From: a virus
Lineage: Duplodnaviria > Caudoviricetes
DNA length: 64,000 nt
Direction: 5' to 3' (one strand)
Virus record (IMG/VR): IMGVR_UViG_3300028804_000001
Coordinates: 161,629 to 225,628 of that record
Shown: one piece after another, positions 1 to 64,000 of the stretch
Layout: each line of letters starts with the position of its first letter
How positions within the stretch are numbered: position 1 is the first letter of the stretch
Translations under genes and position numbers: made by a program
Notes under the pieces: model-generated
What the model saw: the letters and a program-made list of their open reading frames with translations, nothing else
Told to the model about the DNA's origin: nothing
Database searches by the model: none

Positions 1-3000
1 ACCTCAAGATGCTTAATGAGGTTAGCTGTCTTAATCTCTGGAATTAGATGCTTTCTACTATGACGATAGTATCCTCTCATTCTATCGGTAATAACAAGAG
101 TATTTCTTTCTCCAAATGGTCTTACTGTGCATACATGATTTGGAAGCTGAAGGAGAACTTCCTGGAGATATGACCACATAGTTTCATTATAAAGAACATG
201 TGCTTCTTGAGGACCTGCACCTTCTCCAGTAATAGCACGTTTAACATTACTATACTTTTCAACAGCTAAGAAATATATCTTCTGAAACTCACTGGTAAAT
301 TTTTTAGCCTGGCTAACAGCATTTTGATCTATATATTCTTTTAGTGCATCGGACGTAGTCTTATCTGTAGTTGCAACTTCGTATACTTTTTTTCCTAATC
401 CAAAACTATTAGCTATGGGAGATAAAGGATTAACTAGATTAGTTAGCTTGGATAATATTGGACTACTACTTCCAAATATCTTTTCTCCTGGATTTGTTAA
501 GAATCCAGTTACTCCGCTAGCAACAGATCCTGCAGTTGACTGACTGGTATTATTAGCACCCGCGGCTGCAGAACCATCTCCCCATAATTCAGAAGCACCA
601 GCAGAATAAAAGCTATCACTATATATAGGTTCTAGAATCTCTTTCTTGATTTGTTCTACTTTAGAATCTCTATCTGTAATCTTGCTGAAGTAGTTATATC
701 TAGTATCATTTACAGGTGCATGCCAGATGCGAATGTTCTCCTGTATATTGTGAGACTGAAGGAGTTCGTTGTTATTTATACTTACAATACTTCCAATAGC
801 ATTTGCTACTGCATTAGTTCCACCAACTGATTTAAACAGTTCTTTTGCAAACTTACCAAGAAGTGCAGATGTTGCCTTCTCCTTAAGAGTTGCCAATAAG
901 CTTTGGCTACTTGGATCCAGGTTATCAAATTCAAATGCACTGGATCCTGCAATTGAAGTAGTTTCTCCTAATCTTCCCTCGAGCCTATCTGTTACTTCGG
1001 TAAAGTTATTAACCAGTGCTTTACGTACCAAGAATTCTAAAGCAGAATACTGGTTACGTTGAACCTGCAAATCGGAGTAATGCACATTTACAATCTCAGG
1101 TTCCGGTACTCCCATCTGTTCATAGAGAAGAGATCCAAAGCTTGTACAAACAATCTCCATGATTTGATCGCCTTGCATGCTTTCTATCTCACCAACGAAT
1201 ACTAAATCGTCATTAGTAAGGACAGAACCATAACCAAGGAAGATCATGAGATGGCATCCAGGTTTAAGTAGAATGCTACTTATCTCAGAGTTAATAGATG
1301 GATTGTAAAAGAGAGGATTCTCTTTCTGCATCCTATCTGCCATTACGTTTGTAAGCCGGTTAGAAAAGTTTGTAAGCTTAACTCTAGCAGTTCTCATTGG
1401 AGATTTAACGGAACCATTTACTTCGATGCTTTCTACTCCAGAGTAGGAATAATAATCATCTAATAAGAGCCATTCTCTTTTGTTATCCTGGAGAAAGTAT
1501 AGCTTATAGATTGGATTCATCTTTGCTATCTTTTCACCAAATCTATATTTCTGCGCATCGTTTAATATCTGAGATTGCATGTTTTTAGTAACAGCAAATC
1601 CAGCTTCTCCATAAGCACCGGCAGTTGTATGAAGAAGGCTTGATATTGTTTTTATCTTTGTAATTGTGCTTTGCTGTGTATTAAATGAATTCGCAGCAAA
1701 TCTTAACTGCTGCGAATCAAAAGCTATCCTAGCTTTATATTTAAAGCTTCCAACTTCAGTATCATCACTGGAGAATGCATTTCTAAGAGTGTTATTATCT
1801 ACTATTAAACCTGGCCCATTTAATGATCTAAAACTATCTGCAGTTAAACCTGCTGGGTTAGCCGGAGGATTAGTAAAAGCTCTAGCAAATGTTTGTGCTA
1901 TACTATTATTATCCTCATAGCCAGTAGGAGCAGGAGAGTTTATAGCATTTCTAGCATCGCTACACAACTTCTCCATTTCATTTGTAAAATCAAAATTAGG
2001 AGCAAGACCATTGGGATTAATAGATTTGTTAGATTGTATATCTCTAAAAAACTCCCCTGCAAAAGGAGTCCTAGTTGCTAGATCCCATCCTAAATTTATT
2101 CCATTGAATATCTTTAATGCTTCTGCATTTTGTATATTTTGAAGGGATATGAGGTTGATTTGCTGAGTAAATAAAATAGCCTTTGGAAATGACTGTGGCT
2201 GCTTTGATCCACTTGTTTCGAAGTTAAATACTGTTGCCTGATTGTTTTCGTTTATGTATGAAATTTCATAATCAAGAAGGATTAATCTATCGCTGGGATT
2301 TCCACCGTTTGGTCGGAATCCTTTATAGAGAAGATGATATGCTAGATCTAGAGAAGATTTATGGAACTCTTGAATATTAGACTTTCGTTTAAAATATTCA
2401 GAGATAGGTTTTCCAGAAAGGGAGTTCTTAACAGTGTAGTTAAGAACTTGAAGCATAGCTACACGGAAGACTGACTTTAAGAAGAAGTCCGCAGATCCAG
2501 GAGATCCTTCGAATAACCTTTGGCCGTTTATTAAATTCTGAGCTCGTACAGTTGCATCTACATTCTGTTTAGTAATATTACCCAGAGAGTAATTATTAGA
2601 TTCTATGATAGCTGTCTGGACCTGAAATTCTCCAGCTATCTTTTCTACATCCTTTGTCTTTTCAGAATATATCCAGAACCCAGGATATGTGACTCTACCG
2701 AGAGAAGTATAATATCTAAGTGGAATAGACAGATAGGTATCTGGATCTATAATATGCCCTAAAGATGCATCCTGATCTATCTCTGGTGGAAAAATAGGCC
2801 CACCTGCAAAGTTATTTGCATCTTCAGATATCTGTGCAACTAAACGTAGAAGAACGGCATTACCTATAGTAGCATATGGTATATTAGCTATAACACCTTT
2901 GAGAGTCTCTAACTGACTATCATCACTGGATGAAGAGTTTAACCAATTTGAAACAGCATCTATAACAATTCCACCGAGAGTATATATTAGATATGCTACA

Positions 3001-6000
3001 ACTAATACTATACCAAGAACAGCACTGACTTCAAAAGCCAGAGCCAGTAAGACACCTATAGCTATTCCTATAGCTAAGTTAGATAGAATTGATAAATATC
3101 CACCTGATTGATCTACATATGTTTCCCATATTCCACTAATAGTAGAATCGGAAATGTGGCTGATATATGGGCATATGAAGTATAAGAAGTACGGGTTATC
3201 TCTAGCTTCTGGGCTAGCAGGATTAAGATACTCCACATGAGAAGATCTAGGATCGTTAGACTGCTTAACAAAAGTATTCTTAATATAGTACATCTCTGTT
3301 TCATGAATGAAATAGAGAATGTAGAGTCTCATGAAGTTAAATAGAGCATCATTAATATCCCTATCTTCCGGAGTTTGCCTACGATAATTATTACCGTATG
3401 CTATAAGTGTTCTAGCTCTCTTAATTAATCTCTTTCTAGATTCTTTAGAAAGAGATCTAATTCTTCTTCCTACTTTTCTTCTAAGTTTAGCACGAGCTGC
3501 TTTGAGAGCATCTACCTCGGCTATCATTTGCTCAGTGGGCTCTATTCCAGATGTAGAAGTTGGACTACTAATATTAATCTTAGATTCCAACATTGGGAGC
3601 ATATCTGCAAAGGAATATAATCTATTTAAAGATAATAGACCAAAGCATGCAGCTCTATATCCAGCACGTTCTGTGTTTAATATTGTAGTTAGATAATTCT
3701 TAATTGTTAATATCTGATAACCGTTTATACTCGATGCAATATTATAAGAGTTAGTTCCAAGTCTATCCATGAAAAGAAGCATCAGGTTTCTCATAGAGGC
3801 GCCAGCTTCTTTTTTACTTCCACTTAGTAGATCTTCTAATCCAACTCGTTTTTTATATTCTTCGTATTTACTAGAGAAATTGCCAGTCGTTTTAAAAGCT
3901 TTTGAAAGCTTCTTTGCTTCATCCAGATCGCCGGCTTTATTTTCATCAAAGGCAACATTGGAGTTGCCGTCGATAGTTGTCGTTATAAGAAAACCAAGAT
4001 TAGGAGCTGTTGATGTTTGTTGAGTAGATAGACTAAGCGATGTGTAACCATAGAAGCCACCAGCCAATGTTTCTGATTTCAACTGGGGCCCATTGTATCC
4101 TAGATATTCATCCATCTTATTTACTTCTGTGGGAAGTAATAAGGTTGAGAAAATATCTCTGGCCCTTCTACACCATTGAACTATAAGACTATCTAGCTCA
4201 TCTGGCTTATCATATGCCATCAGGATTTCTTTAATGAAATCCATATAATAGCTGGCCATTAACTGGGGAAGATTAACATATAAGAGAGGAGCTACAGCTG
4301 GACCGAATTTGGCATTTATTTCTCCTATAGTTCCAGGTAAATCTGGATTAACAGCAGGTTGGACGCCATTGGGATTAACGGGATTTAATTGAATATTCTG
4401 ACCGTTTATATTTACAGTATCTCTTCCAGCTGTTCTAGAAGGCATATTCTTATCATGTAGTTCAACTAGATAAGATATAAGAGCATCGATATTATCCTCT
4501 TTAGCTGGCTTTAAAGTTACAGTAGAAGAGTCCTTGACACTTGCAAACTTAAGTTCATCCGGAACTTTCTCAGCCTTCTCGCCAAGAATGTGTAATCCTG
4601 CCCATGCAGATGCAACTCCAATACCTATCTCTGCAAATTCCATTACTATTGCAGCTATACCCCCACCCCTAGAAAGCGTTTTAACTTTCTTCAAGGCGCC
4701 TGCTATCTTTGGAAGTTTACCAATTTTGGCTAAGAAGTTAGTTACGCCAGGAGCTATCTTGGTTGTAACCCTACCTGCTGCACCTATGGTTTTATCTGGT
4801 GCTGCAGTTACAGCTAAGAAGGTTGCTCCACTTGCAATACGAATCATCTGATCTTCAGAAGCATTTGGATTTTCAAGTGCTCCTAATATACCTGGCATGA
4901 TAGAAGGTTCTAGTGCGTGGGTGCTGTCTCCTATTGTTCTTTGTACAATTCTAAAGTTATGAAGGCGCTCTAGATTGATAGTTTCATTTGCAGGGAAAGA
5001 AGCTTTGAAGCCGCTAATTATTCTTTCTATTCTAAGAAGATATCTATTAAGAGCATAAGCTGCTAATACTGGAGCTACTGCGTTAATAATACCAACATGT
5101 GCAAGATTGAATCTAATAGACCTAGAGGCTAATCTAGCTTTGGCGGAATCGGTAGAATCTTCTACCCCTTTAACTATATCTGCTAAAAGTGATCCTTCAC
5201 CACCTTCTCGTTTCTGCCGGATTTGTTCCTGCAGTTTCTTTTGAAGTTCCTCGGGATTACCTTCTGGATCATCGAATGTGGCAAACCACGCAATGGCCTT
5301 TTCTGCCATCTTCTCAGAAGAAACCTTTTTATATCTTAAAGATTCGGTAAGAGCGAATCTTCTATCTATCCACTGACAGGTTAAAACAATACTAAGATGG
5401 CCTGGGTTTCCATCCAGTGTAGATATATCTGCTCTGGTTGGGTAGAATGACTTCATCCCAAATGCCGCAAACAGAGGATGAGATAGGATCATTGGCTCTT
5501 CTTGGCCAAAGAATGGATCGTCAATTCTACCAGTTAGGCTCTTAACAGAATCGGCAATGATTTGATTAAACTGCTCGAGATTGAGATTATCTCTAAGAAG
5601 TCTTACAGCTCTAAGAGTTTCATCCGGGAATATCTGAGCAGGACCTCTATCTAGAAACTTTCTAAATGTTGACTGAGAAGGATTAAACATAGCCCGGCCT
5701 TTTAATAAGCCGCGGGCTTGCTGCATCATATTATTAAGGGACTCATAAAGAGTAGTTCCCTTGAACATAGATAAGATCTTTACAACTGTATCTGGATCAT
5801 TAGTTACTATGTTCATAGTAACATATGCATTACGTCCACCCATGAACTGGCCAAATGGTTCATTGGCACCGGTCATAAAAATTGGTGTGGTATTATTATT
5901 AATACCCATAGAGACTTGAACTACTTTGGTATTAAGAACCTTACGAGCAGAACTAGAAGTAGTATCTTGCTGAATTGTTCGCTTAGTATTCAGCTTAACT

Positions 6001-6194
6001 CGAGTATGTTCAGTCATACTCTGCTGATTCATAAGATTAGCTACAGATGATAAACCTACGCAGGCATTAGCCATCTGCTGGAAAATATCATTGCCGGCAA
6101 ATAAGCTTCCGTTATTAGGAGCTCCTGTAATTGCATCTGGTATAGAAGACTGATAGAGTCTTCCAGTTTGAGGAGTTTTAATAGGTTCTGGCAT
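1..6194 (-). CDS. Giant virion protein (>2060 aa, 3' end outside window), probable baseplate hub / central tail protein with a transmembrane hairpin
   Basis: ATG at 6194 overlaps the upstream stop (TAATG). The frame reads MPEPIKTPQTGRLYQSS... and is still open at position 3 (...PEIKTANLIKHLE); absent from the ORF track because there is no stop in the window. Segment LLKPGCHLMIFLGYGS...VFVGEIES...EIVCTSFGSLL (about 1128-1275) resembles phage hub/late-control-D-like domains. Hydrophobic hairpin at about 2943-3098. Confidence 0.8.
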   Translation of the reverse strand, partial: MPEPIKTPQTGRLYQSSIPDAITGAPNNGSLFAGNDIFQQMANACVGLSSVANLMNQQSMTEHTRVKLNTKRTIQQDTTSSSARKVLNTKVVQVSMGINNNTTPIFMTGANEPFGQFMGGRNAYVTMNIVTNDPDTVVKILSMFKGTTLYESLNNMMQQARGLLKGRAMFNPSQSTFRKFLDRGPAQIFPDETLRAVRLLRDNLNLEQFNQIIADSVKSLTGRIDDPFFGQEEPMILSHPLFAAFGMKSFYPTRADISTLDGNPGHLSIVLTCQWIDRRFALTESLRYKKVSSEKMAEKAIAWFATFDDPEGNPEELQKKLQEQIRQKREGGEGSLLADIVKGVEDSTDSAKARLASRSIRFNLAHVGIINAVAPVLAAYALNRYLLRIERIISGFKASFPANETINLERLHNFRIVQRTIGDSTHALEPSIMPGILGALENPNASEDQMIRIASGATFLAVTAAPDKTIGAAGRVTTKIAPGVTNFLAKIGKLPKIAGALKKVKTLSRGGGIAAIVMEFAEIGIGVASAWAGLHILGEKAEKVPDELKFASVKDSSTVTLKPAKEDNIDALISYLVELHDKNMPSRTAGRDTVNINGQNIQLNPVNPNGVQPAVNPDLPGTIGEINAKFGPAVAPLLYVNLPQLMASYYMDFIKEILMAYDKPDELDSLIVQWCRRARDIFSTLLLPTEVNKMDEYLGYNGPQLKSETLAGGFYGYTSLSLSTQQTSTAPNLGFLITTTIDGNSNVAFDENKAGDLDEAKKLSKAFKTTGNFSSKYEEYKKRVGLEDLLSGSKKEAGASMRNLMLLFMDRLGTNSYNIASSINGYQILTIKNYLTTILNTERAGYRAACFGLLSLNRLYSFADMLPMLESKINISSPTSTSGIEPTEQMIAEVDALKAARAKLRRKVGRRIRSLSKESRKRLIKRARTLIAYGNNYRRQTPEDRDINDALFNFMRLYILYFIHETEMYYIKNTFVKQSNDPRSSHVEYLNPASPEARDNPYFLYFICPYISHISDSTISGIWETYVDQSGGYLSILSNLAIGIAIGVLLALAFEVSAVLGIVLVVAYLIYTLGGIVIDAVSNWLNSSSSDDSQLETLKGVIANIPYATIGNAVLLRLVAQISEDANNFAGGPIFPPEIDQDASLGHIIDPDTYLSIPLRYYTSLGRVTYPGFWIYSEKTKDVEKIAGEFQVQTAIIESNNYSLGNITKQNVDATVRAQNLINGQRLFEGSPGSADFFLKSVFRVAMLQVLNYTVKNSLSGKPISEYFKRKSNIQEFHKSSLDLAYHLLYKGFRPNGGNPSDRLILLDYEISYINENNQATVFNFETSGSKQPQSFPKAILFTQQINLISLQNIQNAEALKIFNGINLGWDLATRTPFAGEFFRDIQSNKSINPNGLAPNFDFTNEMEKLCSDARNAINSPAPTGYEDNNSIAQTFARAFTNPPANPAGLTADSFRSLNGPGLIVDNNTLRNAFSSDDTEVGSFKYKARIAFDSQQLRFAANSFNTQQSTITKIKTISSLLHTTAGAYGEAGFAVTKNMQSQILNDAQKYRFGEKIAKMNPIYKLYFLQDNKREWLLLDDYYSYSGVESIEVNGSVKSPMRTARVKLTNFSNRLTNVMADRMQKENPLFYNPSINSEISSILLKPGCHLMIFLGYGSVLTNDDLVFVGEIESMQGDQIMEIVCTSFGSLLYEQMGVPEPEIVNVHYSDLQVQRNQYSALEFLVRKALVNNFTEVTDRLEGRLGETTSIAGSSAFEFDNLDPSSQSLLATLKEKATSALLGKFAKELFKSVGGTNAVANAIGSIVSINNNELLQSHNIQENIRIWHAPVNDTRYNYFSKITDRDSKVEQIKKEILEPIYSDSFYSAGASELWGDGSAAAGANNTSQSTAGSVASGVTGFLTNPGEKIFGSSSPILSKLTNLVNPLSPIANSFGLGKKVYEVATTDKTTSDALKEYIDQNAVSQAKKFTSEFQKIYFLAVEKYSNVKRAITGEGAGPQEAHVLYNETMWSYLQEVLLQLPNHVCTVRPFGERNTLVITDRMRGYYRHSRKHLIPEIKTANLIKHLE

Positions 6195-9100
6195 TAGAAC
6201 TCCTCCACAAATTTACCATCGAGTAAACTATTAGCTTTGATATGATCCCAGATTCTAGAAACTAAAAGATCGTGCGAGTTATTAAATAAGTTAAGCAATG
6301 TTTCTATTCTAAATGCTGTAGCATTTGGTTTATTGGCCGGATCCTTTACATTATATCTACTACTATAGTATCTTTCTAATGTACGAGCTTCTATATCTCT
6401 TTCTCCATATTTCTGAACCCTTTCTTCAATGCTTGCCAGTCTCTGGAACTCTGCAATTAAGAATGCTCGTATCTTCTCTCGTTCATTAGCCAAACCATGT
6501 GCAGTAGTTGTGCTCTGTTCTGAACTGGTTATTGTGGTATTCTGATTATTATCTAGGTTCAAGTTCTTAAAAGCGTATACTTCCATTTCAAGATTTATTA
6601 ATCTTTTGGCTTCTATTTCTGAAAGTCCGGTGAAGCTTCGTGCTGTAAATGAATAGTTCTTTATCTCATTATATCTTCCCTGTATAGCCTGCTCATAATT
6701 TCCATCTAAAAGATATCTAAGAAGGTTAATACGAGAACCAATATAAATCATTGTCTCGGCATATAGAACATTCTTCCACTCTCCAACTGGACCCACATTA
6801 TCAATAAGATCCCTTTTTATCATCTCTGTAGTTCTTGCTGGATTTAAAGATTGTTGGGATGCAATTATTAGTGCCACTCTGTTGCTTACGCCATTCATTA
6901 CCTTTCTAGCTAAAGCTCCCAGGAATTTAGCTCTTTGTAGATCTGTTCCATCGCCCAGATTTATAAGAGTGTTGATGGCATCTCCAATTCTTGCAAAGAT
7001 ACTTCTTCCATATTTACGAGCTATCTTTCTGGTAAATTGAATGGATGAATCTGTGGCAGCGGCAAAAGATTTATCTGGCCTGAAATCCCTTACAAATGGT
7101 TCAAAGGTATCTGCGTGATATGTATAAAAGAAATCCTTTTTATTTACAGAAGCATCTACATACTCATGAAGCAAATGCGTATAGTAATTTCTAAATGGTG
7201 CACATTCACTTATATTACTAGTAATATCTCTAGCTGGCTGAAGATAAGATAAACCTTCTAATTGTGGTTCAGTGTAGATAAAGTAATCAACAAACTTATT
7301 TGGATTTAATGGCCTTGGTCTTGTATTTCTATCACCAGGTCTTGTTTTAGGTTTAGAAACAGGAGCACCTTGGAGCAGATCTTTATCTGCAGAATCTATA
7401 CTCCCATTTACTTTACTAGCCCCAAATACATCAGTTCCAAATGTTCTTCCATTGTTAGTATACGATGCAATTGTTCCAGCTGCATACATAATAGCTGGAG
7501 GCGTGCTATCGTCTACAGTTGAACTATCACTTCCACTTCCAGAATTAGTATACTGAGCATTGAATTCTTTTATATATACATTCCTTAACATCTCTTTAGC
7601 CATAGCTAAGAATGAGCCCTGGTTTAGAAGTTTAATGGCATTGCTTATATAATTAGAATCGGTGCTCTCTGCAGCTAAAGCAACTATACCTGGGATATTA
7701 AATAATCTGGTCTTGGCATACCCAACAATGAATACATATCTACCGATAAGTTTACTATAGGTAATACTCAAAATTACACATGGTAAGTTGGCAGTTAGAG
7801 TTCCAAACTTATGCTCGAATGCTATAAGTCTAAATGTATTATTTGCTTCCTGGCTTGTTAGATTAGTTAAAACATCTCCATTAGAGAATACTCCATTACC
7901 AGATAGCCCAACTACTGGAAATGGAATTGCTTCTACCTGTCCTATAACGGAATCTTTTCCTTCGAATAATTGCGAAAACATAGTATCGCTAAGAGTTATA
8001 TTCTCCTCTTCCCCATAATTCCAACTAAAAGTAGAAGTTATTGGATAGTGATCAGAGAATTCTATGGCCTGTTCAACTACAGGAATAACTGGAAAGTTCC
8101 GGGGATTAGTAATGATATAATCTTGCTGAACTGCTTGTTTCCATTTTCCCATCCTCTGTTCCCTAGACTGTTGATCGGTAACAGCATCTGGATTATCATT
8201 TGATGATAATGGTAAAACTCTTACATTAATTAACCATCTATCCTCAATGTCTAAAGGATTATTTGGATCTTCTATTCGAGGGATAAAGGCCTGAAAACCA
8301 TCATAATACTCATCGATGATTTTATTAGTAAGGTGGTTATAACTATAACTTACTTTGGTTCCAGTCTTAAAGAAATGATAGCTATAAAAAATATGATCAA
8401 TAGTTGTGAATGCTGACTCGATCCCATTAGCTGCTGCAGATTCTTCATAGAATGTTCCATACTGTCTTCTATATGCAGCTAGCTCACCTGATCTATTCTC
8501 GTTAGTTGGATTAGGAGCAAACTTAGGAGATAGAGCGTTGAACATTACCAGGCGACGCATTTCCTGAAATCGTTGTTCTACTTTATCATCAGAACCATAT
8601 TTAAGGTAATCGGAATAAAAGTTACCTGGCCCATAGAAATAATCTTTTAAGTTAACACCAAAATTAATTTTATTAATACTATTGGGATCATCTGCATTTG
8701 CAAGAAGACGCATAAGATCTGGATCTTCACATGTAATAATATCCATTGCATACTGGAATAAACCAGTTAGATTAGGATCTGGTGTAGTATTAGATAGTGA
8801 TTGTCTTAAAGATCGAACCCCTCTCTCTTGGAAAGTTCTAGATCTTTCATCCATTACTCTAAATACAACTTTGGCTGCTCTACGAGTAGATAAGTCTTTC
8901 TTAATAACAAAGTTGCTAAAACCTTGAAATCTTAATTCATCAAGTCCGGATGACTCGGGATAATAACTATAGTTAAAGTCACCAGCTACGATATATGGAA
9001 TATCTTCATTTAAAGATAATATCTCCTTTAGAAGAGCCACAGATTCTAACTTTCTAACTTGTTCTGTAATGAAACCAGAATCAGTTACGTTTGTTGATAA

Positions 9101-11272
9101 ACCTTCTCTTGCTTTAAAGTGGCAACAGTAAAGGGCTAACTTATTACCATTTCCCCTGCTTAGCATTACCTTAAGAACTGGCCTTAGATTAAAGTCAGGT
9201 CTCGTTTGCCCTTGCTGGTCTAAGCTTAATGATTTAATACCAGGTGCAAGATTCTCTGGATAGAGAACTCCACTCTCATTCACTTCAATCTTTAGCTTAG
9301 TAAGAACTCCAACTGTTTGTATTGTAACTCCAGCTGGGAAAGAATACGCTTCGTATTTTATAGTATCTATCTCATTATTTGGATGGGGCTCTCTGATTTT
9401 TCTGGAAGCGATACTGTTAAGCATATCTCTAAACATATGCAATGCTAGAGATTTATTTCCCATTTCCTCGAGTATGATTATATCTGGATTCTGATCATGG
9501 AGAAATTTAGCGAATAAGAATAATCTATCCTGACCTACTTCTTGATCTACCAAACCTTGTTCGTTCATCCCAGGGATACCAGTGGACTTTTCAGTGAGGA
9601 CAAGGTTCTTAAGGTTGTATTGAACTATCTTTAGATTTTTTCTCTGATTATAATCTCTTTGATGTTTAACCTCAATGGAGTCATCAATTGCTACTGCAGA
9701 ATAATTTGGATTATTGGGATACTTGAGTTGAATAAACTTACCGGGTATCTTCTGCGAGTTTAAGTTTATTGTTCTACTAATCTGTGGAACGGTAGCCATC
9801 GACTGGTTCTTTCTTATAGCCGAACCAATATCATATTGAATACTATCTCCAAGAGTCTTACTAAGACTTCCTATAGCATTTAAATTATAACTAAGATCCT
9901 GGCCTACGCCAGAGTTTAAAATAAAACCATGATCGGTAGATTCTTCTGCAGAAATAGAAAACTTATCATTTAGAAAATATGGAGCTATGGATATGGCCCC
10001 ATTTTTAATATCTTCTACAATAACTGCATGTGCGTGATCTGGATTAGGAACAGTTAGACCAAGAGCTTTAAGCTCACTTTCAAATTCATATACTGTCGTA
10101 TTCTGTATATTAGTATGATCTAAAAGAGAATAACTTAAAAGATTATCATCTCCGGCCATATTAATTGGGCCATCATAGTCTGCTAGATCCTGGAGCCCAA
10201 ACATCCTGGTGATCTTATCTATCAGTTCGTTATCACCTTTATAGGCATACTCAAGAGCTTTCTGATTTACTAACTGAGTCTTTACTCCATCTTCATGTTT
10301 AACATACAGAGGCCGTGTTCCATATGCTGCTACTGTTGAGATAGCCCGCACAACAAAGATTACTTCAAATGCACTCTTCTTATCTCGAATACTTTGTATT
10401 GAGAAGTCAATAAGCTGAATATAGAATGGGACTTCCCAGTATGCTTTATTGAGAAGGAATTCTTTAAGCTGTGTAATTCTATCTACTGTTATCTCTCCAA
10501 AGTTATCATCCATGCCAAAGTATTTGGCCAGAGTTCTCATCTCCTCTCCGCCGATATTACGAAGTGCAGGAGAATCTGCAATAGGAGAATCGGCTAATTT
10601 AAATAGTTGGTCTAATTGGAGATTCTTTGGCGTTGGTAAAAAATTGCCCTGGTCATCAAGATGACCTTTATTATACAATAAGTAGAGATCAATGTTATCA
10701 TCTATTGGAGTAACAATCCTCTGTAGATCGGCGTTGTGTACTGGCAAGAAGGGAGCCAGCATGAACTGAGCCATTAGAGGACGAATATTATTATGAATGG
10801 ATAATGCGTTACATTGAAACTTAAGAGTGAATACTTTATCAATAGCCTTGTTGCGTTCAATAATGACTGCTGCAGGAGCTCCGATAGAGTCCCCCGTCAT
10901 TACATTGTTCTCTGCACCTACACTAAAGCCGGTAAACTTTTCCAGGGGATCCCTGGTCATTGAGGACTGTAGTCCTATCTTATTTCTAAACTTATCTTCA
11001 TCTCTCTTATTAAGATCATTAATAAGTTCTTTGGTAGGATCTACCCATTCTGCTCTATCCTGCTCGGGACGGATGTTTACGGATATGATGCGGCTAGGAA
11101 TACTAAGCCAGGTATCTCCAATCTTAATCGCAGATTGGTTCTCCTTAGTTCCAAAGGTCTTTTGGAGGATTTCATCTATGATCTCTCTATCAGTTCTTAC
11201 CTGATTAAGTGCAATAGCATCAAAATCAGATGACTTGAATACAAGATCCTCTATTCTGTTAGGGACTTCCAT
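6194..11272 (-). CDS. 1692-aa virion/baseplate-region protein with an internal exonuclease-endonuclease-phosphatase (EEP, DNase I-like) domain
   Basis: EEP motifs in the correct order: KIVQYNLKNL, PDIIILEEM, LYCCHFKA, YIVAGDFN, TIDHIFYS, FSDHYPI (about 8030-9634). The flanks look structural and the gene lies among tail genes. Confidence 0.8.
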   Translation of the reverse strand: MEVPNRIEDLVFKSSDFDAIALNQVRTDREIIDEILQKTFGTKENQSAIKIGDTWLSIPSRIISVNIRPEQDRAEWVDPTKELINDLNKRDEDKFRNKIGLQSSMTRDPLEKFTGFSVGAENNVMTGDSIGAPAAVIIERNKAIDKVFTLKFQCNALSIHNNIRPLMAQFMLAPFLPVHNADLQRIVTPIDDNIDLYLLYNKGHLDDQGNFLPTPKNLQLDQLFKLADSPIADSPALRNIGGEEMRTLAKYFGMDDNFGEITVDRITQLKEFLLNKAYWEVPFYIQLIDFSIQSIRDKKSAFEVIFVVRAISTVAAYGTRPLYVKHEDGVKTQLVNQKALEYAYKGDNELIDKITRMFGLQDLADYDGPINMAGDDNLLSYSLLDHTNIQNTTVYEFESELKALGLTVPNPDHAHAVIVEDIKNGAISIAPYFLNDKFSISAEESTDHGFILNSGVGQDLSYNLNAIGSLSKTLGDSIQYDIGSAIRKNQSMATVPQISRTINLNSQKIPGKFIQLKYPNNPNYSAVAIDDSIEVKHQRDYNQRKNLKIVQYNLKNLVLTEKSTGIPGMNEQGLVDQEVGQDRLFLFAKFLHDQNPDIIILEEMGNKSLALHMFRDMLNSIASRKIREPHPNNEIDTIKYEAYSFPAGVTIQTVGVLTKLKIEVNESGVLYPENLAPGIKSLSLDQQGQTRPDFNLRPVLKVMLSRGNGNKLALYCCHFKAREGLSTNVTDSGFITEQVRKLESVALLKEILSLNEDIPYIVAGDFNYSYYPESSGLDELRFQGFSNFVIKKDLSTRRAAKVVFRVMDERSRTFQERGVRSLRQSLSNTTPDPNLTGLFQYAMDIITCEDPDLMRLLANADDPNSINKINFGVNLKDYFYGPGNFYSDYLKYGSDDKVEQRFQEMRRLVMFNALSPKFAPNPTNENRSGELAAYRRQYGTFYEESAAANGIESAFTTIDHIFYSYHFFKTGTKVSYSYNHLTNKIIDEYYDGFQAFIPRIEDPNNPLDIEDRWLINVRVLPLSSNDNPDAVTDQQSREQRMGKWKQAVQQDYIITNPRNFPVIPVVEQAIEFSDHYPITSTFSWNYGEEENITLSDTMFSQLFEGKDSVIGQVEAIPFPVVGLSGNGVFSNGDVLTNLTSQEANNTFRLIAFEHKFGTLTANLPCVILSITYSKLIGRYVFIVGYAKTRLFNIPGIVALAAESTDSNYISNAIKLLNQGSFLAMAKEMLRNVYIKEFNAQYTNSGSGSDSSTVDDSTPPAIMYAAGTIASYTNNGRTFGTDVFGASKVNGSIDSADKDLLQGAPVSKPKTRPGDRNTRPRPLNPNKFVDYFIYTEPQLEGLSYLQPARDITSNISECAPFRNYYTHLLHEYVDASVNKKDFFYTYHADTFEPFVRDFRPDKSFAAATDSSIQFTRKIARKYGRSIFARIGDAINTLINLGDGTDLQRAKFLGALARKVMNGVSNRVALIIASQQSLNPARTTEMIKRDLIDNVGPVGEWKNVLYAETMIYIGSRINLLRYLLDGNYEQAIQGRYNEIKNYSFTARSFTGLSEIEAKRLINLEMEVYAFKNLNLDNNQNTTITSSEQSTTTAHGLANEREKIRAFLIAEFQRLASIEERVQKYGERDIEARTLERYYSSRYNVKDPANKPNATAFRIETLLNLFNNSHDLLVSRIWDHIKANSLLDGKFVEEF

Positions 11273-11391
11273 TAACGCTTAATAGTTCTAACTGATACTT
11301 CTTCCTGGGCCATTGCTTCTAAAGTAGACTTTATCTTATCCTCTATACCTGGTTTATACTTATCTGCTGGAATCTGGATTATAAAGCGCAT
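11272..11391 (-). CDS. Small 39-aa hypothetical protein (MRFIIQIPADKYKPGIEDKIKSTLEAMAQEEVSVRTIKR)
   Basis: Below the ORF-track cutoff. ATG at 11391 is preceded by GGGA; its TAA overlaps the next ATG (TAATG at 11272); fills an otherwise empty gap. Confidence 0.6.
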   Translation of the reverse strand: MRFIIQIPADKYKPGIEDKIKSTLEAMAQEEVSVRTIKR

Positions 11392-11442
11392 GTTTATCCC
11401 CGGTAATTAACATCAAGACGATAGGACGCTAGTAAAGTAAAG

Positions 11443-11470
11443 AAAAAACTACCAATTAGGTAATGATAGT
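11443..11470 (-). terminator. Probable intrinsic terminator after the 2780-aa gene
   Basis: Minus strand ACTATCA-ttacctaat-TGGTAGT followed by a T run; 7-bp stem with one G-U pair. Confidence 0.5.
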
Positions 11471-11487
11471 AACGATTTTAGACAGGA

Positions 11488-14400
11488 TTATTGTATACGT
11501 ACTCCGTAAGAGGACTTTTGTTTAAAGTTCTGATTACGGGCATGGTCCTTTTGTTGTATAAAAGTTCTATTCTGCTGCGCATACTGCATTGCTGTTGCAA
11601 CATCTACAGCTCTATTTGGATCCGCGGCTTCTACCATAGGAGCTCTAGGTTTCATATTCATCTCAGATTGTTTGCGGGCTTTCTTTTCCCAATACTCGCC
11701 ACCCTTACCCTGAGTTCTGTCTAGATCTGGAACAGCATAACCACTTAATAACTGGTTAATTCCCATGGCTAAGAATGTTCCAACAAGAGCACTCTTTCCC
11801 ATATTTTTCATTTCCAATGCTGTCGAATGATAGGATTTATTAAGGTTTAATCCTCCTTCTGCATGGCTTATACTATCCCAGTAATTATGAGATTCATGTT
11901 CATTACTCAGTTTAAAAAGCTCAGATACATCATCTGCTCTTTTATTTAAAAACCAGGCTGCTCCAGATATGGCAGCTCTTCTTGGAGCTCCGGCATGAGT
12001 TTCATTTATCCATTTAACATAACCATGGAGATCAAGCTCTCCATTACCGCGGAGATATTCATAACCCATTTCTGCAGATCGCTTCATTACTCTAAAGCCA
12101 CGATCAGCTTCAGCTGCTCCAGTTATTCTTAACTGAAGTTCTACCATTCCTTTACTAAGATCAAAGTCTCTCATCATACGAACATGGCCGGCTCTTAATT
12201 CCATACTGAGAGCATAATGTGCCATTAGAGTATGTGCACCTGCATTAGTAGCTCCCATCTTACTATAGTCTTCCATGTCGGAAGCCATCTGGGTTAGGAT
12301 AGCTCGTGAAAGGTTTCCAGCTTTAGCAGATCTGGATAAGTTCCTATAGTATTTATCTGATCCAAATCTCTCATAAGCAGAATGGAAAAACTTCTCGAGG
12401 GCTTCAGACTGGCTACCACCATGTTTTTCAACAACAGCATTTATTCTAGCCTGAAGATCTCCAACAGCAGGTCCTTTCATTGCTTGGATGTTTACATTCT
12501 TCATAGCTTCAAGAGTTGGAATTTCTCCATTCTGTGAAGCCATTAAAGATTTAATAGCCAGGTCACTTGATAGCATTCTCTTCTTAACAATATCTAGATA
12601 ACCTGAGTATCTCATACGGCCTAGATCCTTTCCAGTTCTAGCCATTACATTCTTTTCCCAGGCCCCAAGATCTACTTCGAATGCTCTAAAGTTAGATATC
12701 TGTCTTACAGTGTTCTTAAACTTATCCAAGCTATCTGGAGTTATCTCTGAAAATGGATTAGTAGGATCTACTAATTTAACATTCTTTGCAGCTTCCTGCA
12801 TCCGCTCTACAAAGCTTCTAATGATATTAGCAGAGCCGTGTTTCGATTGCATCGCCAATTGTTCTGCAGCCGGCCTTATAAATCTCTCTCTTAAAGTATC
12901 TATTACCTCAGTATTAAAAGATGATGGGATATTACTGGTCCCATATCTCTTCTTCATATCTTCTTTAAAAGCCTCTCTACTTGCAGCATGCTTAACTCCA
13001 GTAAACCAATTACGCTCAGCTACCTCTAGAGTTAGGTTTGCAAAGGTAGTATATTTATAAGGGACACCGGCAGCATCTTTAACTATTGAACTGGTCTCAG
13101 GACTTATTCTACCACGAAGATCACTAATAGGTCCAGATTCATCTCCAAGTTCCTGAAAGAAATTTTCCAATCTACTCTTCAAACCTTCAGAGGTTTTTTT
13201 GTATTTAGATGCTAGCTTCTCTCTAGCATCAGAAATAAAAGCAGCTTTGATAGCCCCATCATCAGCAGCTATCTGTGCAAATACCCCACCGGAACCACCA
13301 GCTCCAGGATGGTGCATTGTGGCTGTAAGCTTACCAGAATTCTGAGATAAATGTAATACTATCTTTCTAGAATCGTGATCTGCAAGACCATGGCTAATAA
13401 AAAATAGCTCATCTACATTAGCACCGGCTCTACCTTCCATCCTAGGTTTTAGGATAGATTTGGTGTATGTTTTAGTTAGATCCTCTATCTCTTGAGGAGT
13501 AGCTTTAATATTATAAAGATGAAGAGTGTCCTTAACATGGGAATCTATAACATCTTTAAGAGCAGTCATTTGGTAATATGCATTCTTTCCGATATCTGCA
13601 CTCTTGCGTAGCCATCTCTGGGTAGCTACGTTATATGATCTAAACGTACTCTCATTAGAAGGCTGATAAAGAAGCCGTTCTTGTAAAAGACCGGAAGCTC
13701 TTATCTGTAATTCATTCCTGGCATGCGCAAGCTTAACTGCCTTATCTTCTATTGTTGATATATAAAGATCTCTAGAACCTCTCCCAATATGATACATTAA
13801 GTCCGAGTCCTGGTCACCATCAGCCAGAGCAATATCTATAGATGATCCAAAGATCTGACCGTTATGAAGGCTGTTATCTATTCTAAGAAATAGCTGTCTA
13901 AAGTCAGTTGGACTGTAAATAGATTGTCTAAAGGATGTAAGGGCAATATTGATATTGCCCTTCATTATACCTCTTACTCTACGAACAGATTCATCATATA
14001 ATTTTGCCTTAAGAGAATTAGCACTCTCTGGATCCTGCAGAGACTTGATAAAATCTATAAGGCCCGTTTCTCTTTTAGATACAGAAGAACGTTTAAGGAA
14101 CCTTAATGCATTGTGAAAATCTTTGAGCTGCTTATGATCCTTAATCCTTGTGATATCTGTTTTCTCAAGATAGTCTATGAATGTTTGAAGATGACCGAGC
14201 TCCTTTACTTCATCCCATATAGGAGATACAGTATGTACACCCTGACCTTCGGATATATTCGTTGATATTCTAACAGCTTCATTAACAAGCTTTATCATTT
14301 TGTTAACTTTGGCAGCGTATTTATAAGCCTTTCTGCCACCATGGTCAACACCAAGCATGAAGCGAATTGCTTCTTCCTGATTCATAGTTATATAGCCGGC

Positions 14401-17400
14401 TGCCTGCTCAGCTGATATTGGTATAGAGCCATTTGTTCCAACCTTGGCCTGGATAGCATCTGATCGGAACATAGAATATGTCCCAGGAATAAGCTGCTTA
14501 TAACCTCTGTTTTCTATCTGGGTCCCTTTACCTGCCCCATGAGTCTTAATATACTCAGCTATACCATTGAGATCATTGGCAAACCCATGAATAATATCTG
14601 TATTCAGTTTTTCTAATGCGGAGAGAGTAGCGCCGTCTCCTTTATATGCTCTCTTAGATTCTGCTATATAATCTAGAGCAGATACCATTTGCATAAAACG
14701 CATAGCGACATCAGTTGATGAGCCTTTAGTTATTTTAGCTATTCGAGCACTTGCTATTTTCTTACCATCTACATTTTCCAGTGTAGCTTTTCTAACTACA
14801 TCTTCAATATCGTGATGGTTAAACTCTAATGGTGCTTCTAATATATTCCTATTTCCAAGACCGCTAAGCTGATTAACTATGGCTTCCGATCCTTCAAACC
14901 CACTTAATAAGATCTTAAGGGTTGCAGGACCTTTACCAGAATGCCTGATCACATCTTCTAAATTCTTTCGTAGTATGTTGAATTGTTCTACACCTATTTC
15001 CTTGGATGAATCGAATAGCTTAGTAGCAGCCTCAGTAATATTCATACTGGAAAGAGAATGCGGTCCTCGTATATTTCCTCTTGCTTCAGCTATAGTAGCA
15101 TCAATAAGATCTTTAAAATCTAAGAATTTATTCTGCTGGATTTCCCCAACTATTGCAAGAGCCCTATTTGCATCCCCACCTGCCTGAGCAACTGGATCAG
15201 TTAGAAATGGATTCCGCTTTGGATCAAACGAGCTTCTCTTTCTATCAGTTCTATAAGGATGAAGGAGCATGCTTCTAATGGCATTTCTCTTAACCTTAAT
15301 ATTACCCGCGGCAGATTTTATACTATCTGACATACTCTTGGCAGAGTCTAAGAATCTTAATTGAAAATCTATTTCCTTCTCGAGCCATAACTTTCCAGAA
15401 GCCATATGCTCCTGAACCATATTAGCTGCTGCTGGATTCCTTTGCTTTAAAAGCAGAAGGTCTCTCATGTTGAAATGTACATTGCTGGGAAGAACTCCGG
15501 ATCCACCACGCGGAAAGAACTTAGCAGTGGCATCAGTTCCATACATAATAGTATGAGTATGCTGTCCCTCTATAATCTGAATAGGAGAGAACATACCGCT
15601 TAAGGCAGATACATCTCTTTTAGCTTCTACCTTTAAATCGTGAGATCCAATATCTCTTATAAGCTCTACCGCTAATTTTGGAGCACCGGCACTCTGAGAA
15701 CCATAACGAAATTTATGAATTAAATCAGATACCAATTCTCCAGCTTCTACAAGTGGATGATATGTTCCTACTCTGGTATCCTTATCTATAGCTTTCTTAA
15801 CTATAGTTTCAAGTTCACTATTAAGCTTTCCTGGATTATATATATCAAAATCTTTTAAAGGGTTTAGCTTATCATCTTTCCCTATCTGCCATAAAACCGG
15901 AGCAGGCCCAATGACATCATCTATAAAACCCCCATTAGGTATTCCTCTTTTGAGATTAACTATAAAATCATACTCTCCGGTTTTATTTACTACAACGGGA
16001 GCAGCAGTGTAAAAATTACTAGCTATACTCTTTGCTCTTTCTACTGCATCTGCCAAACCTTGATTTGATTTGAGTAAATCGACAAATGATGATGTTCCTT
16101 TCTGAACTTCGCGTAATCCTCTCAAAGCCTGTATATTATATTCATGAGCACCAGCTGCATCTTTTGATATCTGAAATGGGGTAAGAGTAGATAAGAAAGT
16201 ATATTCGAGAACATACTTCTGTAGATTCAGAAGATTTGTTATTCTCTTACCATGAAAGTCTACTAACTTGAATCTATTTAAGAACCCTTCATTCTTTAGA
16301 TTTCTTAAACTCCATGCCTCTAGCCTGGGATTTCTTTTACGGAATTCTTCATATCTTTCTTTAAGAGCATTAACTGTAGCTCGCATTGTCTGGTTATAAA
16401 CATGAGTAATTACTCCCATGGTTTTATAGCCAGTTGTTCCTTTACTGGCAGTATCTGCTATAATGAACCCTCTTCTACCTCCAGATAATCCTGCAGCATT
16501 TGCAACCTTATTCAAATAAGGATCCTGCATTGCTACTTCAAACTCTCGAGTAGACATAGCAGCTTTTTCTACCACACCATAATGCTTGGCTTGTTTGTAG
16601 TCCCCATCTGGAACAGATTTAATAGCATCAAACTCCAGAGTTCTAATAGGTGGCTCTACATCATTATCTCCAACCGGCTGAGATCTTATGTGAGCTTTCC
16701 AGGATAGGAGAGACTGAGAGAATGAATTGAACTCCCATCCATTAGCTCCTCTTCGTGAGAATACTTCTACACCAGCATCTAGATTGTGTTCTTTGAATGT
16801 ACGACTAATATAACTTCTAGATACTTCTTTATCTGTTCTACTTGCAAGCTGCGCCTGAGCCGATTCAGTTTCGGTAATTAGTTTTTCTAGAAAGCTTCTG
16901 GCTCTATGGCCAGTTTTAATTATCTTACTCTCTCCTATTCCTTCAATAGCAAGTTCTATATCCCATTTACCAGTTTCTTTATTGATGAACTTTCTAAGAT
17001 GGAACTTTCCAGAAGAGGTAGTTGTTACTACGCCAGTAATGCCATCCTCATAACCATCTTTAGCTAACACTCTCAAAGCACCGTCTTCTACAGCAGACCA
17101 CTGGGCACCTCTCGAGGATACAATAGTAGCAACATTGTGTTGCACGTTTGATACAGTCTGCTGTAACCCATTTGCTATTCTTTGTCTTTGTACATCATCC
17201 AAAGATCTAAGAACGGAATTAAGCTCATCTGCTGGATCCCCAGTCAACTGGAGGAATCTTAATCTATGAGTCTTACTCCCAAAGTCGGCTTCTATTACAC
17301 TTTTCTTATTATCTATTCTATATGAGGGATAGGCTATAGAACGAATACCTACATTTCTATCTCGAACGTAGTTTGCATTGGTAGATATCCTGGTATACTT

Positions 17401-19830
17401 TCCAATCTCATCTGGGCTTACAGTATCTATGAACTCGCCAAAGGTCTTAACAAAATCGTCAAAGCCCTTAACTTTGGTCATGACTTTTCCGGCTTTAGAC
17501 TTGGCTCCATCCTGCATAGCCTTAAAGCCATTGAATAGATTTTTATAGCGTTTCAGAGCCAGAGAAGAGGCAGTTGCCATTCCATGTTCGTTATAATCTC
17601 TTTCGAACTGCATTCGAATGGCAGCCATCCGATTATGGATCCTACTGTAAAAAGCATCACTATAGGCCAATTGGGGGCCTTCAAACACTAGGGATACTTT
17701 CTTAAATACATCCGCGGTTGGATTTTCTTTATTCCTTGGAGCAGCAAATGTGAATTCAAAGGTCCTATTTCCGCCGGCACTTTGAATGGTTTTTGAATAG
17801 ATTTTTCTAGCTAATTGTGCCGAATCGTATCTAGACTGACGGGCATCCAGCCTATCCGTAATACGCTTATATCTGCTGTACACTATCTCGTTGAATGAAG
17901 GAGATACTCCTCCTTCTTTTGGTTCTACGCCCCATTTATTCTTTATACGATCTAACAAAAGATTATTGGCATCTATAGTCTTAAATGAGAACCCAAAATT
18001 AACTCCAGTTTGCATCATCTCTTTAACATGGCGTGCATACTTTGTGGCCATCTGATTAGACCATGGAGTAATCGATGCTACATTAAAAGCTCTAGGATCT
18101 GCAAGCTTTCTAGATCCTGGATGTCCTTGAATATCATCCGGGCTCATCTTAAATGACCAGCTAAATTGATCTTTAGTTCCTGATAATCCCGTGGGTATCT
18201 TCGGAACTTCATTTAGATGCCCTAGCTTACTGGTAAGGATATCATCCATCTTATGGAATAACTTATAGTGATCACTCCATGCAAACATAACATCTGCTGC
18301 CATACGAGATGCAGATGAAGCTTTTCCACCATTAGCAGCATAGTCTGCCCAGTAGTTTAAGAGCAAACCTCTCTTCTGCATATAGTTATGAAAACCAGTT
18401 CCAGTTAAAGCCTCTCTAAGATCTGCAGGCATATCTGGACTGGTAAGCATTTGTGCTAGAGGCCCTTCTCTAAATGATCTATCCCATTCATCATCTCCAC
18501 TAAGAAGACCCATCAATACATGTTCTGATGCAGCTTTCTTGGCATCGAAAGAAGCACGCATTACTCTAGCATCTTCGAGCCTTGCTTCTTCTTGTCCTAC
18601 ATCTATATATTTCTTTTCTCCATCTTTATCACGGTAAGATTTAACATCACCAGATCCACCTTCTACAAGTCTACGCATCATTCGGTAACTTAAGGATGAA
18701 TAGGTGGCAACTGAAGATCCTTCATATTCGCCAAAGAGAGTAGAAGATGCGCGCAATAGAGCTCCACCATTCTTAGTTCTCTTGGCTAGTTCTTCAATAG
18801 TTTGGCGCCCTCTTCCAATATTTTCCAATTCTGCTAAGAAGAATTGCGTGTAGCTCATATAACCAGAAGCTACAGATGTTTTACTTCCAGATCTAAGGAC
18901 GGCTCCCTGGAATCCTATTACTCCATTAGAATCTGAAGATATGACATTTATATTCCTGGGTATTCTCTTAGCACCAGGAACTCTAGGTATACTGCCAACT
19001 CTAGTCGTTACTTCGATATTGGCATTGTACATATCAAAGGATCCGTCTACTGGTACAGCAACATGAATCTCATGAGTAGATCCAGTAGTTCTATCTCTTA
19101 CTTCAAATGCGGTTATCTTAATACCAATCTGACGGGCTGGTAGTCTTCTTGCTATTGGTCCATTTTCATTAGTTACTAATTCATAATTGCTATGAGCATG
19201 CTTAGAATATTCATCAAGCATCATCATAAACTTTCTTTCTTCTCTAGACATCTGATCTGGAGTGATCATAGATGCCAGCTTCATTGGAGTATGTTCTATA
19301 CCACCGGCAGCTTCTGCAAGAGTCTTATCGAATGGACTCATCTTACTGATTACATATTCTTCTATAACTGCTTTTTGTTTTCCAGGATCGTTGGAGTATT
19401 TCTCCATTAAGTTCTTAAGTTCATCATGAGCTCCAGCCATAACCTCTTCAAGAGAGAGATTACTAAGCTGACCTTCATCACGTATGTTTCTTAAAAGCTG
19501 CGCAAGTTTAGGATCTCCTTCTACAGTATATCCGCCAGGAGAAGCCTCGGTTCTTTTAAAGAACTCCTCCCCTTCCAGGATGAGGGGATTCCTTTGTGGA
19601 TTTCTTTTACGCTCTCGCTCGGCATGAATCTTACGATATTCATCTTCAGCCTTCTTAACCATCTTTCCCTGTTGTTTAGCCATGGCATTTCTAAGTGCCA
19701 GGACACCAACAGGGACACCTACAAAATAGGCAAACTGCTGAAGAGGAAAAGCGGCTTTAGAGATAATCCCAGGATCTGTTGGATCATCTTCATTATCCGG
19801 TAAATCTACATTATGAAAGTAATCTTTCAT
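11488..19830 (-). CDS. 2780-aa giant virion protein, putative single-chain two-barrel (double-psi) RNA polymerase
   Basis: ADGDQDSD (DxDxD, nt 13801-13821) with an Arg 38 residues upstream (FRQS), like beta-prime R...NADFDGD; K-x7-K (IKSVPDGDYK, nt 16594-16620), like the beta-subunit lysine pair. TAATG-coupled to the tape-measure-like gene. Confidence 0.6.
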   Translation of the reverse strand: MKDYFHNVDLPDNEDDPTDPGIISKAAFPLQQFAYFVGVPVGVLALRNAMAKQQGKMVKKAEDEYRKIHAERERKRNPQRNPLILEGEEFFKRTEASPGGYTVEGDPKLAQLLRNIRDEGQLSNLSLEEVMAGAHDELKNLMEKYSNDPGKQKAVIEEYVISKMSPFDKTLAEAAGGIEHTPMKLASMITPDQMSREERKFMMMLDEYSKHAHSNYELVTNENGPIARRLPARQIGIKITAFEVRDRTTGSTHEIHVAVPVDGSFDMYNANIEVTTRVGSIPRVPGAKRIPRNINVISSDSNGVIGFQGAVLRSGSKTSVASGYMSYTQFFLAELENIGRGRQTIEELAKRTKNGGALLRASSTLFGEYEGSSVATYSSLSYRMMRRLVEGGSGDVKSYRDKDGEKKYIDVGQEEARLEDARVMRASFDAKKAASEHVLMGLLSGDDEWDRSFREGPLAQMLTSPDMPADLREALTGTGFHNYMQKRGLLLNYWADYAANGGKASSASRMAADVMFAWSDHYKLFHKMDDILTSKLGHLNEVPKIPTGLSGTKDQFSWSFKMSPDDIQGHPGSRKLADPRAFNVASITPWSNQMATKYARHVKEMMQTGVNFGFSFKTIDANNLLLDRIKNKWGVEPKEGGVSPSFNEIVYSRYKRITDRLDARQSRYDSAQLARKIYSKTIQSAGGNRTFEFTFAAPRNKENPTADVFKKVSLVFEGPQLAYSDAFYSRIHNRMAAIRMQFERDYNEHGMATASSLALKRYKNLFNGFKAMQDGAKSKAGKVMTKVKGFDDFVKTFGEFIDTVSPDEIGKYTRISTNANYVRDRNVGIRSIAYPSYRIDNKKSVIEADFGSKTHRLRFLQLTGDPADELNSVLRSLDDVQRQRIANGLQQTVSNVQHNVATIVSSRGAQWSAVEDGALRVLAKDGYEDGITGVVTTTSSGKFHLRKFINKETGKWDIELAIEGIGESKIIKTGHRARSFLEKLITETESAQAQLASRTDKEVSRSYISRTFKEHNLDAGVEVFSRRGANGWEFNSFSQSLLSWKAHIRSQPVGDNDVEPPIRTLEFDAIKSVPDGDYKQAKHYGVVEKAAMSTREFEVAMQDPYLNKVANAAGLSGGRRGFIIADTASKGTTGYKTMGVITHVYNQTMRATVNALKERYEEFRKRNPRLEAWSLRNLKNEGFLNRFKLVDFHGKRITNLLNLQKYVLEYTFLSTLTPFQISKDAAGAHEYNIQALRGLREVQKGTSSFVDLLKSNQGLADAVERAKSIASNFYTAAPVVVNKTGEYDFIVNLKRGIPNGGFIDDVIGPAPVLWQIGKDDKLNPLKDFDIYNPGKLNSELETIVKKAIDKDTRVGTYHPLVEAGELVSDLIHKFRYGSQSAGAPKLAVELIRDIGSHDLKVEAKRDVSALSGMFSPIQIIEGQHTHTIMYGTDATAKFFPRGGSGVLPSNVHFNMRDLLLLKQRNPAAANMVQEHMASGKLWLEKEIDFQLRFLDSAKSMSDSIKSAAGNIKVKRNAIRSMLLHPYRTDRKRSSFDPKRNPFLTDPVAQAGGDANRALAIVGEIQQNKFLDFKDLIDATIAEARGNIRGPHSLSSMNITEAATKLFDSSKEIGVEQFNILRKNLEDVIRHSGKGPATLKILLSGFEGSEAIVNQLSGLGNRNILEAPLEFNHHDIEDVVRKATLENVDGKKIASARIAKITKGSSTDVAMRFMQMVSALDYIAESKRAYKGDGATLSALEKLNTDIIHGFANDLNGIAEYIKTHGAGKGTQIENRGYKQLIPGTYSMFRSDAIQAKVGTNGSIPISAEQAAGYITMNQEEAIRFMLGVDHGGRKAYKYAAKVNKMIKLVNEAVRISTNISEGQGVHTVSPIWDEVKELGHLQTFIDYLEKTDITRIKDHKQLKDFHNALRFLKRSSVSKRETGLIDFIKSLQDPESANSLKAKLYDESVRRVRGIMKGNINIALTSFRQSIYSPTDFRQLFLRIDNSLHNGQIFGSSIDIALADGDQDSDLMYHIGRGSRDLYISTIEDKAVKLAHARNELQIRASGLLQERLLYQPSNESTFRSYNVATQRWLRKSADIGKNAYYQMTALKDVIDSHVKDTLHLYNIKATPQEIEDLTKTYTKSILKPRMEGRAGANVDELFFISHGLADHDSRKIVLHLSQNSGKLTATMHHPGAGGSGGVFAQIAADDGAIKAAFISDAREKLASKYKKTSEGLKSRLENFFQELGDESGPISDLRGRISPETSSIVKDAAGVPYKYTTFANLTLEVAERNWFTGVKHAASREAFKEDMKKRYGTSNIPSSFNTEVIDTLRERFIRPAAEQLAMQSKHGSANIIRSFVERMQEAAKNVKLVDPTNPFSEITPDSLDKFKNTVRQISNFRAFEVDLGAWEKNVMARTGKDLGRMRYSGYLDIVKKRMLSSDLAIKSLMASQNGEIPTLEAMKNVNIQAMKGPAVGDLQARINAVVEKHGGSQSEALEKFFHSAYERFGSDKYYRNLSRSAKAGNLSRAILTQMASDMEDYSKMGATNAGAHTLMAHYALSMELRAGHVRMMRDFDLSKGMVELQLRITGAAEADRGFRVMKRSAEMGYEYLRGNGELDLHGYVKWINETHAGAPRRAAISGAAWFLNKRADDVSELFKLSNEHESHNYWDSISHAEGGLNLNKSYHSTALEMKNMGKSALVGTFLAMGINQLLSGYAVPDLDRTQGKGGEYWEKKARKQSEMNMKPRAPMVEAADPNRAVDVATAMQYAQQNRTFIQQKDHARNQNFKQKSSYGVRIQ

Positions 19831-22800
19831 TATACTATTTCTATCGTAACCTGCATTGGGCCGTCAGATTGTTCAACACTTATTGTAGGCCGCATACTAG
19901 ACAGAATCCTCTGCAAATGAGCCTTTACCTGCTGCGCATCTACTCTATATGAATCCTTTCTTCTAGGACCGTCTATATCTTCTATAGTCATTTCAGGGAT
20001 ATGCATTCCCATACTCTGCATCTCTGCCATTCTTCTACGAGTCTTCTGCCATCCTAGGCCGGCATCTGTAGCATTAAGACCAGCATTATCCATCGTCTTA
20101 ACAGCAACATCTTCAAGAGGCTGATCGTAGTCTGATACAATCTTTGGATCTACTTTGTAATTACCAGAGAAAGAACCGGGTAAGTAATCTCTCTGAAGTC
20201 CCATTGATCTATCTGCCAGGATAGAAACTTCCTCTGGCATTACTCTTCTAAACTCAGATATGTTTGATGTATTTAATTCACTCAAGATATCATTTAAATA
20301 CATCCGTTCCTGTTTATTGGAAACAGAGGCTATCCTGGAATTTGTTATAACCTGATTAGATTCCAGGGTGGCAGTCATCGTATTCTTCATACGATATCTA
20401 TATTCAGAGGCGCCTGTGGAATCGTATAATTCCTTATAGCGTTCCATCTCTGCTTGATCGGCAGCAGCTAAAATCTGCCGCATCTTCTGGGTCTTATCAG
20501 GAATCCAGCCCGCACCATTAACTATCTGAGCTCCAGTAAGAGACCATGCAGTTCCAGCTAATCCACCAAGAGCTGCTCCTACAGAACCACCAAAAGCAAA
20601 GCCGGCCGTAACCCCAGATGCAGCAGCCTGCAATGGATCCGTCTCTCGAGCCATAAGGTTAAAGTATGGCGATACATATGAATCAATGGGATGATTCCAC
20701 GTTTTAAAAGATTGGCCATAAACCATATCTTCTTCATAAGCTTGGAGAGCTGTTTTATTACCTATGAACTTCCTAGTGATGGGGTTTCTAAATGTGGATA
20801 AATATTCCCATGCTCCACCAATAGCTCTCTCTAAAGGATTGTATTGATCATCTACTTCTCTCTGAGATGTTACTTCATCTGGAGTTAATGCATCTCCTTG
20901 ATTAAGGAATCTAGATTGCATGAAGTTCATGCTCTTTCTTTGCTTCTCTACTTGATCCAGAGTATCCTGGTATACCTGAATATCATTCTCATCAAGTAGT
21001 CCTTGATTCATTTGAGCTCTAACGATCTTAAGTGTGGATCTATACTGATCACTAAACGGTGCAACATCTGCCAGGATCTGCAGTCTATCTATCATGCTGT
21101 AGTTTATTCCTGGTGCTACTGGTAGACCTTCATCATATCTCTTCTTCATGGCAGTTAAACCTTTCTGCCTGTTCATTAAATCTACCGCGGATTCTTGTTC
21201 ATACTTATCCTGGTCGGCCTGAATAATCTCTTCTGTGGTATGACCTTGCTCATCAATACCAACAAGCAATCCTCTCTTCTGGCCACTTAATACCAGGTAA
21301 GCATTCATTGCTCCTTTAGATCCTTCTATAAATCCTCCGGCCTTAGCTAGATAGGGTGCAAACTTAACAGATACAATATCTCCAGAATCTGTTTGGTATG
21401 TAGCATCGGCATATGCTGTTAAGTTCTTTGATGTATCATATACAATACTCTGCTCTTTCATAAGCTTGCCTTCAGCTTTGATAAGAGCTAAGATTTCCTC
21501 TTTCTTCTCGTTTACTTTATCGGCCCATTGATATCTAGGAACAATTACCTCAACATCTCCTGAGTAGAAACCAATTGCATCCTTACTATTTACACCAAGC
21601 ATATCAGCTTCACCAGGAGTCGCTGGTGTGATGTTTCTTAGAGTCTCATATGCTTCCCCAGGTAATCTTGCTTCCCCCGCATCTACCTTTGAATATGGAT
21701 CCCCATGTTTAAAGTCGGTGAAGTATTCTGATCCCGGCATCCAGTTTGGCTGCAGGTTACGTACTGGATTATACATCTCATAATCTTTGGCCTGTCTAGG
21801 AAAGATACGACGGATACCTTCGGTAAGGCCCATAAGGCCACCGAGCTGCATATCCCAGAAGCTGCGCCCTAAGGATCCAATGTTTGGTGCATCTATCTCA
21901 GGAGTCTGAGAGAATAGCTGTTTATTGCCTGTAAATACGTCCTGAAGAACTTCAGCACTAAAACCTCTAAGACCTCCAACTTCCTTTAAGTTATAGAATC
22001 CGTGTGATAATCTACTCTCTATACTATCTCCTTCTAAAGGATCCCCATAGAAAGCATTCTCTACCATACTCGAGGCGCCCATACCAGTAGCTCTGGCCAG
22101 CCTTTGAGTTTCAGTTCCTCGGTTATGGATAATAGCATTAGCGGTTGCCTGTGCAGCTGCCTGTGTTCCAACCATATCCACATCATCTCGATGCATTGGA
22201 GTATTTCCAAGATTAACAAATGGTCCTATGATTGGTATGTTAGAGAATACTCCAGGAGCTGCAAGGGAGGGTCTAGAATAGTAGTGCTTCCTGTTATAGA
22301 CCGCGGGATCTACATAGCTCATCATCTCAGTCATGAGATCGCTTTTAAAGTTGGGAGACCAACGGTAGTCTGATCTCATCATTGCATACATATGCGGCCG
22401 GAAGTAACTGGTCTTATCGCCCAGGAACGAGTTACTACCCAGTTCCCAGAAGCGGGATGTTCTAATCTCTACTTCTTTTTCACCTTTGAATTCTGCTAAA
22501 GTTTCTGCTCGGTTCTTAGATATATCCCATTCTCCAAATAATCCAAGTGGTCCACCGCCCAGTAACATACCAACTGCACCACCGATAACACCACCAGTAA
22601 TCCCACCCCGAGCTCCACCAGCAGCAAATCCCTTTGTAGCTCCAATGACAATAGGGGCAAGACCTCTCAGAGCTCCAGATAAAGGAGAGCTAATAGATCC
22701 TGGTAGCCAGTTCTCTAAATACTTTGCAGTGCTCGTAACTCCAAGAGTATCAAGAACTCCCTGTGCACCTAAACGCATACCAGCATATGCATTCATTGGT

Positions 22801-25800
22801 AGCATATAGATTCCCTCTTTAAGAGGGGTATTGTCAAACAGGGTGCTGTTATCTATAATTCTATCTGCAGCAGTGAGGCCGGCAATTAAACCACCAACCG
22901 GTAGGATCCTCTTGGTAATCCACTTCTGGCCGAGCTCTCTATAGTTGGCATAATGATCTATACCAACTCCCAGGAGACCCATGGTCTTATTAAATGTCCC
23001 GAGAGCGGCTGCCATGAATTCATGACCAAGACCGGTATAGTTTGCTATCTCTTTTGGATTCTGCCCATTGGCATCATATAGCATGGAAGTCCTGGCAGTT
23101 CCAGAACCTTTATCTCCAAATAGAAATACAGTATCAGAAGAGAGAGGAGGATACTTATAACGTGTTGTGGACATGGATTTCATCATCTGAGATCCAGGCG
23201 CCAGTAACTTTTTAACTACCGCTTCCTCTTCCGGTTCTATCTTTAGTATTAATCTATTTATAACATCATTAACATTATCGTGAAAGTGTTCAGGTGGAAC
23301 GGTTAAATCTGGAGTTTGCAAACTCTTAATTGCATTGATCTGAGCATGCGACTTCATGATATTTGAATATGCTCTAATCTCAGTATCACTTCTATATCCT
23401 GCCTTACCCAATACCTTGGACATGGCATCTATGCCTTCGATTATATTACCCTGTCTATCAGTAGTCTTTGCACGCAGAGTAAAGTTATGAAGGAGCATTG
23501 ATTCGTAATCATCTCCAACACTGGAGGTGAAAGATTTACCAGTCCTGGTTAAAAGACTTCGTACGTCAGATGGATTGGTAGTTGTTATTAAATCTCTCAG
23601 CTGCTGAACGGCAGTTACCATGTCTTTGGACTTGTGAGACATTGCCCACTGTTCTACTTTAAGAAGCCTATCTATAGCTTCTGTAGAATCTTTAACACCA
23701 TGGAGGGACATACTGCCTAGAGTCTTCCCAGCATCTTTTAAACCCATAGCATCAAGGCTAGATACTATGTTTCCATAATGCTTACCTTGCATAGTTACAA
23801 AGTCAAACATCGAATGCTGGGAACTTACAATTGTATCTTCGAATACACTAAGTGCTGCTTTCTTAAACGTTTCTCCGCCTGGAGTCTTTGTTAGCTTTGT
23901 GAACTCTCCCTTTGCTTCTTTAGTAAACCATGTAACGGCGTTTCTAGGATTGTTCATCTTCTCGAAGAATCCACTTATCATTGAGAAGACACTCTTAACT
24001 CCAGCGGATCCTATATCCCATTTCTCACGCATGGCGTACGCCCACCCAAGAGCATCCTCTGTGGGTACTCCGTACATATGGGCCATATCTGCTATTTCAC
24101 CTGGACTCCTAGGTCTTGCGTAATTAACTCCAACATAATAGGATCCTTCTCCTTCTCCTATTTTCATAAACCCAATACCTCTGGCAACATGCTCTGCCAT
24201 ATTGGATTTATTATTCTCTACGAAGTGTTTTATCCTACCTCCACCTGCCAGGGTATATTCCTTACCAGAATGACCATTGAGTAATGTTCCATATCCATTC
24301 TCATCTATACGGAAGATACTTCCTTTCTCCAATGGGAGAATGCCTTGTTGGAGATTTCTAAGAAGTCTTTCTTGAAATGGCCGGCTTACATTAACCCCAC
24401 CGGTATTACCAGCATCAAACTTAATATCATTATGAGCTAACCATAGATCATCTAGAAGAGTCTTGGCATGAACTTTAACATCCTTGGATGGTCCAAGAAG
24501 ATCGGCCAATGCCTTCTCAGTCATAGGCCTGAGATCTCCATTAGCATGTGGATCTGCAGAGGCACTAAAGTTATCGAAGATAGTATTTAGATCTTTCCCT
24601 TGTAAAGATCTGGCTTTGTATTGTGGTGCAAATATCTGACGATTGGGAGCACCATGGATATACGATCTAGCAGTTCTGGTAAAGCTACTTCTAAGATAGT
24701 TAGCACCACCGGTTATAATCTTCAAAGGGGCCAGCCCCATTATATTAAAGTTATCAAGAGCATTAGCAGCAAGATCTCTAATCTTGCCCATGTGAAAAGC
24801 TCTAACATCAAATACCTGGCTTTCACCTTCTCCATATCTTATAAGACCACGATCTCTAAAATAGACATTAGCATCATTGGCAGCATGACTTCTAGAAAGT
24901 CCCAGAACTGCATCATTCTGAAACATATCTTTTTGTTTATCTGGGAAAAGCTTCTTAACCCACTTAACAATTCCTTCATCTTTCTGAATCATCTCTCTGT
25001 GTTGTCTAGCTAACTTAACTGCGAAGTCAGGAGTTAAATTAGCATGCGCATCTGCAGCAGATAAGATGCCTCGAGTAACATGTATATCTTCGCTAAAGAT
25101 ACTTCTCTTATTAAGCCTGAAGTCTCTATGCGCTTCGACTAGATCTTTTGCTCTTCTTCTAAGACCGCGGATATTTGTGAAGTCTTGCCAGTGCCTATTC
25201 TTAAAAACCTCCTGTTTCATATGGGATACATAACCCATATTCTCTCCAGCCTGTCGGCTTACAGCATTCATCCCATGGAAGAGAGCCATCCCAATAGGAG
25301 CCATTCTCCCTTTATCGATCATATGATGAACGAAGTTAGCTCTCATCTGCTTACTTACCATACGGCCGGCAGATGATAATGCACCGAATGCTAAAGAGAT
25401 AGGAAGGTAAGAAGCATAGTAATGTGCAAAGTTCATGTCCCGCATCTCGGGACTCTTTGTCTTATCGTATCTATAGATAGCATACATGACTGGCATAATT
25501 GCCAGTTCATTCTTTGCATAATCGAGGGCCCAGGTTCCTACTCTCTGGTTGTGTCCTCCACCTAAGAATCTACCAAGAGCTCTAGAAGTTTTAACTGAGA
25601 ACGGGGACATCTCACCGGCAAACTTCTCAGCTTCAGTAGCAATACGACGCATAGAACGGTATACAGATTGGTATTGCTTACGTGCTGTTCTAACAGCAGA
25701 TCTAGTTACTATATCGTTGAGTGGCTTACCACCATGCTCAAGTATCTCTTTAGTGAGAATGTGTTTCTTTAAAAGGTCATAGCCTATCTTCCGGGTAGCC

Positions 25801-25889
25801 TTAAAGAACTTCCCGGCATTCTTGAGGATTACATTCCCAACTGCAGAGGATCCGAAGATCTGTGTAAATAATGGAACTGGGTTAATCAT
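19830..25889 (-). CDS. Tape-measure-like / ejected virion protein (2019 aa)
   Basis: Directly follows two chaperone-like genes. Ala/Gly-rich helical composition, glycine-zipper hydrophobic segments (GFAAGGARGGITGGVIGGAVGMLLGGG; AGFAFGGSVGAALGGLAG) and a WMPGSEYFTDFKHGDPYSKV...RLPGEAYE block recalled from large-myovirus tape-measure-like proteins. Confidence 0.65.
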   Translation of the reverse strand: MINPVPLFTQIFGSSAVGNVILKNAGKFFKATRKIGYDLLKKHILTKEILEHGGKPLNDIVTRSAVRTARKQYQSVYRSMRRIATEAEKFAGEMSPFSVKTSRALGRFLGGGHNQRVGTWALDYAKNELAIMPVMYAIYRYDKTKSPEMRDMNFAHYYASYLPISLAFGALSSAGRMVSKQMRANFVHHMIDKGRMAPIGMALFHGMNAVSRQAGENMGYVSHMKQEVFKNRHWQDFTNIRGLRRRAKDLVEAHRDFRLNKRSIFSEDIHVTRGILSAADAHANLTPDFAVKLARQHREMIQKDEGIVKWVKKLFPDKQKDMFQNDAVLGLSRSHAANDANVYFRDRGLIRYGEGESQVFDVRAFHMGKIRDLAANALDNFNIMGLAPLKIITGGANYLRSSFTRTARSYIHGAPNRQIFAPQYKARSLQGKDLNTIFDNFSASADPHANGDLRPMTEKALADLLGPSKDVKVHAKTLLDDLWLAHNDIKFDAGNTGGVNVSRPFQERLLRNLQQGILPLEKGSIFRIDENGYGTLLNGHSGKEYTLAGGGRIKHFVENNKSNMAEHVARGIGFMKIGEGEGSYYVGVNYARPRSPGEIADMAHMYGVPTEDALGWAYAMREKWDIGSAGVKSVFSMISGFFEKMNNPRNAVTWFTKEAKGEFTKLTKTPGGETFKKAALSVFEDTIVSSQHSMFDFVTMQGKHYGNIVSSLDAMGLKDAGKTLGSMSLHGVKDSTEAIDRLLKVEQWAMSHKSKDMVTAVQQLRDLITTTNPSDVRSLLTRTGKSFTSSVGDDYESMLLHNFTLRAKTTDRQGNIIEGIDAMSKVLGKAGYRSDTEIRAYSNIMKSHAQINAIKSLQTPDLTVPPEHFHDNVNDVINRLILKIEPEEEAVVKKLLAPGSQMMKSMSTTRYKYPPLSSDTVFLFGDKGSGTARTSMLYDANGQNPKEIANYTGLGHEFMAAALGTFNKTMGLLGVGIDHYANYRELGQKWITKRILPVGGLIAGLTAADRIIDNSTLFDNTPLKEGIYMLPMNAYAGMRLGAQGVLDTLGVTSTAKYLENWLPGSISSPLSGALRGLAPIVIGATKGFAAGGARGGITGGVIGGAVGMLLGGGPLGLFGEWDISKNRAETLAEFKGEKEVEIRTSRFWELGSNSFLGDKTSYFRPHMYAMMRSDYRWSPNFKSDLMTEMMSYVDPAVYNRKHYYSRPSLAAPGVFSNIPIIGPFVNLGNTPMHRDDVDMVGTQAAAQATANAIIHNRGTETQRLARATGMGASSMVENAFYGDPLEGDSIESRLSHGFYNLKEVGGLRGFSAEVLQDVFTGNKQLFSQTPEIDAPNIGSLGRSFWDMQLGGLMGLTEGIRRIFPRQAKDYEMYNPVRNLQPNWMPGSEYFTDFKHGDPYSKVDAGEARLPGEAYETLRNITPATPGEADMLGVNSKDAIGFYSGDVEVIVPRYQWADKVNEKKEEILALIKAEGKLMKEQSIVYDTSKNLTAYADATYQTDSGDIVSVKFAPYLAKAGGFIEGSKGAMNAYLVLSGQKRGLLVGIDEQGHTTEEIIQADQDKYEQESAVDLMNRQKGLTAMKKRYDEGLPVAPGINYSMIDRLQILADVAPFSDQYRSTLKIVRAQMNQGLLDENDIQVYQDTLDQVEKQRKSMNFMQSRFLNQGDALTPDEVTSQREVDDQYNPLERAIGGAWEYLSTFRNPITRKFIGNKTALQAYEEDMVYGQSFKTWNHPIDSYVSPYFNLMARETDPLQAAASGVTAGFAFGGSVGAALGGLAGTAWSLTGAQIVNGAGWIPDKTQKMRQILAAADQAEMERYKELYDSTGASEYRYRMKNTMTATLESNQVITNSRIASVSNKQERMYLNDILSELNTSNISEFRRVMPEEVSILADRSMGLQRDYLPGSFSGNYKVDPKIVSDYDQPLEDVAVKTMDNAGLNATDAGLGWQKTRRRMAEMQSMGMHIPEMTIEDIDGPRRKDSYRVDAQQVKAHLQRILSSMRPTISVEQSDGPMQVTIEIV

Positions 25890-26731
25890 GAATCAGCCTG
25901 AGAAAACTCAAGGTTCTCGTTCTCAGTAAAGATACGCTTCTTAGTCTTGAACTTCTTATCTTTACGTAAACGCTCACGGAGCTTCTCAGCAGATTCTGTA
26001 AGTGCTTCAGCAGGTATTCCTTTTTCTCTGAGATCCGGTGGCATATTACGCTGCTCGCCTGGGGTAAGTTTCATAGTCTTAACCTTACCCATTCGAACGT
26101 TCTGTAGATTCAGATAAACATCAACTCCTGTCGAGTACTGCATAAGACCGAGGAAATCCAACCGTTCGTGGAAGGTTAATCCGCGGTAATATTCATACAT
26201 TGTGGGAGCATTAAGCATTACAAAGGAGTCATACAGTCCATCTAAAGAAGATGCATATCTCTTTTGAGCCAGTTCTACTTTCTTAGATAGCTTTAGTTCC
26301 TCATCCCTGAGATCGAATTCGAATCCGGAGATTCTTTGTATAATATCAAATAGACTCTTCCAGAAGAGTGGCCTTCTCTTACACAGGCCAATAAGATTAA
26401 AGTTCTCTGGATCTGTAAGAACAACTGATTCTTTTATGATTCTAGTAATGATCAGTGGATCATTATAGAACATTGTAGATATCTTCCAGGTCTTATAATC
26501 AAGAGCCTGTATATAAATATTCTCTGGGAACTCTATTCCCAGAGACTGGATGATAGTTTTAGGAACTGCCACATGATCGTATGTGGCAGCATATCCATAA
26601 TGTTTTGGATTGTGCCGGCGGTAGTAATCAGGATCTATAAAAGGAACATTTCTATAAATGAACCTTGGATCGGTGAAGAACTCTACCCTGGCCTGCGTTA
26701 CAGGTATTTTATAAACAAGTCCTTCTGACAC
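25886..26731 (-). CDS. Hypothetical protein, probable second tail assembly chaperone
   Basis: 281 aa, GTG start with GGAG 8 nt upstream; lies between the acidic chaperone-like gene and the tape measure; ATGA overlap with the tape measure. Confidence 0.5.
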   Translation of the reverse strand: MSEGLVYKIPVTQARVEFFTDPRFIYRNVPFIDPDYYRRHNPKHYGYAATYDHVAVPKTIIQSLGIEFPENIYIQALDYKTWKISTMFYNDPLIITRIIKESVVLTDPENFNLIGLCKRRPLFWKSLFDIIQRISGFEFDLRDEELKLSKKVELAQKRYASSLDGLYDSFVMLNAPTMYEYYRGLTFHERLDFLGLMQYSTGVDVYLNLQNVRMGKVKTMKLTPGEQRNMPPDLREKGIPAEALTESAEKLRERLRKDKKFKTKKRIFTENENLEFSQADS

Positions 26732-26734
26732 ACG

Positions 26735-27427
26735 TTATACTCCGCGGTCATCAGGATTCTCATCCGGATTAACATCTGTATCTGCATTAAAGATTCCCTT
26801 GATATCTGTTCCAGAGATATCAATTTCTTCTGCATCAATAAGAGGCGGGAAGTAACCAGATAATGATGTAATAGCTTTATAGCATTCTGCAAAGTCTCCA
26901 GGTTTAATAGCGCCGGAGTCTATGATATCTCTCATGTTCTCTGGATAGAGAGTAAAAGTAGATACCATGGTTCTTTCAAGAATACGATCTCTATCGCCAA
27001 CAGTCATCCCAGCTTTAGCAGGATCAATTCCTCTCTTCTTGAAGTCTGCCTTAAGTTGTTCAAGGAATGATTCAACCTGCTCTTCTACTTCTGTATTAAG
27101 CTGCTCAGAATCATTAAGATCCATAGAGCGAACAATGTAAGCTCTAGGCCCCTTAATCCCATTGCAGAAGATAGATACAATGTCGATATGAGGAGCGTAT
27201 TCCTTCCTGAACTTTGCTTTCATATCCCTGATCTTCTGCTGAAGACTGATGATCTGCTGGCGCATTTCCTCTTCAGGATCTTTAGGGTGTTCGGGAGTTA
27301 CTTCTGTTACGGTTACTTTTTGAGGGGCTTCTGCACTAGCTGATTCATCCCAGGCATATTCAACATCAGGTGTATCCTGACTATCAACTTGCTCTACTTG
27401 ATCTTTCTCAGCTTTCTGTTTAGGCAT
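26735..27427 (-). CDS. Probable tail assembly chaperone
   Basis: 230 aa, acidic, with a coiled coil then YIVRSM...YPE...PG pattern; two genes upstream of the tape measure; SD GAGGA. Confidence 0.55.
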   Translation of the reverse strand: MPKQKAEKDQVEQVDSQDTPDVEYAWDESASAEAPQKVTVTEVTPEHPKDPEEEMRQQIISLQQKIRDMKAKFRKEYAPHIDIVSIFCNGIKGPRAYIVRSMDLNDSEQLNTEVEEQVESFLEQLKADFKKRGIDPAKAGMTVGDRDRILERTMVSTFTLYPENMRDIIDSGAIKPGDFAECYKAITSLSGYFPPLIDAEEIDISGTDIKGIFNADTDVNPDENPDDRGV

Positions 27428-27436
27428 ACTATCCTC

Positions 27437-30400
27437 TTAATCTATTTTGTATCCGCTTAAAGCAAAAGACCCTTCTTTTTTATTAACCCCATACTTCAAG
27501 ATAGCTGTCTTCGAAGGTGAGGTAGAAACAAATCTCACATATGCCATATCTTTATCAGATGGATCTGTAAATGCCGGCTTCTGTAATACTGATTTTGAAT
27601 CCCTAGAAGTATAGAACCTTTTGCTTGCTACTTGTATTCTATCTACATCGGCATTGTTAAAGTCGAGCATTTTTTTACTGAGAAGTGCTACTACGTAGGA
27701 TACGAAGGATCGTTTGCCGTCTTCCCCAGCACCAAACCTAGCTTCGGTCGATTTGTTTATTCTGGTTATAAGGCTTTCTGCAGTAGCTCCGGAACCAAAC
27801 ACAACATCTCTTCCTATACTATTATGGAGATCCTTTCCTCTACCTCTATCAGTGGTTATAATATTAGTATCATAAGCACTCTTACTAAAATAGGAATATA
27901 AGTCCTCTGCGGCTTTTCTTAGATGTACATTTACATAGACTTCGCCAGAGAATCCAACGGCATTCTTAAGATCGTATTCAATTGTTCTTTCTTGATCGAA
28001 CATTGAATCTTCTTCAGCAGGATTTCTCTGATCCTCTGGCTGAACTGAAAGAGCCAACGGGGTAGCAACCGTGCTTGGATTCTTACCAAACAAATCTTTG
28101 AATACCTTAACAGGACCACCTACCAGGCTCTTGAAATAGCCTACCCATTCTTTAATAGCTCCAGAGCTTGTTCCAAATAAAGCCTGGAGATCCTGGCTAA
28201 GATTTGTTTTACCGGTCTCTCCAGTTATATGCTGCTGTAGAGCGCCTACACCATCATCCATTTTTATGTTAGCATACTTCTGAAGCTCTCGAGCATATCT
28301 GAGTACGCCTCGAAGTTTATCAAACTTAAAGTTAACTGGAAGAGTAACTGCAGGATTTGGTTGAGAAGGGCCAGATGTCGAGCTGGAGAATCCAATACCA
28401 TTCTGGCCAATCTCCACATTAAAGTTAACATCGATCTCATTATCTACTGGTTCACCAGCTACGAAGTTTAAGAAGGTGTCCAATAAGCCTTCTTGGATAT
28501 CGTATGTTTTGAAATCAGTTCTTATATAAGTTTCGTAGTTTACTTTACGGCCAACTGGGTAAGTAAAATGAAAACCAGGATTTGTAAATCTACTGATTTG
28601 ATCATTAACAGATTCAACAGTAGACAGTGTATCATTGTCCTTAACTTCTGTAGAAAAGCCTTTGAAGTTAACAAATGAATATCTCCTTTTCTCATCCTCT
28701 ATCTTCTTCTTAAGAATATCTTTCATATTCTGAAAGTTGGGGTAAGTAGATATGAGGCAGAAGTATTGAACAAAGATATAAGGATCTTGATCAGTAACTA
28801 CTGAGTCTCTTTTAAGGCCCAGCTTGTGGATCATAGAGAATGATATATCATTAGATAAGCCAACTGGATTTAACCCAGATGCATTCTTAATGAGATAATC
28901 AAAATGAATTCTATATGGTGTATTAATAATGCTATTTAATTCTCCGGCACTATCATCTGCCATTTCGGAGAGCATCTTTAAAACAAGATCTCGACCTGTA
29001 TTATTTCTCCATCTACTATCCATGGAAGAAATATTAAGTCCAGTCTGCTTATCAATTAACTCTGCATACTTTCTATAGTTAAGAATTACAGGAATGATAT
29101 GCATTGTTTTCTCAATGCCAGTAAAGTCAGAAGAAGCTAATGGGTTAGTCTTATATGTTTTTGTTATAAGACTAGCAAGCTCGTTAGGGAAATACGAGTT
29201 GTATGTAAAGTCCTGCTGCCCTACTTTAATAAGATCGTCCAGATCATCTGGTCCATAAAAGAATGATGCAATAGGGAAGAATACAAAGTCCTTTCCATCC
29301 TGTCCTACAAACGATTTCTTAAGTTCTTCTGAAGATGAGCCGGCTAGTTTTAACTCACCAGTCTTCCTGAATCCTTCTAAAGAATCCTTCTTAAGAACTC
29401 TATCTAAAAGATAAACTGGAGTTGGTTTAACTATTTCTACTTTATAAGTTTCGCCCTGTTTTGTTGCTCTGATATTTTGTGTAGGATCAAAGAATGTAAA
29501 AGAGAAAACAGGAAGTTTAACAGTAACATCCTTAAGTCGGTTTACTCTTTCTCCCTGCGTATCAGGATAAAGAGGAGCAAAGCCGGGCTTATTAGATGGG
29601 ACAATATTCTCTAAAACTGTAGTGGGTTCTGAAAGAGATAGGAATGAATTAGTAAATCCAGATCTAAATCTATCATTATAAGTTCCAGCTGTTAAAGAGA
29701 ACAACTGCCTAACAGGAATCCCGGATCCTCTCATTTGTGGTGGAGATGGAGCTATATCTCCCACAATATCAAATCCAATATATTGCATAATCTCATGATC
29801 AATATGCTGGATTTCTCCCGAGTGATTATTTAATACTACAGGATATTTAATACCAGCTGCATTGTTTGGCAGGCTTACTCCATTAACAACAGTGTTAGTA
29901 TCGATAGGAGTTCCACTTTTATCAATAGGAAATGAAGGAGAGTTAGTATCTATGGCTCCTGTTATTACATCAGTTTTAAAAGCATAGACCGGAACATTAA
30001 CAAGGAAGTATTCTGGTGTTTCAAAGGAGATAACAATCTTATTGATTGTAGCTTCTTCCCCATAGTTATTAGCACCAACACGTACAGCACCGCCATAACC
30101 TATCTGGCTAGACTTATCAATCTCTCCCGATATATCGGATCCACTATCACGATTACTTACATTCTCAAAGCTAATGTAAGGTATATCGAGGAAGCCGCGT
30201 TTCTTACCTGCTATGTTAAGAGTTCCATCAGGATTAGTAATAGATGAATAATCTACAGAACTAGCCACATCAAATAGTGTTAGCTTGCGTCCTTGTTTAG
30301 TTTGATCTGCAAGAATATCGCTTACAGCTTTCTTGTTATCAAGTCCATACCCATTTACCAGTTTAGTAGTGATCTCATCCAACATCCTAACTACATCAAT

Positions 30401-31123
30401 TCTAGCCTGGATATCTTTAGCTGCACCTTTGGGTAATCTTCTTCTTGCTCTGGCTTTTCTCGCGTACCAACTATAAATGGTATAGAGAGGCGTATCATCA
30501 GGCTCCGATGCTCCAGATTCTTCGGAGATATTAAATCCTTCAAAGATCTTAATTGCAAAGTTCTTAGATCTATGATTACCAGCAATTACAGATAGATCGT
30601 ATCTAAATACATCTTCATTCTGGTTAACTAGTTCAGCAACAACTAGATCTATTCTTTGAGATGCTCTTTCTATAAGCCTGGATGCTTCACTTTCATCCCG
30701 GATAGTTTCAAGAATTCTCGATTCGATTCTGGTCTTGAACTTACCCTTCTGAGTTTCAATAATACGATCGATATCTTCCTGTCTATCTACCGCTGATAAA
30801 TTAGTTCTAATCTGATCTATAAGCCTGAATAAATAATCAGTTTCTCGGAAGTTAACTGTAAGAGTTCCCTGGATGAGGAAGTTGCCATCCAGATCCATAT
30901 CTGAATAGCCTTCATTCCAACCGTATACCGGCTGCTTGGTGTTAACCTGTTTCCATCTAATGGCAACAAAGTCTTCTACCCAAACAGGTCCTAAGAATAA
31001 TGAAACCTGGGATCCAGTATAATGATTAGTCTCATAACTGGAATAAGTATCAATAATCTGCTCTTCCGGAGATAGCGATTCCGGATTGGGATTGGCAGAG
31101 CTAATGCCTGTATTGGTTGGCAA
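27437..31123 (-). CDS. 1228-aa baseplate protein with N-terminal tail-tube-like (tube initiator) domain
   Basis: N-terminal YTGSQVSLFLG...KQPVYGW...LIQGTLTVNF parallels the tube protein's YSGVDITAIFD...KAPVYTF...GTAGSMMFTLF. TTG start immediately after a TAG-TAA double stop. Confidence 0.6.
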   Translation of the reverse strand: MPTNTGISSANPNPESLSPEEQIIDTYSSYETNHYTGSQVSLFLGPVWVEDFVAIRWKQVNTKQPVYGWNEGYSDMDLDGNFLIQGTLTVNFRETDYLFRLIDQIRTNLSAVDRQEDIDRIIETQKGKFKTRIESRILETIRDESEASRLIERASQRIDLVVAELVNQNEDVFRYDLSVIAGNHRSKNFAIKIFEGFNISEESGASEPDDTPLYTIYSWYARKARARRRLPKGAAKDIQARIDVVRMLDEITTKLVNGYGLDNKKAVSDILADQTKQGRKLTLFDVASSVDYSSITNPDGTLNIAGKKRGFLDIPYISFENVSNRDSGSDISGEIDKSSQIGYGGAVRVGANNYGEEATINKIVISFETPEYFLVNVPVYAFKTDVITGAIDTNSPSFPIDKSGTPIDTNTVVNGVSLPNNAAGIKYPVVLNNHSGEIQHIDHEIMQYIGFDIVGDIAPSPPQMRGSGIPVRQLFSLTAGTYNDRFRSGFTNSFLSLSEPTTVLENIVPSNKPGFAPLYPDTQGERVNRLKDVTVKLPVFSFTFFDPTQNIRATKQGETYKVEIVKPTPVYLLDRVLKKDSLEGFRKTGELKLAGSSSEELKKSFVGQDGKDFVFFPIASFFYGPDDLDDLIKVGQQDFTYNSYFPNELASLITKTYKTNPLASSDFTGIEKTMHIIPVILNYRKYAELIDKQTGLNISSMDSRWRNNTGRDLVLKMLSEMADDSAGELNSIINTPYRIHFDYLIKNASGLNPVGLSNDISFSMIHKLGLKRDSVVTDQDPYIFVQYFCLISTYPNFQNMKDILKKKIEDEKRRYSFVNFKGFSTEVKDNDTLSTVESVNDQISRFTNPGFHFTYPVGRKVNYETYIRTDFKTYDIQEGLLDTFLNFVAGEPVDNEIDVNFNVEIGQNGIGFSSSTSGPSQPNPAVTLPVNFKFDKLRGVLRYARELQKYANIKMDDGVGALQQHITGETGKTNLSQDLQALFGTSSGAIKEWVGYFKSLVGGPVKVFKDLFGKNPSTVATPLALSVQPEDQRNPAEEDSMFDQERTIEYDLKNAVGFSGEVYVNVHLRKAAEDLYSYFSKSAYDTNIITTDRGRGKDLHNSIGRDVVFGSGATAESLITRINKSTEARFGAGEDGKRSFVSYVVALLSKKMLDFNNADVDRIQVASKRFYTSRDSKSVLQKPAFTDPSDKDMAYVRFVSTSPSKTAILKYGVNKKEGSFALSGYKID

Positions 31124-31126
31124 TTA

Positions 31127-31582
31127 CTATTCTCCTTGCTTTGAAGGAGGAACGCCCATACCGTTTTGTATACTACTGTCAGCTACATAGGGATCTGTTT
31201 GCGCAGGAGTATATGGTGTGTAATACGATGGTGGATTAACGCCTCTGGATAATCCCCATGTATCTGTTCCCCTTCTCACGGTATAGTTGACTGTGAATAT
31301 ACCTATAAAGTAAACAAGAAAATCCCAGGCATGTGCGGAAACCTTGGGCCCAAATATGGAATCCCCTATGAATGCTATAGCACCTATTAAGAAGCTAGCC
31401 AGGAATAACTTTCTAGAGATCTCTCTTTTGAACTGATCCTCTTTCTTTTTGTTAGAATCAGTCTTATGATGGTGGTGTTTATGCGGCTGTTGAATAGGAG
31501 TAGCCGGCACTGACGGAGAAAAAGAATCAGTGCCAGCTACAACTGCAGCTATAGCCTTAGCTTTCCTACCACGTTTTTTCAA
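31127..31582 (-). CDS. Small membrane protein with two TM helices, holin candidate
   Basis: Hydrophobic segments LFLASFLIGAIAFIGDSIF and AWDFLVYFIGIFTVNY, preceded by a basic/His-rich region. Start uncertain (TTG). Confidence 0.45.
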   Translation of the reverse strand: MKKRGRKAKAIAAVVAGTDSFSPSVPATPIQQPHKHHHHKTDSNKKKEDQFKREISRKLFLASFLIGAIAFIGDSIFGPKVSAHAWDFLVYFIGIFTVNYTVRRGTDTWGLSRGVNPPSYYTPYTPAQTDPYVADSSIQNGMGVPPSKQGE

Positions 31583-31585
31583 GTA

Positions 31586-32074
31586 TTATTTGCTCCGCCC
31601 TTTACCCTTTGACTTACCGGACTTTCCAATAGCGGGATACTTCTTATGGACGGCTGCACGAACTCTAGCCTTCTCAGAAGGAGTTCCATGGCGGGCAACC
31701 ATAGAAAGAGCCGCTCTAGCATGGTTGGGATCATTGATAGGATATCTACGACCGGGCAATGCGAATGAGGAAGTTTTAAGCTTCTTCCTAGCAGCAGCAT
31801 TCAGCTTTGCATCCTCTGCAGAATCGCTGGTTGAGCTCATGTTCTTCTGCATCATCTTTGCCATCATGTTCTTCATGTTGGCATTCTCCATCAATGATCC
31901 TTTTTTGGAAGGAGCTTTAGGAGATGGCTTCCCATTCTTCTTTACTCTTCTCTGAGTAGAATTAGTAGTAGAGCTACTAGCCTCATATGCATCTCCGGAG
32001 TGAATATCTCCGGAACCATTCATTTCAGATTCTGACCACTGTCTAAGAGTGTTCGTTGATGGATACTGGCTCAT
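31586..32074 (-). CDS. Basic protein with DUF6582-like domain
   Basis: LNAAARKKLKTSSFALPGRRYPINDPNHARAAL matches the L...R..L..S.FA.P..R.YP..D..HAR.AL pattern of DUF6582-type phage proteins; Lys-rich tails. Confidence 0.6.
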   Translation of the reverse strand: MSQYPSTNTLRQWSESEMNGSGDIHSGDAYEASSSTTNSTQRRVKKNGKPSPKAPSKKGSLMENANMKNMMAKMMQKNMSSTSDSAEDAKLNAAARKKLKTSSFALPGRRYPINDPNHARAALSMVARHGTPSEKARVRAAVHKKYPAIGKSGKSKGKGRSK

Positions 32075-32231
32075 TTTTTACTTCTCCTTGGCAACAATCA
32101 TTAATATTACTTTTGCAGGCAGGACACTGTTCATGTCCATGAACATCTATAGGTTCTATTCTGTTACTGCATCTAGGACAGTACCGTTTTGTTTCATCTT
32201 TATGATGTCTTTCATTTCTACAGCAGGCCAT
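32043..32231 (-). CDS. Small Cys-rich (zinc-ribbon) protein
   Basis: CPRC...VHGHEQCPAC...DCCQGE with two CxxC pairs; fills the gap on the coding strand. Confidence 0.6.
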   Translation of the reverse strand: MACCRNERHHKDETKRYCPRCSNRIEPIDVHGHEQCPACKSNINDCCQGEVKNEPVSINEHS

Positions 32232-32248
32232 AGCTAATTAACTCTAAA

Positions 32249-35200
32249 TTAAGCCGTACGTACTGTATCAGGCTGAACCTTTCTTCTCTTGCGCACTTTA
32301 AGAATATCGCCAGGGAATCCCTGGAATGCTGTAGCAGAATAGATATATTCGTATAGCCCACCAGGATCCTTAAGTCTCGGAGTCCCTTTATTAAGTGGAT
32401 TATTAGCCGGGTTTCTAAATACATTATCGTTCTGAGAAAGCTGATATATATCCGCGGTTGGATCAACTGTCCAGGTAGAGTCAGTATACTTAAGAGCTAT
32501 ATCCTGCAGCCTATCTCCAGTTACTACAACGTGGGTTATAATATCTTCAGAAGGTGCTGGATCCTTCTTTTGGTCTTGCTGAGCTACTGGGATTATATTG
32601 GCACCTTTCTTAGCTTCATCTATAACTTGCTTATCATCTTGCTTAGCAGTATCAGATGGATCCTGTAAAGCCGGAGGTTCATCTTTCAATCCAGCTACTT
32701 GTTTGTTAGAAGCAATTAGACCAAATGCTACCGGTATATATGGATTGGCATTAATGGTCTTCTTGATATCATCATAGGATATACTTACTTCAGCCTCGAG
32801 CTTTCTAAGGAACTCATTGAACTGACCTAAAGTCATCTGTTCAAGAGGCTGTCCATCTGCCAGTTGTTTTAGTGCAGCCCGTTCATTCTTTCCTATGTTC
32901 TTAAGAACCTTATAGTTGTTTCTATAGATCTCATGGATGGGAAGAGGATCCATAGGACGTTTATCATCTGGCATATCTGGATCAATGTATGCACTAAGCC
33001 AATAGTTAAGAGGCATAGTTACATCACCAGTTTCTTCAGTTCCAAATTCGGTTAATAGTAATGGCTTCCATTCTTTGAATGTCTTACTACCACTGAGATT
33101 TCCAGGAAGAAGTTTATAATATATTGCCGGAGATTCTCTAGAAGCTGCTTCGAACATATCTCCCTTACCAAATAATGGGATCCGGAGATTACGATTATAC
33201 AGCTGTGAAAGAGAAGCAGTAGAGTCAGTAAGCTCCACATTGTTTCTCATATAGTCATAGCTGTTATTGTAATACTCATCAAAGTATATATCATCCCTAA
33301 CTATAGGATACATCTTAGTGCTTCCACTTAATCCTATGTATGGGAAGTTTAAATCGAAAGCAACTTTGGCTTTAGGTAATGCATCTACTGGAGAGTTGGT
33401 AAATCCAGTAACCTGAGAATGGCTACACTTATAGAATCTAGAATCCGGATTGGCTTTAGTAACTTCTTTCTCAACAAGGTTAATGCTGCCAATCATCTGA
33501 GCTACAATAAGATTATAGATTCTTTTATAGATACCAGCTATCTTTGGATAGGCGTGATCTCCTACAGATAATGCAGTATCGTAAATTTCACTGCCTGGGA
33601 TAATCTGGCTTACTACATAGAAGAGATCATTCTGGTTAATCTTCTCTGTTACTATTTTATCTCCATCCATCTCAAACTCAGCTTGAGGAGCTCCTCCAGG
33701 CAGGAGTGGATTGCTGGATTCATAACGAGTAAGTTTAATAACAGGAAATTCTATTTGATAGAATCCATCATCGGCTTTGGTTATCTTTATTTCTACTTTG
33801 GAACTAACTGATTCCAGGGCATTTACTTTATCATCTTCTCCAATACCATAGAATACCTGAGTAACCGAAGGTTTTGCTCTCTTATTTATAGATGAAAATC
33901 TCTGTGGAACTGCTCCAAAATAATCCACGATAGTAGTGCTTATACAGTTATTCTCAACTCTAAGAGCTGATTCGTTAACATAGTTCTGATAACCTGTAGG
34001 AGCATGAGATCTTATACTTCCAATAGGAGCAGAAGGAAGATCTGCACTGGTAGATGTTTCCTTAATACCTTTTACTGTTACTCTAGAAAGGAACCTGGCT
34101 ACTTCATTGGTTCTTTCAGTAGATGTAAAACCACTTTCTTTGTCCGGAGTAAACTTTACTTTTAATGCATCCGATAAACTTTTGATTAGATCTTTTACTG
34201 AGTTGGTATCTGTTTTAGTTAGCAGCTTATCTAAATCTACCGCTTCAGAAAAATCTGCATCGTTCTTTCTAAAATAGGATCCTAAAACAGAATTCATAAT
34301 CTGTCCAAGAATAGATAAAGAATTGGTGTGATCTAAAAGAAGATTTCTAATTCTATCTGTAGCTACATCCCAATGGGTATTCTTAGGACCATCTTCTGAA
34401 TATGTATCATCAAGGTGAAGCCATATGAACTCACGAACTCCATTAGCAATTCTACCAAGAGCAGAAAAAGCTCCGTCATTAGAATCTTTGCCAAAATCAT
34501 ATAGTTTATTAATATAGAAATCACGCTCTTCCTTCTCCGTTACATTAGCTCCGAGTGTACTTAGTAAAGAAGCTAGAGATAACCCTTGTGGAACTATAGG
34601 TCTAATAGTGTTTCCATCTTTAATAATAAGAGTTCTGGGAAGCATCTCACATGACTTACCAATGGTAATGCCATATGCTATTGCATTTGATTTAATAATA
34701 GTTCTGAAGAAATCTTGATCCCAGGATTTCGTTTCGGACAAGAAGTTCTTAATATAATTACGAACTAATAATGGAATCTTATTATTATCTTCGATAAAGT
34801 TGTCGTATAAATATTGAGTTCTAGAATTAAATGCGCTAAAACCAACTGCTAATATACTCGATAGGCTATCCAAAGCTTGGTCAAACTTCTTAATAATATT
34901 AGCAATACGTTCGTTCTCTGCAGTTATTGCATTATCTATAGCTGTATTTCTTTGTTGAATCAGGCTTTCAAAGGTTGCCTGAGCCTCATTATAATCATTA
35001 TAAGCTAGCTGCCATACTGAATATTCATCCGAGTTAGTATCTATCTCTTCACTAGTTGAAGCTATTAGTGTAGTCCAAGCATCTGTTAAATTTTGTGCTG
35101 CTTGCTTTATAGAATCTATTGCAATATTAATTTGAAATTTAAGAGACGGATCAAATGAAAAATCAGGATCGAATATTAACGAGTTATAATCTAAACCTAA

Positions 35201-37216
35201 TTCATTTCCATATATTACTTCAAGGTTAGTTGCCTGCTGCATTAAGTTTGTTAATACCTGTAAGTATCCATATACACAGGTATTCATTAATGATTCTAAA
35301 ATAATAAATGGAGAATATCTATAAGCAGTAGAAAGAGTTGCTGGGATATGTGGCCAAACTGCAGGAGGTGTATCAAATATAAACCATTCAAAAAGCTTCT
35401 GCCTTCTATTGGCCTCTCCTAGAACAATATTCTGAGCAACATAAGTTATCTCACTATTACTATCATATATAGGAGCTATATTAACATCTTTAAATAGAGG
35501 ATCTTTAATTAGATCAATTGGATTCCTGGCAGAGAATCTCTGCTGCATTAAAGTAATAGTCTCATTCCAGTCTGGCGTATACATCTCAGAATTCTGAGAA
35601 CCGTATTGCTTATATATCTCACTTGCCGGAATTACATCTACTACTACAGAAACATCTCCTACTTTAAGATCCTTGAATCTTTTAAGGAGTTTAGATGGAG
35701 AAACCTGATCTATGAATGGATTTCTAACACCGCTATCTGGATTAGCAGTAACAGTTAAATCGTCATCAGCTACAATAAGTTCAATACCAATAATAGGCGT
35801 TGGTGGCTTAGGAGAATACTGTAGCTTTATCTTATTAGAAAGATCATTAGTAAAGGATGGGATAGTATAGGCTCTACCTTTAGATTCTACCAGAGCCATA
35901 AAACCATTTTCATCTTTAATAGATGGTTTGGTATAATCATTAATAAGCTTTAATAATGGATTGGCATCTTCAGTTTTAGATACTACCGGGATGCCATTAT
36001 CGTCGGGCTTGTATCTAGCATTCCAATCTACCTGTAAAAGAGCCTCTTCAATCTTTCTATCTTTTGCAACAAACTGATCTGCTAGAGATGGATCATCATC
36101 AACAGACTGCGCAAACTGACTTTGAGTTTGGCGGATATGATTAATAGAAGTAAATAGACCAAAGCTATCTAGATTATAATCTTCAGTATAGTTATCAGAA
36201 CTAACGGATGGGATTAGATCTGTTATAATCGGTATGCTACTTATAAGTCTACCAAATCGTAGTCCTTTTTCCATATCATCAATCCCATCAAAACCAGAAT
36301 CTATAAGTTTCTTGATGGTTTGGTTATCATCATTCTGTACTAAGCCATAGTCTCTTACCCAGGCTTTAAATTTCTCACTCTTAAATAGTTCAACTATAGA
36401 GTTACTATCTGGAGTTTGAGCAGCTACTGCTGCAGCTAAGATCTTCTTATGGTCATTGTATCTATTAAAGAGCTTCTGAATAAGAACTGCACTAGGAATA
36501 AATATAGCGGCATTAGTAGATTGGATCTTATTGGCTTTCCCGAATACCTGATGTGTAGATGCAAAGATGGTATTTTTTAAGAATAATCTATTACCAGTAG
36601 ATCCAGCATCGATAGTATTATAAGTTACTAGCGGAGCTAATCTAAATAATAATCTGGTATCATGGTCATATACATCATTAATATTTAACTCTGGATTCGA
36701 GGATCCAGTTATAGTAGCTTCATTAGTAACATTGGCAGAAAGAAGAACATCCAGAAACATTGATGCCGCTTTTCTATTCGAGGCTAGATAATCTAAAAAC
36801 TTAAGACTGGGAATGGGACTGATAAAGGATCCCTCAAGGCCAGCATATTTATCATTAGCCGCGGTGATGCTATAATCAGAAGTAAGAATACTTCCAGAAG
36901 TTCTAACTGAGCTTCTGGGATTATTCATTGGACCATCAAAGGTCTTCTTAAACAATACTGCTAACGGCCGGCTTCCCTGTCTAAGTGTTTTACCATCTAC
37001 CTGGATCTGGTAGAAGAACATATCCTGGGATACATCTTTATGAAAAACATTCTCATCTAGATTGGTAGGAAGTTCATTTGGAAGCATCCTATCTAATAGG
37101 AAGGATGAAATGAATGGAAGATATAGATATACCCTGGCTGCATTAGAGCGTCTTCTTCTAAAGGCTATTTGTGTTAAGCCGTTGATATCATTACCGGGAC
37201 GGTCTGCGAAGCTCAC
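32249..37216 (-). CDS. 1655-aa virion/baseplate protein with C-terminal LysM-like domain
   Basis: THVVVTGDRLQDIALKY...FPGDILKV at the C-terminus (LysM with an insertion); central coiled coil; GTG start overlapping the upstream TAG. Confidence 0.6.
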   Translation of the reverse strand: MSFADRPGNDINGLTQIAFRRRRSNAARVYLYLPFISSFLLDRMLPNELPTNLDENVFHKDVSQDMFFYQIQVDGKTLRQGSRPLAVLFKKTFDGPMNNPRSSVRTSGSILTSDYSITAANDKYAGLEGSFISPIPSLKFLDYLASNRKAASMFLDVLLSANVTNEATITGSSNPELNINDVYDHDTRLLFRLAPLVTYNTIDAGSTGNRLFLKNTIFASTHQVFGKANKIQSTNAAIFIPSAVLIQKLFNRYNDHKKILAAAVAAQTPDSNSIVELFKSEKFKAWVRDYGLVQNDDNQTIKKLIDSGFDGIDDMEKGLRFGRLISSIPIITDLIPSVSSDNYTEDYNLDSFGLFTSINHIRQTQSQFAQSVDDDPSLADQFVAKDRKIEEALLQVDWNARYKPDDNGIPVVSKTEDANPLLKLINDYTKPSIKDENGFMALVESKGRAYTIPSFTNDLSNKIKLQYSPKPPTPIIGIELIVADDDLTVTANPDSGVRNPFIDQVSPSKLLKRFKDLKVGDVSVVVDVIPASEIYKQYGSQNSEMYTPDWNETITLMQQRFSARNPIDLIKDPLFKDVNIAPIYDSNSEITYVAQNIVLGEANRRQKLFEWFIFDTPPAVWPHIPATLSTAYRYSPFIILESLMNTCVYGYLQVLTNLMQQATNLEVIYGNELGLDYNSLIFDPDFSFDPSLKFQINIAIDSIKQAAQNLTDAWTTLIASTSEEIDTNSDEYSVWQLAYNDYNEAQATFESLIQQRNTAIDNAITAENERIANIIKKFDQALDSLSSILAVGFSAFNSRTQYLYDNFIEDNNKIPLLVRNYIKNFLSETKSWDQDFFRTIIKSNAIAYGITIGKSCEMLPRTLIIKDGNTIRPIVPQGLSLASLLSTLGANVTEKEERDFYINKLYDFGKDSNDGAFSALGRIANGVREFIWLHLDDTYSEDGPKNTHWDVATDRIRNLLLDHTNSLSILGQIMNSVLGSYFRKNDADFSEAVDLDKLLTKTDTNSVKDLIKSLSDALKVKFTPDKESGFTSTERTNEVARFLSRVTVKGIKETSTSADLPSAPIGSIRSHAPTGYQNYVNESALRVENNCISTTIVDYFGAVPQRFSSINKRAKPSVTQVFYGIGEDDKVNALESVSSKVEIKITKADDGFYQIEFPVIKLTRYESSNPLLPGGAPQAEFEMDGDKIVTEKINQNDLFYVVSQIIPGSEIYDTALSVGDHAYPKIAGIYKRIYNLIVAQMIGSINLVEKEVTKANPDSRFYKCSHSQVTGFTNSPVDALPKAKVAFDLNFPYIGLSGSTKMYPIVRDDIYFDEYYNNSYDYMRNNVELTDSTASLSQLYNRNLRIPLFGKGDMFEAASRESPAIYYKLLPGNLSGSKTFKEWKPLLLTEFGTEETGDVTMPLNYWLSAYIDPDMPDDKRPMDPLPIHEIYRNNYKVLKNIGKNERAALKQLADGQPLEQMTLGQFNEFLRKLEAEVSISYDDIKKTINANPYIPVAFGLIASNKQVAGLKDEPPALQDPSDTAKQDDKQVIDEAKKGANIIPVAQQDQKKDPAPSEDIITHVVVTGDRLQDIALKYTDSTWTVDPTADIYQLSQNDNVFRNPANNPLNKGTPRLKDPGGLYEYIYSATAFQGFPGDILKVRKRRKVQPDTVRTA

Positions 37217-38049
37217 TACTGTGTAGCCTCCTGTGTTAATAATTCAGTAGAGGTTATATAATCAAAAGTTGAAAAGGATCTATCATACTCTAGAAGAAAG
37301 GATATTTTAGTTTCGGCTTTAGTATCCTGATTTATTGCATATGTTGCAGATGCTACTGGATCTCTTTGATCTCTTTCAGCTTTCGAAAGATCATTACATA
37401 AACCAGTTAGAAACTCTTGATCAACTAATAAAGATCCATCTTCCCATTTCTCTTTAAGAGTTCCGTTTCCTTGCACTGCTATATTCTTAAACTCATCTTC
37501 ATTAGCACCAAATAAGACATGAGGGGTGAAGAGGAATATATAACTTTTACTGGTGCTATCTTTAAGAATATTTACCAGAGCTTTTACAAAGAGAAGAGTT
37601 TTATAGCCAGAGAAGATTCCAATAACCAGATCTCTAGAATTAGCTATAACACAATTGGCGATATCGTCAGGAGTTATAACACAGGTGCTTCCCACCAGTA
37701 TCTGAGGAACGAGCTTACCATTTATCTTTCTTGTTATGTAATGACCACCTAAATGGAACATGCGGCTATCTATAATATCTCTTAAGAATGACTTTTTAAA
37801 CTTAAGCCCAATCTCCGGAAATTCTTTATCATACTCAGATCCAGAAAGCGAAGGATATTTAGTATATCCCTGAGAGTAATCCGGAATGGAAAAATTAGCC
37901 GGATTATCTTCTTGAGTAGAGAATATCTTCTTTAATTCATACTGCTCATAAAGATTACCAACTTGCGGAATCTGTAGATCAGGAACATGAAATCCATCTT
38001 TAGGCCAGGAGTCCTGGAAGTAGATATATCTATCAAAGTAATCTGACAT
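37216..38049 (-). CDS. Hypothetical protein (277 aa), probably baseplate-associated
   Basis: Intact ORF coupled to its neighbours on both sides; no motif recognised. Confidence 0.5.
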   Translation of the reverse strand: MSDYFDRYIYFQDSWPKDGFHVPDLQIPQVGNLYEQYELKKIFSTQEDNPANFSIPDYSQGYTKYPSLSGSEYDKEFPEIGLKFKKSFLRDIIDSRMFHLGGHYITRKINGKLVPQILVGSTCVITPDDIANCVIANSRDLVIGIFSGYKTLLFVKALVNILKDSTSKSYIFLFTPHVLFGANEDEFKNIAVQGNGTLKEKWEDGSLLVDQEFLTGLCNDLSKAERDQRDPVASATYAINQDTKAETKISFLLEYDRSFSTFDYITSTELLTQEATQ

Positions 38050-39158
38050 TACTTAACACCACCAAGTGCAACCGAAGCAGTTGTCTTAGTATCCAAAACA
38101 ATTTCTAATGTGGCCACTCGAGCTATAATATTATCCCTGCTAACTCCACTGGTTCCAAACTTCTGATCAAAAGTAGCGTGCCCTTCTTTGAATATAAATC
38201 CCCATTGGTTTCTATCATCTGACTCAGGGTGAACATTATTGGTAGCGTATACTTCAAGACTATGCCCGTATGCTCCTTCCAATCCCTGTGCAGATACCAA
38301 TGATCTTGCTGCTGCAAGCATAGAATTCTTCATCATGAATGCCATAGACTTAGCTCTGCGTAACCCTAGAGCTGCATGATGAACTATAGATTGCTGTGCT
38401 GTAAAAGTTGGATTAAACCAGGGAGCAGTATTAGATGTTATTACTGTTCCCCTTGCAAGGGTATACTTTAGTAACTCTTCCATCTTCTTATTTTTATCGT
38501 CATCTGATAGTGACTTATACGTAGTATTAACAGCATCGATAATTATCTTTTTAAAAGTATCTGCAAAGAGAGTTTTAATTTTATCTATCTGACCATCTAT
38601 ACTGGGAAGATCGTTAACCTGAAACTGCGGAGGACTTAAAAGATAAGGTCTAAGAGTACCTTCAGTAATAGGAGTATTTGGAGTAGGTTGATCCCCTAAG
38701 AAATATATAGAGGCTTTTAACTGACTCTCTGTAAATGTTATCTTAGTAACATCTGGAGTATTGGGTGGTATAACTGGAGGATCATCTGGAGATCTACAGT
38801 CCTGAGTATCTATTGTATAAGTTTCAACAAGGCCGGCTTCTTTAAATTGAGTGTACGCAGATTCCTTGATCTTTGCTATTCCTGTAAATAATGCGTTTCC
38901 ATTAATAGATGGGAACATATCAAACTCTCTATTAGAGAGAGATCCAACTCCATAACCAGGAAGTAACTTCTCTCCAAAGTATGGCGAGTGGGCATCTAGA
39001 TCATTAGATCCCTTAAAGTAATTTACGATAGCAGTTCTATCAGATGATCCTGAAAACGAAGTGGGATTATCCTGCTGCGTTAAATCAACAAGTTGATCTA
39101 GAGTTACATCGCCAAGACTTTCAGTAATGGCTGATACAAAAGCAGAACTGTCGGCCAT
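38049..39158 (-). CDS. Hypothetical protein (369 aa), probably virion-associated
   Basis: Intact ORF, TAATG-coupled downstream; no motif recognised. Confidence 0.5.
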   Translation of the reverse strand: MADSSAFVSAITESLGDVTLDQLVDLTQQDNPTSFSGSSDRTAIVNYFKGSNDLDAHSPYFGEKLLPGYGVGSLSNREFDMFPSINGNALFTGIAKIKESAYTQFKEAGLVETYTIDTQDCRSPDDPPVIPPNTPDVTKITFTESQLKASIYFLGDQPTPNTPITEGTLRPYLLSPPQFQVNDLPSIDGQIDKIKTLFADTFKKIIIDAVNTTYKSLSDDDKNKKMEELLKYTLARGTVITSNTAPWFNPTFTAQQSIVHHAALGLRRAKSMAFMMKNSMLAAARSLVSAQGLEGAYGHSLEVYATNNVHPESDDRNQWGFIFKEGHATFDQKFGTSGVSRDNIIARVATLEIVLDTKTTASVALGGVK

Positions 39159-39161
39159 TTA

Positions 39162-39812
39162 TTATGCACCAACCGCATAGATCATGTAACCTTCGTTTAC
39201 TCTACCGGTTACCATCCTACCCCATCTTTCATTAAACCAGTTCTTTTCATAGCGAACTGAATCCCCATTAAGATCTCTATAATCAGTAAGAGCATTTCCA
39301 TATGGATCATGTACAATCCATGAAGTATCGGTCTCTCCAATAATAAGAACGATATGTCCAAAGGATGTAAGCTTAGTAGAAATAACAACTGGAGAACCGT
39401 TCTTTAAAGCGTTGGAAATATCCGCGGGAGTTCCCAGGTTGAGCTTACCACCAAGGTTTTCTCCAGCCTTTCCAATTACTTTTAAGTTAAGGCCGGCCGC
39501 AGCAAATCTTTCCTGAATGGCATCTCTATGAGTATATAACCAGGCACCAGTCCTACCAGTGATCCAGTTATATCTCCTCATTACCTTCTCAGCAATACCT
39601 GGTTTACCTACTAGAACCTCCGTATCATCTACATACTGAGTTTCATATTCCTTGGTATTTGCCGCGGGGATCCAATGAGATAAGAACATTACACAGGATG
39701 TATAAAAGCACTGAGCCCAGGCTTTAAGTAAGCCTCCCCATTCGAAGTTATCTCTCTGCGAGTTATACTGAATAGGAAGTAAAGATATGATTCTTTCCTG
39801 GGCTGCTGGCAT
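39162..39812 (-). CDS. C39-like (papain-fold) cysteine peptidase, endolysin/cell-wall peptidase candidate
   Basis: YNSQRDN...QCFYTS (Cys), GSPVVIS, FGHIVLIIG (His), WIVHDPYG (Asp); SD GAGGT. Confidence 0.8.
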   Translation of the reverse strand: MPAAQERIISLLPIQYNSQRDNFEWGGLLKAWAQCFYTSCVMFLSHWIPAANTKEYETQYVDDTEVLVGKPGIAEKVMRRYNWITGRTGAWLYTHRDAIQERFAAAGLNLKVIGKAGENLGGKLNLGTPADISNALKNGSPVVISTKLTSFGHIVLIIGETDTSWIVHDPYGNALTDYRDLNGDSVRYEKNWFNERWGRMVTGRVNEGYMIYAVGA

Positions 39813-39821
39813 TATTCTACC

Positions 39822-40475
39822 TCAGATAGTTATCTTAGACCTAAGTGTGCTAGTTCTATCATATCTTGCAAGGATTTTCTCGATGTAAGGAGTATTATAG
39901 AACCCAGATCCTGGACCACTATTATAGTTTTTAAGGGCTACTATTCTATTACCACCTGCAACAGTAAGACAGTACCTTAAATACTTTGTTCCTATTCGGA
40001 TATTGGTAGCTGGATCAAATAGATCATTCCTGTTACCGTTATAATGATACTCAGGAATGAGCTGCATTAAACCCAGAGCCCTAGTTTGAAATGGTCTACC
40101 TAAAGAATCTCTACCAGTTATAATTGGCCCTCTTGCAAATCTTTCTCCCTGAGATTCAGCTTGAATCACAGATAGAACGAAATGAGGATCCAGGTTATTA
40201 TCAAAGGCAGATTGAACAACTGTAGAATATAATGATCTAGTTAGCCATGGATATTCATTAACAAGAATTGAATATTCTGCATTCCTTCTAGCTTCATCTT
40301 CTCTCTGCAGCTTTAATATCTTGGCAGCCCTTATCTCAGATACTTTCTGCCAGTAGTAGATTCTAGTATGGGTAACAATCGTATCAACTGATGCTACAAG
40401 CATTAGTATAGATAAGATTAATGTCCATACCGTCAGTGTTAGTTCTCTAAGAGAATGAGCTGTGCGGTAGCCCAT
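39822..40475 (-). CDS. Lytic transglycosylase (SLT domain) with N-terminal membrane anchor
   Basis: VIQAESQG (catalytic Glu), ALGLMQL, LFDPATNIRIGTKYL, ALKNYNSG; hydrophobic LTLTVWTLILSILMLVASV. ATG at 40475 (GGTGG upstream) is preferred over the track start at 40532. Confidence 0.85.
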   Translation of the reverse strand: MGYRTAHSLRELTLTVWTLILSILMLVASVDTIVTHTRIYYWQKVSEIRAAKILKLQREDEARRNAEYSILVNEYPWLTRSLYSTVVQSAFDNNLDPHFVLSVIQAESQGERFARGPIITGRDSLGRPFQTRALGLMQLIPEYHYNGNRNDLFDPATNIRIGTKYLRYCLTVAGGNRIVALKNYNSGPGSGFYNTPYIEKILARYDRTSTLRSKITI

Positions 40476-41706
40476 TGTATGTAACCACCACTGTAGTTTG
40501 GTCATCGTTATTGTCAGCATTCGACGCTCCATCTGTTAAAATAGAAAGGTAGTCTCCAGCATTAAGCTTAAGAATACCATTCTCATGGGGTTCATAATTT
40601 GGGTCTTTTCCTAGTAACTTACCTGTAGTTGGAATATCGACCTCAACCCCATTTCTTGTCACAGAAAATTTATCCAGAAACCCGTTATAAATAACGGTTC
40701 CATCTGGTCGCAATCTTAAACAGATCGCTAATGTTTCTCCTCCGTTATCCTTTTCAATATCTAAAAGAACTCTATTTAATATCATAAGGATCTTTTTTGG
40801 ATCTCTACTTTCAACTGCATTAAAGGCGGACATGCAAACTGTTGCACCCTGGCTAACATTAATACCATGTGATACTACATCACCAATTAAAACCAGGATA
40901 TCTTTACCGTGGTTTTTTACCTTAACGAAGTCAGCACCTACATACTTCTCAGCGAAGGTTGCTTTAGAATGGATTCTATAACTAGAGAAATCGTAAGAAG
41001 AGTTGCCATCAAATAAATTAGAATAAGCCCCCGATATAATTCTGGGGATCCAGATATTCCTCATATCTTGATCTAGAGCGTCAATCTCTTTTGCTTTATA
41101 GGATAATACCCAACCACATATAGCCAAATAGACTGAGAACCATATCATTTCCTCAGTATTAACAAAATGTAGTGCTGTTGGATCTAAATGGAATATCTTA
41201 TAATTATTATATACTGCTAACGATAATAATAAATGTGATATAGCAACTAACACGCAGGCAGATATAACCTGCCAATAATCACCATGCAGAGATATAAGAA
41301 TTAGTATTAATACGAAGAGAATATTCTCAGCGCCAAAGAATATAAGATAAGATCCCGCAGGATTGGCAATACACACAGATGCAGATAATAATATAATTTC
41401 AAGTATAGGAATTATATAGCCGGCTAATAATCTATAGCGCCTTGATATGTGAAAGAGCCTTTTAGCAATAATGTTAATAACTAGATATATTAAACCAGCA
41501 CCATATAATAATAAATAATCTAATAGTGGTGGTTTATTAATAACTTCAGTTATTGCTATTATTAATAGAAATAGCCCGCTTATTATTAAGCGTATTGTTT
41601 GGACTATTCTAAAGTTTCTTTCTCTAGCCGCGGCAAATGCGGACTCAATTTGCCTTGCGAGTGGCAACAATAAGTAGTTCCTTGGAGTTTTTCTCCTGAG
41701 ATACAT
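40447..41706 (-). CDS. Membrane-bound PP2C/SpoIIE-family Ser/Thr phosphatase
   Basis: About six N-terminal TM helices, then VGADFV, LIGDVVSHG, ILTDG and DDQT, which retain the metal-binding Asp residues. True start may be the TTG at 41670 or 41667. Confidence 0.85.
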   Translation of the reverse strand: MYLRRKTPRNYLLLPLARQIESAFAAARERNFRIVQTIRLIISGLFLLIIAITEVINKPPLLDYLLLYGAGLIYLVINIIAKRLFHISRRYRLLAGYIIPILEIILLSASVCIANPAGSYLIFFGAENILFVLILILISLHGDYWQVISACVLVAISHLLLSLAVYNNYKIFHLDPTALHFVNTEEMIWFSVYLAICGWVLSYKAKEIDALDQDMRNIWIPRIISGAYSNLFDGNSSYDFSSYRIHSKATFAEKYVGADFVKVKNHGKDILVLIGDVVSHGINVSQGATVCMSAFNAVESRDPKKILMILNRVLLDIEKDNGGETLAICLRLRPDGTVIYNGFLDKFSVTRNGVEVDIPTTGKLLGKDPNYEPHENGILKLNAGDYLSILTDGASNADNNDDQTTVVVTYNGLPHSSFS

Positions 41707-42061
41707 TAATATTCCAACCTGCGCTGAGCATAGTTAGAAATCCTCTTCCGCCTAATTTTCTAGAGGGATCTGGTTTAACTTTACCATGTTTGTTTGTTTT
41801 TAACATATCTCGAGCTTTCTGTAAGTAATGATACAGTTCACCTACTTTCTCTTCGTTTATACCCTTCTCAACAACATTAACTACTTCAACTCCATTAACA
41901 AGGATGCGGCCCTTTCCTTTGGCACTAACCATGTTTTCTGCTAACTCTAATGCAATATATCTTTTATCTTCGGGAAAACCCTCGGCACACATAGTAGATT
42001 GCATACTACGAATATCTTTCCTATTTTTTATTGGAAAGGTTTCATACTTTTGATGTGCCAT
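41645..42061 (-). CDS. Small GHKL/HATPase-fold protein kinase (RsbW/SpoIIAB- or SiaB-like)
   Basis: N-box ALELAENM and G-box GGRGFLTM; about 138 aa; overlaps the PP2C gene. ATG at 42061 (GGA upstream) is preferred over TTG at 42073. Confidence 0.65.
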   Translation of the reverse strand: MAHQKYETFPIKNRKDIRSMQSTMCAEGFPEDKRYIALELAENMVSAKGKGRILVNGVEVVNVVEKGINEEKVGELYHYLQKARDMLKTNKHGKVKPDPSRKLGGRGFLTMLSAGWNINVSQEKNSKELLIVATRKAN

Positions 42062-42079
42062 ATCTATATCCAATTTTTA

Positions 42080-42445
42080 TTAATTGTGTGCCAGTATTAG
42101 CACATCTAATACTGCAGAACTACCACTAGAATTAGAAATATAAATCTCAGAAATATCAATAGGTGCTGATCCATATAAATCAGCAAAGTTTATATATGCT
42201 GTTGCTCCAGATGCATTTCTTAATAAAAAAGGATCATTAGATCCACTATTGAATTTAATAGTAATATCTGTATTAAATCCAATAGTAAGATCAACCATCT
42301 TCTGGTTAAACCCAAGAATACCTGGAAGTTTATCGCCAAATATAGACTGAAGCAAAGGGATATCAGACTGCCCATTTATAATAGTATAAGTTCCGGCTCT
42401 ATATGGAACCTTGGGAGCAGATTTATCGTGGTTAATTAAACTCAT
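42080..42445 (-). CDS. Small beta-rich hypothetical protein, probably virion-associated
   Basis: 121 aa with alternating beta-strand pattern (ITIKFNSGSNDP...ISEIYISNSSGSSAVLDVLIL). Confidence 0.5.
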   Translation of the reverse strand: MSLINHDKSAPKVPYRAGTYTIINGQSDIPLLQSIFGDKLPGILGFNQKMVDLTIGFNTDITIKFNSGSNDPFLLRNASGATAYINFADLYGSAPIDISEIYISNSSGSSAVLDVLILAHN

Positions 42446-42447
42446 AG

Positions 42448-43170
42448 TTATGCCTGTGTATCATCAGATGAAAGACATCTAAGTTTTACTACTGCTTTAG
42501 TACCAGTCTGAACACCATTTGGCATGGTTACTTCTATCTTTGCATTGCAACAGTTTCTAATAATAATTGGCGTTGGGTAAATCCATAGAAGTCTTTTATG
42601 ATCTGAGAATTCTCTATATTCGTCACAACCGTAAATGTAATCCCAGAGAGTTAAATACTTACGATCAAAATTCTTATTACCTAGCTGACCACAATTAGTT
42701 CCAATAAAGTGAAGCTCTTTATCCATTGGACAATCATTAGTTATAATTAACATTGTTCCATAGATTTCTAACTTCTTTCCAGTAGTAGCAGTCCATCTAA
42801 CATCATCTGGAATAACCAGTCCACTATTGGTTAGAGTTCCAGCTAATCCAGTATTAGAATCTGTCGGCCGTGCAATCCATGTGCTGGATGAATCGATATC
42901 AGGTGAGATAGCTACCTTCTGTGTTCCATCAGAAACAAACCCAGCAGGATAGATAGTAAGACCAGAATGAGATAATACTATAGCATCTAGGAGAGTCTTA
43001 TCAGTATTACCTAGATCTGCTTTAAAAGTGATCGTTAAAACATCTCCCCCAGAAGAAATAGAATCTAATGCTACTGTAATAGCAGAAGCTCTAATATCTT
43101 TTGTAAGCCGGTCAGTATTTAACTTTCCAGAAGCTATATCGGTAGAAATTGAATATGTACAAGGATTCAT
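42448..43170 (-). CDS. Hypothetical virion/fibre-associated protein (240 aa)
   Basis: TAATG-coupled to the fibre gene; beta-rich. Confidence 0.5.
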   Translation of the reverse strand: MNPCTYSISTDIASGKLNTDRLTKDIRASAITVALDSISSGGDVLTITFKADLGNTDKTLLDAIVLSHSGLTIYPAGFVSDGTQKVAISPDIDSSSTWIARPTDSNTGLAGTLTNSGLVIPDDVRWTATTGKKLEIYGTMLIITNDCPMDKELHFIGTNCGQLGNKNFDRKYLTLWDYIYGCDEYREFSDHKRLLWIYPTPIIIRNCCNAKIEVTMPNGVQTGTKAVVKLRCLSSDDTQA

Positions 43171-45356
43171 TATGCCAACCTTATAAGTGTGATAGTTCTA
43201 TCGTATATGGTGGAAGTTCCACCGGATACTCTCCAGCGAATCTCGTAAATATCAGTGCCGTTAAAAGTTTGAACAGTCTGAAATGATGCAGATCCGATAA
43301 CTGAAGCTCCTTGACCGCCCGATCCATTCTTAACTGATCTTTCAGTATTGGCAACTTTAGTAGTAGAACCTGTTGGTCCCTTATACAAGTTAACAAATGT
43401 CCGAGCAGCAGAAGTGGCGTTATTTCCCATATGGCAACTAAACATTATCAACCAGGTTCCAGAAGCAGGAGTTCCTGATATCGAGTTCGTAAGAAGACCA
43501 TCAGTTGTTGCACTGGTTGTGTTTGTTGTAGCAGATGTAGTCTCAGAAGATGTCAGTGAAACTGCTAACGTAATTGAGCCGGCGCCATTCGTTGTTGCAT
43601 GTCCATAACCATCAGTGAGAGTAGCTTTTGCTAAAGTATTACCAGTGGTATTACCAATAAGAAGCTGGCCATTTGTATAAGAAGTTTGACCCGTTCCTCC
43701 ATTAGCGATAGCAATGGTTGTCCCATTCCAAACACCTGTTGTAATAGTTCCAACAGAAGTCAGAGAAGAAGATACTACTGTAGAATTCAGCGTAGTGCCG
43801 GTCAACGTTCCTGCTGCTGCAGTCACAGTGATATTCGCAGTCCCATCAAAACTTACGCCATTAATGGTACGAGCAGTTTGAAGTGCTGTTGCCGTGGCCG
43901 CATTTCCAGTAGTTGATCCGGAACTGCCAGTAACAGAACCAGAAATAGGATTTGTTACTGTTAGGTTAGTAAGAGTGCCAACACTTGTTAGTGAGGAACT
44001 AACTACAGTTGCATTAAGAGTTGTACCTGTAAGTGTTCCAGCAGCAGCAGTAATAGTTATATTTGCTGTGCCATCAAACGATACACCATTTATAGTCCTG
44101 GCCGTTTGAAGTGCGGTAGCCGTCCCAGCATTACCACTTACAGAAGTTTGGTCCCCGGTATTAGTTCCCGATAAGTTAGATCCCGTTACTGTTCCTGTTG
44201 CAGCAACACTAGAAGGAGTTATAGCTCCTAAAGTTAAAGTAATTGCGGGAGTAGTAGAAGCATTAGCTACAGATCCGCTTACACCATTAGCAGTAACTAC
44301 AGATACAGAAGTAACGGATCCGCTTCCAACTGCAACCCATGAAGTGTCAGTTCCATTTGTGGAAAGAACCTTTCCACTATTAGTAGTCTGAGAAGGAAGG
44401 AGAGCATTTAATGCGGCATTGGCAGTTGTTTGTCCCGTACCACCATTTGCAATAGCGATAGTTGAACCATTCCACGTTCCCGATGTAATTGTCCCTACAG
44501 AAGTTAAAGAGGAGCTAACAACCGTTGAGTTTAAAGTTGTCCCTGTAAGAGTGCCAGCCGCTGCGGTAATTGTAATGTTAGCAGTTCCATCAAATGAAAC
44601 TCCATTGATGGTACGTGCTGTCTGTAAGGCAGTTGCAGTTGCTGCATTACCAGTCGTACTTCCAGAACTTCCTGTGATAGACCCAGAAATTGGGTTTGTT
44701 ACAGTTAAGTTAGTTAATGTTCCAACTGATGTTAGTGAAGAACTTACTACAGTAGAATTTAAGGTAGTGCCCGTTAATGTGCCAGCTGCTGCAGTTACAG
44801 TAATATTAGCTGTTCCATCAAAGCTTACACCATTGATAGTTCTTGCTGTTTGAAGAGCAGTAGCTGTTCCGGCGTTACCGGTTATGTTTGTTTGATCGCC
44901 AGTATTAGTTCCTGTGATAGCATCCAGCTTCGTCTTATCTGCTGCTGACATAAAACCAGCAATACTGGTAGTTGCGGCAGCATGTAGAGATCCACCTCCA
45001 CGATTTCCATGGGCATGTTGATGGTCTCCTCTCGGAACAAGAGTATTACTAACACCAGCAGAATTAGTTGAATCAGAAAGTTCGGTTATATCACCAGCAG
45101 TTGCTGCGGGTAATGGATCTGCTCCATTAAATGCATGTCTACCAACATGAGCAGAAGCATCTATTCCATCTACAAGATTAACATTTGTTATGGAAAATCC
45201 ACCCATATCAAGGTTGATTCCCATGGCATCTGTATTTGCCTTAAGAAGATATTGAGTATGAGCAGTTAAAGAATCTCTGTTGGAGAGAGCCTGGTGGTCT
45301 GAAGATGCAGATGTTCCACCGCCTCCAGTAGATGGTACAGTTATTTTAACGCCCAT
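43170..45356 (-). CDS. Fibre protein (tail or head fibre) with TARTINGVSFDGTANIT repeats
   Basis: Thr/Gly/Ser-rich; four 54-aa repeats; typical fibre motifs AGFMSAADKTKLD and IAIANGGTG; C-terminal beta domain. Confidence 0.85.
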   Translation of the reverse strand: MGVKITVPSTGGGGTSASSDHQALSNRDSLTAHTQYLLKANTDAMGINLDMGGFSITNVNLVDGIDASAHVGRHAFNGADPLPAATAGDITELSDSTNSAGVSNTLVPRGDHQHAHGNRGGGSLHAAATTSIAGFMSAADKTKLDAITGTNTGDQTNITGNAGTATALQTARTINGVSFDGTANITVTAAAGTLTGTTLNSTVVSSSLTSVGTLTNLTVTNPISGSITGSSGSTTGNAATATALQTARTINGVSFDGTANITITAAAGTLTGTTLNSTVVSSSLTSVGTITSGTWNGSTIAIANGGTGQTTANAALNALLPSQTTNSGKVLSTNGTDTSWVAVGSGSVTSVSVVTANGVSGSVANASTTPAITLTLGAITPSSVAATGTVTGSNLSGTNTGDQTSVSGNAGTATALQTARTINGVSFDGTANITITAAAGTLTGTTLNATVVSSSLTSVGTLTNLTVTNPISGSVTGSSGSTTGNAATATALQTARTINGVSFDGTANITVTAAAGTLTGTTLNSTVVSSSLTSVGTITTGVWNGTTIAIANGGTGQTSYTNGQLLIGNTTGNTLAKATLTDGYGHATTNGAGSITLAVSLTSSETTSATTNTTSATTDGLLTNSISGTPASGTWLIMFSCHMGNNATSAARTFVNLYKGPTGSTTKVANTERSVKNGSGGQGASVIGSASFQTVQTFNGTDIYEIRWRVSGGTSTIYDRTITLIRLA
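43746..44879 (-). repeat. Four 162-nt coding repeats (44718-44879, 44490-44651, 43974-44135, 43746-43907)
   Basis: Near-identical peptide GNA(G/A)TATALQTARTINGVSFDGTANIT(V/I)TAAAGTLTGTTLN(S/A)TVVSSSLTSVGT. Copies are 228 nt apart within pairs and the pairs are 744 nt apart. Confidence 0.9.
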
Positions 45357-45439
45357 GGATATCTAACTATATCGTTCTATCTCTTAGAAAGTACCAATAT
45401 AGGACCTATGGGCTATTATCTCGTGTTAAAAGACTGAAC

Positions 45440-45835
45440 TTATTCAGAGTCTTCTAGAATTCCCAATTCTAAGAGAAGATCTACTTCTCCACCATCCAGT
45501 TCAATCTTTTCGAAATCTTTACCAGTAAATGGTTTAAATTTTTCAATAGTGGCTGGCTGCTGAAGAAGCTCTAAATAGTCATTTTTAAAAAGGGCGAACT
45601 CTTCCGAATCTTCTGGGATAGAGATGTTTTCTCCATCCTCCATAAGATACTTTTCAGATCCGTGCTTCTTAATTATTGCTATTCTTTGCTCTTCTATAAG
45701 AGCACTTTCTTCATTTAATTTTTTACTTAATCTGACGACTCGAGTTTGAACCGGGACAGTCAATTTATTCCCAATTAGCTTCTGCATTACCGGTTTCAAT
45801 TGAAGAACGTTTAATAATTTAAGCTCAAGGTCCAT
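45440..45835 (-). CDS. Small helical phage protein (DUF1617-like), often found beside fibre genes
   Basis: Pattern L.KL...KL...V...V.RL.KKL.EE...IEEQR..IIKKHG...F..DY.ELL; strong SD AAGGAG. Confidence 0.6.
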   Translation of the reverse strand: MDLELKLLNVLQLKPVMQKLIGNKLTVPVQTRVVRLSKKLNEESALIEEQRIAIIKKHGSEKYLMEDGENISIPEDSEEFALFKNDYLELLQQPATIEKFKPFTGKDFEKIELDGGEVDLLLELGILEDSE

Positions 45836-45896
45836 ATAGTGCTCCTTAAAATATGATAATGGGCATTGAAGTGCTCATTGTATATTAAGTCAATAT

Positions 45897-46400
45897 TTAT
45901 CTAGACTCTATCTGAATCTTAGTGTTTGGCTTCAGATAGTTTAAAAGAACAACCTGGTCTGCGGTTGCAAAGATCTTTAAGGATCCTAACTGATCTGCCT
46001 TATCTTCAAGAAGAGATACTAACGAAGAGGTTACATTAGCCCGCGTTATATCAACAATAGGACATTGGACCCACCTATCTTCGAGCATTCTATAATACTC
46101 AACATGCTCACGGTTCCATTTCTTACCGTATAAAATTACATATCCTTCGGGGATCTGGAAGCCGTGCGGTTCTTTATCTACTTCAAATTCAAGGATTAAA
46201 TTATCAGAAAAGGTAGTGGGCTTAGACTCTTCTACCCGAGGTTTTCTTATACCTATAAGAATCTGAACACCATTCATAGGGTTCTTAAGACCATGGAGTA
46301 GTATAAGAACACCTGCAATTATAGTGAAGACCGCAAAGGGTAATGAGAGTAATATAAAGGTTCCCCAGAACCCCAAGACTTTTACTATTTCTGCGATCAT
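45897..46400 (-). CDS. Membrane-anchored hypothetical protein (167 aa)
   Basis: Long N-terminal hydrophobic stretch VLGFWGTFILLSLPFAVFTIIAGVLILL. Confidence 0.55.
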   Translation of the reverse strand: MIAEIVKVLGFWGTFILLSLPFAVFTIIAGVLILLHGLKNPMNGVQILIGIRKPRVEESKPTTFSDNLILEFEVDKEPHGFQIPEGYVILYGKKWNREHVEYYRMLEDRWVQCPIVDITRANVTSSLVSLLEDKADQLGSLKIFATADQVVLLNYLKPNTKIQIESR

Positions 46401-46429
46401 TTAACGATAATGAATGATTAAGAGTATGA

Positions 46430-46450
46430 TGTACTGTATAAGACAGTACA
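46430..46450. promoter_or_regulatory. Intergenic inverted repeat (hairpin or operator)
   Basis: TGTACTGT-ataag-ACAGTACA, perfect 8-bp arms, no T tract. Confidence 0.45.
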
Positions 46451-46460
46451 GTCTATATCT

Positions 46461-49274
46461 TTAACCGAGCTTCATTATTATTAATTCTGGCCCGTATTCA
46501 GTAGTCCCAATAGGGTAGTTTATTCCTAATAGACCAACTGACTCACACCAGTAATCCAGAGATATCTCAGTAGCAACTGAACAGGAGAATGGCCATTCTA
46601 TAGTGCATAAATGAGCATCTGCACCACTTGAATCCACTCTTATATTCTGGCCATTTTTTATATCCTGGTTAGTTGTATGGTTATACAAACGTAGTCTTGT
46701 ATAATTAGTTCCATAGAAACTGCAAGATCCCTTAAGTAAATAATTACCAGGAACTATCGTTACTTTATTGGCATTAACTATAGATGCAATACCAGAACTA
46801 GAAGGATCTACAATTGATTCTGTCCCACCATAAGTTGCAAATGCATTGGTATTGGCACTTGCAGAGTTAGCAACCCCGCCACTTCCAGTAGCCTTAGATG
46901 ATATAAAAGCAACAGTTGCAGTTCTACTCGGGGTTTCAACTGGTAACGGAACAGATGATTTTACAACTACCCATCTAGTTCCTGCAGAATTTTCATCTCC
47001 CCAGCTATTTACCTGGCCATCTTCTTGAGAATATCCTGCCCCATTAGAATTAAAATATACTCTATATCTTCTCGGACTTCCAGAAAGGGGAGCCATGTAA
47101 ACGCCACGTAATGCACTAGCATATTCGTGCCAGTGCATGTATGTTCCACCAACTGGCTGCCATTTACGGTTCTTAATCTTTACCCATAGATCTACATATT
47201 CTCCAGGTTTTGGTTCGTTAAGAAATTCTACATCCTTATATTTTAAAGTTGAAGTTACTGGAGGAACTAATGCCCCTTCTTTCCCATATGCAAAATCGGT
47301 AGTATTATGAGCATCCGTTTCATCACTGTTATAAGCATATTCAATTTTGTTGGGCTCTAATACTATATTACTTGCCCATCCAACAATTGGAATTCCTCTT
47401 ACTATGAAGAAATATCGGACATCCGTATTTCCCATTGTAATAAAACTTGCACCTACTTCATAACCGGAATAACTAAAATCAGTGCTAAGAAGTTTTATAT
47501 TATTGGCATCATATAATACTGGTGTGACTGGATATATATTGCCAGCATTATCAGATGCCCAACCACTTCCAGTTATTCCATAATAAGTTAAACCTGTTGA
47601 AGAAGAGGTAGTTATTTTATCAGTATCTGCAGTATGTCCTGCAGGCAATGGAAATAAATAAGTCCCACTATTAGTGGTCCCGGCAACTGAATGTCTATAC
47701 TCAAATAGTATATCCATAGAGTCGCCAACTCTTCTCCACATTGCTCTCTTGAACTTAGTTCCAGTTCCTTCGATTGGTGGAGTTGCTGTTGAACCTATTG
47801 TTAAATCATATGGTTCCCAATCGCTAATTGCAGATTCTCTATATGGTGATTCAACTGCTAAAGCATTTGAGCTTTTGCGTATATGCCAGCGAGATCCAGC
47901 GGAATATTCCTGGGAGAATGTTCTATAAGTTATGGTATCTGGAGTAACTCTAGCATAATGTCCGCCACGCATCCAAACATCTATTTCATAATCTGATCCT
48001 GGAACATAAGTCCAGTCAACTCCTATCTTACCTATACTATCATCATATCCATGATCCTCCCAGTCTGCAAATTTACCTACTCCATCAACATCAATGCGGG
48101 CTTGAATTTCATCAGTTGGTAATATGGGAGTTTTAAATCGAACTCTCTTTTTATAGATAGTAGTAACTGGTGGAACTAAACTTCCTCTAGATCCCCAAGC
48201 AAAACTGTTAGTATCATTTCCATCATTGGTAGATGAGTTAGAAGCATATTCTACTTTATTATTAGATAGTATAGTTTGCTCATCCCATTCTGTAATAGGA
48301 ATAAGCATCTGTACACTTAGTCTTAAATTATTATTAGCCAGTGAAAATACTGTGCTTCCAACATCATCACCAACTCCAACATCGGAGTGAAAAGAAAAAT
48401 GATCGACATCATAGCCAAATGCCTGTAATGTATACATCGCAGAAACTGCGCCATCATTTATATAACCCTGACCAAGATTACCAGATAAAGAAATCCCAGT
48501 AACAGATTGGAGTGGTGTATAATCTCCATCAATAGTAAGACCGGGTGGCATTGAATATCTGTAATATCCGGATCCCCCAGAAGCACCACTATTGGATGTT
48601 TGTACATAATCATAGATTATAAAAGCAAACTTTCCTCTTCTCCATACATGCGCTATATCTCTACCAGTAACACCTTTTGCTGGATTGGTAGTAGCTGTTA
48701 TACTCGGGGTGTACGAACCCCAATAGCCAGCAGCCATACTTGTTATTAAATCTCTATTGGAGATCTGAACATTATCAACAGATAAAGAAAACGATGTAGT
48801 CACCTTTGCTTTAAATCTAAGTTGATAAGAAACGGCGGAATTAGATTCCCAGGTTACTTCCATTAAACCAAGTCCACCTGGGATAACTGTTAAAGATGGA
48901 ACTATCTCAGAAGTTCCATCCCATATTACAAATTCTACATCTCCAGAATTATAACCGGTTAATCCCTTATAATAGAATTGGATATTTAAAGTTCTATTAG
49001 TATCACCGAGACCGATAGTAAATGGAATGTAGATATAATCATCTACTGCCTGTGATCCATTGGCAGAGAGTTTGAATGAAGCAATGTTCATCAATATCTC
49101 ACCACTGGTAGTAGTTCTAGAAACAGTGAAGTTGGATCCACTATTGGACCAGCCAGAAGTATCTACTTCGGCTCGAGGGTTAGTTATATAGTTAAAGCCG
49201 GCTATAGCATCAAGCTCTGCTTGAGAGGCAAACTCGGAGTCCTGAACGTCTACAAATCTAATCTTGGTGGACAT
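46461..49274 (-). CDS. Fibre / receptor-binding protein (937 aa) with a tandemly duplicated ~295-aa module
   Basis: N-terminal NYITNPRAEVDTSGW carbohydrate-binding-like domain. Repeated blocks KVEYASNS/KIEYAYNS, GSLVPPVTT/GALVPPVTS and SAGSRW...AVESP/SAGTRW...PVETP. Confidence 0.7.
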   Translation of the reverse strand: MSTKIRFVDVQDSEFASQAELDAIAGFNYITNPRAEVDTSGWSNSGSNFTVSRTTTSGEILMNIASFKLSANGSQAVDDYIYIPFTIGLGDTNRTLNIQFYYKGLTGYNSGDVEFVIWDGTSEIVPSLTVIPGGLGLMEVTWESNSAVSYQLRFKAKVTTSFSLSVDNVQISNRDLITSMAAGYWGSYTPSITATTNPAKGVTGRDIAHVWRRGKFAFIIYDYVQTSNSGASGGSGYYRYSMPPGLTIDGDYTPLQSVTGISLSGNLGQGYINDGAVSAMYTLQAFGYDVDHFSFHSDVGVGDDVGSTVFSLANNNLRLSVQMLIPITEWDEQTILSNNKVEYASNSSTNDGNDTNSFAWGSRGSLVPPVTTIYKKRVRFKTPILPTDEIQARIDVDGVGKFADWEDHGYDDSIGKIGVDWTYVPGSDYEIDVWMRGGHYARVTPDTITYRTFSQEYSAGSRWHIRKSSNALAVESPYRESAISDWEPYDLTIGSTATPPIEGTGTKFKRAMWRRVGDSMDILFEYRHSVAGTTNSGTYLFPLPAGHTADTDKITTSSSTGLTYYGITGSGWASDNAGNIYPVTPVLYDANNIKLLSTDFSYSGYEVGASFITMGNTDVRYFFIVRGIPIVGWASNIVLEPNKIEYAYNSDETDAHNTTDFAYGKEGALVPPVTSTLKYKDVEFLNEPKPGEYVDLWVKIKNRKWQPVGGTYMHWHEYASALRGVYMAPLSGSPRRYRVYFNSNGAGYSQEDGQVNSWGDENSAGTRWVVVKSSVPLPVETPSRTATVAFISSKATGSGGVANSASANTNAFATYGGTESIVDPSSSGIASIVNANKVTIVPGNYLLKGSCSFYGTNYTRLRLYNHTTNQDIKNGQNIRVDSSGADAHLCTIEWPFSCSVATEISLDYWCESVGLLGINYPIGTTEYGPELIIMKLG

Positions 49275-49283
49275 TAAAACAAT

Positions 49284-49324
49284 AATGGGGATAAAGGAGC
49301 TCTTTGTACTCCCCTATCCCCATT
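49284..49324 (-). promoter_or_regulatory. Long stem-loop (terminator or RNA-processing site) just upstream of a fibre start codon
   Basis: Minus strand AATGGGGATAGGGGAG-tacaaagag-CTCCTTTATCCCCATT (16 bp with G-U pairs), followed by ATTGTTTTA and the ATG. Confidence 0.65.
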
Positions 49325-49347
49325 TAGACAGAATCGAAAGGTAAAGA

Positions 49348-51186
49348 TTATGCTGTTATATAATCTACCTGGATTGTATCTCCTGAAGGAGGTGCCGATG
49401 TGAAGGTAATCGTATCGGTATCTGTAATTGTAAAGTCTACACCACCACTTCTCATTCTTAAGCCGCGGAGATAGACATGGATTGCATTATCGGTAGCCGC
49501 ATAAGCAGGAGTTGTAAGATCAAATGCTACTGTAGAACCATCTCCAGTAAACACTTGGGTCTTAACCTTGCTGCTTGTAAGAACCGTAGAAGCAACTGCG
49601 ATTGTAATCGAGTTAGTTCCATTGGTAATGTTTATTCCAGAACCAGCAGTCAACGTTCCAGCGGCATAACCACCGCCAGATGCACCGATCATTAACTGGC
49701 CATCTGCGGTAGAGTTAGCAACTACAGTCTGGTTATTAATTTTATAAACATTGCCAGAGCTTAAATTAAAGCCGGCCGCATCAATGTAAGCTTCCTGGTT
49801 ATCAGCAATCTGGAAGCTGATAATGCCAGCTGTTCCAGAAGCAGGGCCAGTTCCAATAGTTACGTTTCCAGAATCTCCACTGGTGGCCTGTCCAGTTCTA
49901 AGAACAATACTTCCAGTATTACCATCAGTGGTAGATGCTCCAGTAGAGATACTAACCTGTCCAGAGTTAGATGTGGTTCCATCTACCTGGCCAGAAGTAA
50001 TCGTTACGAGAGAGGAGTTAGTGCTAGAAGCAGTCTGGTTCTTAGATTGTAAGGTTCCAGATCCACCAACAAATACAATCTCTCTGTTCGTATTATTATA
50101 CGTAAGAGTAGAAGTAAAGGAAGGTGCACCACCAGAGGATGCCGTATAGAGAATAGCTCCTGCGATAGTAGAAGCAGCAGATGCTTGAATTGCACCGCTA
50201 CCATTACCATATAGAACGCCATTGGATGTAAAGCTAGTAGCACCAGTACCACCATCGCCTACAGCCAGAGTTCCAGTAATCGAGGAAGCTCCGAGATCTA
50301 CAGCAAGCTGTCCAGATTCTACAACAAGACCACCATTGGGCTTGAGAAGATCAGAGAATGCAATCTTACTCTGTACAGGAGTTCCAGAAGGATCTCTAAT
50401 GAAGATAATCTGGTCCGCTGCAGAGTTAAGAGTGGTTTGAGTTGTAGCTTCTGTAAGGTCTACATTGATCTGATAACCAACAATATCAATAAGATCGCCC
50501 GGAGTATAAGTAGCCGAAGCATTATACTGAACGAAGTTTTTGGTTTCTGTATCTACGTTAATGTTATCTGGATCAGAGGCATTCGTAGTAGAAAGAACCC
50601 AGGCAGAGCTGGTATTAGTTGTTCCAGCTACTACTAATACAGCATTACCACGAGAGATCTCGTTGGTAGGAGTTCCGTCCATATCATATGCACGGGTCCA
50701 AACGTCCGCGGATGTTCTTACATAAATACCATTGTATTGGCGGCCTTCTCCTGCAGAAGGGCCGGATGTGGAGGTCTCATCTTTAACAAGGATTCTATCC
50801 CCGTTTACAAGAGTTACACCATCGATGGTTGTGGGACCTTCGCCAGAGAACCATGTAATAGTTTTCGCAGAAGTGCTATATGCTCTTTCCCCAGTAGCAG
50901 GAGTGCCGTTGTTGGCAATCATTGTTCCAGAGAGAACGGCATTAGTAGCAGCCCTAACAGCCTCTTTATAATCAAGGCCGGCAGTTACACCATCTACGTA
51001 TGCTTTAGTAGCAGCATCATTGCCAGATACAGGAGCTGCAAGGTTGGTTAATTTATAACCACCAGCATTTCTATCAGCTGACCAGTTAGCGAGTTTAGTT
51101 GAAGCAATACCAGCAGAAGCTGAAATCTCAGCATCGGTAATTGTTGCTGCAACTATATCTAAGTTGCCACGAATTTTTGTTGCCAT
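49348..51186 (-). CDS. Fibre protein (612 aa)
   Basis: KLTNLAAPVSGNDAATKAYVD, GLDYKEAVRAAT, TIDGVTLVNGDRILVKD...NGIY...WTRA, LAVGDGGTG, and C-terminal FTGDGSTVAFDL...ITFTSAPPSGDTIQVDY, all recurrent phage fibre motifs. Confidence 0.8.
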   Translation of the reverse strand: MATKIRGNLDIVAATITDAEISASAGIASTKLANWSADRNAGGYKLTNLAAPVSGNDAATKAYVDGVTAGLDYKEAVRAATNAVLSGTMIANNGTPATGERAYSTSAKTITWFSGEGPTTIDGVTLVNGDRILVKDETSTSGPSAGEGRQYNGIYVRTSADVWTRAYDMDGTPTNEISRGNAVLVVAGTTNTSSAWVLSTTNASDPDNINVDTETKNFVQYNASATYTPGDLIDIVGYQINVDLTEATTQTTLNSAADQIIFIRDPSGTPVQSKIAFSDLLKPNGGLVVESGQLAVDLGASSITGTLAVGDGGTGATSFTSNGVLYGNGSGAIQASAASTIAGAILYTASSGGAPSFTSTLTYNNTNREIVFVGGSGTLQSKNQTASSTNSSLVTITSGQVDGTTSNSGQVSISTGASTTDGNTGSIVLRTGQATSGDSGNVTIGTGPASGTAGIISFQIADNQEAYIDAAGFNLSSGNVYKINNQTVVANSTADGQLMIGASGGGYAAGTLTAGSGINITNGTNSITIAVASTVLTSSKVKTQVFTGDGSTVAFDLTTPAYAATDNAIHVYLRGLRMRSGGVDFTITDTDTITFTSAPPSGDTIQVDYITA

Positions 51187-51190
51187 TTAT

Positions 51191-51799
51191 TTATACCTGA
51201 TAGCGTACACTTATTTTTTCACCTTCGACCAGATAACCTGATTCAAATGTGAGAAGCGTTCCACTAATGGTATAATCGTAGCCAATTCCTCGTGTAAGTA
51301 CTAAACCGCGCCCAACAACAATTTCAGAATATAATATTGGTTGCTGAGAAATACTTATCTGGTTATTCGCAGCCTGTTCTGCAGTGATAATAAAAACTTC
51401 TGGAGGTAACCAGGTTGTACTTCCTCCACCACCTCCTGTCGAAGATGCAGCTAAAGTAAAACCAATCGCATCCCCATTTACAACAGAACCTTCTGATGCA
51501 ACATAGATAGTATCATATACAAAATAATTTCCGGGATCCGATACTAATCCAATCTTATAAATAACCCAGAAGTCAGGATTGGAAGTGGAGAATACTTTAA
51601 AAAACTTACCAAAGGATCCAGCTAGTAAGTATAACTCTCTATCAAGACTCTCAAGGTCTGTTTTAGAAACCATTACCTGAGTGACTTGCTTCGGATCTAC
51701 GTTATTAAAACGTATTCTCCCTATTGTAGGAGGCGCACTTACAGAATCTTCGAATAGATAAGGAAGTGTAAAACTAGATATCGAATCATCCAATGGCAT
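51191..51799 (-). CDS. Fibre-associated/adaptor virion protein (202 aa)
   Basis: Two small beta domains joined by STGGGGGS. The C-terminal GLVLTRG..YDYTISGTLLTF...GEKISVRY resembles the C-terminus of the 612-aa fibre. Confidence 0.55.
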   Translation of the reverse strand: MPLDDSISSFTLPYLFEDSVSAPPTIGRIRFNNVDPKQVTQVMVSKTDLESLDRELYLLAGSFGKFFKVFSTSNPDFWVIYKIGLVSDPGNYFVYDTIYVASEGSVVNGDAIGFTLAASSTGGGGGSTTWLPPEVFIITAEQAANNQISISQQPILYSEIVVGRGLVLTRGIGYDYTISGTLLTFESGYLVEGEKISVRYQV

Positions 51800-53385
51800 T
51801 AGATTCTCCAGTTTCCAGATATGGATGTTACTAAAGATCTTTGCCCATTCTTATATACCAGGCAGCTAGTATGCAGCCATGAACTAGGATGACCTTTCAT
51901 ATAATCACGATCCATGATAGATGTAGTCCCCACTACCCAGGTCTCTCTAAATATCTGGGGAGTATGCGCATGACCAACAACTGCTCTACCAAAAGCTAGT
52001 TCTGTAGAATGAACAGAACCTCTAGCACCATTCATTCCTTTATCGCCATGCCGACCAAGCTGAATTCCGGCTACTTTAAAGTCCTCATCTCTCTTCAACC
52101 AGCGCACATTCTCTATTCCATGCTTAACTCGGAGATATTCTTCCAGGGGATTTTTAAATGTGAAAGACTCTTTAGCTAGATCTAATGATAACATTAGATT
52201 GGCAGGATCCTTTATAAATCTCCCTTCAGTTAGATATCTGTCTAGATGTTCATCATGGTTACTTCTAACTACCACCAGGTTAAGTTTTGGGAACTTCTTT
52301 TGCCATCTTCTAATCTCTTGGCTAACAGTGGCTAGCTCTCTTTCGAGAGTAGAAACATGTTCCGGCAAGTTTACCTTAACCTTTAAGTCATTTTCATGGT
52401 GGTGTGAAATAGAATATCCATCAAAAAGATCATGAAGAAGAAGATGTTTGGGATTACAAAGTTCGGTTACTTCCAGCCATGCTTTTACAGCACTCTCATC
52501 ATGAAAGCCGGCATGATAGTCCCCTAAAACAAAGGCCTCTACTTCTGCATCTTCTACCTTATCTCCTTGGTAATACTTATTAAGATATGAGAAACCGCCC
52601 TTATCATCAGCCTGAACCTGCCTGATATGAAAGATCTCATCATCCTGGATCTCTACAATGAGACCACCCTGAATATGATCCTGTCTACCAAGGACTCCAA
52701 TGCGGGTATATGTATATGTATCAGGTATATTTATACATCCGGTAGAATGTATAATATGGGGCAGCTTTCTATTAGAGATAGGAACAACTCTCATCTGCTG
52801 CTTAGGACTTGCTACAATGATAGAGCTATTCTTCTGGCCGAGTCGTGGTAATCCCGTTAATGGAATAACATGTTGTGGCTTAAGCATTACATCAAATGCT
52901 CTAAGATTTGAGTTAAAGATGTATTCAGATACCATATGATCTGCCATCTGTTTTAACTCATCTGGATATTCCTCATCCTTCTTAAGCACTCCATACATTG
53001 GGAGTATAACAAGTTCTGCTCCAAGAAGAGCACAAAATGATTCTATAGATGCTAAGAATAGGCGGTTAATACTCTGCCCTGCGATAGCAGCAGTAACAAA
53101 ATATCTTCTCTTGGATTTCTTGGAAGAGTCATTCTTAACACCAGTTATACTATCTCTGGTAAACTTAGGATCTTGCGAGGACTTCCCAAGAATATCCTCT
53201 TTCATTATACTAAAACTTCCCCAGATTGAATCGTAAGCTTCTCCAAGCTTACTCATCTTCCGGTAAAAGTTTCTGGTTATATCTATTGGTTGTTTGTTAA
53301 ACTTCTTGGCGAAGGTCTTTGCTATTGCCGTTAGTTCTTTTGTAAATTTACTCTTAAGAATTTTTTCATCTTTTGAGGAAGCCAT
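51799..53385 (-). CDS. T5 A1-like metallophosphoesterase-fold nuclease (DNA transfer protein family)
   Basis: Calcineurin-like motifs LGDYH, HDLFDG.SISHH, SNHDEHL, HGDKG.NG.RG and GHAHTP, plus A1-family blocks RYFVTA...FLASIE, HSTG, GGLIVE...FHIRQ, DPAN and SSW..T...Y.NGQR. ATG at 53385 is preferred over TTG at 53394. Confidence 0.8.
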   Translation of the reverse strand: MASSKDEKILKSKFTKELTAIAKTFAKKFNKQPIDITRNFYRKMSKLGEAYDSIWGSFSIMKEDILGKSSQDPKFTRDSITGVKNDSSKKSKRRYFVTAAIAGQSINRLFLASIESFCALLGAELVILPMYGVLKKDEEYPDELKQMADHMVSEYIFNSNLRAFDVMLKPQHVIPLTGLPRLGQKNSSIIVASPKQQMRVVPISNRKLPHIIHSTGCINIPDTYTYTRIGVLGRQDHIQGGLIVEIQDDEIFHIRQVQADDKGGFSYLNKYYQGDKVEDAEVEAFVLGDYHAGFHDESAVKAWLEVTELCNPKHLLLHDLFDGYSISHHHENDLKVKVNLPEHVSTLERELATVSQEIRRWQKKFPKLNLVVVRSNHDEHLDRYLTEGRFIKDPANLMLSLDLAKESFTFKNPLEEYLRVKHGIENVRWLKRDEDFKVAGIQLGRHGDKGMNGARGSVHSTELAFGRAVVGHAHTPQIFRETWVVGTTSIMDRDYMKGHPSSWLHTSCLVYKNGQRSLVTSISGNWRI

Positions 53386-53437
53386 ATTGTACAATTAGCT
53401 TCAGCTTAGAAGATTATTTCGTACTTAAAGAAGTAAC

Positions 53438-53475
53438 AAAAAAAGCCGGATAACGGTAAACGTACCCGGCTTTTT
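53438..53475. terminator. Intrinsic terminator after the tail tube gene, potentially bidirectional
   Basis: AAAAAAAGCCGG-ataacggtaaacgtac-CCGGCTTTTT. Confidence 0.8.
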
Positions 53476-53497
53476 AAGATAAAAATAAGAGCTAAAG

Positions 53498-54379
53498 TTA
53501 TCTTTGGCCTGCTACTGTAGCATTGTTGCCAGTAGTAGCAGTAGTAACTGTAGCTCCAACTTGCGAAGAATCTGTAAGGCTAGTAACGCCACCATAGATA
53601 GACTCTTTCTGTACACCGTTATTAAGGGAATACCATGGCAATCTATAGATTGCAATGTAAGTCATCTGCTGTTCGTTAGTGATATCATCCATGGAGATAC
53701 CACCACCTTCGTTAATTACCTCGACACCAATAACGCCGGCTGCAGAAGCATGACCGTATTCATTCTGAGCAATGAGAGTAATATCGAATGGCATAACCTG
53801 GTCAGCATACTGAGCAGATCTCTTAACCGTTCTTGCACCAACGAAACCACCATTAGACTGTTGGCCAGCCTGAAGTGCGAGAGGATTGGCACCCTGATTA
53901 ACAACCGCAGGAGCAGGATTTTGAACTGCACCCGTAAGTGGATCCAGGTTACCCTGATCAACAGAGAACTGGTTTCCTGTTCTTCCCTGGCCTGCAAGTT
54001 GTCCACCCTGTGGGATGTTTGCATTGGCACCAGCAAAGTTCTGGAAGTATAACCCAATTGCCATCGAGGCATTGATTGGGTTAGTAAGCCAGTTGATCTC
54101 ATCAGCATGCGCAAAGTATTTATGATCTTCGGATAAGAAGAGGCCGTAGAAGGCATCTCTATCGAAGAGCGTAAACATCATTGAGCCGGCAGTCCCACGT
54201 TTACCGCGGGAGATCGACCTAGGGTTTGCAGAGCCAAAGGTGTAAACAGGAGCTTTCTCTCTGGTTACAGAAATGGCAATCCCCGTCATCGTCGCAAGCG
54301 AGATGTTATCAAAGATCGCAGTGATATCTACACCAGAGTAAGTGGTGTAGGTTTTAGTAAAAATCGAACCGAGAGCCAT
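53498..54379 (-). CDS. Tail tube protein
   Basis: Follows the sheath gene. YSGVDI...VTREKAPVYTFGSANPRSISRGKRGTAGS...FDRDA and YADQVMPFDIT...NEYG...GVEVINEG match large-myovirus tube proteins. SD GGAGG. Confidence 0.85.
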   Translation of the reverse strand: MALGSIFTKTYTTYSGVDITAIFDNISLATMTGIAISVTREKAPVYTFGSANPRSISRGKRGTAGSMMFTLFDRDAFYGLFLSEDHKYFAHADEINWLTNPINASMAIGLYFQNFAGANANIPQGGQLAGQGRTGNQFSVDQGNLDPLTGAVQNPAPAVVNQGANPLALQAGQQSNGGFVGARTVKRSAQYADQVMPFDITLIAQNEYGHASAAGVIGVEVINEGGGISMDDITNEQQMTYIAIYRLPWYSLNNGVQKESIYGGVTSLTDSSQVGATVTTATTGNNATVAGQR

Positions 54380-54399
54380 CTTATTCTACCCTCCTATCC

Positions 54400-56904
54400 T
54401 TAAACCAGGCTCACTCTGGTTTCAACATCCACTCTCCGGATTTCACGGCTAGTGATCATCGAAAGACCGAGTTTTGTACGACCAGTGATAGAACCTTCCG
54501 GCACATCAAGGACCGTGATTTGAATGTTCTGGAATACTCGTGGAACGAGATACTGAACATTCTTCTGACACTTATTGCGCATTGCCAGGATGTTCTCCTG
54601 AGTTCTCGGGAGACCGATGAACCTTTCTGCCGTTACACGTACGATGTTAATCGCAGCATACACAGCATCCAATACAAACTGACGATCGTAGCTGGATCCT
54701 GTTTGAGCAAGCGTAGGTGCATCTGCAATGATCTTATTACCTGCACTGTCAACGGTCATGAAGGTATATTTCATACCATTCATGTTGCCGATAATTTCAG
54801 CATTCAAGATCTTTACACCAAGATCCAGAACCGTTGGAGGCAGGAGTGCATTAGTATGAGACAGTTCGATCGGAAGATCTTGTCTCATGCCAGTGTAGAT
54901 AGATGCTGGGTAACCAACATATTGTCTACCACCGAGAACCTGGCTGATTGCAGTAATAGGAGCTCCTGCAGGAACCATGAGTCTAAAAGAATCTGGTCCT
55001 TGCGCAGCAAGCATCATATTAGCAGCTCTACCAATATCAGAGTTATCTGAATTAATAGCTCTATCGAACCATTTATTGATTCCATCTGGAGTCAGATCCG
55101 TAGGAGGACGAATGGACACTGCCATCGTGCACTCTTTGGTCAGATAAGATCTACGAGCTAATTTAGGAATCAGCATAGAAGCCCAGTCAACCGGGATAAC
55201 CGCGGGGAGACCGGTCTCATCATCATAACCATCTACAGTATCATCGAGGTATACACCTGCTCCAAGAACCTGCTTAAAAGGATACAGTTCGATAAGATCG
55301 AGCGCATCTTCGATAAGCTGCTTATAGCGAAGGCGGCCTACTCTACGACCATCATCTCCACCGGAGAATCCAGATCTCTGAACTACCTGACCGCTTGTAG
55401 GCAGATCGAGGATAGCACCAGATGCTGCAGGAAGTTCTGGGAGATACGTATACGTAGCTAGAACCGTGGATCCTACATCAGGTCTTGTAAGAGGATTGAT
55501 AAAGTAAACAATGATGTTATTTGCATCAGTAAGATTAAGATCCGAAGGTGCAAAAACTTTTCTGGTTGGGTAGATTACATCTACTGCCAGGCTCAAGGAA
55601 GCACCGAAGATAATCTCGTTACCTTTAACGAAGTAGCTAAACTCGTTACCAGTTTCCAATTGGCTTCTAAGATTTGCTTCAGAGAAGAAAGCTTTGAAGT
55701 TATAGGAAGCTAGGTATACATCGCCTAAGGAGAAGGAAGCATTGCCCCAGTTCTCGAGCTCGAGGAAGATCTGGCCATTGCCATCTACATAGTATACTGG
55801 CTGAGAGTTATAGATCTTTGGAACAATGTTGCGCACACCGTTCGGCTTAAGTTGGATCAGAGTAAAGTTGCCATAGTTGGCATTACCACTATCTGTTTCC
55901 CAAACGTAGCTAAGATCACCATCCCACTTAGAGTTTGCACGACCAAGGAAGAGGGTCTTGTTGGCAGTTTGAGAGTTAACCAGAGTAGCATCAACAGTCA
56001 GAACAACTTCATCTTTCAGCTTACGCACAAACGTAGTGATAGTTGCAGTTACATCCAGGGAGTCTTTCTTAGGAACATTCTTCAGGAAGTAAGAAGTTAC
56101 ACCAAAAGGAACGCTGTCGGTTGCATCAGATTGTTCGATTGCAATCTCTTCCAGTGTTTCAAGCTTATCACCATAGGTGTCAGTTCCACCATCGATTTCG
56201 ATGTATCTACCACCAGAGCTGTCTGCCTGTACAGTTACTTCAAGATCAGTTTTTCTCAGAAGAACGTATCTAGTGATGTACCACTTATTCCAATCTGGAT
56301 CAGCATTAAGAGCATTAGCAATGTCTCTTACATTGTAGAGAGCACCCGGCTGCTTTCCAAAAGGATCAAGAGCAAAAGCTCTACGGATCTGATCGGGGGT
56401 CGTGAATGTAATAGCTTTAGGAATTCCACCATCAGATACTACTTCGAGAGTTCCATTGTTTGCTTCTGCACCTTCGATAAGTGCCTCAGAAACAAGAGAG
56501 AATGCAAGTGCATTGTTAGTAATATCTTTAGTGTAAGCAAGGTCACCGGAACCAAAAGTTCCATAACCAGTTCCACCTACACCTTGCGACTCATAAAGAT
56601 TAAGAGTAGCTTTCTTAGCATCGCCAATTCTCATCAGGAATGCATCTGCACCATTTGCAGTAGCTCTACTCATCTCATAGAACGTACGAGGAAGGTTCGT
56701 ATCAAACGAAGGATCATTCGGAACATCACCGAATGTGTCCTTTACTTGATCATCATTATCTGCAGCAATAAGCTGGCGCAGAGGTCCCTTCGTAGAGGTT
56801 CCAAAAATAATAGTTGCATCGGCAGTAATCGGTCTTTTGAAAACCTGATTGATTTGATCGATCAGAATCGATCGCGTGCCGTTAAAATCATCAATACCGG
56901 CCAT
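54400..56904 (-). CDS. Contractile tail sheath protein (834 aa)
   Basis: N-terminal IIFGTSTKGP, FSGGDDG hinge, and C-terminal DAPTLA...FIG.P......AM...EIRRVDV sheath domain; directly precedes the tube gene. Confidence 0.9.
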   Translation of the reverse strand: MAGIDDFNGTRSILIDQINQVFKRPITADATIIFGTSTKGPLRQLIAADNDDQVKDTFGDVPNDPSFDTNLPRTFYEMSRATANGADAFLMRIGDAKKATLNLYESQGVGGTGYGTFGSGDLAYTKDITNNALAFSLVSEALIEGAEANNGTLEVVSDGGIPKAITFTTPDQIRRAFALDPFGKQPGALYNVRDIANALNADPDWNKWYITRYVLLRKTDLEVTVQADSSGGRYIEIDGGTDTYGDKLETLEEIAIEQSDATDSVPFGVTSYFLKNVPKKDSLDVTATITTFVRKLKDEVVLTVDATLVNSQTANKTLFLGRANSKWDGDLSYVWETDSGNANYGNFTLIQLKPNGVRNIVPKIYNSQPVYYVDGNGQIFLELENWGNASFSLGDVYLASYNFKAFFSEANLRSQLETGNEFSYFVKGNEIIFGASLSLAVDVIYPTRKVFAPSDLNLTDANNIIVYFINPLTRPDVGSTVLATYTYLPELPAASGAILDLPTSGQVVQRSGFSGGDDGRRVGRLRYKQLIEDALDLIELYPFKQVLGAGVYLDDTVDGYDDETGLPAVIPVDWASMLIPKLARRSYLTKECTMAVSIRPPTDLTPDGINKWFDRAINSDNSDIGRAANMMLAAQGPDSFRLMVPAGAPITAISQVLGGRQYVGYPASIYTGMRQDLPIELSHTNALLPPTVLDLGVKILNAEIIGNMNGMKYTFMTVDSAGNKIIADAPTLAQTGSSYDRQFVLDAVYAAINIVRVTAERFIGLPRTQENILAMRNKCQKNVQYLVPRVFQNIQITVLDVPEGSITGRTKLGLSMITSREIRRVDVETRVSLV

Positions 56905-56991
56905 AGCCTACCTCTCTATGAATTAAACTGATAACAGACAAGTTAACTGAATCATAGGTCAGCAGTCTGGTCTGTACTGTCTTTAGTCTCA

Positions 56992-57777
56992 TTATAATGG
57001 ATAGTCCACCTGGAAATCATTCCAATCGTATGCAAGCTGCCCAATCTCAACTTCACTCTTTCTGAAATAGAATTCCTCATGTCTAAAATAAACGGATAGA
57101 ATCCTTCTATGGAGCTCAGTATCGGGGTCTACTACATCACCTCTAGGGGATCCAAGTGGGATAAATCTCTGTAAACCAAAGCTATAAAAAAGTTTAGCGT
57201 TGGTATATAAAATGTACTCAAAGCACTTATAGAGGAAATCTGAGGTAAGAGCATCCTTACCGTTACAGCTAAACTCTACCAGATATTCCCATGTTTTAGC
57301 TAGAACATCGGTATAAGTATAAAGGCCATTATCGCCCATTTGAGCAATTTGAAAGCGCCTACGGGGTTTTAGCTCTTTAGTTCCACTGAACATTTTACGA
57401 TCGAAGCCGGCATTCTCAGTTCTGACTATTCTATAGCGTATGCTTTCCTTAGTCTTAGCTACGGGATCATCAGTTGTTATAGAACTGACTTCAGATCCTA
57501 CATTAGTTTGAGGAAAGGCCGGCCCTAAATCTGGTATCTCTCTTAGAACGGGGTTATCTTTAAGCTGCGGAATCCATGAAGCTTTAAATTCCATGGGTAT
57601 AATAGTCAGCCAGTTCTTCTCGATCATTAACATGATCTCAGGAAGAACTAATTCAAATGCCCGCCCCAATCCAAGGCGCCCACCTGTTACCTTTTGGAGT
57701 CTTTCTAAAGTCTCTTGTGGAGTTTCGTTGGGATCCTCTACAAAGATGACTGGGACTCTATCTACTACACCTGCCAT
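56992..57777 (-). CDS. Probable tail terminator / neck protein
   Basis: Directly upstream of the sheath; IRYRIVR...ELKPRRR...YLVEFSC...LHRRILSVYFRHEE pattern. Confidence 0.55.
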   Translation of the reverse strand: MAGVVDRVPVIFVEDPNETPQETLERLQKVTGGRLGLGRAFELVLPEIMLMIEKNWLTIIPMEFKASWIPQLKDNPVLREIPDLGPAFPQTNVGSEVSSITTDDPVAKTKESIRYRIVRTENAGFDRKMFSGTKELKPRRRFQIAQMGDNGLYTYTDVLAKTWEYLVEFSCNGKDALTSDFLYKCFEYILYTNAKLFYSFGLQRFIPLGSPRGDVVDPDTELHRRILSVYFRHEEFYFRKSEVEIGQLAYDWNDFQVDYPL

Positions 57778-57780
57778 CTA

Positions 57781-58293
57781 TTAACCATCCAGATCTACGT
57801 GTAATATCCAGCCTTCAGATCTTCCGAAGTCACCTCTTGATTTACCAACTGAGAGAACCTTATAAGCATAATCTCCTATAAGTCTAATAGGTTGCTTAGG
57901 TGGTGATTTAGAATCCCCTCCCAATACCTCAAATATCCTATCTCCAATCTGTGGTCTAGCCAATGGGTGTCTCGTCTTTGCCTGAGAATAATCCCATTTG
58001 ATCATAGCTAAGAAGCCACCTTTTGGAACTATACCCATTTCATTGGTAGCCCATATGGCTGATAGTCCAAACTCTCCACCAATAGGTTGGATAATTCCAC
58101 GAACCATATACTGAACATACTTAAACTTCTCACCACCAACAGCTTCATCTCGAGTGGGAGACCACTGTTTGGTAAGTTCTCCTTTAAGCATGCGTCTATA
58201 AACAAGCCACTGACCTTCACCAAGCTTGGCAAAGTCTCCATCAAGATAAGCGCGAACATTCTCGCGCATGTCAGGCCAACCCCATCTAGGCAT
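57781..58293 (-). CDS. Probable head-closure (stopper) protein
   Basis: 170 aa, beta-rich, ...PQIGDRIFEV...SRGDFGRSE; position within the neck module. Confidence 0.55.
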   Translation of the reverse strand: MPRWGWPDMRENVRAYLDGDFAKLGEGQWLVYRRMLKGELTKQWSPTRDEAVGGEKFKYVQYMVRGIIQPIGGEFGLSAIWATNEMGIVPKGGFLAMIKWDYSQAKTRHPLARPQIGDRIFEVLGGDSKSPPKQPIRLIGDYAYKVLSVGKSRGDFGRSEGWILHVDLDG

Positions 58294-59744
58294 TATCTAT
58301 TCCACCATTGATCTATAATACTTCCCTCGAGACCATCTCTTGGGACGTTTGTATCTGTATCGATAGGATTTAGTTCTGTAAAAGAACGAAGCATATTGCC
58401 ACGTTTTCTTCCAGGGTAGTAAGCACTGTTCTTACTCTTAACACCAATTACTGCAGCCACATTAGACATGAGTATACCAAGAGCGTTAAGAGCATCAGTC
58501 ATACAGTTCTCAAGTTCTCCCCGATCTCCTGGCATAGTCCTATCTTTATTCGTGTAGGATACCGATTGTCCAAGAACAGTTCTCTGAGTTACATACTGAA
58601 CAAATGCGAGTGGCCCGGTTAATAGTTCATATGCTGCTCTACATGTAACATATCTTACAACCCAATAGATATTGGGATCATTATATGAAGGAGTGTATCC
58701 AAGTCTATTAACCAACTCATATGAGATCCAATGAATCTTCTTGAAGAGATCATAGTCCCGTACATACCCAATATCCTCTGGATTAAAAGAGGAGCTCATG
58801 ATAGCCTTTACCATATCTGGTGTAGAGAATAGAGGAGCTAATGGTCCAGCAAACTTTACAATGATGTTTGCATTGCGAACTCCACCATCATCCAGTTTAG
58901 ATAATGCAGCACCCGGTATCCTTATCTGATATTCATAATTTAGAGTAAGTGGATTATTTGAAGTATCGTATCCAGATTCAGATGTTACTGCAAAGGAAAG
59001 TTTATTACCAACAATCTGAACAGAACCATGCGGAACTGGTGTATTGCCGAGGAAATTAACAGTATCGAATGGAAGCTTGGCCTTGGTTATCTTAATCTCA
59101 TCAGCATATCTGCTTCTTATATCTTCATTCCAGTAAGAAACAAACTGGTAGAAATCTATATTCCCAATAGTAAATTCTTCTGGGTTTGAATGTTCGATAA
59201 AGATTTGGCCGATCTGGCTACCATCTTCGTAATAGAACTCTGCAATCCCAGATTCACTACCTACCAGGTTATTCACATCCTGGAAGTTTACTACGGATCC
59301 CGGAGGCGTAGGAATAGGAACTGGCTCCTGCGCAACAGGAGGAAAGGTTACAACCGAATCAGTAATGTTTATACTGATTTGATTATCTGCAAAATAGGTA
59401 GTAGTAAAACTAATAACCTGATTGCCGGTTAAAGTTTCATTAGCAATGTTCTTAATGCCGTTGGTTCCACCAACAATAATGAGAGTATACTTAGTATTAG
59501 GTTCTAACTTAGCCATGGGCAGAAGGTAGATGGCCAGGTTATTATCTACAGTTCTACCCGCGATTACTCCATACTTAACAAAGCCGGCTTCTTTATAGAG
59601 CTGGAAATAGGTTCCTACAGCAGTAGGGCTAAAATAAGCACTCTGAACCTCGCTATTGAAAACGAGCTTTATATATGCATTAAGAGGAACAGCTGTATTG
59701 CCACTATTGGGGGTTGAGGAAGCGGCATTAAATGTAAGTGCCAT
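58293..59744 (-). CDS. Ig-like (Big_5-type) domain protein fused to a probable head-tail adaptor
   Basis: STPNSGNTAVPLNAYIKLVFN...LEPNTKYTLII..GIKNIA..L......SFTT is an Ig-like signature; helical C-terminal PLFSTPD...YVTCRAAYELL...LGQSVSY. Confidence 0.65.
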   Translation of the reverse strand: MALTFNAASSTPNSGNTAVPLNAYIKLVFNSEVQSAYFSPTAVGTYFQLYKEAGFVKYGVIAGRTVDNNLAIYLLPMAKLEPNTKYTLIIVGGTNGIKNIANETLTGNQVISFTTTYFADNQISINITDSVVTFPPVAQEPVPIPTPPGSVVNFQDVNNLVGSESGIAEFYYEDGSQIGQIFIEHSNPEEFTIGNIDFYQFVSYWNEDIRSRYADEIKITKAKLPFDTVNFLGNTPVPHGSVQIVGNKLSFAVTSESGYDTSNNPLTLNYEYQIRIPGAALSKLDDGGVRNANIIVKFAGPLAPLFSTPDMVKAIMSSSFNPEDIGYVRDYDLFKKIHWISYELVNRLGYTPSYNDPNIYWVVRYVTCRAAYELLTGPLAFVQYVTQRTVLGQSVSYTNKDRTMPGDRGELENCMTDALNALGILMSNVAAVIGVKSKNSAYYPGRKRGNMLRSFTELNPIDTDTNVPRDGLEGSIIDQWWNR

Positions 59745-59788
59745 TAAGAGACAGAGTATCTCGTAATGGCACCTTTAGTACCCTTTAG

Positions 59789-60505
59789 TTAACCGCCGCC
59801 TTCTGCAGCAATCCGCTTATTCAGCAGCTTGATTACATCTGGACGTTTGCGGTCGTTATCTTCCATGACCTTAAGCTGACGAAGTTCTGGCACTTTAAAT
59901 CTAACTACCATCTCTTCAAACTGTTCAAAGGGGCTATCAAGGATTAACCTGAGCATCTTATCCTGAGCTGAAAGCTGACGATCGTAATCTTGATCAGCTA
60001 CAGGAGGAGCTCCTGAATCACCCTTGGGAGCCTCATCGATGATCTCGAGGATCCCAGCATTCACAGCATTGTTTAGATCCTTAAGCTGTGTCTTACTAAG
60101 AGCAGGGAACTTTGTTCCACCAATCTTAATTCCCGTTTTGGTAACTTCCATGAACGTATGCTTTTCAAGGCGGTTCAAAGATACCTTCTGATCTTGAGTA
60201 GCCCATACTACATGATGATCAGCAAGCTTAACAATATAAGCTTCACGAGGCTTAGAAGCATCTTGCGCAGTTCCCAAAGTCTTAATCATGTTCTCTTGCA
60301 TCTTCTTAATATCATCCTGAGGGATGCTAATTCTACCGAGGGATACCCCTCTAAGCAGCATCTCCATAGATACATTATCAGATGTTGCAATATCAATGTC
60401 TTTCTCAATAACAGTCTCTTCTCCAAGAGAAGACAGGCTTACAAGACCTGGGATCTCAAACGTAGGATGGATCTCTGCATTGAGTTTAACGTGTACTTTT
60501 GGCAT
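59789..60505 (-). CDS. Hypothetical protein after the capsid gene (238 aa)
   Basis: Intact ORF with an internal VKL...VSL duplication and a short C-terminal helical motif ELRQLKVME...KRPDVIKLLNKRI. Confidence 0.55.
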   Translation of the reverse strand: MPKVHVKLNAEIHPTFEIPGLVSLSSLGEETVIEKDIDIATSDNVSMEMLLRGVSLGRISIPQDDIKKMQENMIKTLGTAQDASKPREAYIVKLADHHVVWATQDQKVSLNRLEKHTFMEVTKTGIKIGGTKFPALSKTQLKDLNNAVNAGILEIIDEAPKGDSGAPPVADQDYDRQLSAQDKMLRLILDSPFEQFEEMVVRFKVPELRQLKVMEDNDRKRPDVIKLLNKRIAAEGGG

Positions 60506-60510
60506 GGCAC

Positions 60511-60539
60511 ATTAAAACATATTAGTATTTCTATGTCAA
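60511..60539 (-). promoter_or_regulatory. Sigma70-type promoter, probably giving a leaderless mRNA
   Basis: TTGACA (60539-60534), 17 nt, then TG-extended TTTAAT (60516-60511); only 5 nt before the ATG at 60505 and no SD. Confidence 0.65.
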
Positions 60540-60556
60540 GCTCTAACAACGGCTAT

Positions 60557-60591
60557 AAAAAACAAGGGGCCACCATCTCTGGTGACCCCTG
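60557..60591 (-). terminator. Intrinsic terminator after the major capsid gene
   Basis: Minus strand AGGGGTCACCA-gaga-TGGTGGCCCCT-TGTTTTTT. Confidence 0.85.
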
Positions 60592-60629
60592 TGCCCTTTA
60601 CCTAAGTAATAGGGGGGATTTCAGTATCC

Positions 60630-62111
60630 TTAGAAGGTTACTCCACTCAGGGTAGAGTTAACATCGTAGACACTCAGCGAACGCTGGTTCACATTATCGA
60701 ACACATAGTTGCGGTCGATTACGATGTTTCTTACAACACCTACACCACGACCCTGATGAACAGGATACATGCCGAAGCGACGCTTGAACTTGATGTAGCG
60801 AACTTCTTTCTCTACATCTTCCCACTCGTCAGTCGTAGGACCTTCGCCATTCAGGATAACACCTGTGCGCTGCGGATCGATGAAATACAGGTTAGTAATG
60901 TATTTCTTCGAAACTGGATCCTGTCTCCATGGGACGTAAGGAGTTACAATAACTCTCAGTCCACCAGGGAACGCTGCATTTCCAGGAGGAATGTTAAACG
61001 TAGCCCAGTAAGGAGACAGCGTCTTGGAAGCAGGGCTGATGCCAAGCTTACCGTAGAATGTATCCGGCACACCATTAGCAGAGTAAAGCTGCTGAGTAGT
61101 GTTGTTACCACCGAGATTGGACATTTTATAGCCCCACATCTCGCCGAATGGAGATTCGAAACCTTGAGCACCAGCTCCCTGGAGACGAGCACTATTGAGA
61201 GCAGAGGTTACTTGGGAACCTACTACCATCAGTTCGCGCATCTCAGGATCCGTTGCCCACATTTGCCATGCAAACGGGTGCATGAGAAGGATGCTGTAAT
61301 TAAAGCCGCGGGTATTACCGTAAGCCCATACACTCATCGTGTCATTGAGAGTGATAGTTCCATTGAAGGATCCATCAATCGCACGACCGGAAGTAATCTT
61401 CCCTTCGAGGCCAGCAGAAGGCGTAGCGTTGTTGAAGATAGTCGTTCCCATCTTATTCAACAGCGTCATAGCCATGGACTCTTCATGCAGGATGAAGCCG
61501 TCCATTACCTGGCGAACGAGGAATCCGAGGATGCCCCAATGATCGGATTCATAAAGCTCTTGTTCGATAGTAAGCTTAACACCATATTTCTTGATGTCCA
61601 GTGCCATACGGAAGGCTTTATCAACGATCGAAGGACCAACTTCCGGATACGGTTCGTTACGACCAACTTCTTCAATGTTGATCGGTCCAAAGGAGCGGAT
61701 ATTGACCTGATCTCTCTGGCCAGTATACGGAACCGTTTGGAACACTTCACGTGATACCAGAATCTGAGGCATCAGGTAGTTTCTCGTAACAACTTCGATC
61801 GCAGGACCGAAAGTGAACGGGAAGTCTTTTGCCGAGAGGTAGTCACGGAATGCTTTCTGGATTGTAGGAACTTTCATTCCAATCGGCTTGCGGCCTTCCA
61901 GAAGGTCCACGAACATTCTGACAGAGTCAGTATCGGCTTGAACCATTCCTGCGAGGATCTCATTCCGTTTCTCGGAATCTTCTCCAGCTGCAGAGAGTTG
62001 GCTTTCATAAGTATCCGAGGATTTATCCCTCGGGTCTACATGACGTTGCAGAGCCGAATCAAATTGGTCCCTGTAAGCGTCAGTAGCAAGAAGATCAGCT
62101 GCTGTAACCAT
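60630..62111 (-). CDS. Major capsid protein (HK97 fold)
   Basis: 493 aa with EEVGRNEPYPE, IKKYGVKLTIEQEL, ILLMHPFAW, LRVIVTPYVP, YFID....GVI and IKFKRRFG; strong SD; biased codon usage; followed by a terminator. Confidence 0.9.
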   Translation of the reverse strand: MVTAADLLATDAYRDQFDSALQRHVDPRDKSSDTYESQLSAAGEDSEKRNEILAGMVQADTDSVRMFVDLLEGRKPIGMKVPTIQKAFRDYLSAKDFPFTFGPAIEVVTRNYLMPQILVSREVFQTVPYTGQRDQVNIRSFGPINIEEVGRNEPYPEVGPSIVDKAFRMALDIKKYGVKLTIEQELYESDHWGILGFLVRQVMDGFILHEESMAMTLLNKMGTTIFNNATPSAGLEGKITSGRAIDGSFNGTITLNDTMSVWAYGNTRGFNYSILLMHPFAWQMWATDPEMRELMVVGSQVTSALNSARLQGAGAQGFESPFGEMWGYKMSNLGGNNTTQQLYSANGVPDTFYGKLGISPASKTLSPYWATFNIPPGNAAFPGGLRVIVTPYVPWRQDPVSKKYITNLYFIDPQRTGVILNGEGPTTDEWEDVEKEVRYIKFKRRFGMYPVHQGRGVGVVRNIVIDRNYVFDNVNQRSLSVYDVNSTLSGVTF

Positions 62112-62149
62112 TGCTTTTTACTCCACTCCTATATTATGTGGGACCATGC

Positions 62150-63235
62150 TTACGCATTGATCCCAGTCAGATTGAACAGGACTTTAACCATCCCGTAGTA
62201 GCCCGCATCGACATCAGCAATGATATCAGCCGGCAGCACAGATTGACCCTGAGCTTGGCGGATGAGTTTGATGAAATCGAACAGACGGCGGGTTAAACCT
62301 CCGGTGTTGGTACCAGGAACATTGAGATCCGGGAATCCATCTACGAAGGCATTAAGTTCCGGGAACAGATCATTAGTCCAACTGATGATCTTTCCAAACT
62401 TCTTCGGAAACTGCGTGGTGTTAGAAGTAAGAACGAGCTTACCATTACCATCAACGCGAACTGTAGCTTCGGGAGCCATCAGCGAAGAATCGAAGACTGT
62501 AAGGAACTGGTGACGCTTGTATACCGAACGGTATCCAACATCTCCACCAGGCTGCTTATCAGTTGTGTTAATACGAGAAGCACTCGCAATAACATAAGGA
62601 ATGTTCAGAACTCCATATTTGGAAACTGAGTAAGCCTGGGAACTGAGCTGGTAGCTCATGTTAGATCCGCGAGTTTCACGCATTACCTGGTGTACAATTA
62701 CACCAATAGGATCCTGGTTAGCTGATCTCGTAAGAGCTACGGTAGATTCAACATCAGCAGCAGATGCTACAGCACCATTAGACTTGAGTCTTTTGATATC
62801 AACATCATTCTGCGTAATGAGGTCATTGATTGCAGCGTTAGTTCCGTTGCAAGGCTCAATGATACCATCAAGCGTACGATCATAGCCATAAACTCCCTGT
62901 ACACTGTTCTTCAGTGTTCCAGAGAAACCAACGCCCATAGCTTGATAACCAGTGGAGTCAATACCAGCAGAGCTGTTATATGCACCAGCACCAGTTTTCA
63001 GGTTAACTGCCGAGACGACCGTTCCATGAGGGAATACATATCCCTCTTGATCGTTCAGAGAAACGCTAAGAGCAGGCAAGAATCTGTGCGGACGATACGC
63101 ACCAAATTCAAACCAGTTTTGTTCCATGACGGTTTCGAGACCGTCCATGTAAGTATAACGGGAAGGAAGTTCCCTGAGCATCTCATCTTGGAACTGTTCT
63201 CCGTTAAGGTCAAGTGGGTTAGGATTAACTGCCAT
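62150..63235 (-). CDS. Probable head decoration / capsid-stabilising protein (361 aa)
   Basis: Lies between scaffold and capsid genes; YVFPHGTVVS, PIGVI, LNIPY, VRVDGNGKLV and VPGTNTGGL motifs; capsid-like codon bias. Confidence 0.65.
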   Translation of the reverse strand: MAVNPNPLDLNGEQFQDEMLRELPSRYTYMDGLETVMEQNWFEFGAYRPHRFLPALSVSLNDQEGYVFPHGTVVSAVNLKTGAGAYNSSAGIDSTGYQAMGVGFSGTLKNSVQGVYGYDRTLDGIIEPCNGTNAAINDLITQNDVDIKRLKSNGAVASAADVESTVALTRSANQDPIGVIVHQVMRETRGSNMSYQLSSQAYSVSKYGVLNIPYVIASASRINTTDKQPGGDVGYRSVYKRHQFLTVFDSSLMAPEATVRVDGNGKLVLTSNTTQFPKKFGKIISWTNDLFPELNAFVDGFPDLNVPGTNTGGLTRRLFDFIKLIRQAQGQSVLPADIIADVDAGYYGMVKVLFNLTGINA

Positions 63236-63271
63236 TTCTATTCACCTTTTAGTTATATTCTCCTCTTAAAA

Positions 63272-64000
63272 TTAGAACGAGTATGGATTCTTTTTCCTGG
63301 CTGGCACTTGTGGTTTTACTGCACCAGCAAGTTTCCCTTCAAGATCTTTAATCTTACTCTCGAGATCTGCAATCTTGGAATCACGGTTCTCGATTTCTTT
63401 CTTGAGAGAAGCAGAATCTTCAGCAGCTGGAGCTGGTTCAGCAGCAGCAGATGCAGAATCTTGAGCTGGTTCGCCAGCAGGCGCAGTAGGCTTAAGAGAT
63501 TCTTTAATAGAATCTAAACCCAACTTCATCTCATTACGGAGGGCATCAACAGCCGTTTTGACTTCGTCAGCAACGATCTGTTTAACACGTGTTTCTTCCA
63601 TCTGATTTTCAGTTTTATCAGTGGCGCTTTGGACAGTACCACTAGAATCAGCTGGACGCTGTTCATTCGGCAACTTTGCCATAACTAAATTAAGGGCATC
63701 CGTGTTTTTCTGTACAGTAGCAGATAAAATACCAACGGTTTCCTTGAGTTCCTTTGCAACTTGTTCGAACATTGCTTCCTCCTGTGCATCCATCACAGCT
63801 TTATTATCGTTATTGGGTTCTTCAATGGTAACACCATTGGTAAGAGGTGTATAGCCAATTGGCTTACACGCATATCCAAGATTATCGTTACCCCTAAAGT
63901 CTATATCATGATAGAAGGACGTATTGAGTACCGAGTCTTTTCCAACTTCGGCATAGCTGATGATATGTGCAATAAGATCTGCCGGCTCATTTAGATCGGA
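63272..64000 (-). CDS. C-terminal part of a prohead protease-scaffold protein (5' end outside window)
   Basis: The frame of the 174-aa track ORF stays open to position 64000 (SDLNEPADLIAHII...). S..N.PAD..A.I is the end of an HK97/assemblin-type prohead protease domain and is followed by Ala/Glu-rich coiled-coil scaffold sequence. Confidence 0.75.
   Translation of the reverse strand, partial: SDLNEPADLIAHIISYAEVGKDSVLNTSFYHDIDFRGNDNLGYACKPIGYTPLTNGVTIEEPNNDNKAVMDAQEEAMFEQVAKELKETVGILSATVQKNTDALNLVMAKLPNEQRPADSSGTVQSATDKTENQMEETRVKQIVADEVKTAVDALRNEMKLGLDSIKESLKPTAPAGEPAQDSASAAAEPAPAAEDSASLKKEIENRDSKIADLESKIKDLEGKLAGAVKPQVPARKKNPYSF

Follow-up and report, generated by a model that had tools for sequence, protein, structure and literature searches.

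A giant protein of 2780 aa, encoded by an uncultured phage of 225 kb among the genes that build its particle, is tentatively proposed here to be delivered with the virion and to function as an RNA polymerase; we would put this reading somewhat below an even chance. Its gene lies in the 64,000-nucleotide stretch of DNA that was analysed (the window), and the product is designated P0001. According to the proposed mechanism, P0001 would be a fast-evolving cysteine-free giant protein that is assembled into the virion and enters the host along with the DNA on ejection. The one conserved polar centre of P0001, R1968 followed 38 residues on by D2006-x-D2008-x-D2010, would most likely represent the loop that binds Mg in a strongly diverged double-psi barrel (DPBB) of the beta-prime type. 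As a virion RNA polymerase, P0001 would then start phage transcription before the other phage polymerase gene or genes are expressed. Packaging, ejection, the fold, metal binding and polymerase activity are inferred, while the gene and its homologues, their synteny, the conserved residues, the spacing and the composition were observed directly. An injected single-chain RNA polymerase had been suggested in an earlier note on this DNA. The gene, its context, the conservation of Arg and Asp and their spacing speak for this suggestion, while the beta-type lysines and the tape-measure label of the neighbour that accompanied it were not borne out.

11488..19830, (-) strand: P0001, giant ORF of 2780 aa with zero cysteines
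19830..25889, (-) strand: upstream ORF of 2019 aa, zero cysteines, Gly-rich hydrophobic stretches

The gene for the claimed 2780-aa ORF is real. Translation of P0001 is coupled to that of the giant ORF upstream, as had been noted: its ATG overlaps the stop codon of the 2019-aa ORF (TAATG). The predicted product is a single chain of 310 kDa. Cysteine is absent from P0001, from its distant homologue P0003 and from the upstream ORF, against about 24 residues expected for P0001.

Homologues were sought by word-indexed searches and by running phmmer exhaustively over 1.84 billion representatives, by scanning collections with protein patterns and with a degenerate DNA pattern for the D-loop, and by searching four related viral records, reached via the capsid gene, with a profile. 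The whole hunt yielded P0002 (93% identity to P0001), P0003 (2542 aa, about 21-25% identity), which is the only distant homologue, and the fragment L002, a third lineage known from its C-terminus only. The module of giant proteins to which P0001 belongs is known from only three lineages among more than 15 billion database proteins. A tblastn search of 50,697 phage records gave no match, a feature search of the ESM Atlas gave no usable match for P0001, and three profiles run against PDB sequences found chance matches only (Rad50, STP22, SOD). Nothing relevant came from Pfam and PHROGs for P0001, P0003 and their sub-segments. The missing Pfam and PHROG matches say nothing about P0001, since two validated virion polymerases, gp66 of phage phi14:2 and gp96 of phage P23-45, get none either.

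How much of the proposed catalytic centre has been kept between such distant relatives? The residues concerned are the following.

13780..13956, (-) strand: best conserved internal block, residues 1959-2017 (1961-2040 with other bounds), 35-38% identity versus about 20% elsewhere
13927..13929, (-) strand: invariant R1968, in RQS of P0001 and RHP of P0003
13801..13815, (-) strand: invariant Asp triad D2006-Q-D2008-S-D2010, in which positions 2 and 4 vary (T and K in P0003)

Both FRQS with R1968 and DGDQDSD with D2006, D2008 and D2010 were found at the residues previously claimed. FRQS occupies residues 1967-1970 (nt 13921-13932), and IALADGDQDSDLM, which holds D2004, D2006, D2008 and D2010, occupies residues 2000-2012 (nt 13795-13833); the range nt 13801-13929 given in the earlier note has the D2010 codon at one end and the R1968 codon at the other. 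The corresponding stretch of P0003 reads RHPQH-x33-GDTDKD, and the only DxDxD of P0003 is the one that aligns to the triad of P0001.

The presence of these motifs is uninformative, because all of them are common in shuffled sequences or close to expectation. DxDxD is expected 0.61 times in P0001 and turned up in 42% of its shuffles; for R-x(33-40)-DxDxD the share of shuffles was 21%, and K-x7-K was observed 17 times in P0001 versus 15.4 expected. Conservation is another matter. Between P0001 and P0003 the share of residues kept is only 18% for Asp and 22% for Arg, and at these average rates the joint retention of R1968, D2006, D2008 and D2010 has p of about 0.0013. The conservation of R1968 and the triad, unlike the mere presence of the motifs, exceeds chance. 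The Arg and exactly the three Asp that had been named are invariant in P0001, P0002 and P0003, with P0003 as the only distant homologue, and the flanking D2004 is not conserved. Further invariant polar residues lie near the triad (D1976, R1978, R1983, D1985, N1986 and D1999), of which the first five have no clear counterpart in known barrels. Residues 1959-2017 are a candidate for the second half of the DPBB-A barrel, in the order strand, R, strand, strand, D-loop, strand.

Comparison with two-barrel RNA polymerases gave a mixed picture. The distance from the Arg to the first Asp is 38 residues in P0001, 38 in gp96, 39 in gp66 and 35 in both rpoC and L003, the phage's own fused beta-beta' polymerase, so that P0001 agrees in spacing with the validated phage virion enzymes gp96 and gp66. 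Hydrophobic runs before the Arg, between the Arg and the loop, and after the loop follow in the same order in P0001 as in rpoC, L003, gp96 and gp66. The pattern [RK]xPx{20,100}DxDxD was used by Chaban et al. as a filter for RNA polymerases (PMC10770324, Suppl. Data 4), and RHP...GDTDKD of P0003 satisfies it; the Pro of RxP is present in P0003 and absent in P0001 and P0002 (RQS). The DxDxD that is invariant among DPBB polymerases occurs in all three proteins. However, the loop has Q/T at position 2 and S/K at position 4, both of which vary within the P0001 family, whereas every validated enzyme compared has an aromatic residue at position 2 and Gly at position 4 (Ile in gp66), that is D[FY]DGD or DFDID.

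A leave-one-out HMM of the second half of DPBB-A recovered each of rpoC, L003, gp96 and gp66 at 6.6-22 bits, while P0001 and P0003 scored -4 or less. Alignment of P0001 by hhalign with gp66, gp96, rpoB, rpoC, L003 and L004 was not significant (E 0.2-0.7), as was the case for most pairs of validated enzymes; the top local matches of P0001 to L003 and L004, also not significant, sit in the polymerase register. AlphaFold2 models built from the three-sequence alignment had a mean pLDDT of 32.8 for residues 1400-2400 and 34.4 for residues 1765-2050, and these two low-confidence models conflict at the motif, one with a helix and the other with a strand. Foldseek found no matches for the model of residues 1765-2050, an outcome that is meaningless at a pLDDT of 34.4.

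The conserved centre might instead belong to another Mg-dependent enzyme acting on host or phage nucleic acid, such as a nuclease, a phosphoesterase, a nucleotidyltransferase or an enzyme with a DNA-polymerase-like palm. The invariant acidic and basic cluster at 1976-2013 would suit such an enzyme, and phages do eject enzymes of nucleic acid metabolism. VFGDTDKDL of P0003 resembles YGDTDS, which is motif C in DNA polymerases of family B; FGSS...D.D, in turn, is reminiscent of the nucleotidyltransferase signature hG[GS]...DxD. But P0003 has Ala in place of the Gly of the GS signature, and LDF and GDTD, 30 residues apart, lie much too close together for motifs A and C of polymerases. Pfam, PDB sequences and profiles likewise gave no match to such families, and we consider an enzyme of this kind unlikely.

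A two-barrel polymerase has a second catalytic barrel, for which a pair of lysines had been proposed in P0001.

16594..16623, (-) strand: IKSVPDGDYK, residues 1070-1079, with the proposed beta-type lysines K1071 and K1079

The string is present at the claimed site, but P0003 reads IRVVTKRDNL opposite it, with R aligned to K1071 and L to K1079. A beta-type role for these lysines is contradicted both by this lack of conservation and by their position 930 aa before the triad, as against a barrel linker of about 140 aa in known single-chain enzymes. No second, beta-type barrel with conserved basic residues was found, such as lies 100-400 residues upstream in single-chain enzymes, and residues 1425-1570 of P0001 had no match to rpoB, L003, gp96 or gp66. 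The upstream ORF was also considered as the source of a beta-type barrel, in the style of a split rpoB-rpoC, and was rejected: its C-terminus has no profile match to the same four proteins. This ORF carries an intein inserted between GDPY and SK and a GD..K...RLPGE string, which had prompted the idea of a beta barrel. A second barrel in P0001 may be too diverged for detection.

The ends of P0001 are conserved more strongly than its centre.

19693..19734, (-) strand: N-terminal hydrophobic segment, residues 33-46, within the conserved N-terminus of P0001
11632..11802, (-) strand: C-terminal signature, residues 2677-2733, the most conserved part of P0001

Two short hydrophobic segments had been described near the ends, and both were located: FAYFVGVPVGVLAL at residues 33-46 and ALVGTFLAMGINQLL at residues 2681-2695. 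The first is below the Kyte-Doolittle threshold for transmembrane (TM) segments (1.6 over 19 residues). Residues 1-40 have 40% identity to P0003 and residues 2681-2720 have 65%. The C-terminal signature reads GKSAxVGTFxAMGINxxxSGYxxPDL...GGEYWExKAxKxSE...KPRxPxV, and many of its columns are invariant across the three lineages.

The neighbouring genes are also giant. In order, the row consists of ORFs of 2019 aa, 2780 aa, 39 aa, 1692 aa and 3050 aa, and it is syntenic in the three lineages.

11272..11391, (-) strand: 39-aa ORF, placed between P0001 and the giant ORF that follows, to which it is TAATG-coupled
6194..11272, (-) strand: 1692-aa ORF with a weak endonuclease/exonuclease/phosphatase (EEP) domain (Pfam PF03372, E 0.0012)
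1..6194, (-) strand: 3050-aa ORF, of which the C-terminal 2064 aa lie in the window, with an endolysin-like stretch and hydrophobic, TM segments

The last of these extends over 158670-167822 of the genome. In the P0003 contig an ORF of 142 aa stands where the 39-aa ORF would be, and the counterpart of the 1692-aa ORF, which has 31-32% identity to its homologues and is syntenic in all three lineages, shows the same weak EEP match. The C-terminal 630 aa of the 2019-aa ORF have 50% identity in the P0003 phage. P0001 does lie, as had been stated, in the structural half of the phage, which includes a sheath gene (ORF 54400-56904, one PHROG match at 1.6e-18); the label "contractile-tailed" derives from this one sheath match. 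P0001 is about 35 kb from the sheath gene, beyond the fibre and lysis genes. Taken as a whole, the structural block, the syntenic giant neighbours, the zero cysteines and the conserved termini fit an ejected protein.

An ejected or internal virion protein could also be free of polymerase activity. P0001 would then form part of a conduit for DNA ejection or of an inner body of the capsid, the Asp loop would be a structural Ca2+ or Mg2+ site, and the termini would dock to partners or to the membrane. In keeping with this, the termini and not the D-loop are most conserved, the C-terminal block being 65% identical and invariant in three lineages; the neighbours, with their EEP domain, lysin-like stretch and TM segments, resemble ejection equipment; the x positions of DGDQDSD and FGDTDKD are polar and variable, as in exposed cation-binding loops; and the barrel HMM fails to recognise P0001. 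However, an invariant Arg 38 residues upstream, together with RHP in P0003, is unexpected for a simple cation loop, and the dense invariant cluster of D1976, R1978, R1983, D1985, N1986 and D1999 looks catalytic rather than structural. The classical calcium motif is DxDxDG, and the loop of P0001 lacks its Gly. We hold a protein of this kind to be less probable than not, and somewhat more credible than another Mg-dependent enzyme.

The 2019-aa ORF had been taken for the tape measure. This identification found no support: the ORF has no Pfam match above threshold and no PHROG family, and about 28 kb of fibre, lysis and other genes separate it from the sheath gene. P0001 itself might be a length ruler or scaffold inside the tail, tape-measure-like and perhaps split over several genes, with the motif incidental. 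Its coupling to another giant cysteine-free ORF with Gly-rich hydrophobic stretches and its location in the structural block, downstream of the sheath gene, would suit a ruler. Tape measures follow a rule of roughly 1.5 Angstrom per residue, and a tail measured out by 2780 aa and 2019 aa together would be too long to be plausible. The distance of about 35 kb from the sheath gene, a conservation that singles out a charged centre and not length or heptads, and the lack of a match to any tape-measure family also argue against a ruler, which we regard as quite improbable.

If P0001 is a virion polymerase, then we can ask: which other polymerases does the phage encode? L003 was recognised by Pfam Rpb2_6 (9e-10) and by the AR9 non-virion RNA polymerase chain (3.5e-6). 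L003 is a sure and L004 a possible polymerase of this phage. Phages with their own polymerase of this type usually carry a virion enzyme too, as is established for phiKZ, AR9 and P23-45. L003 or L004 could be the packaged polymerase instead of P0001. A look for a shared early promoter also counts against the polymerase reading: no repeated promoter-like 12-mer was seen, none exceeding six occurrences in the genome.

The polymerase reading of P0001 has its closest parallels in two phages. In the Thermus phage P23-45, gp96 is a virion protein in which a two-barrel RNA polymerase, the first 1,200 residues, is fused to the N-terminus of the tape measure (PMC10770324). Like P0001, the presumed virion protein, gp96 is a giant protein of a tailed phage with a separate non-virion RNA polymerase; both have the 38-residue spacing from Arg to triad and neither has a Pfam family. 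In contrast, gp96 has a canonical DFDGD and an RNP motif and comes from a siphovirus in which the polymerase lies within the tape measure, whereas P0001 has a DQDSD loop at residue 2006, is a separate gene and shows no detectable sequence similarity to gp96. In the Cellulophaga phage phi14:2, gp66 is a crAss-like virion RNA polymerase (PDB 6VR4; bioRxiv 10.1101/2020.03.07.982082). It resembles P0001 in its size (more than 2000 aa), mostly without assigned fold, in its place in a row of giant proteins (gp67-gp66-gp65), in a non-canonical fourth loop position (DFDID), in the spacing of 39 and in the lack of Pfam and PHROG matches. It differs in that the second loop position is still aromatic and the RIP motif is retained, and in belonging to an order of podoviruses with hundreds of homologues. 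Comparison of gp66 with P0001 by hhalign gave nothing, and the leave-one-out HMM finds gp66 and not P0001.

Other likenesses are of a more general nature. Phages phiKZ and AR9 share with this jumbo phage, probably also contractile-tailed, the logic of packaging one polymerase and making another after infection, packaging being presumed here, and L003 resembles the AR9 non-virion beta chain. Their virion polymerases differ in being recognisable beta and beta' homologues split over 4-5 genes; no such split set was seen in this genome, where Rpb1_2 and Rpb2_6 match L003 only. Coliphage N4 ejects a giant virion RNA polymerase (vRNAP, about 3,500 aa) flanked by other ejection proteins (PMC13434306). 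The candidate P0001 is likewise a giant protein beside other presumed ejection proteins, and the similarity of the two was judged solely by the absence of family matches. The N4 enzyme, by contrast, belongs to the T7-like single-subunit polymerases and is not of the two-barrel kind.

We suggest, with somewhat less than even confidence, a new family of giant virion RNA polymerases encoded in the tail module of uncultured jumbo contractile-tailed phages. In such a family the catalytic loop would have been rewritten as G-D-x-D-x-D-L without the aromatic residue and the Gly, and the enzyme would join the fused beta-beta' one as the second or third polymerase of the phage, delivered together with EEP nuclease-like and lysin-bearing giants. 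If P0001 is a polymerase, then the short list of injected RNA polymerases of the cellular type (crAss-like gp66 and P23-45 gp96) would extend to jumbo contractile-tailed phages, and the near-universal D[FY]DGD loop could be rewritten beyond the known limits. One phage would possess up to three distinct two-barrel enzymes, which would bear on the evolution of polymerases and on the independence of phages from host transcription. Should P0001 have another function, the four giant proteins with their conserved module, which occupies about 29 kb (13%) of the genome, would still be an undescribed ejection apparatus.

The record is a single contig of 225,628 bp, and the window is its final 64 kb. 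Since its opening 126 bases are found again at the far end of the contig (window 63868-64000; genome 1-126), the assembly is probably a closed circle or carries a terminal repeat; despite the repeated ends, CheckV estimates completeness at 83%. The genes of the window form a single long minus-strand block, which includes fibre genes and has at its downstream end a row of giant ORFs with a combined extent of ~29 kb.

Capsid, sheath-like and giant genes of the window
60630-62111, minus: capsid gene (Pfam Phage_capsid_4), with distant tblastn matches to jumbo myoviruses, e.g. 0305phi8-36 and ME3
54400-56904, minus: sheath-like gene
19830-25889, minus: 2019-aa ORF, first in the giant row
11488-19830, minus: P0001, the 2780-aa ORF under study, second in the row
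between P0001 and the 1692-aa ORF, minus: small ORF of 39 aa
6194-11272, minus: 1692-aa ORF with a weak endonuclease/exonuclease/phosphatase (EEP) domain
last in the row, minus: 3050-aa ORF containing hydrophobic segments and a stretch that resembles an endolysin

Directly downstream of the sheath-like gene, a 293-aa ORF (53498-54379) matches phrog_9206, annotated as major head protein (4e-33). It is separate from the capsid gene, and its candidate roles are tube, decoration or second capsid-like protein. The 531-aa ORF at 51799-53394, inside the tail gene block, has a strong match to PHROG 1745 ("DNA transfer protein", 5e-92) and also a metallophosphoesterase-like stretch.

The earlier note regarded P0001 as an injected RNA polymerase coupled to a tape-measure gene. 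The ORF itself is confirmed, as is the TAATG coupling, in which the P0001 ATG overlaps the stop of the 2019-aa ORF; the tape-measure identity of the latter is not borne out by family searches or gene position. The sequence features named there were found in P0001: FRQS at residues 1967-1970, DGDQDSD at 2004-2010, IKSVPDGDYK at 1070-1079 and hydrophobic segments at 33-46 and 2681-2695. Mere presence of the motifs carries no weight, because shuffling or expectation gives similar occurrences: DxDxD arises in 42% of P0001 shuffles and R-x(33-40)-DxDxD in 21%, while K-x7-K is observed 17 times against 15.4 expected.

Relatives were sought among 5.8 billion proteins by word-indexed searches, among 1.84 billion cluster representatives by exhaustive phmmer, in viral, metagenome and genome contigs by scanning, and in records related via the capsid gene by a profile search. 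All these searches returned three only: P0002 (93% identity to P0001), P0003 (2542 aa) and L002, the C-terminal 316 aa from a third lineage. The family is extremely rare, and our literature search found no publication on it. In all three lineages a giant ORF lies upstream of the P0001 homologue, and after the homologue come a small ORF, the EEP giant and another giant. P0001 appears to evolve unusually fast, since its identity to P0003 is ~21-25%, compared with 60% for the capsid gene of a phage from P0003's sample and 50% for the C-terminus of the upstream ORF in the P0003 phage.

How is conservation distributed along P0001? Against a background identity to P0003 of ~20%, three regions stand out. 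The first 40 residues are 40% identical; residues 2681-2720, close to the C-terminus, reach 65% and read GKSAxVGTFxAMGIN...SGY..PDL...GGEYWE..., a signature invariant across three lineages; and the internal block 1961-2040 has 35-38%. Invariant in the internal block are R1968, D1976, F1977, R1978, L1982-N1986, G1991, S1996, D1999-L2002, G2005, D2006, D2008, D2010, L2011 and Y2013; D2004 is not conserved. R1968 and the triad D2006/D2008/D2010 had been named beforehand, and all four are conserved, with a joint probability of ~0.0013 because the overall conservation rate is just 18% for Asp and 22% for Arg. The sole DxDxD of P0003 aligns with the triad. The R1968/Asp-triad centre is under selection. 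That P0001 is a tape-measure-like ruler seems improbable. The proposed beta-type lysines K1071 and K1079 are not conserved, P0003 having R and L there.

The best single specific reading, proposed tentatively and at somewhat less than an even chance, is that this centre forms the catalytic loop of a two-barrel RNA polymerase that has diverged very far. The Arg-to-Asp spacing of 38 in P0001 equals that of gp96, the validated virion enzyme of Thermus phage P23-45, and is close to 39 in its validated Cellulophaga phage phi14:2 counterpart gp66 and 35 in rpoC and L003; the hydrophobic runs of P0001 follow in the same order as in all four. P0003, with RHPQH-x33-GDTDKD, satisfies the RNAP sequence filter [RK]xPx{20,100}DxDxD used by Chaban et al. 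(PMC10770324); P0001 is without the Pro of RxP. Two polymerase-like proteins are encoded elsewhere in the genome.

Polymerase-like genes outside the window
genome 65110-67872, minus: L003, 920-aa fused beta-beta' polymerase with canonical motifs (GDK...ILPDEEMP, RHP...GDFDGD), matching Pfam Rpb2_6 (9e-10) and an AR9 non-virion RNAP chain (3.5e-6)
genome 92785-95190, minus: L004, 801 aa, with VRYP...GDGDD and no match in Pfam, PHROGs, PDB sequences or phage records

The best local hhalign matches of P0001 to L003 and L004 fall in the polymerase register, with E of just 0.2-0.3; as a control, pairwise hhalign misses most pairs of validated enzymes. An HMM of the second half of the barrel, built from rpoC, L003, gp96 and gp66 and searched leave-one-out in the phage proteome, recovers each left-out enzyme (6.6-22 bits) and scores P0001 and P0003 at -4 or less, mainly because of the loop itself, where known enzymes have an aromatic residue and Gly (Ile in gp66) at positions 2 and 4 but P0001/P0003 have Q/T and S/K. 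The centre may instead belong to a different Mg-dependent nucleic-acid enzyme, which we consider unlikely. No second barrel was located in P0001 or upstream-ORF comparisons, and whereas known single-chain enzymes have barrels joined by ~140 residues, the motifs proposed for P0001 lie 930 apart. Because the alignment is too shallow, AlphaFold2 gave low mean pLDDT for residues 1400-2400 (32.8) and 1765-2050 (34.4), and the models conflict at the motif (helix vs strand), so a Foldseek search with the 1765-2050 model carries no meaning. Negative family searches do not weigh against the polymerase reading, since validated gp66 and gp96 are also without a Pfam family, and gp66 without a PHROG.

The EEP-like domain of the 1692-aa ORF (residues ~545-770; motifs including IVQYNLKN, DIIILEEMG, CHFKAR and VAGDFNY) is kept in three lineages, and this ORF may encode an injected nuclease or phosphatase. 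In the P0003 phage, the homologue of the 2019-aa ORF (L001:127-3258) holds an insertion of ~396 aa between ...HHGDPF and TKIEMGEARLPG. With Cys at its start, THN at its end followed by Thr, and a faint LAGLIDADG match, it bears an intein signature. The equivalent point in the 2019-aa ORF, GDPY|SK (residues 1399/1400; window ~21690-21695), is probably functionally critical.

P0001, P0003 and the 2019-aa ORF contain no cysteine at all, where the genome mean of 0.88% predicts ~24 in P0001; the two giants downstream of P0001 have 6 and 10. The P0001 centre may instead be a structural cation site, P0001 then being a protein of the ejection apparatus or inner body; this is somewhat less likely than the polymerase reading. 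Most probably, P0001 is a giant protein delivered by the virion and has a single centre that is selected, charged and presumably metal-binding. The zero cysteine, the conserved termini, the syntenic nuclease- and lysin-like giants and the parallel with gp67-gp66-gp65 of phi14:2 together point to the giant-ORF row as a putative set of packaged, expelled proteins.
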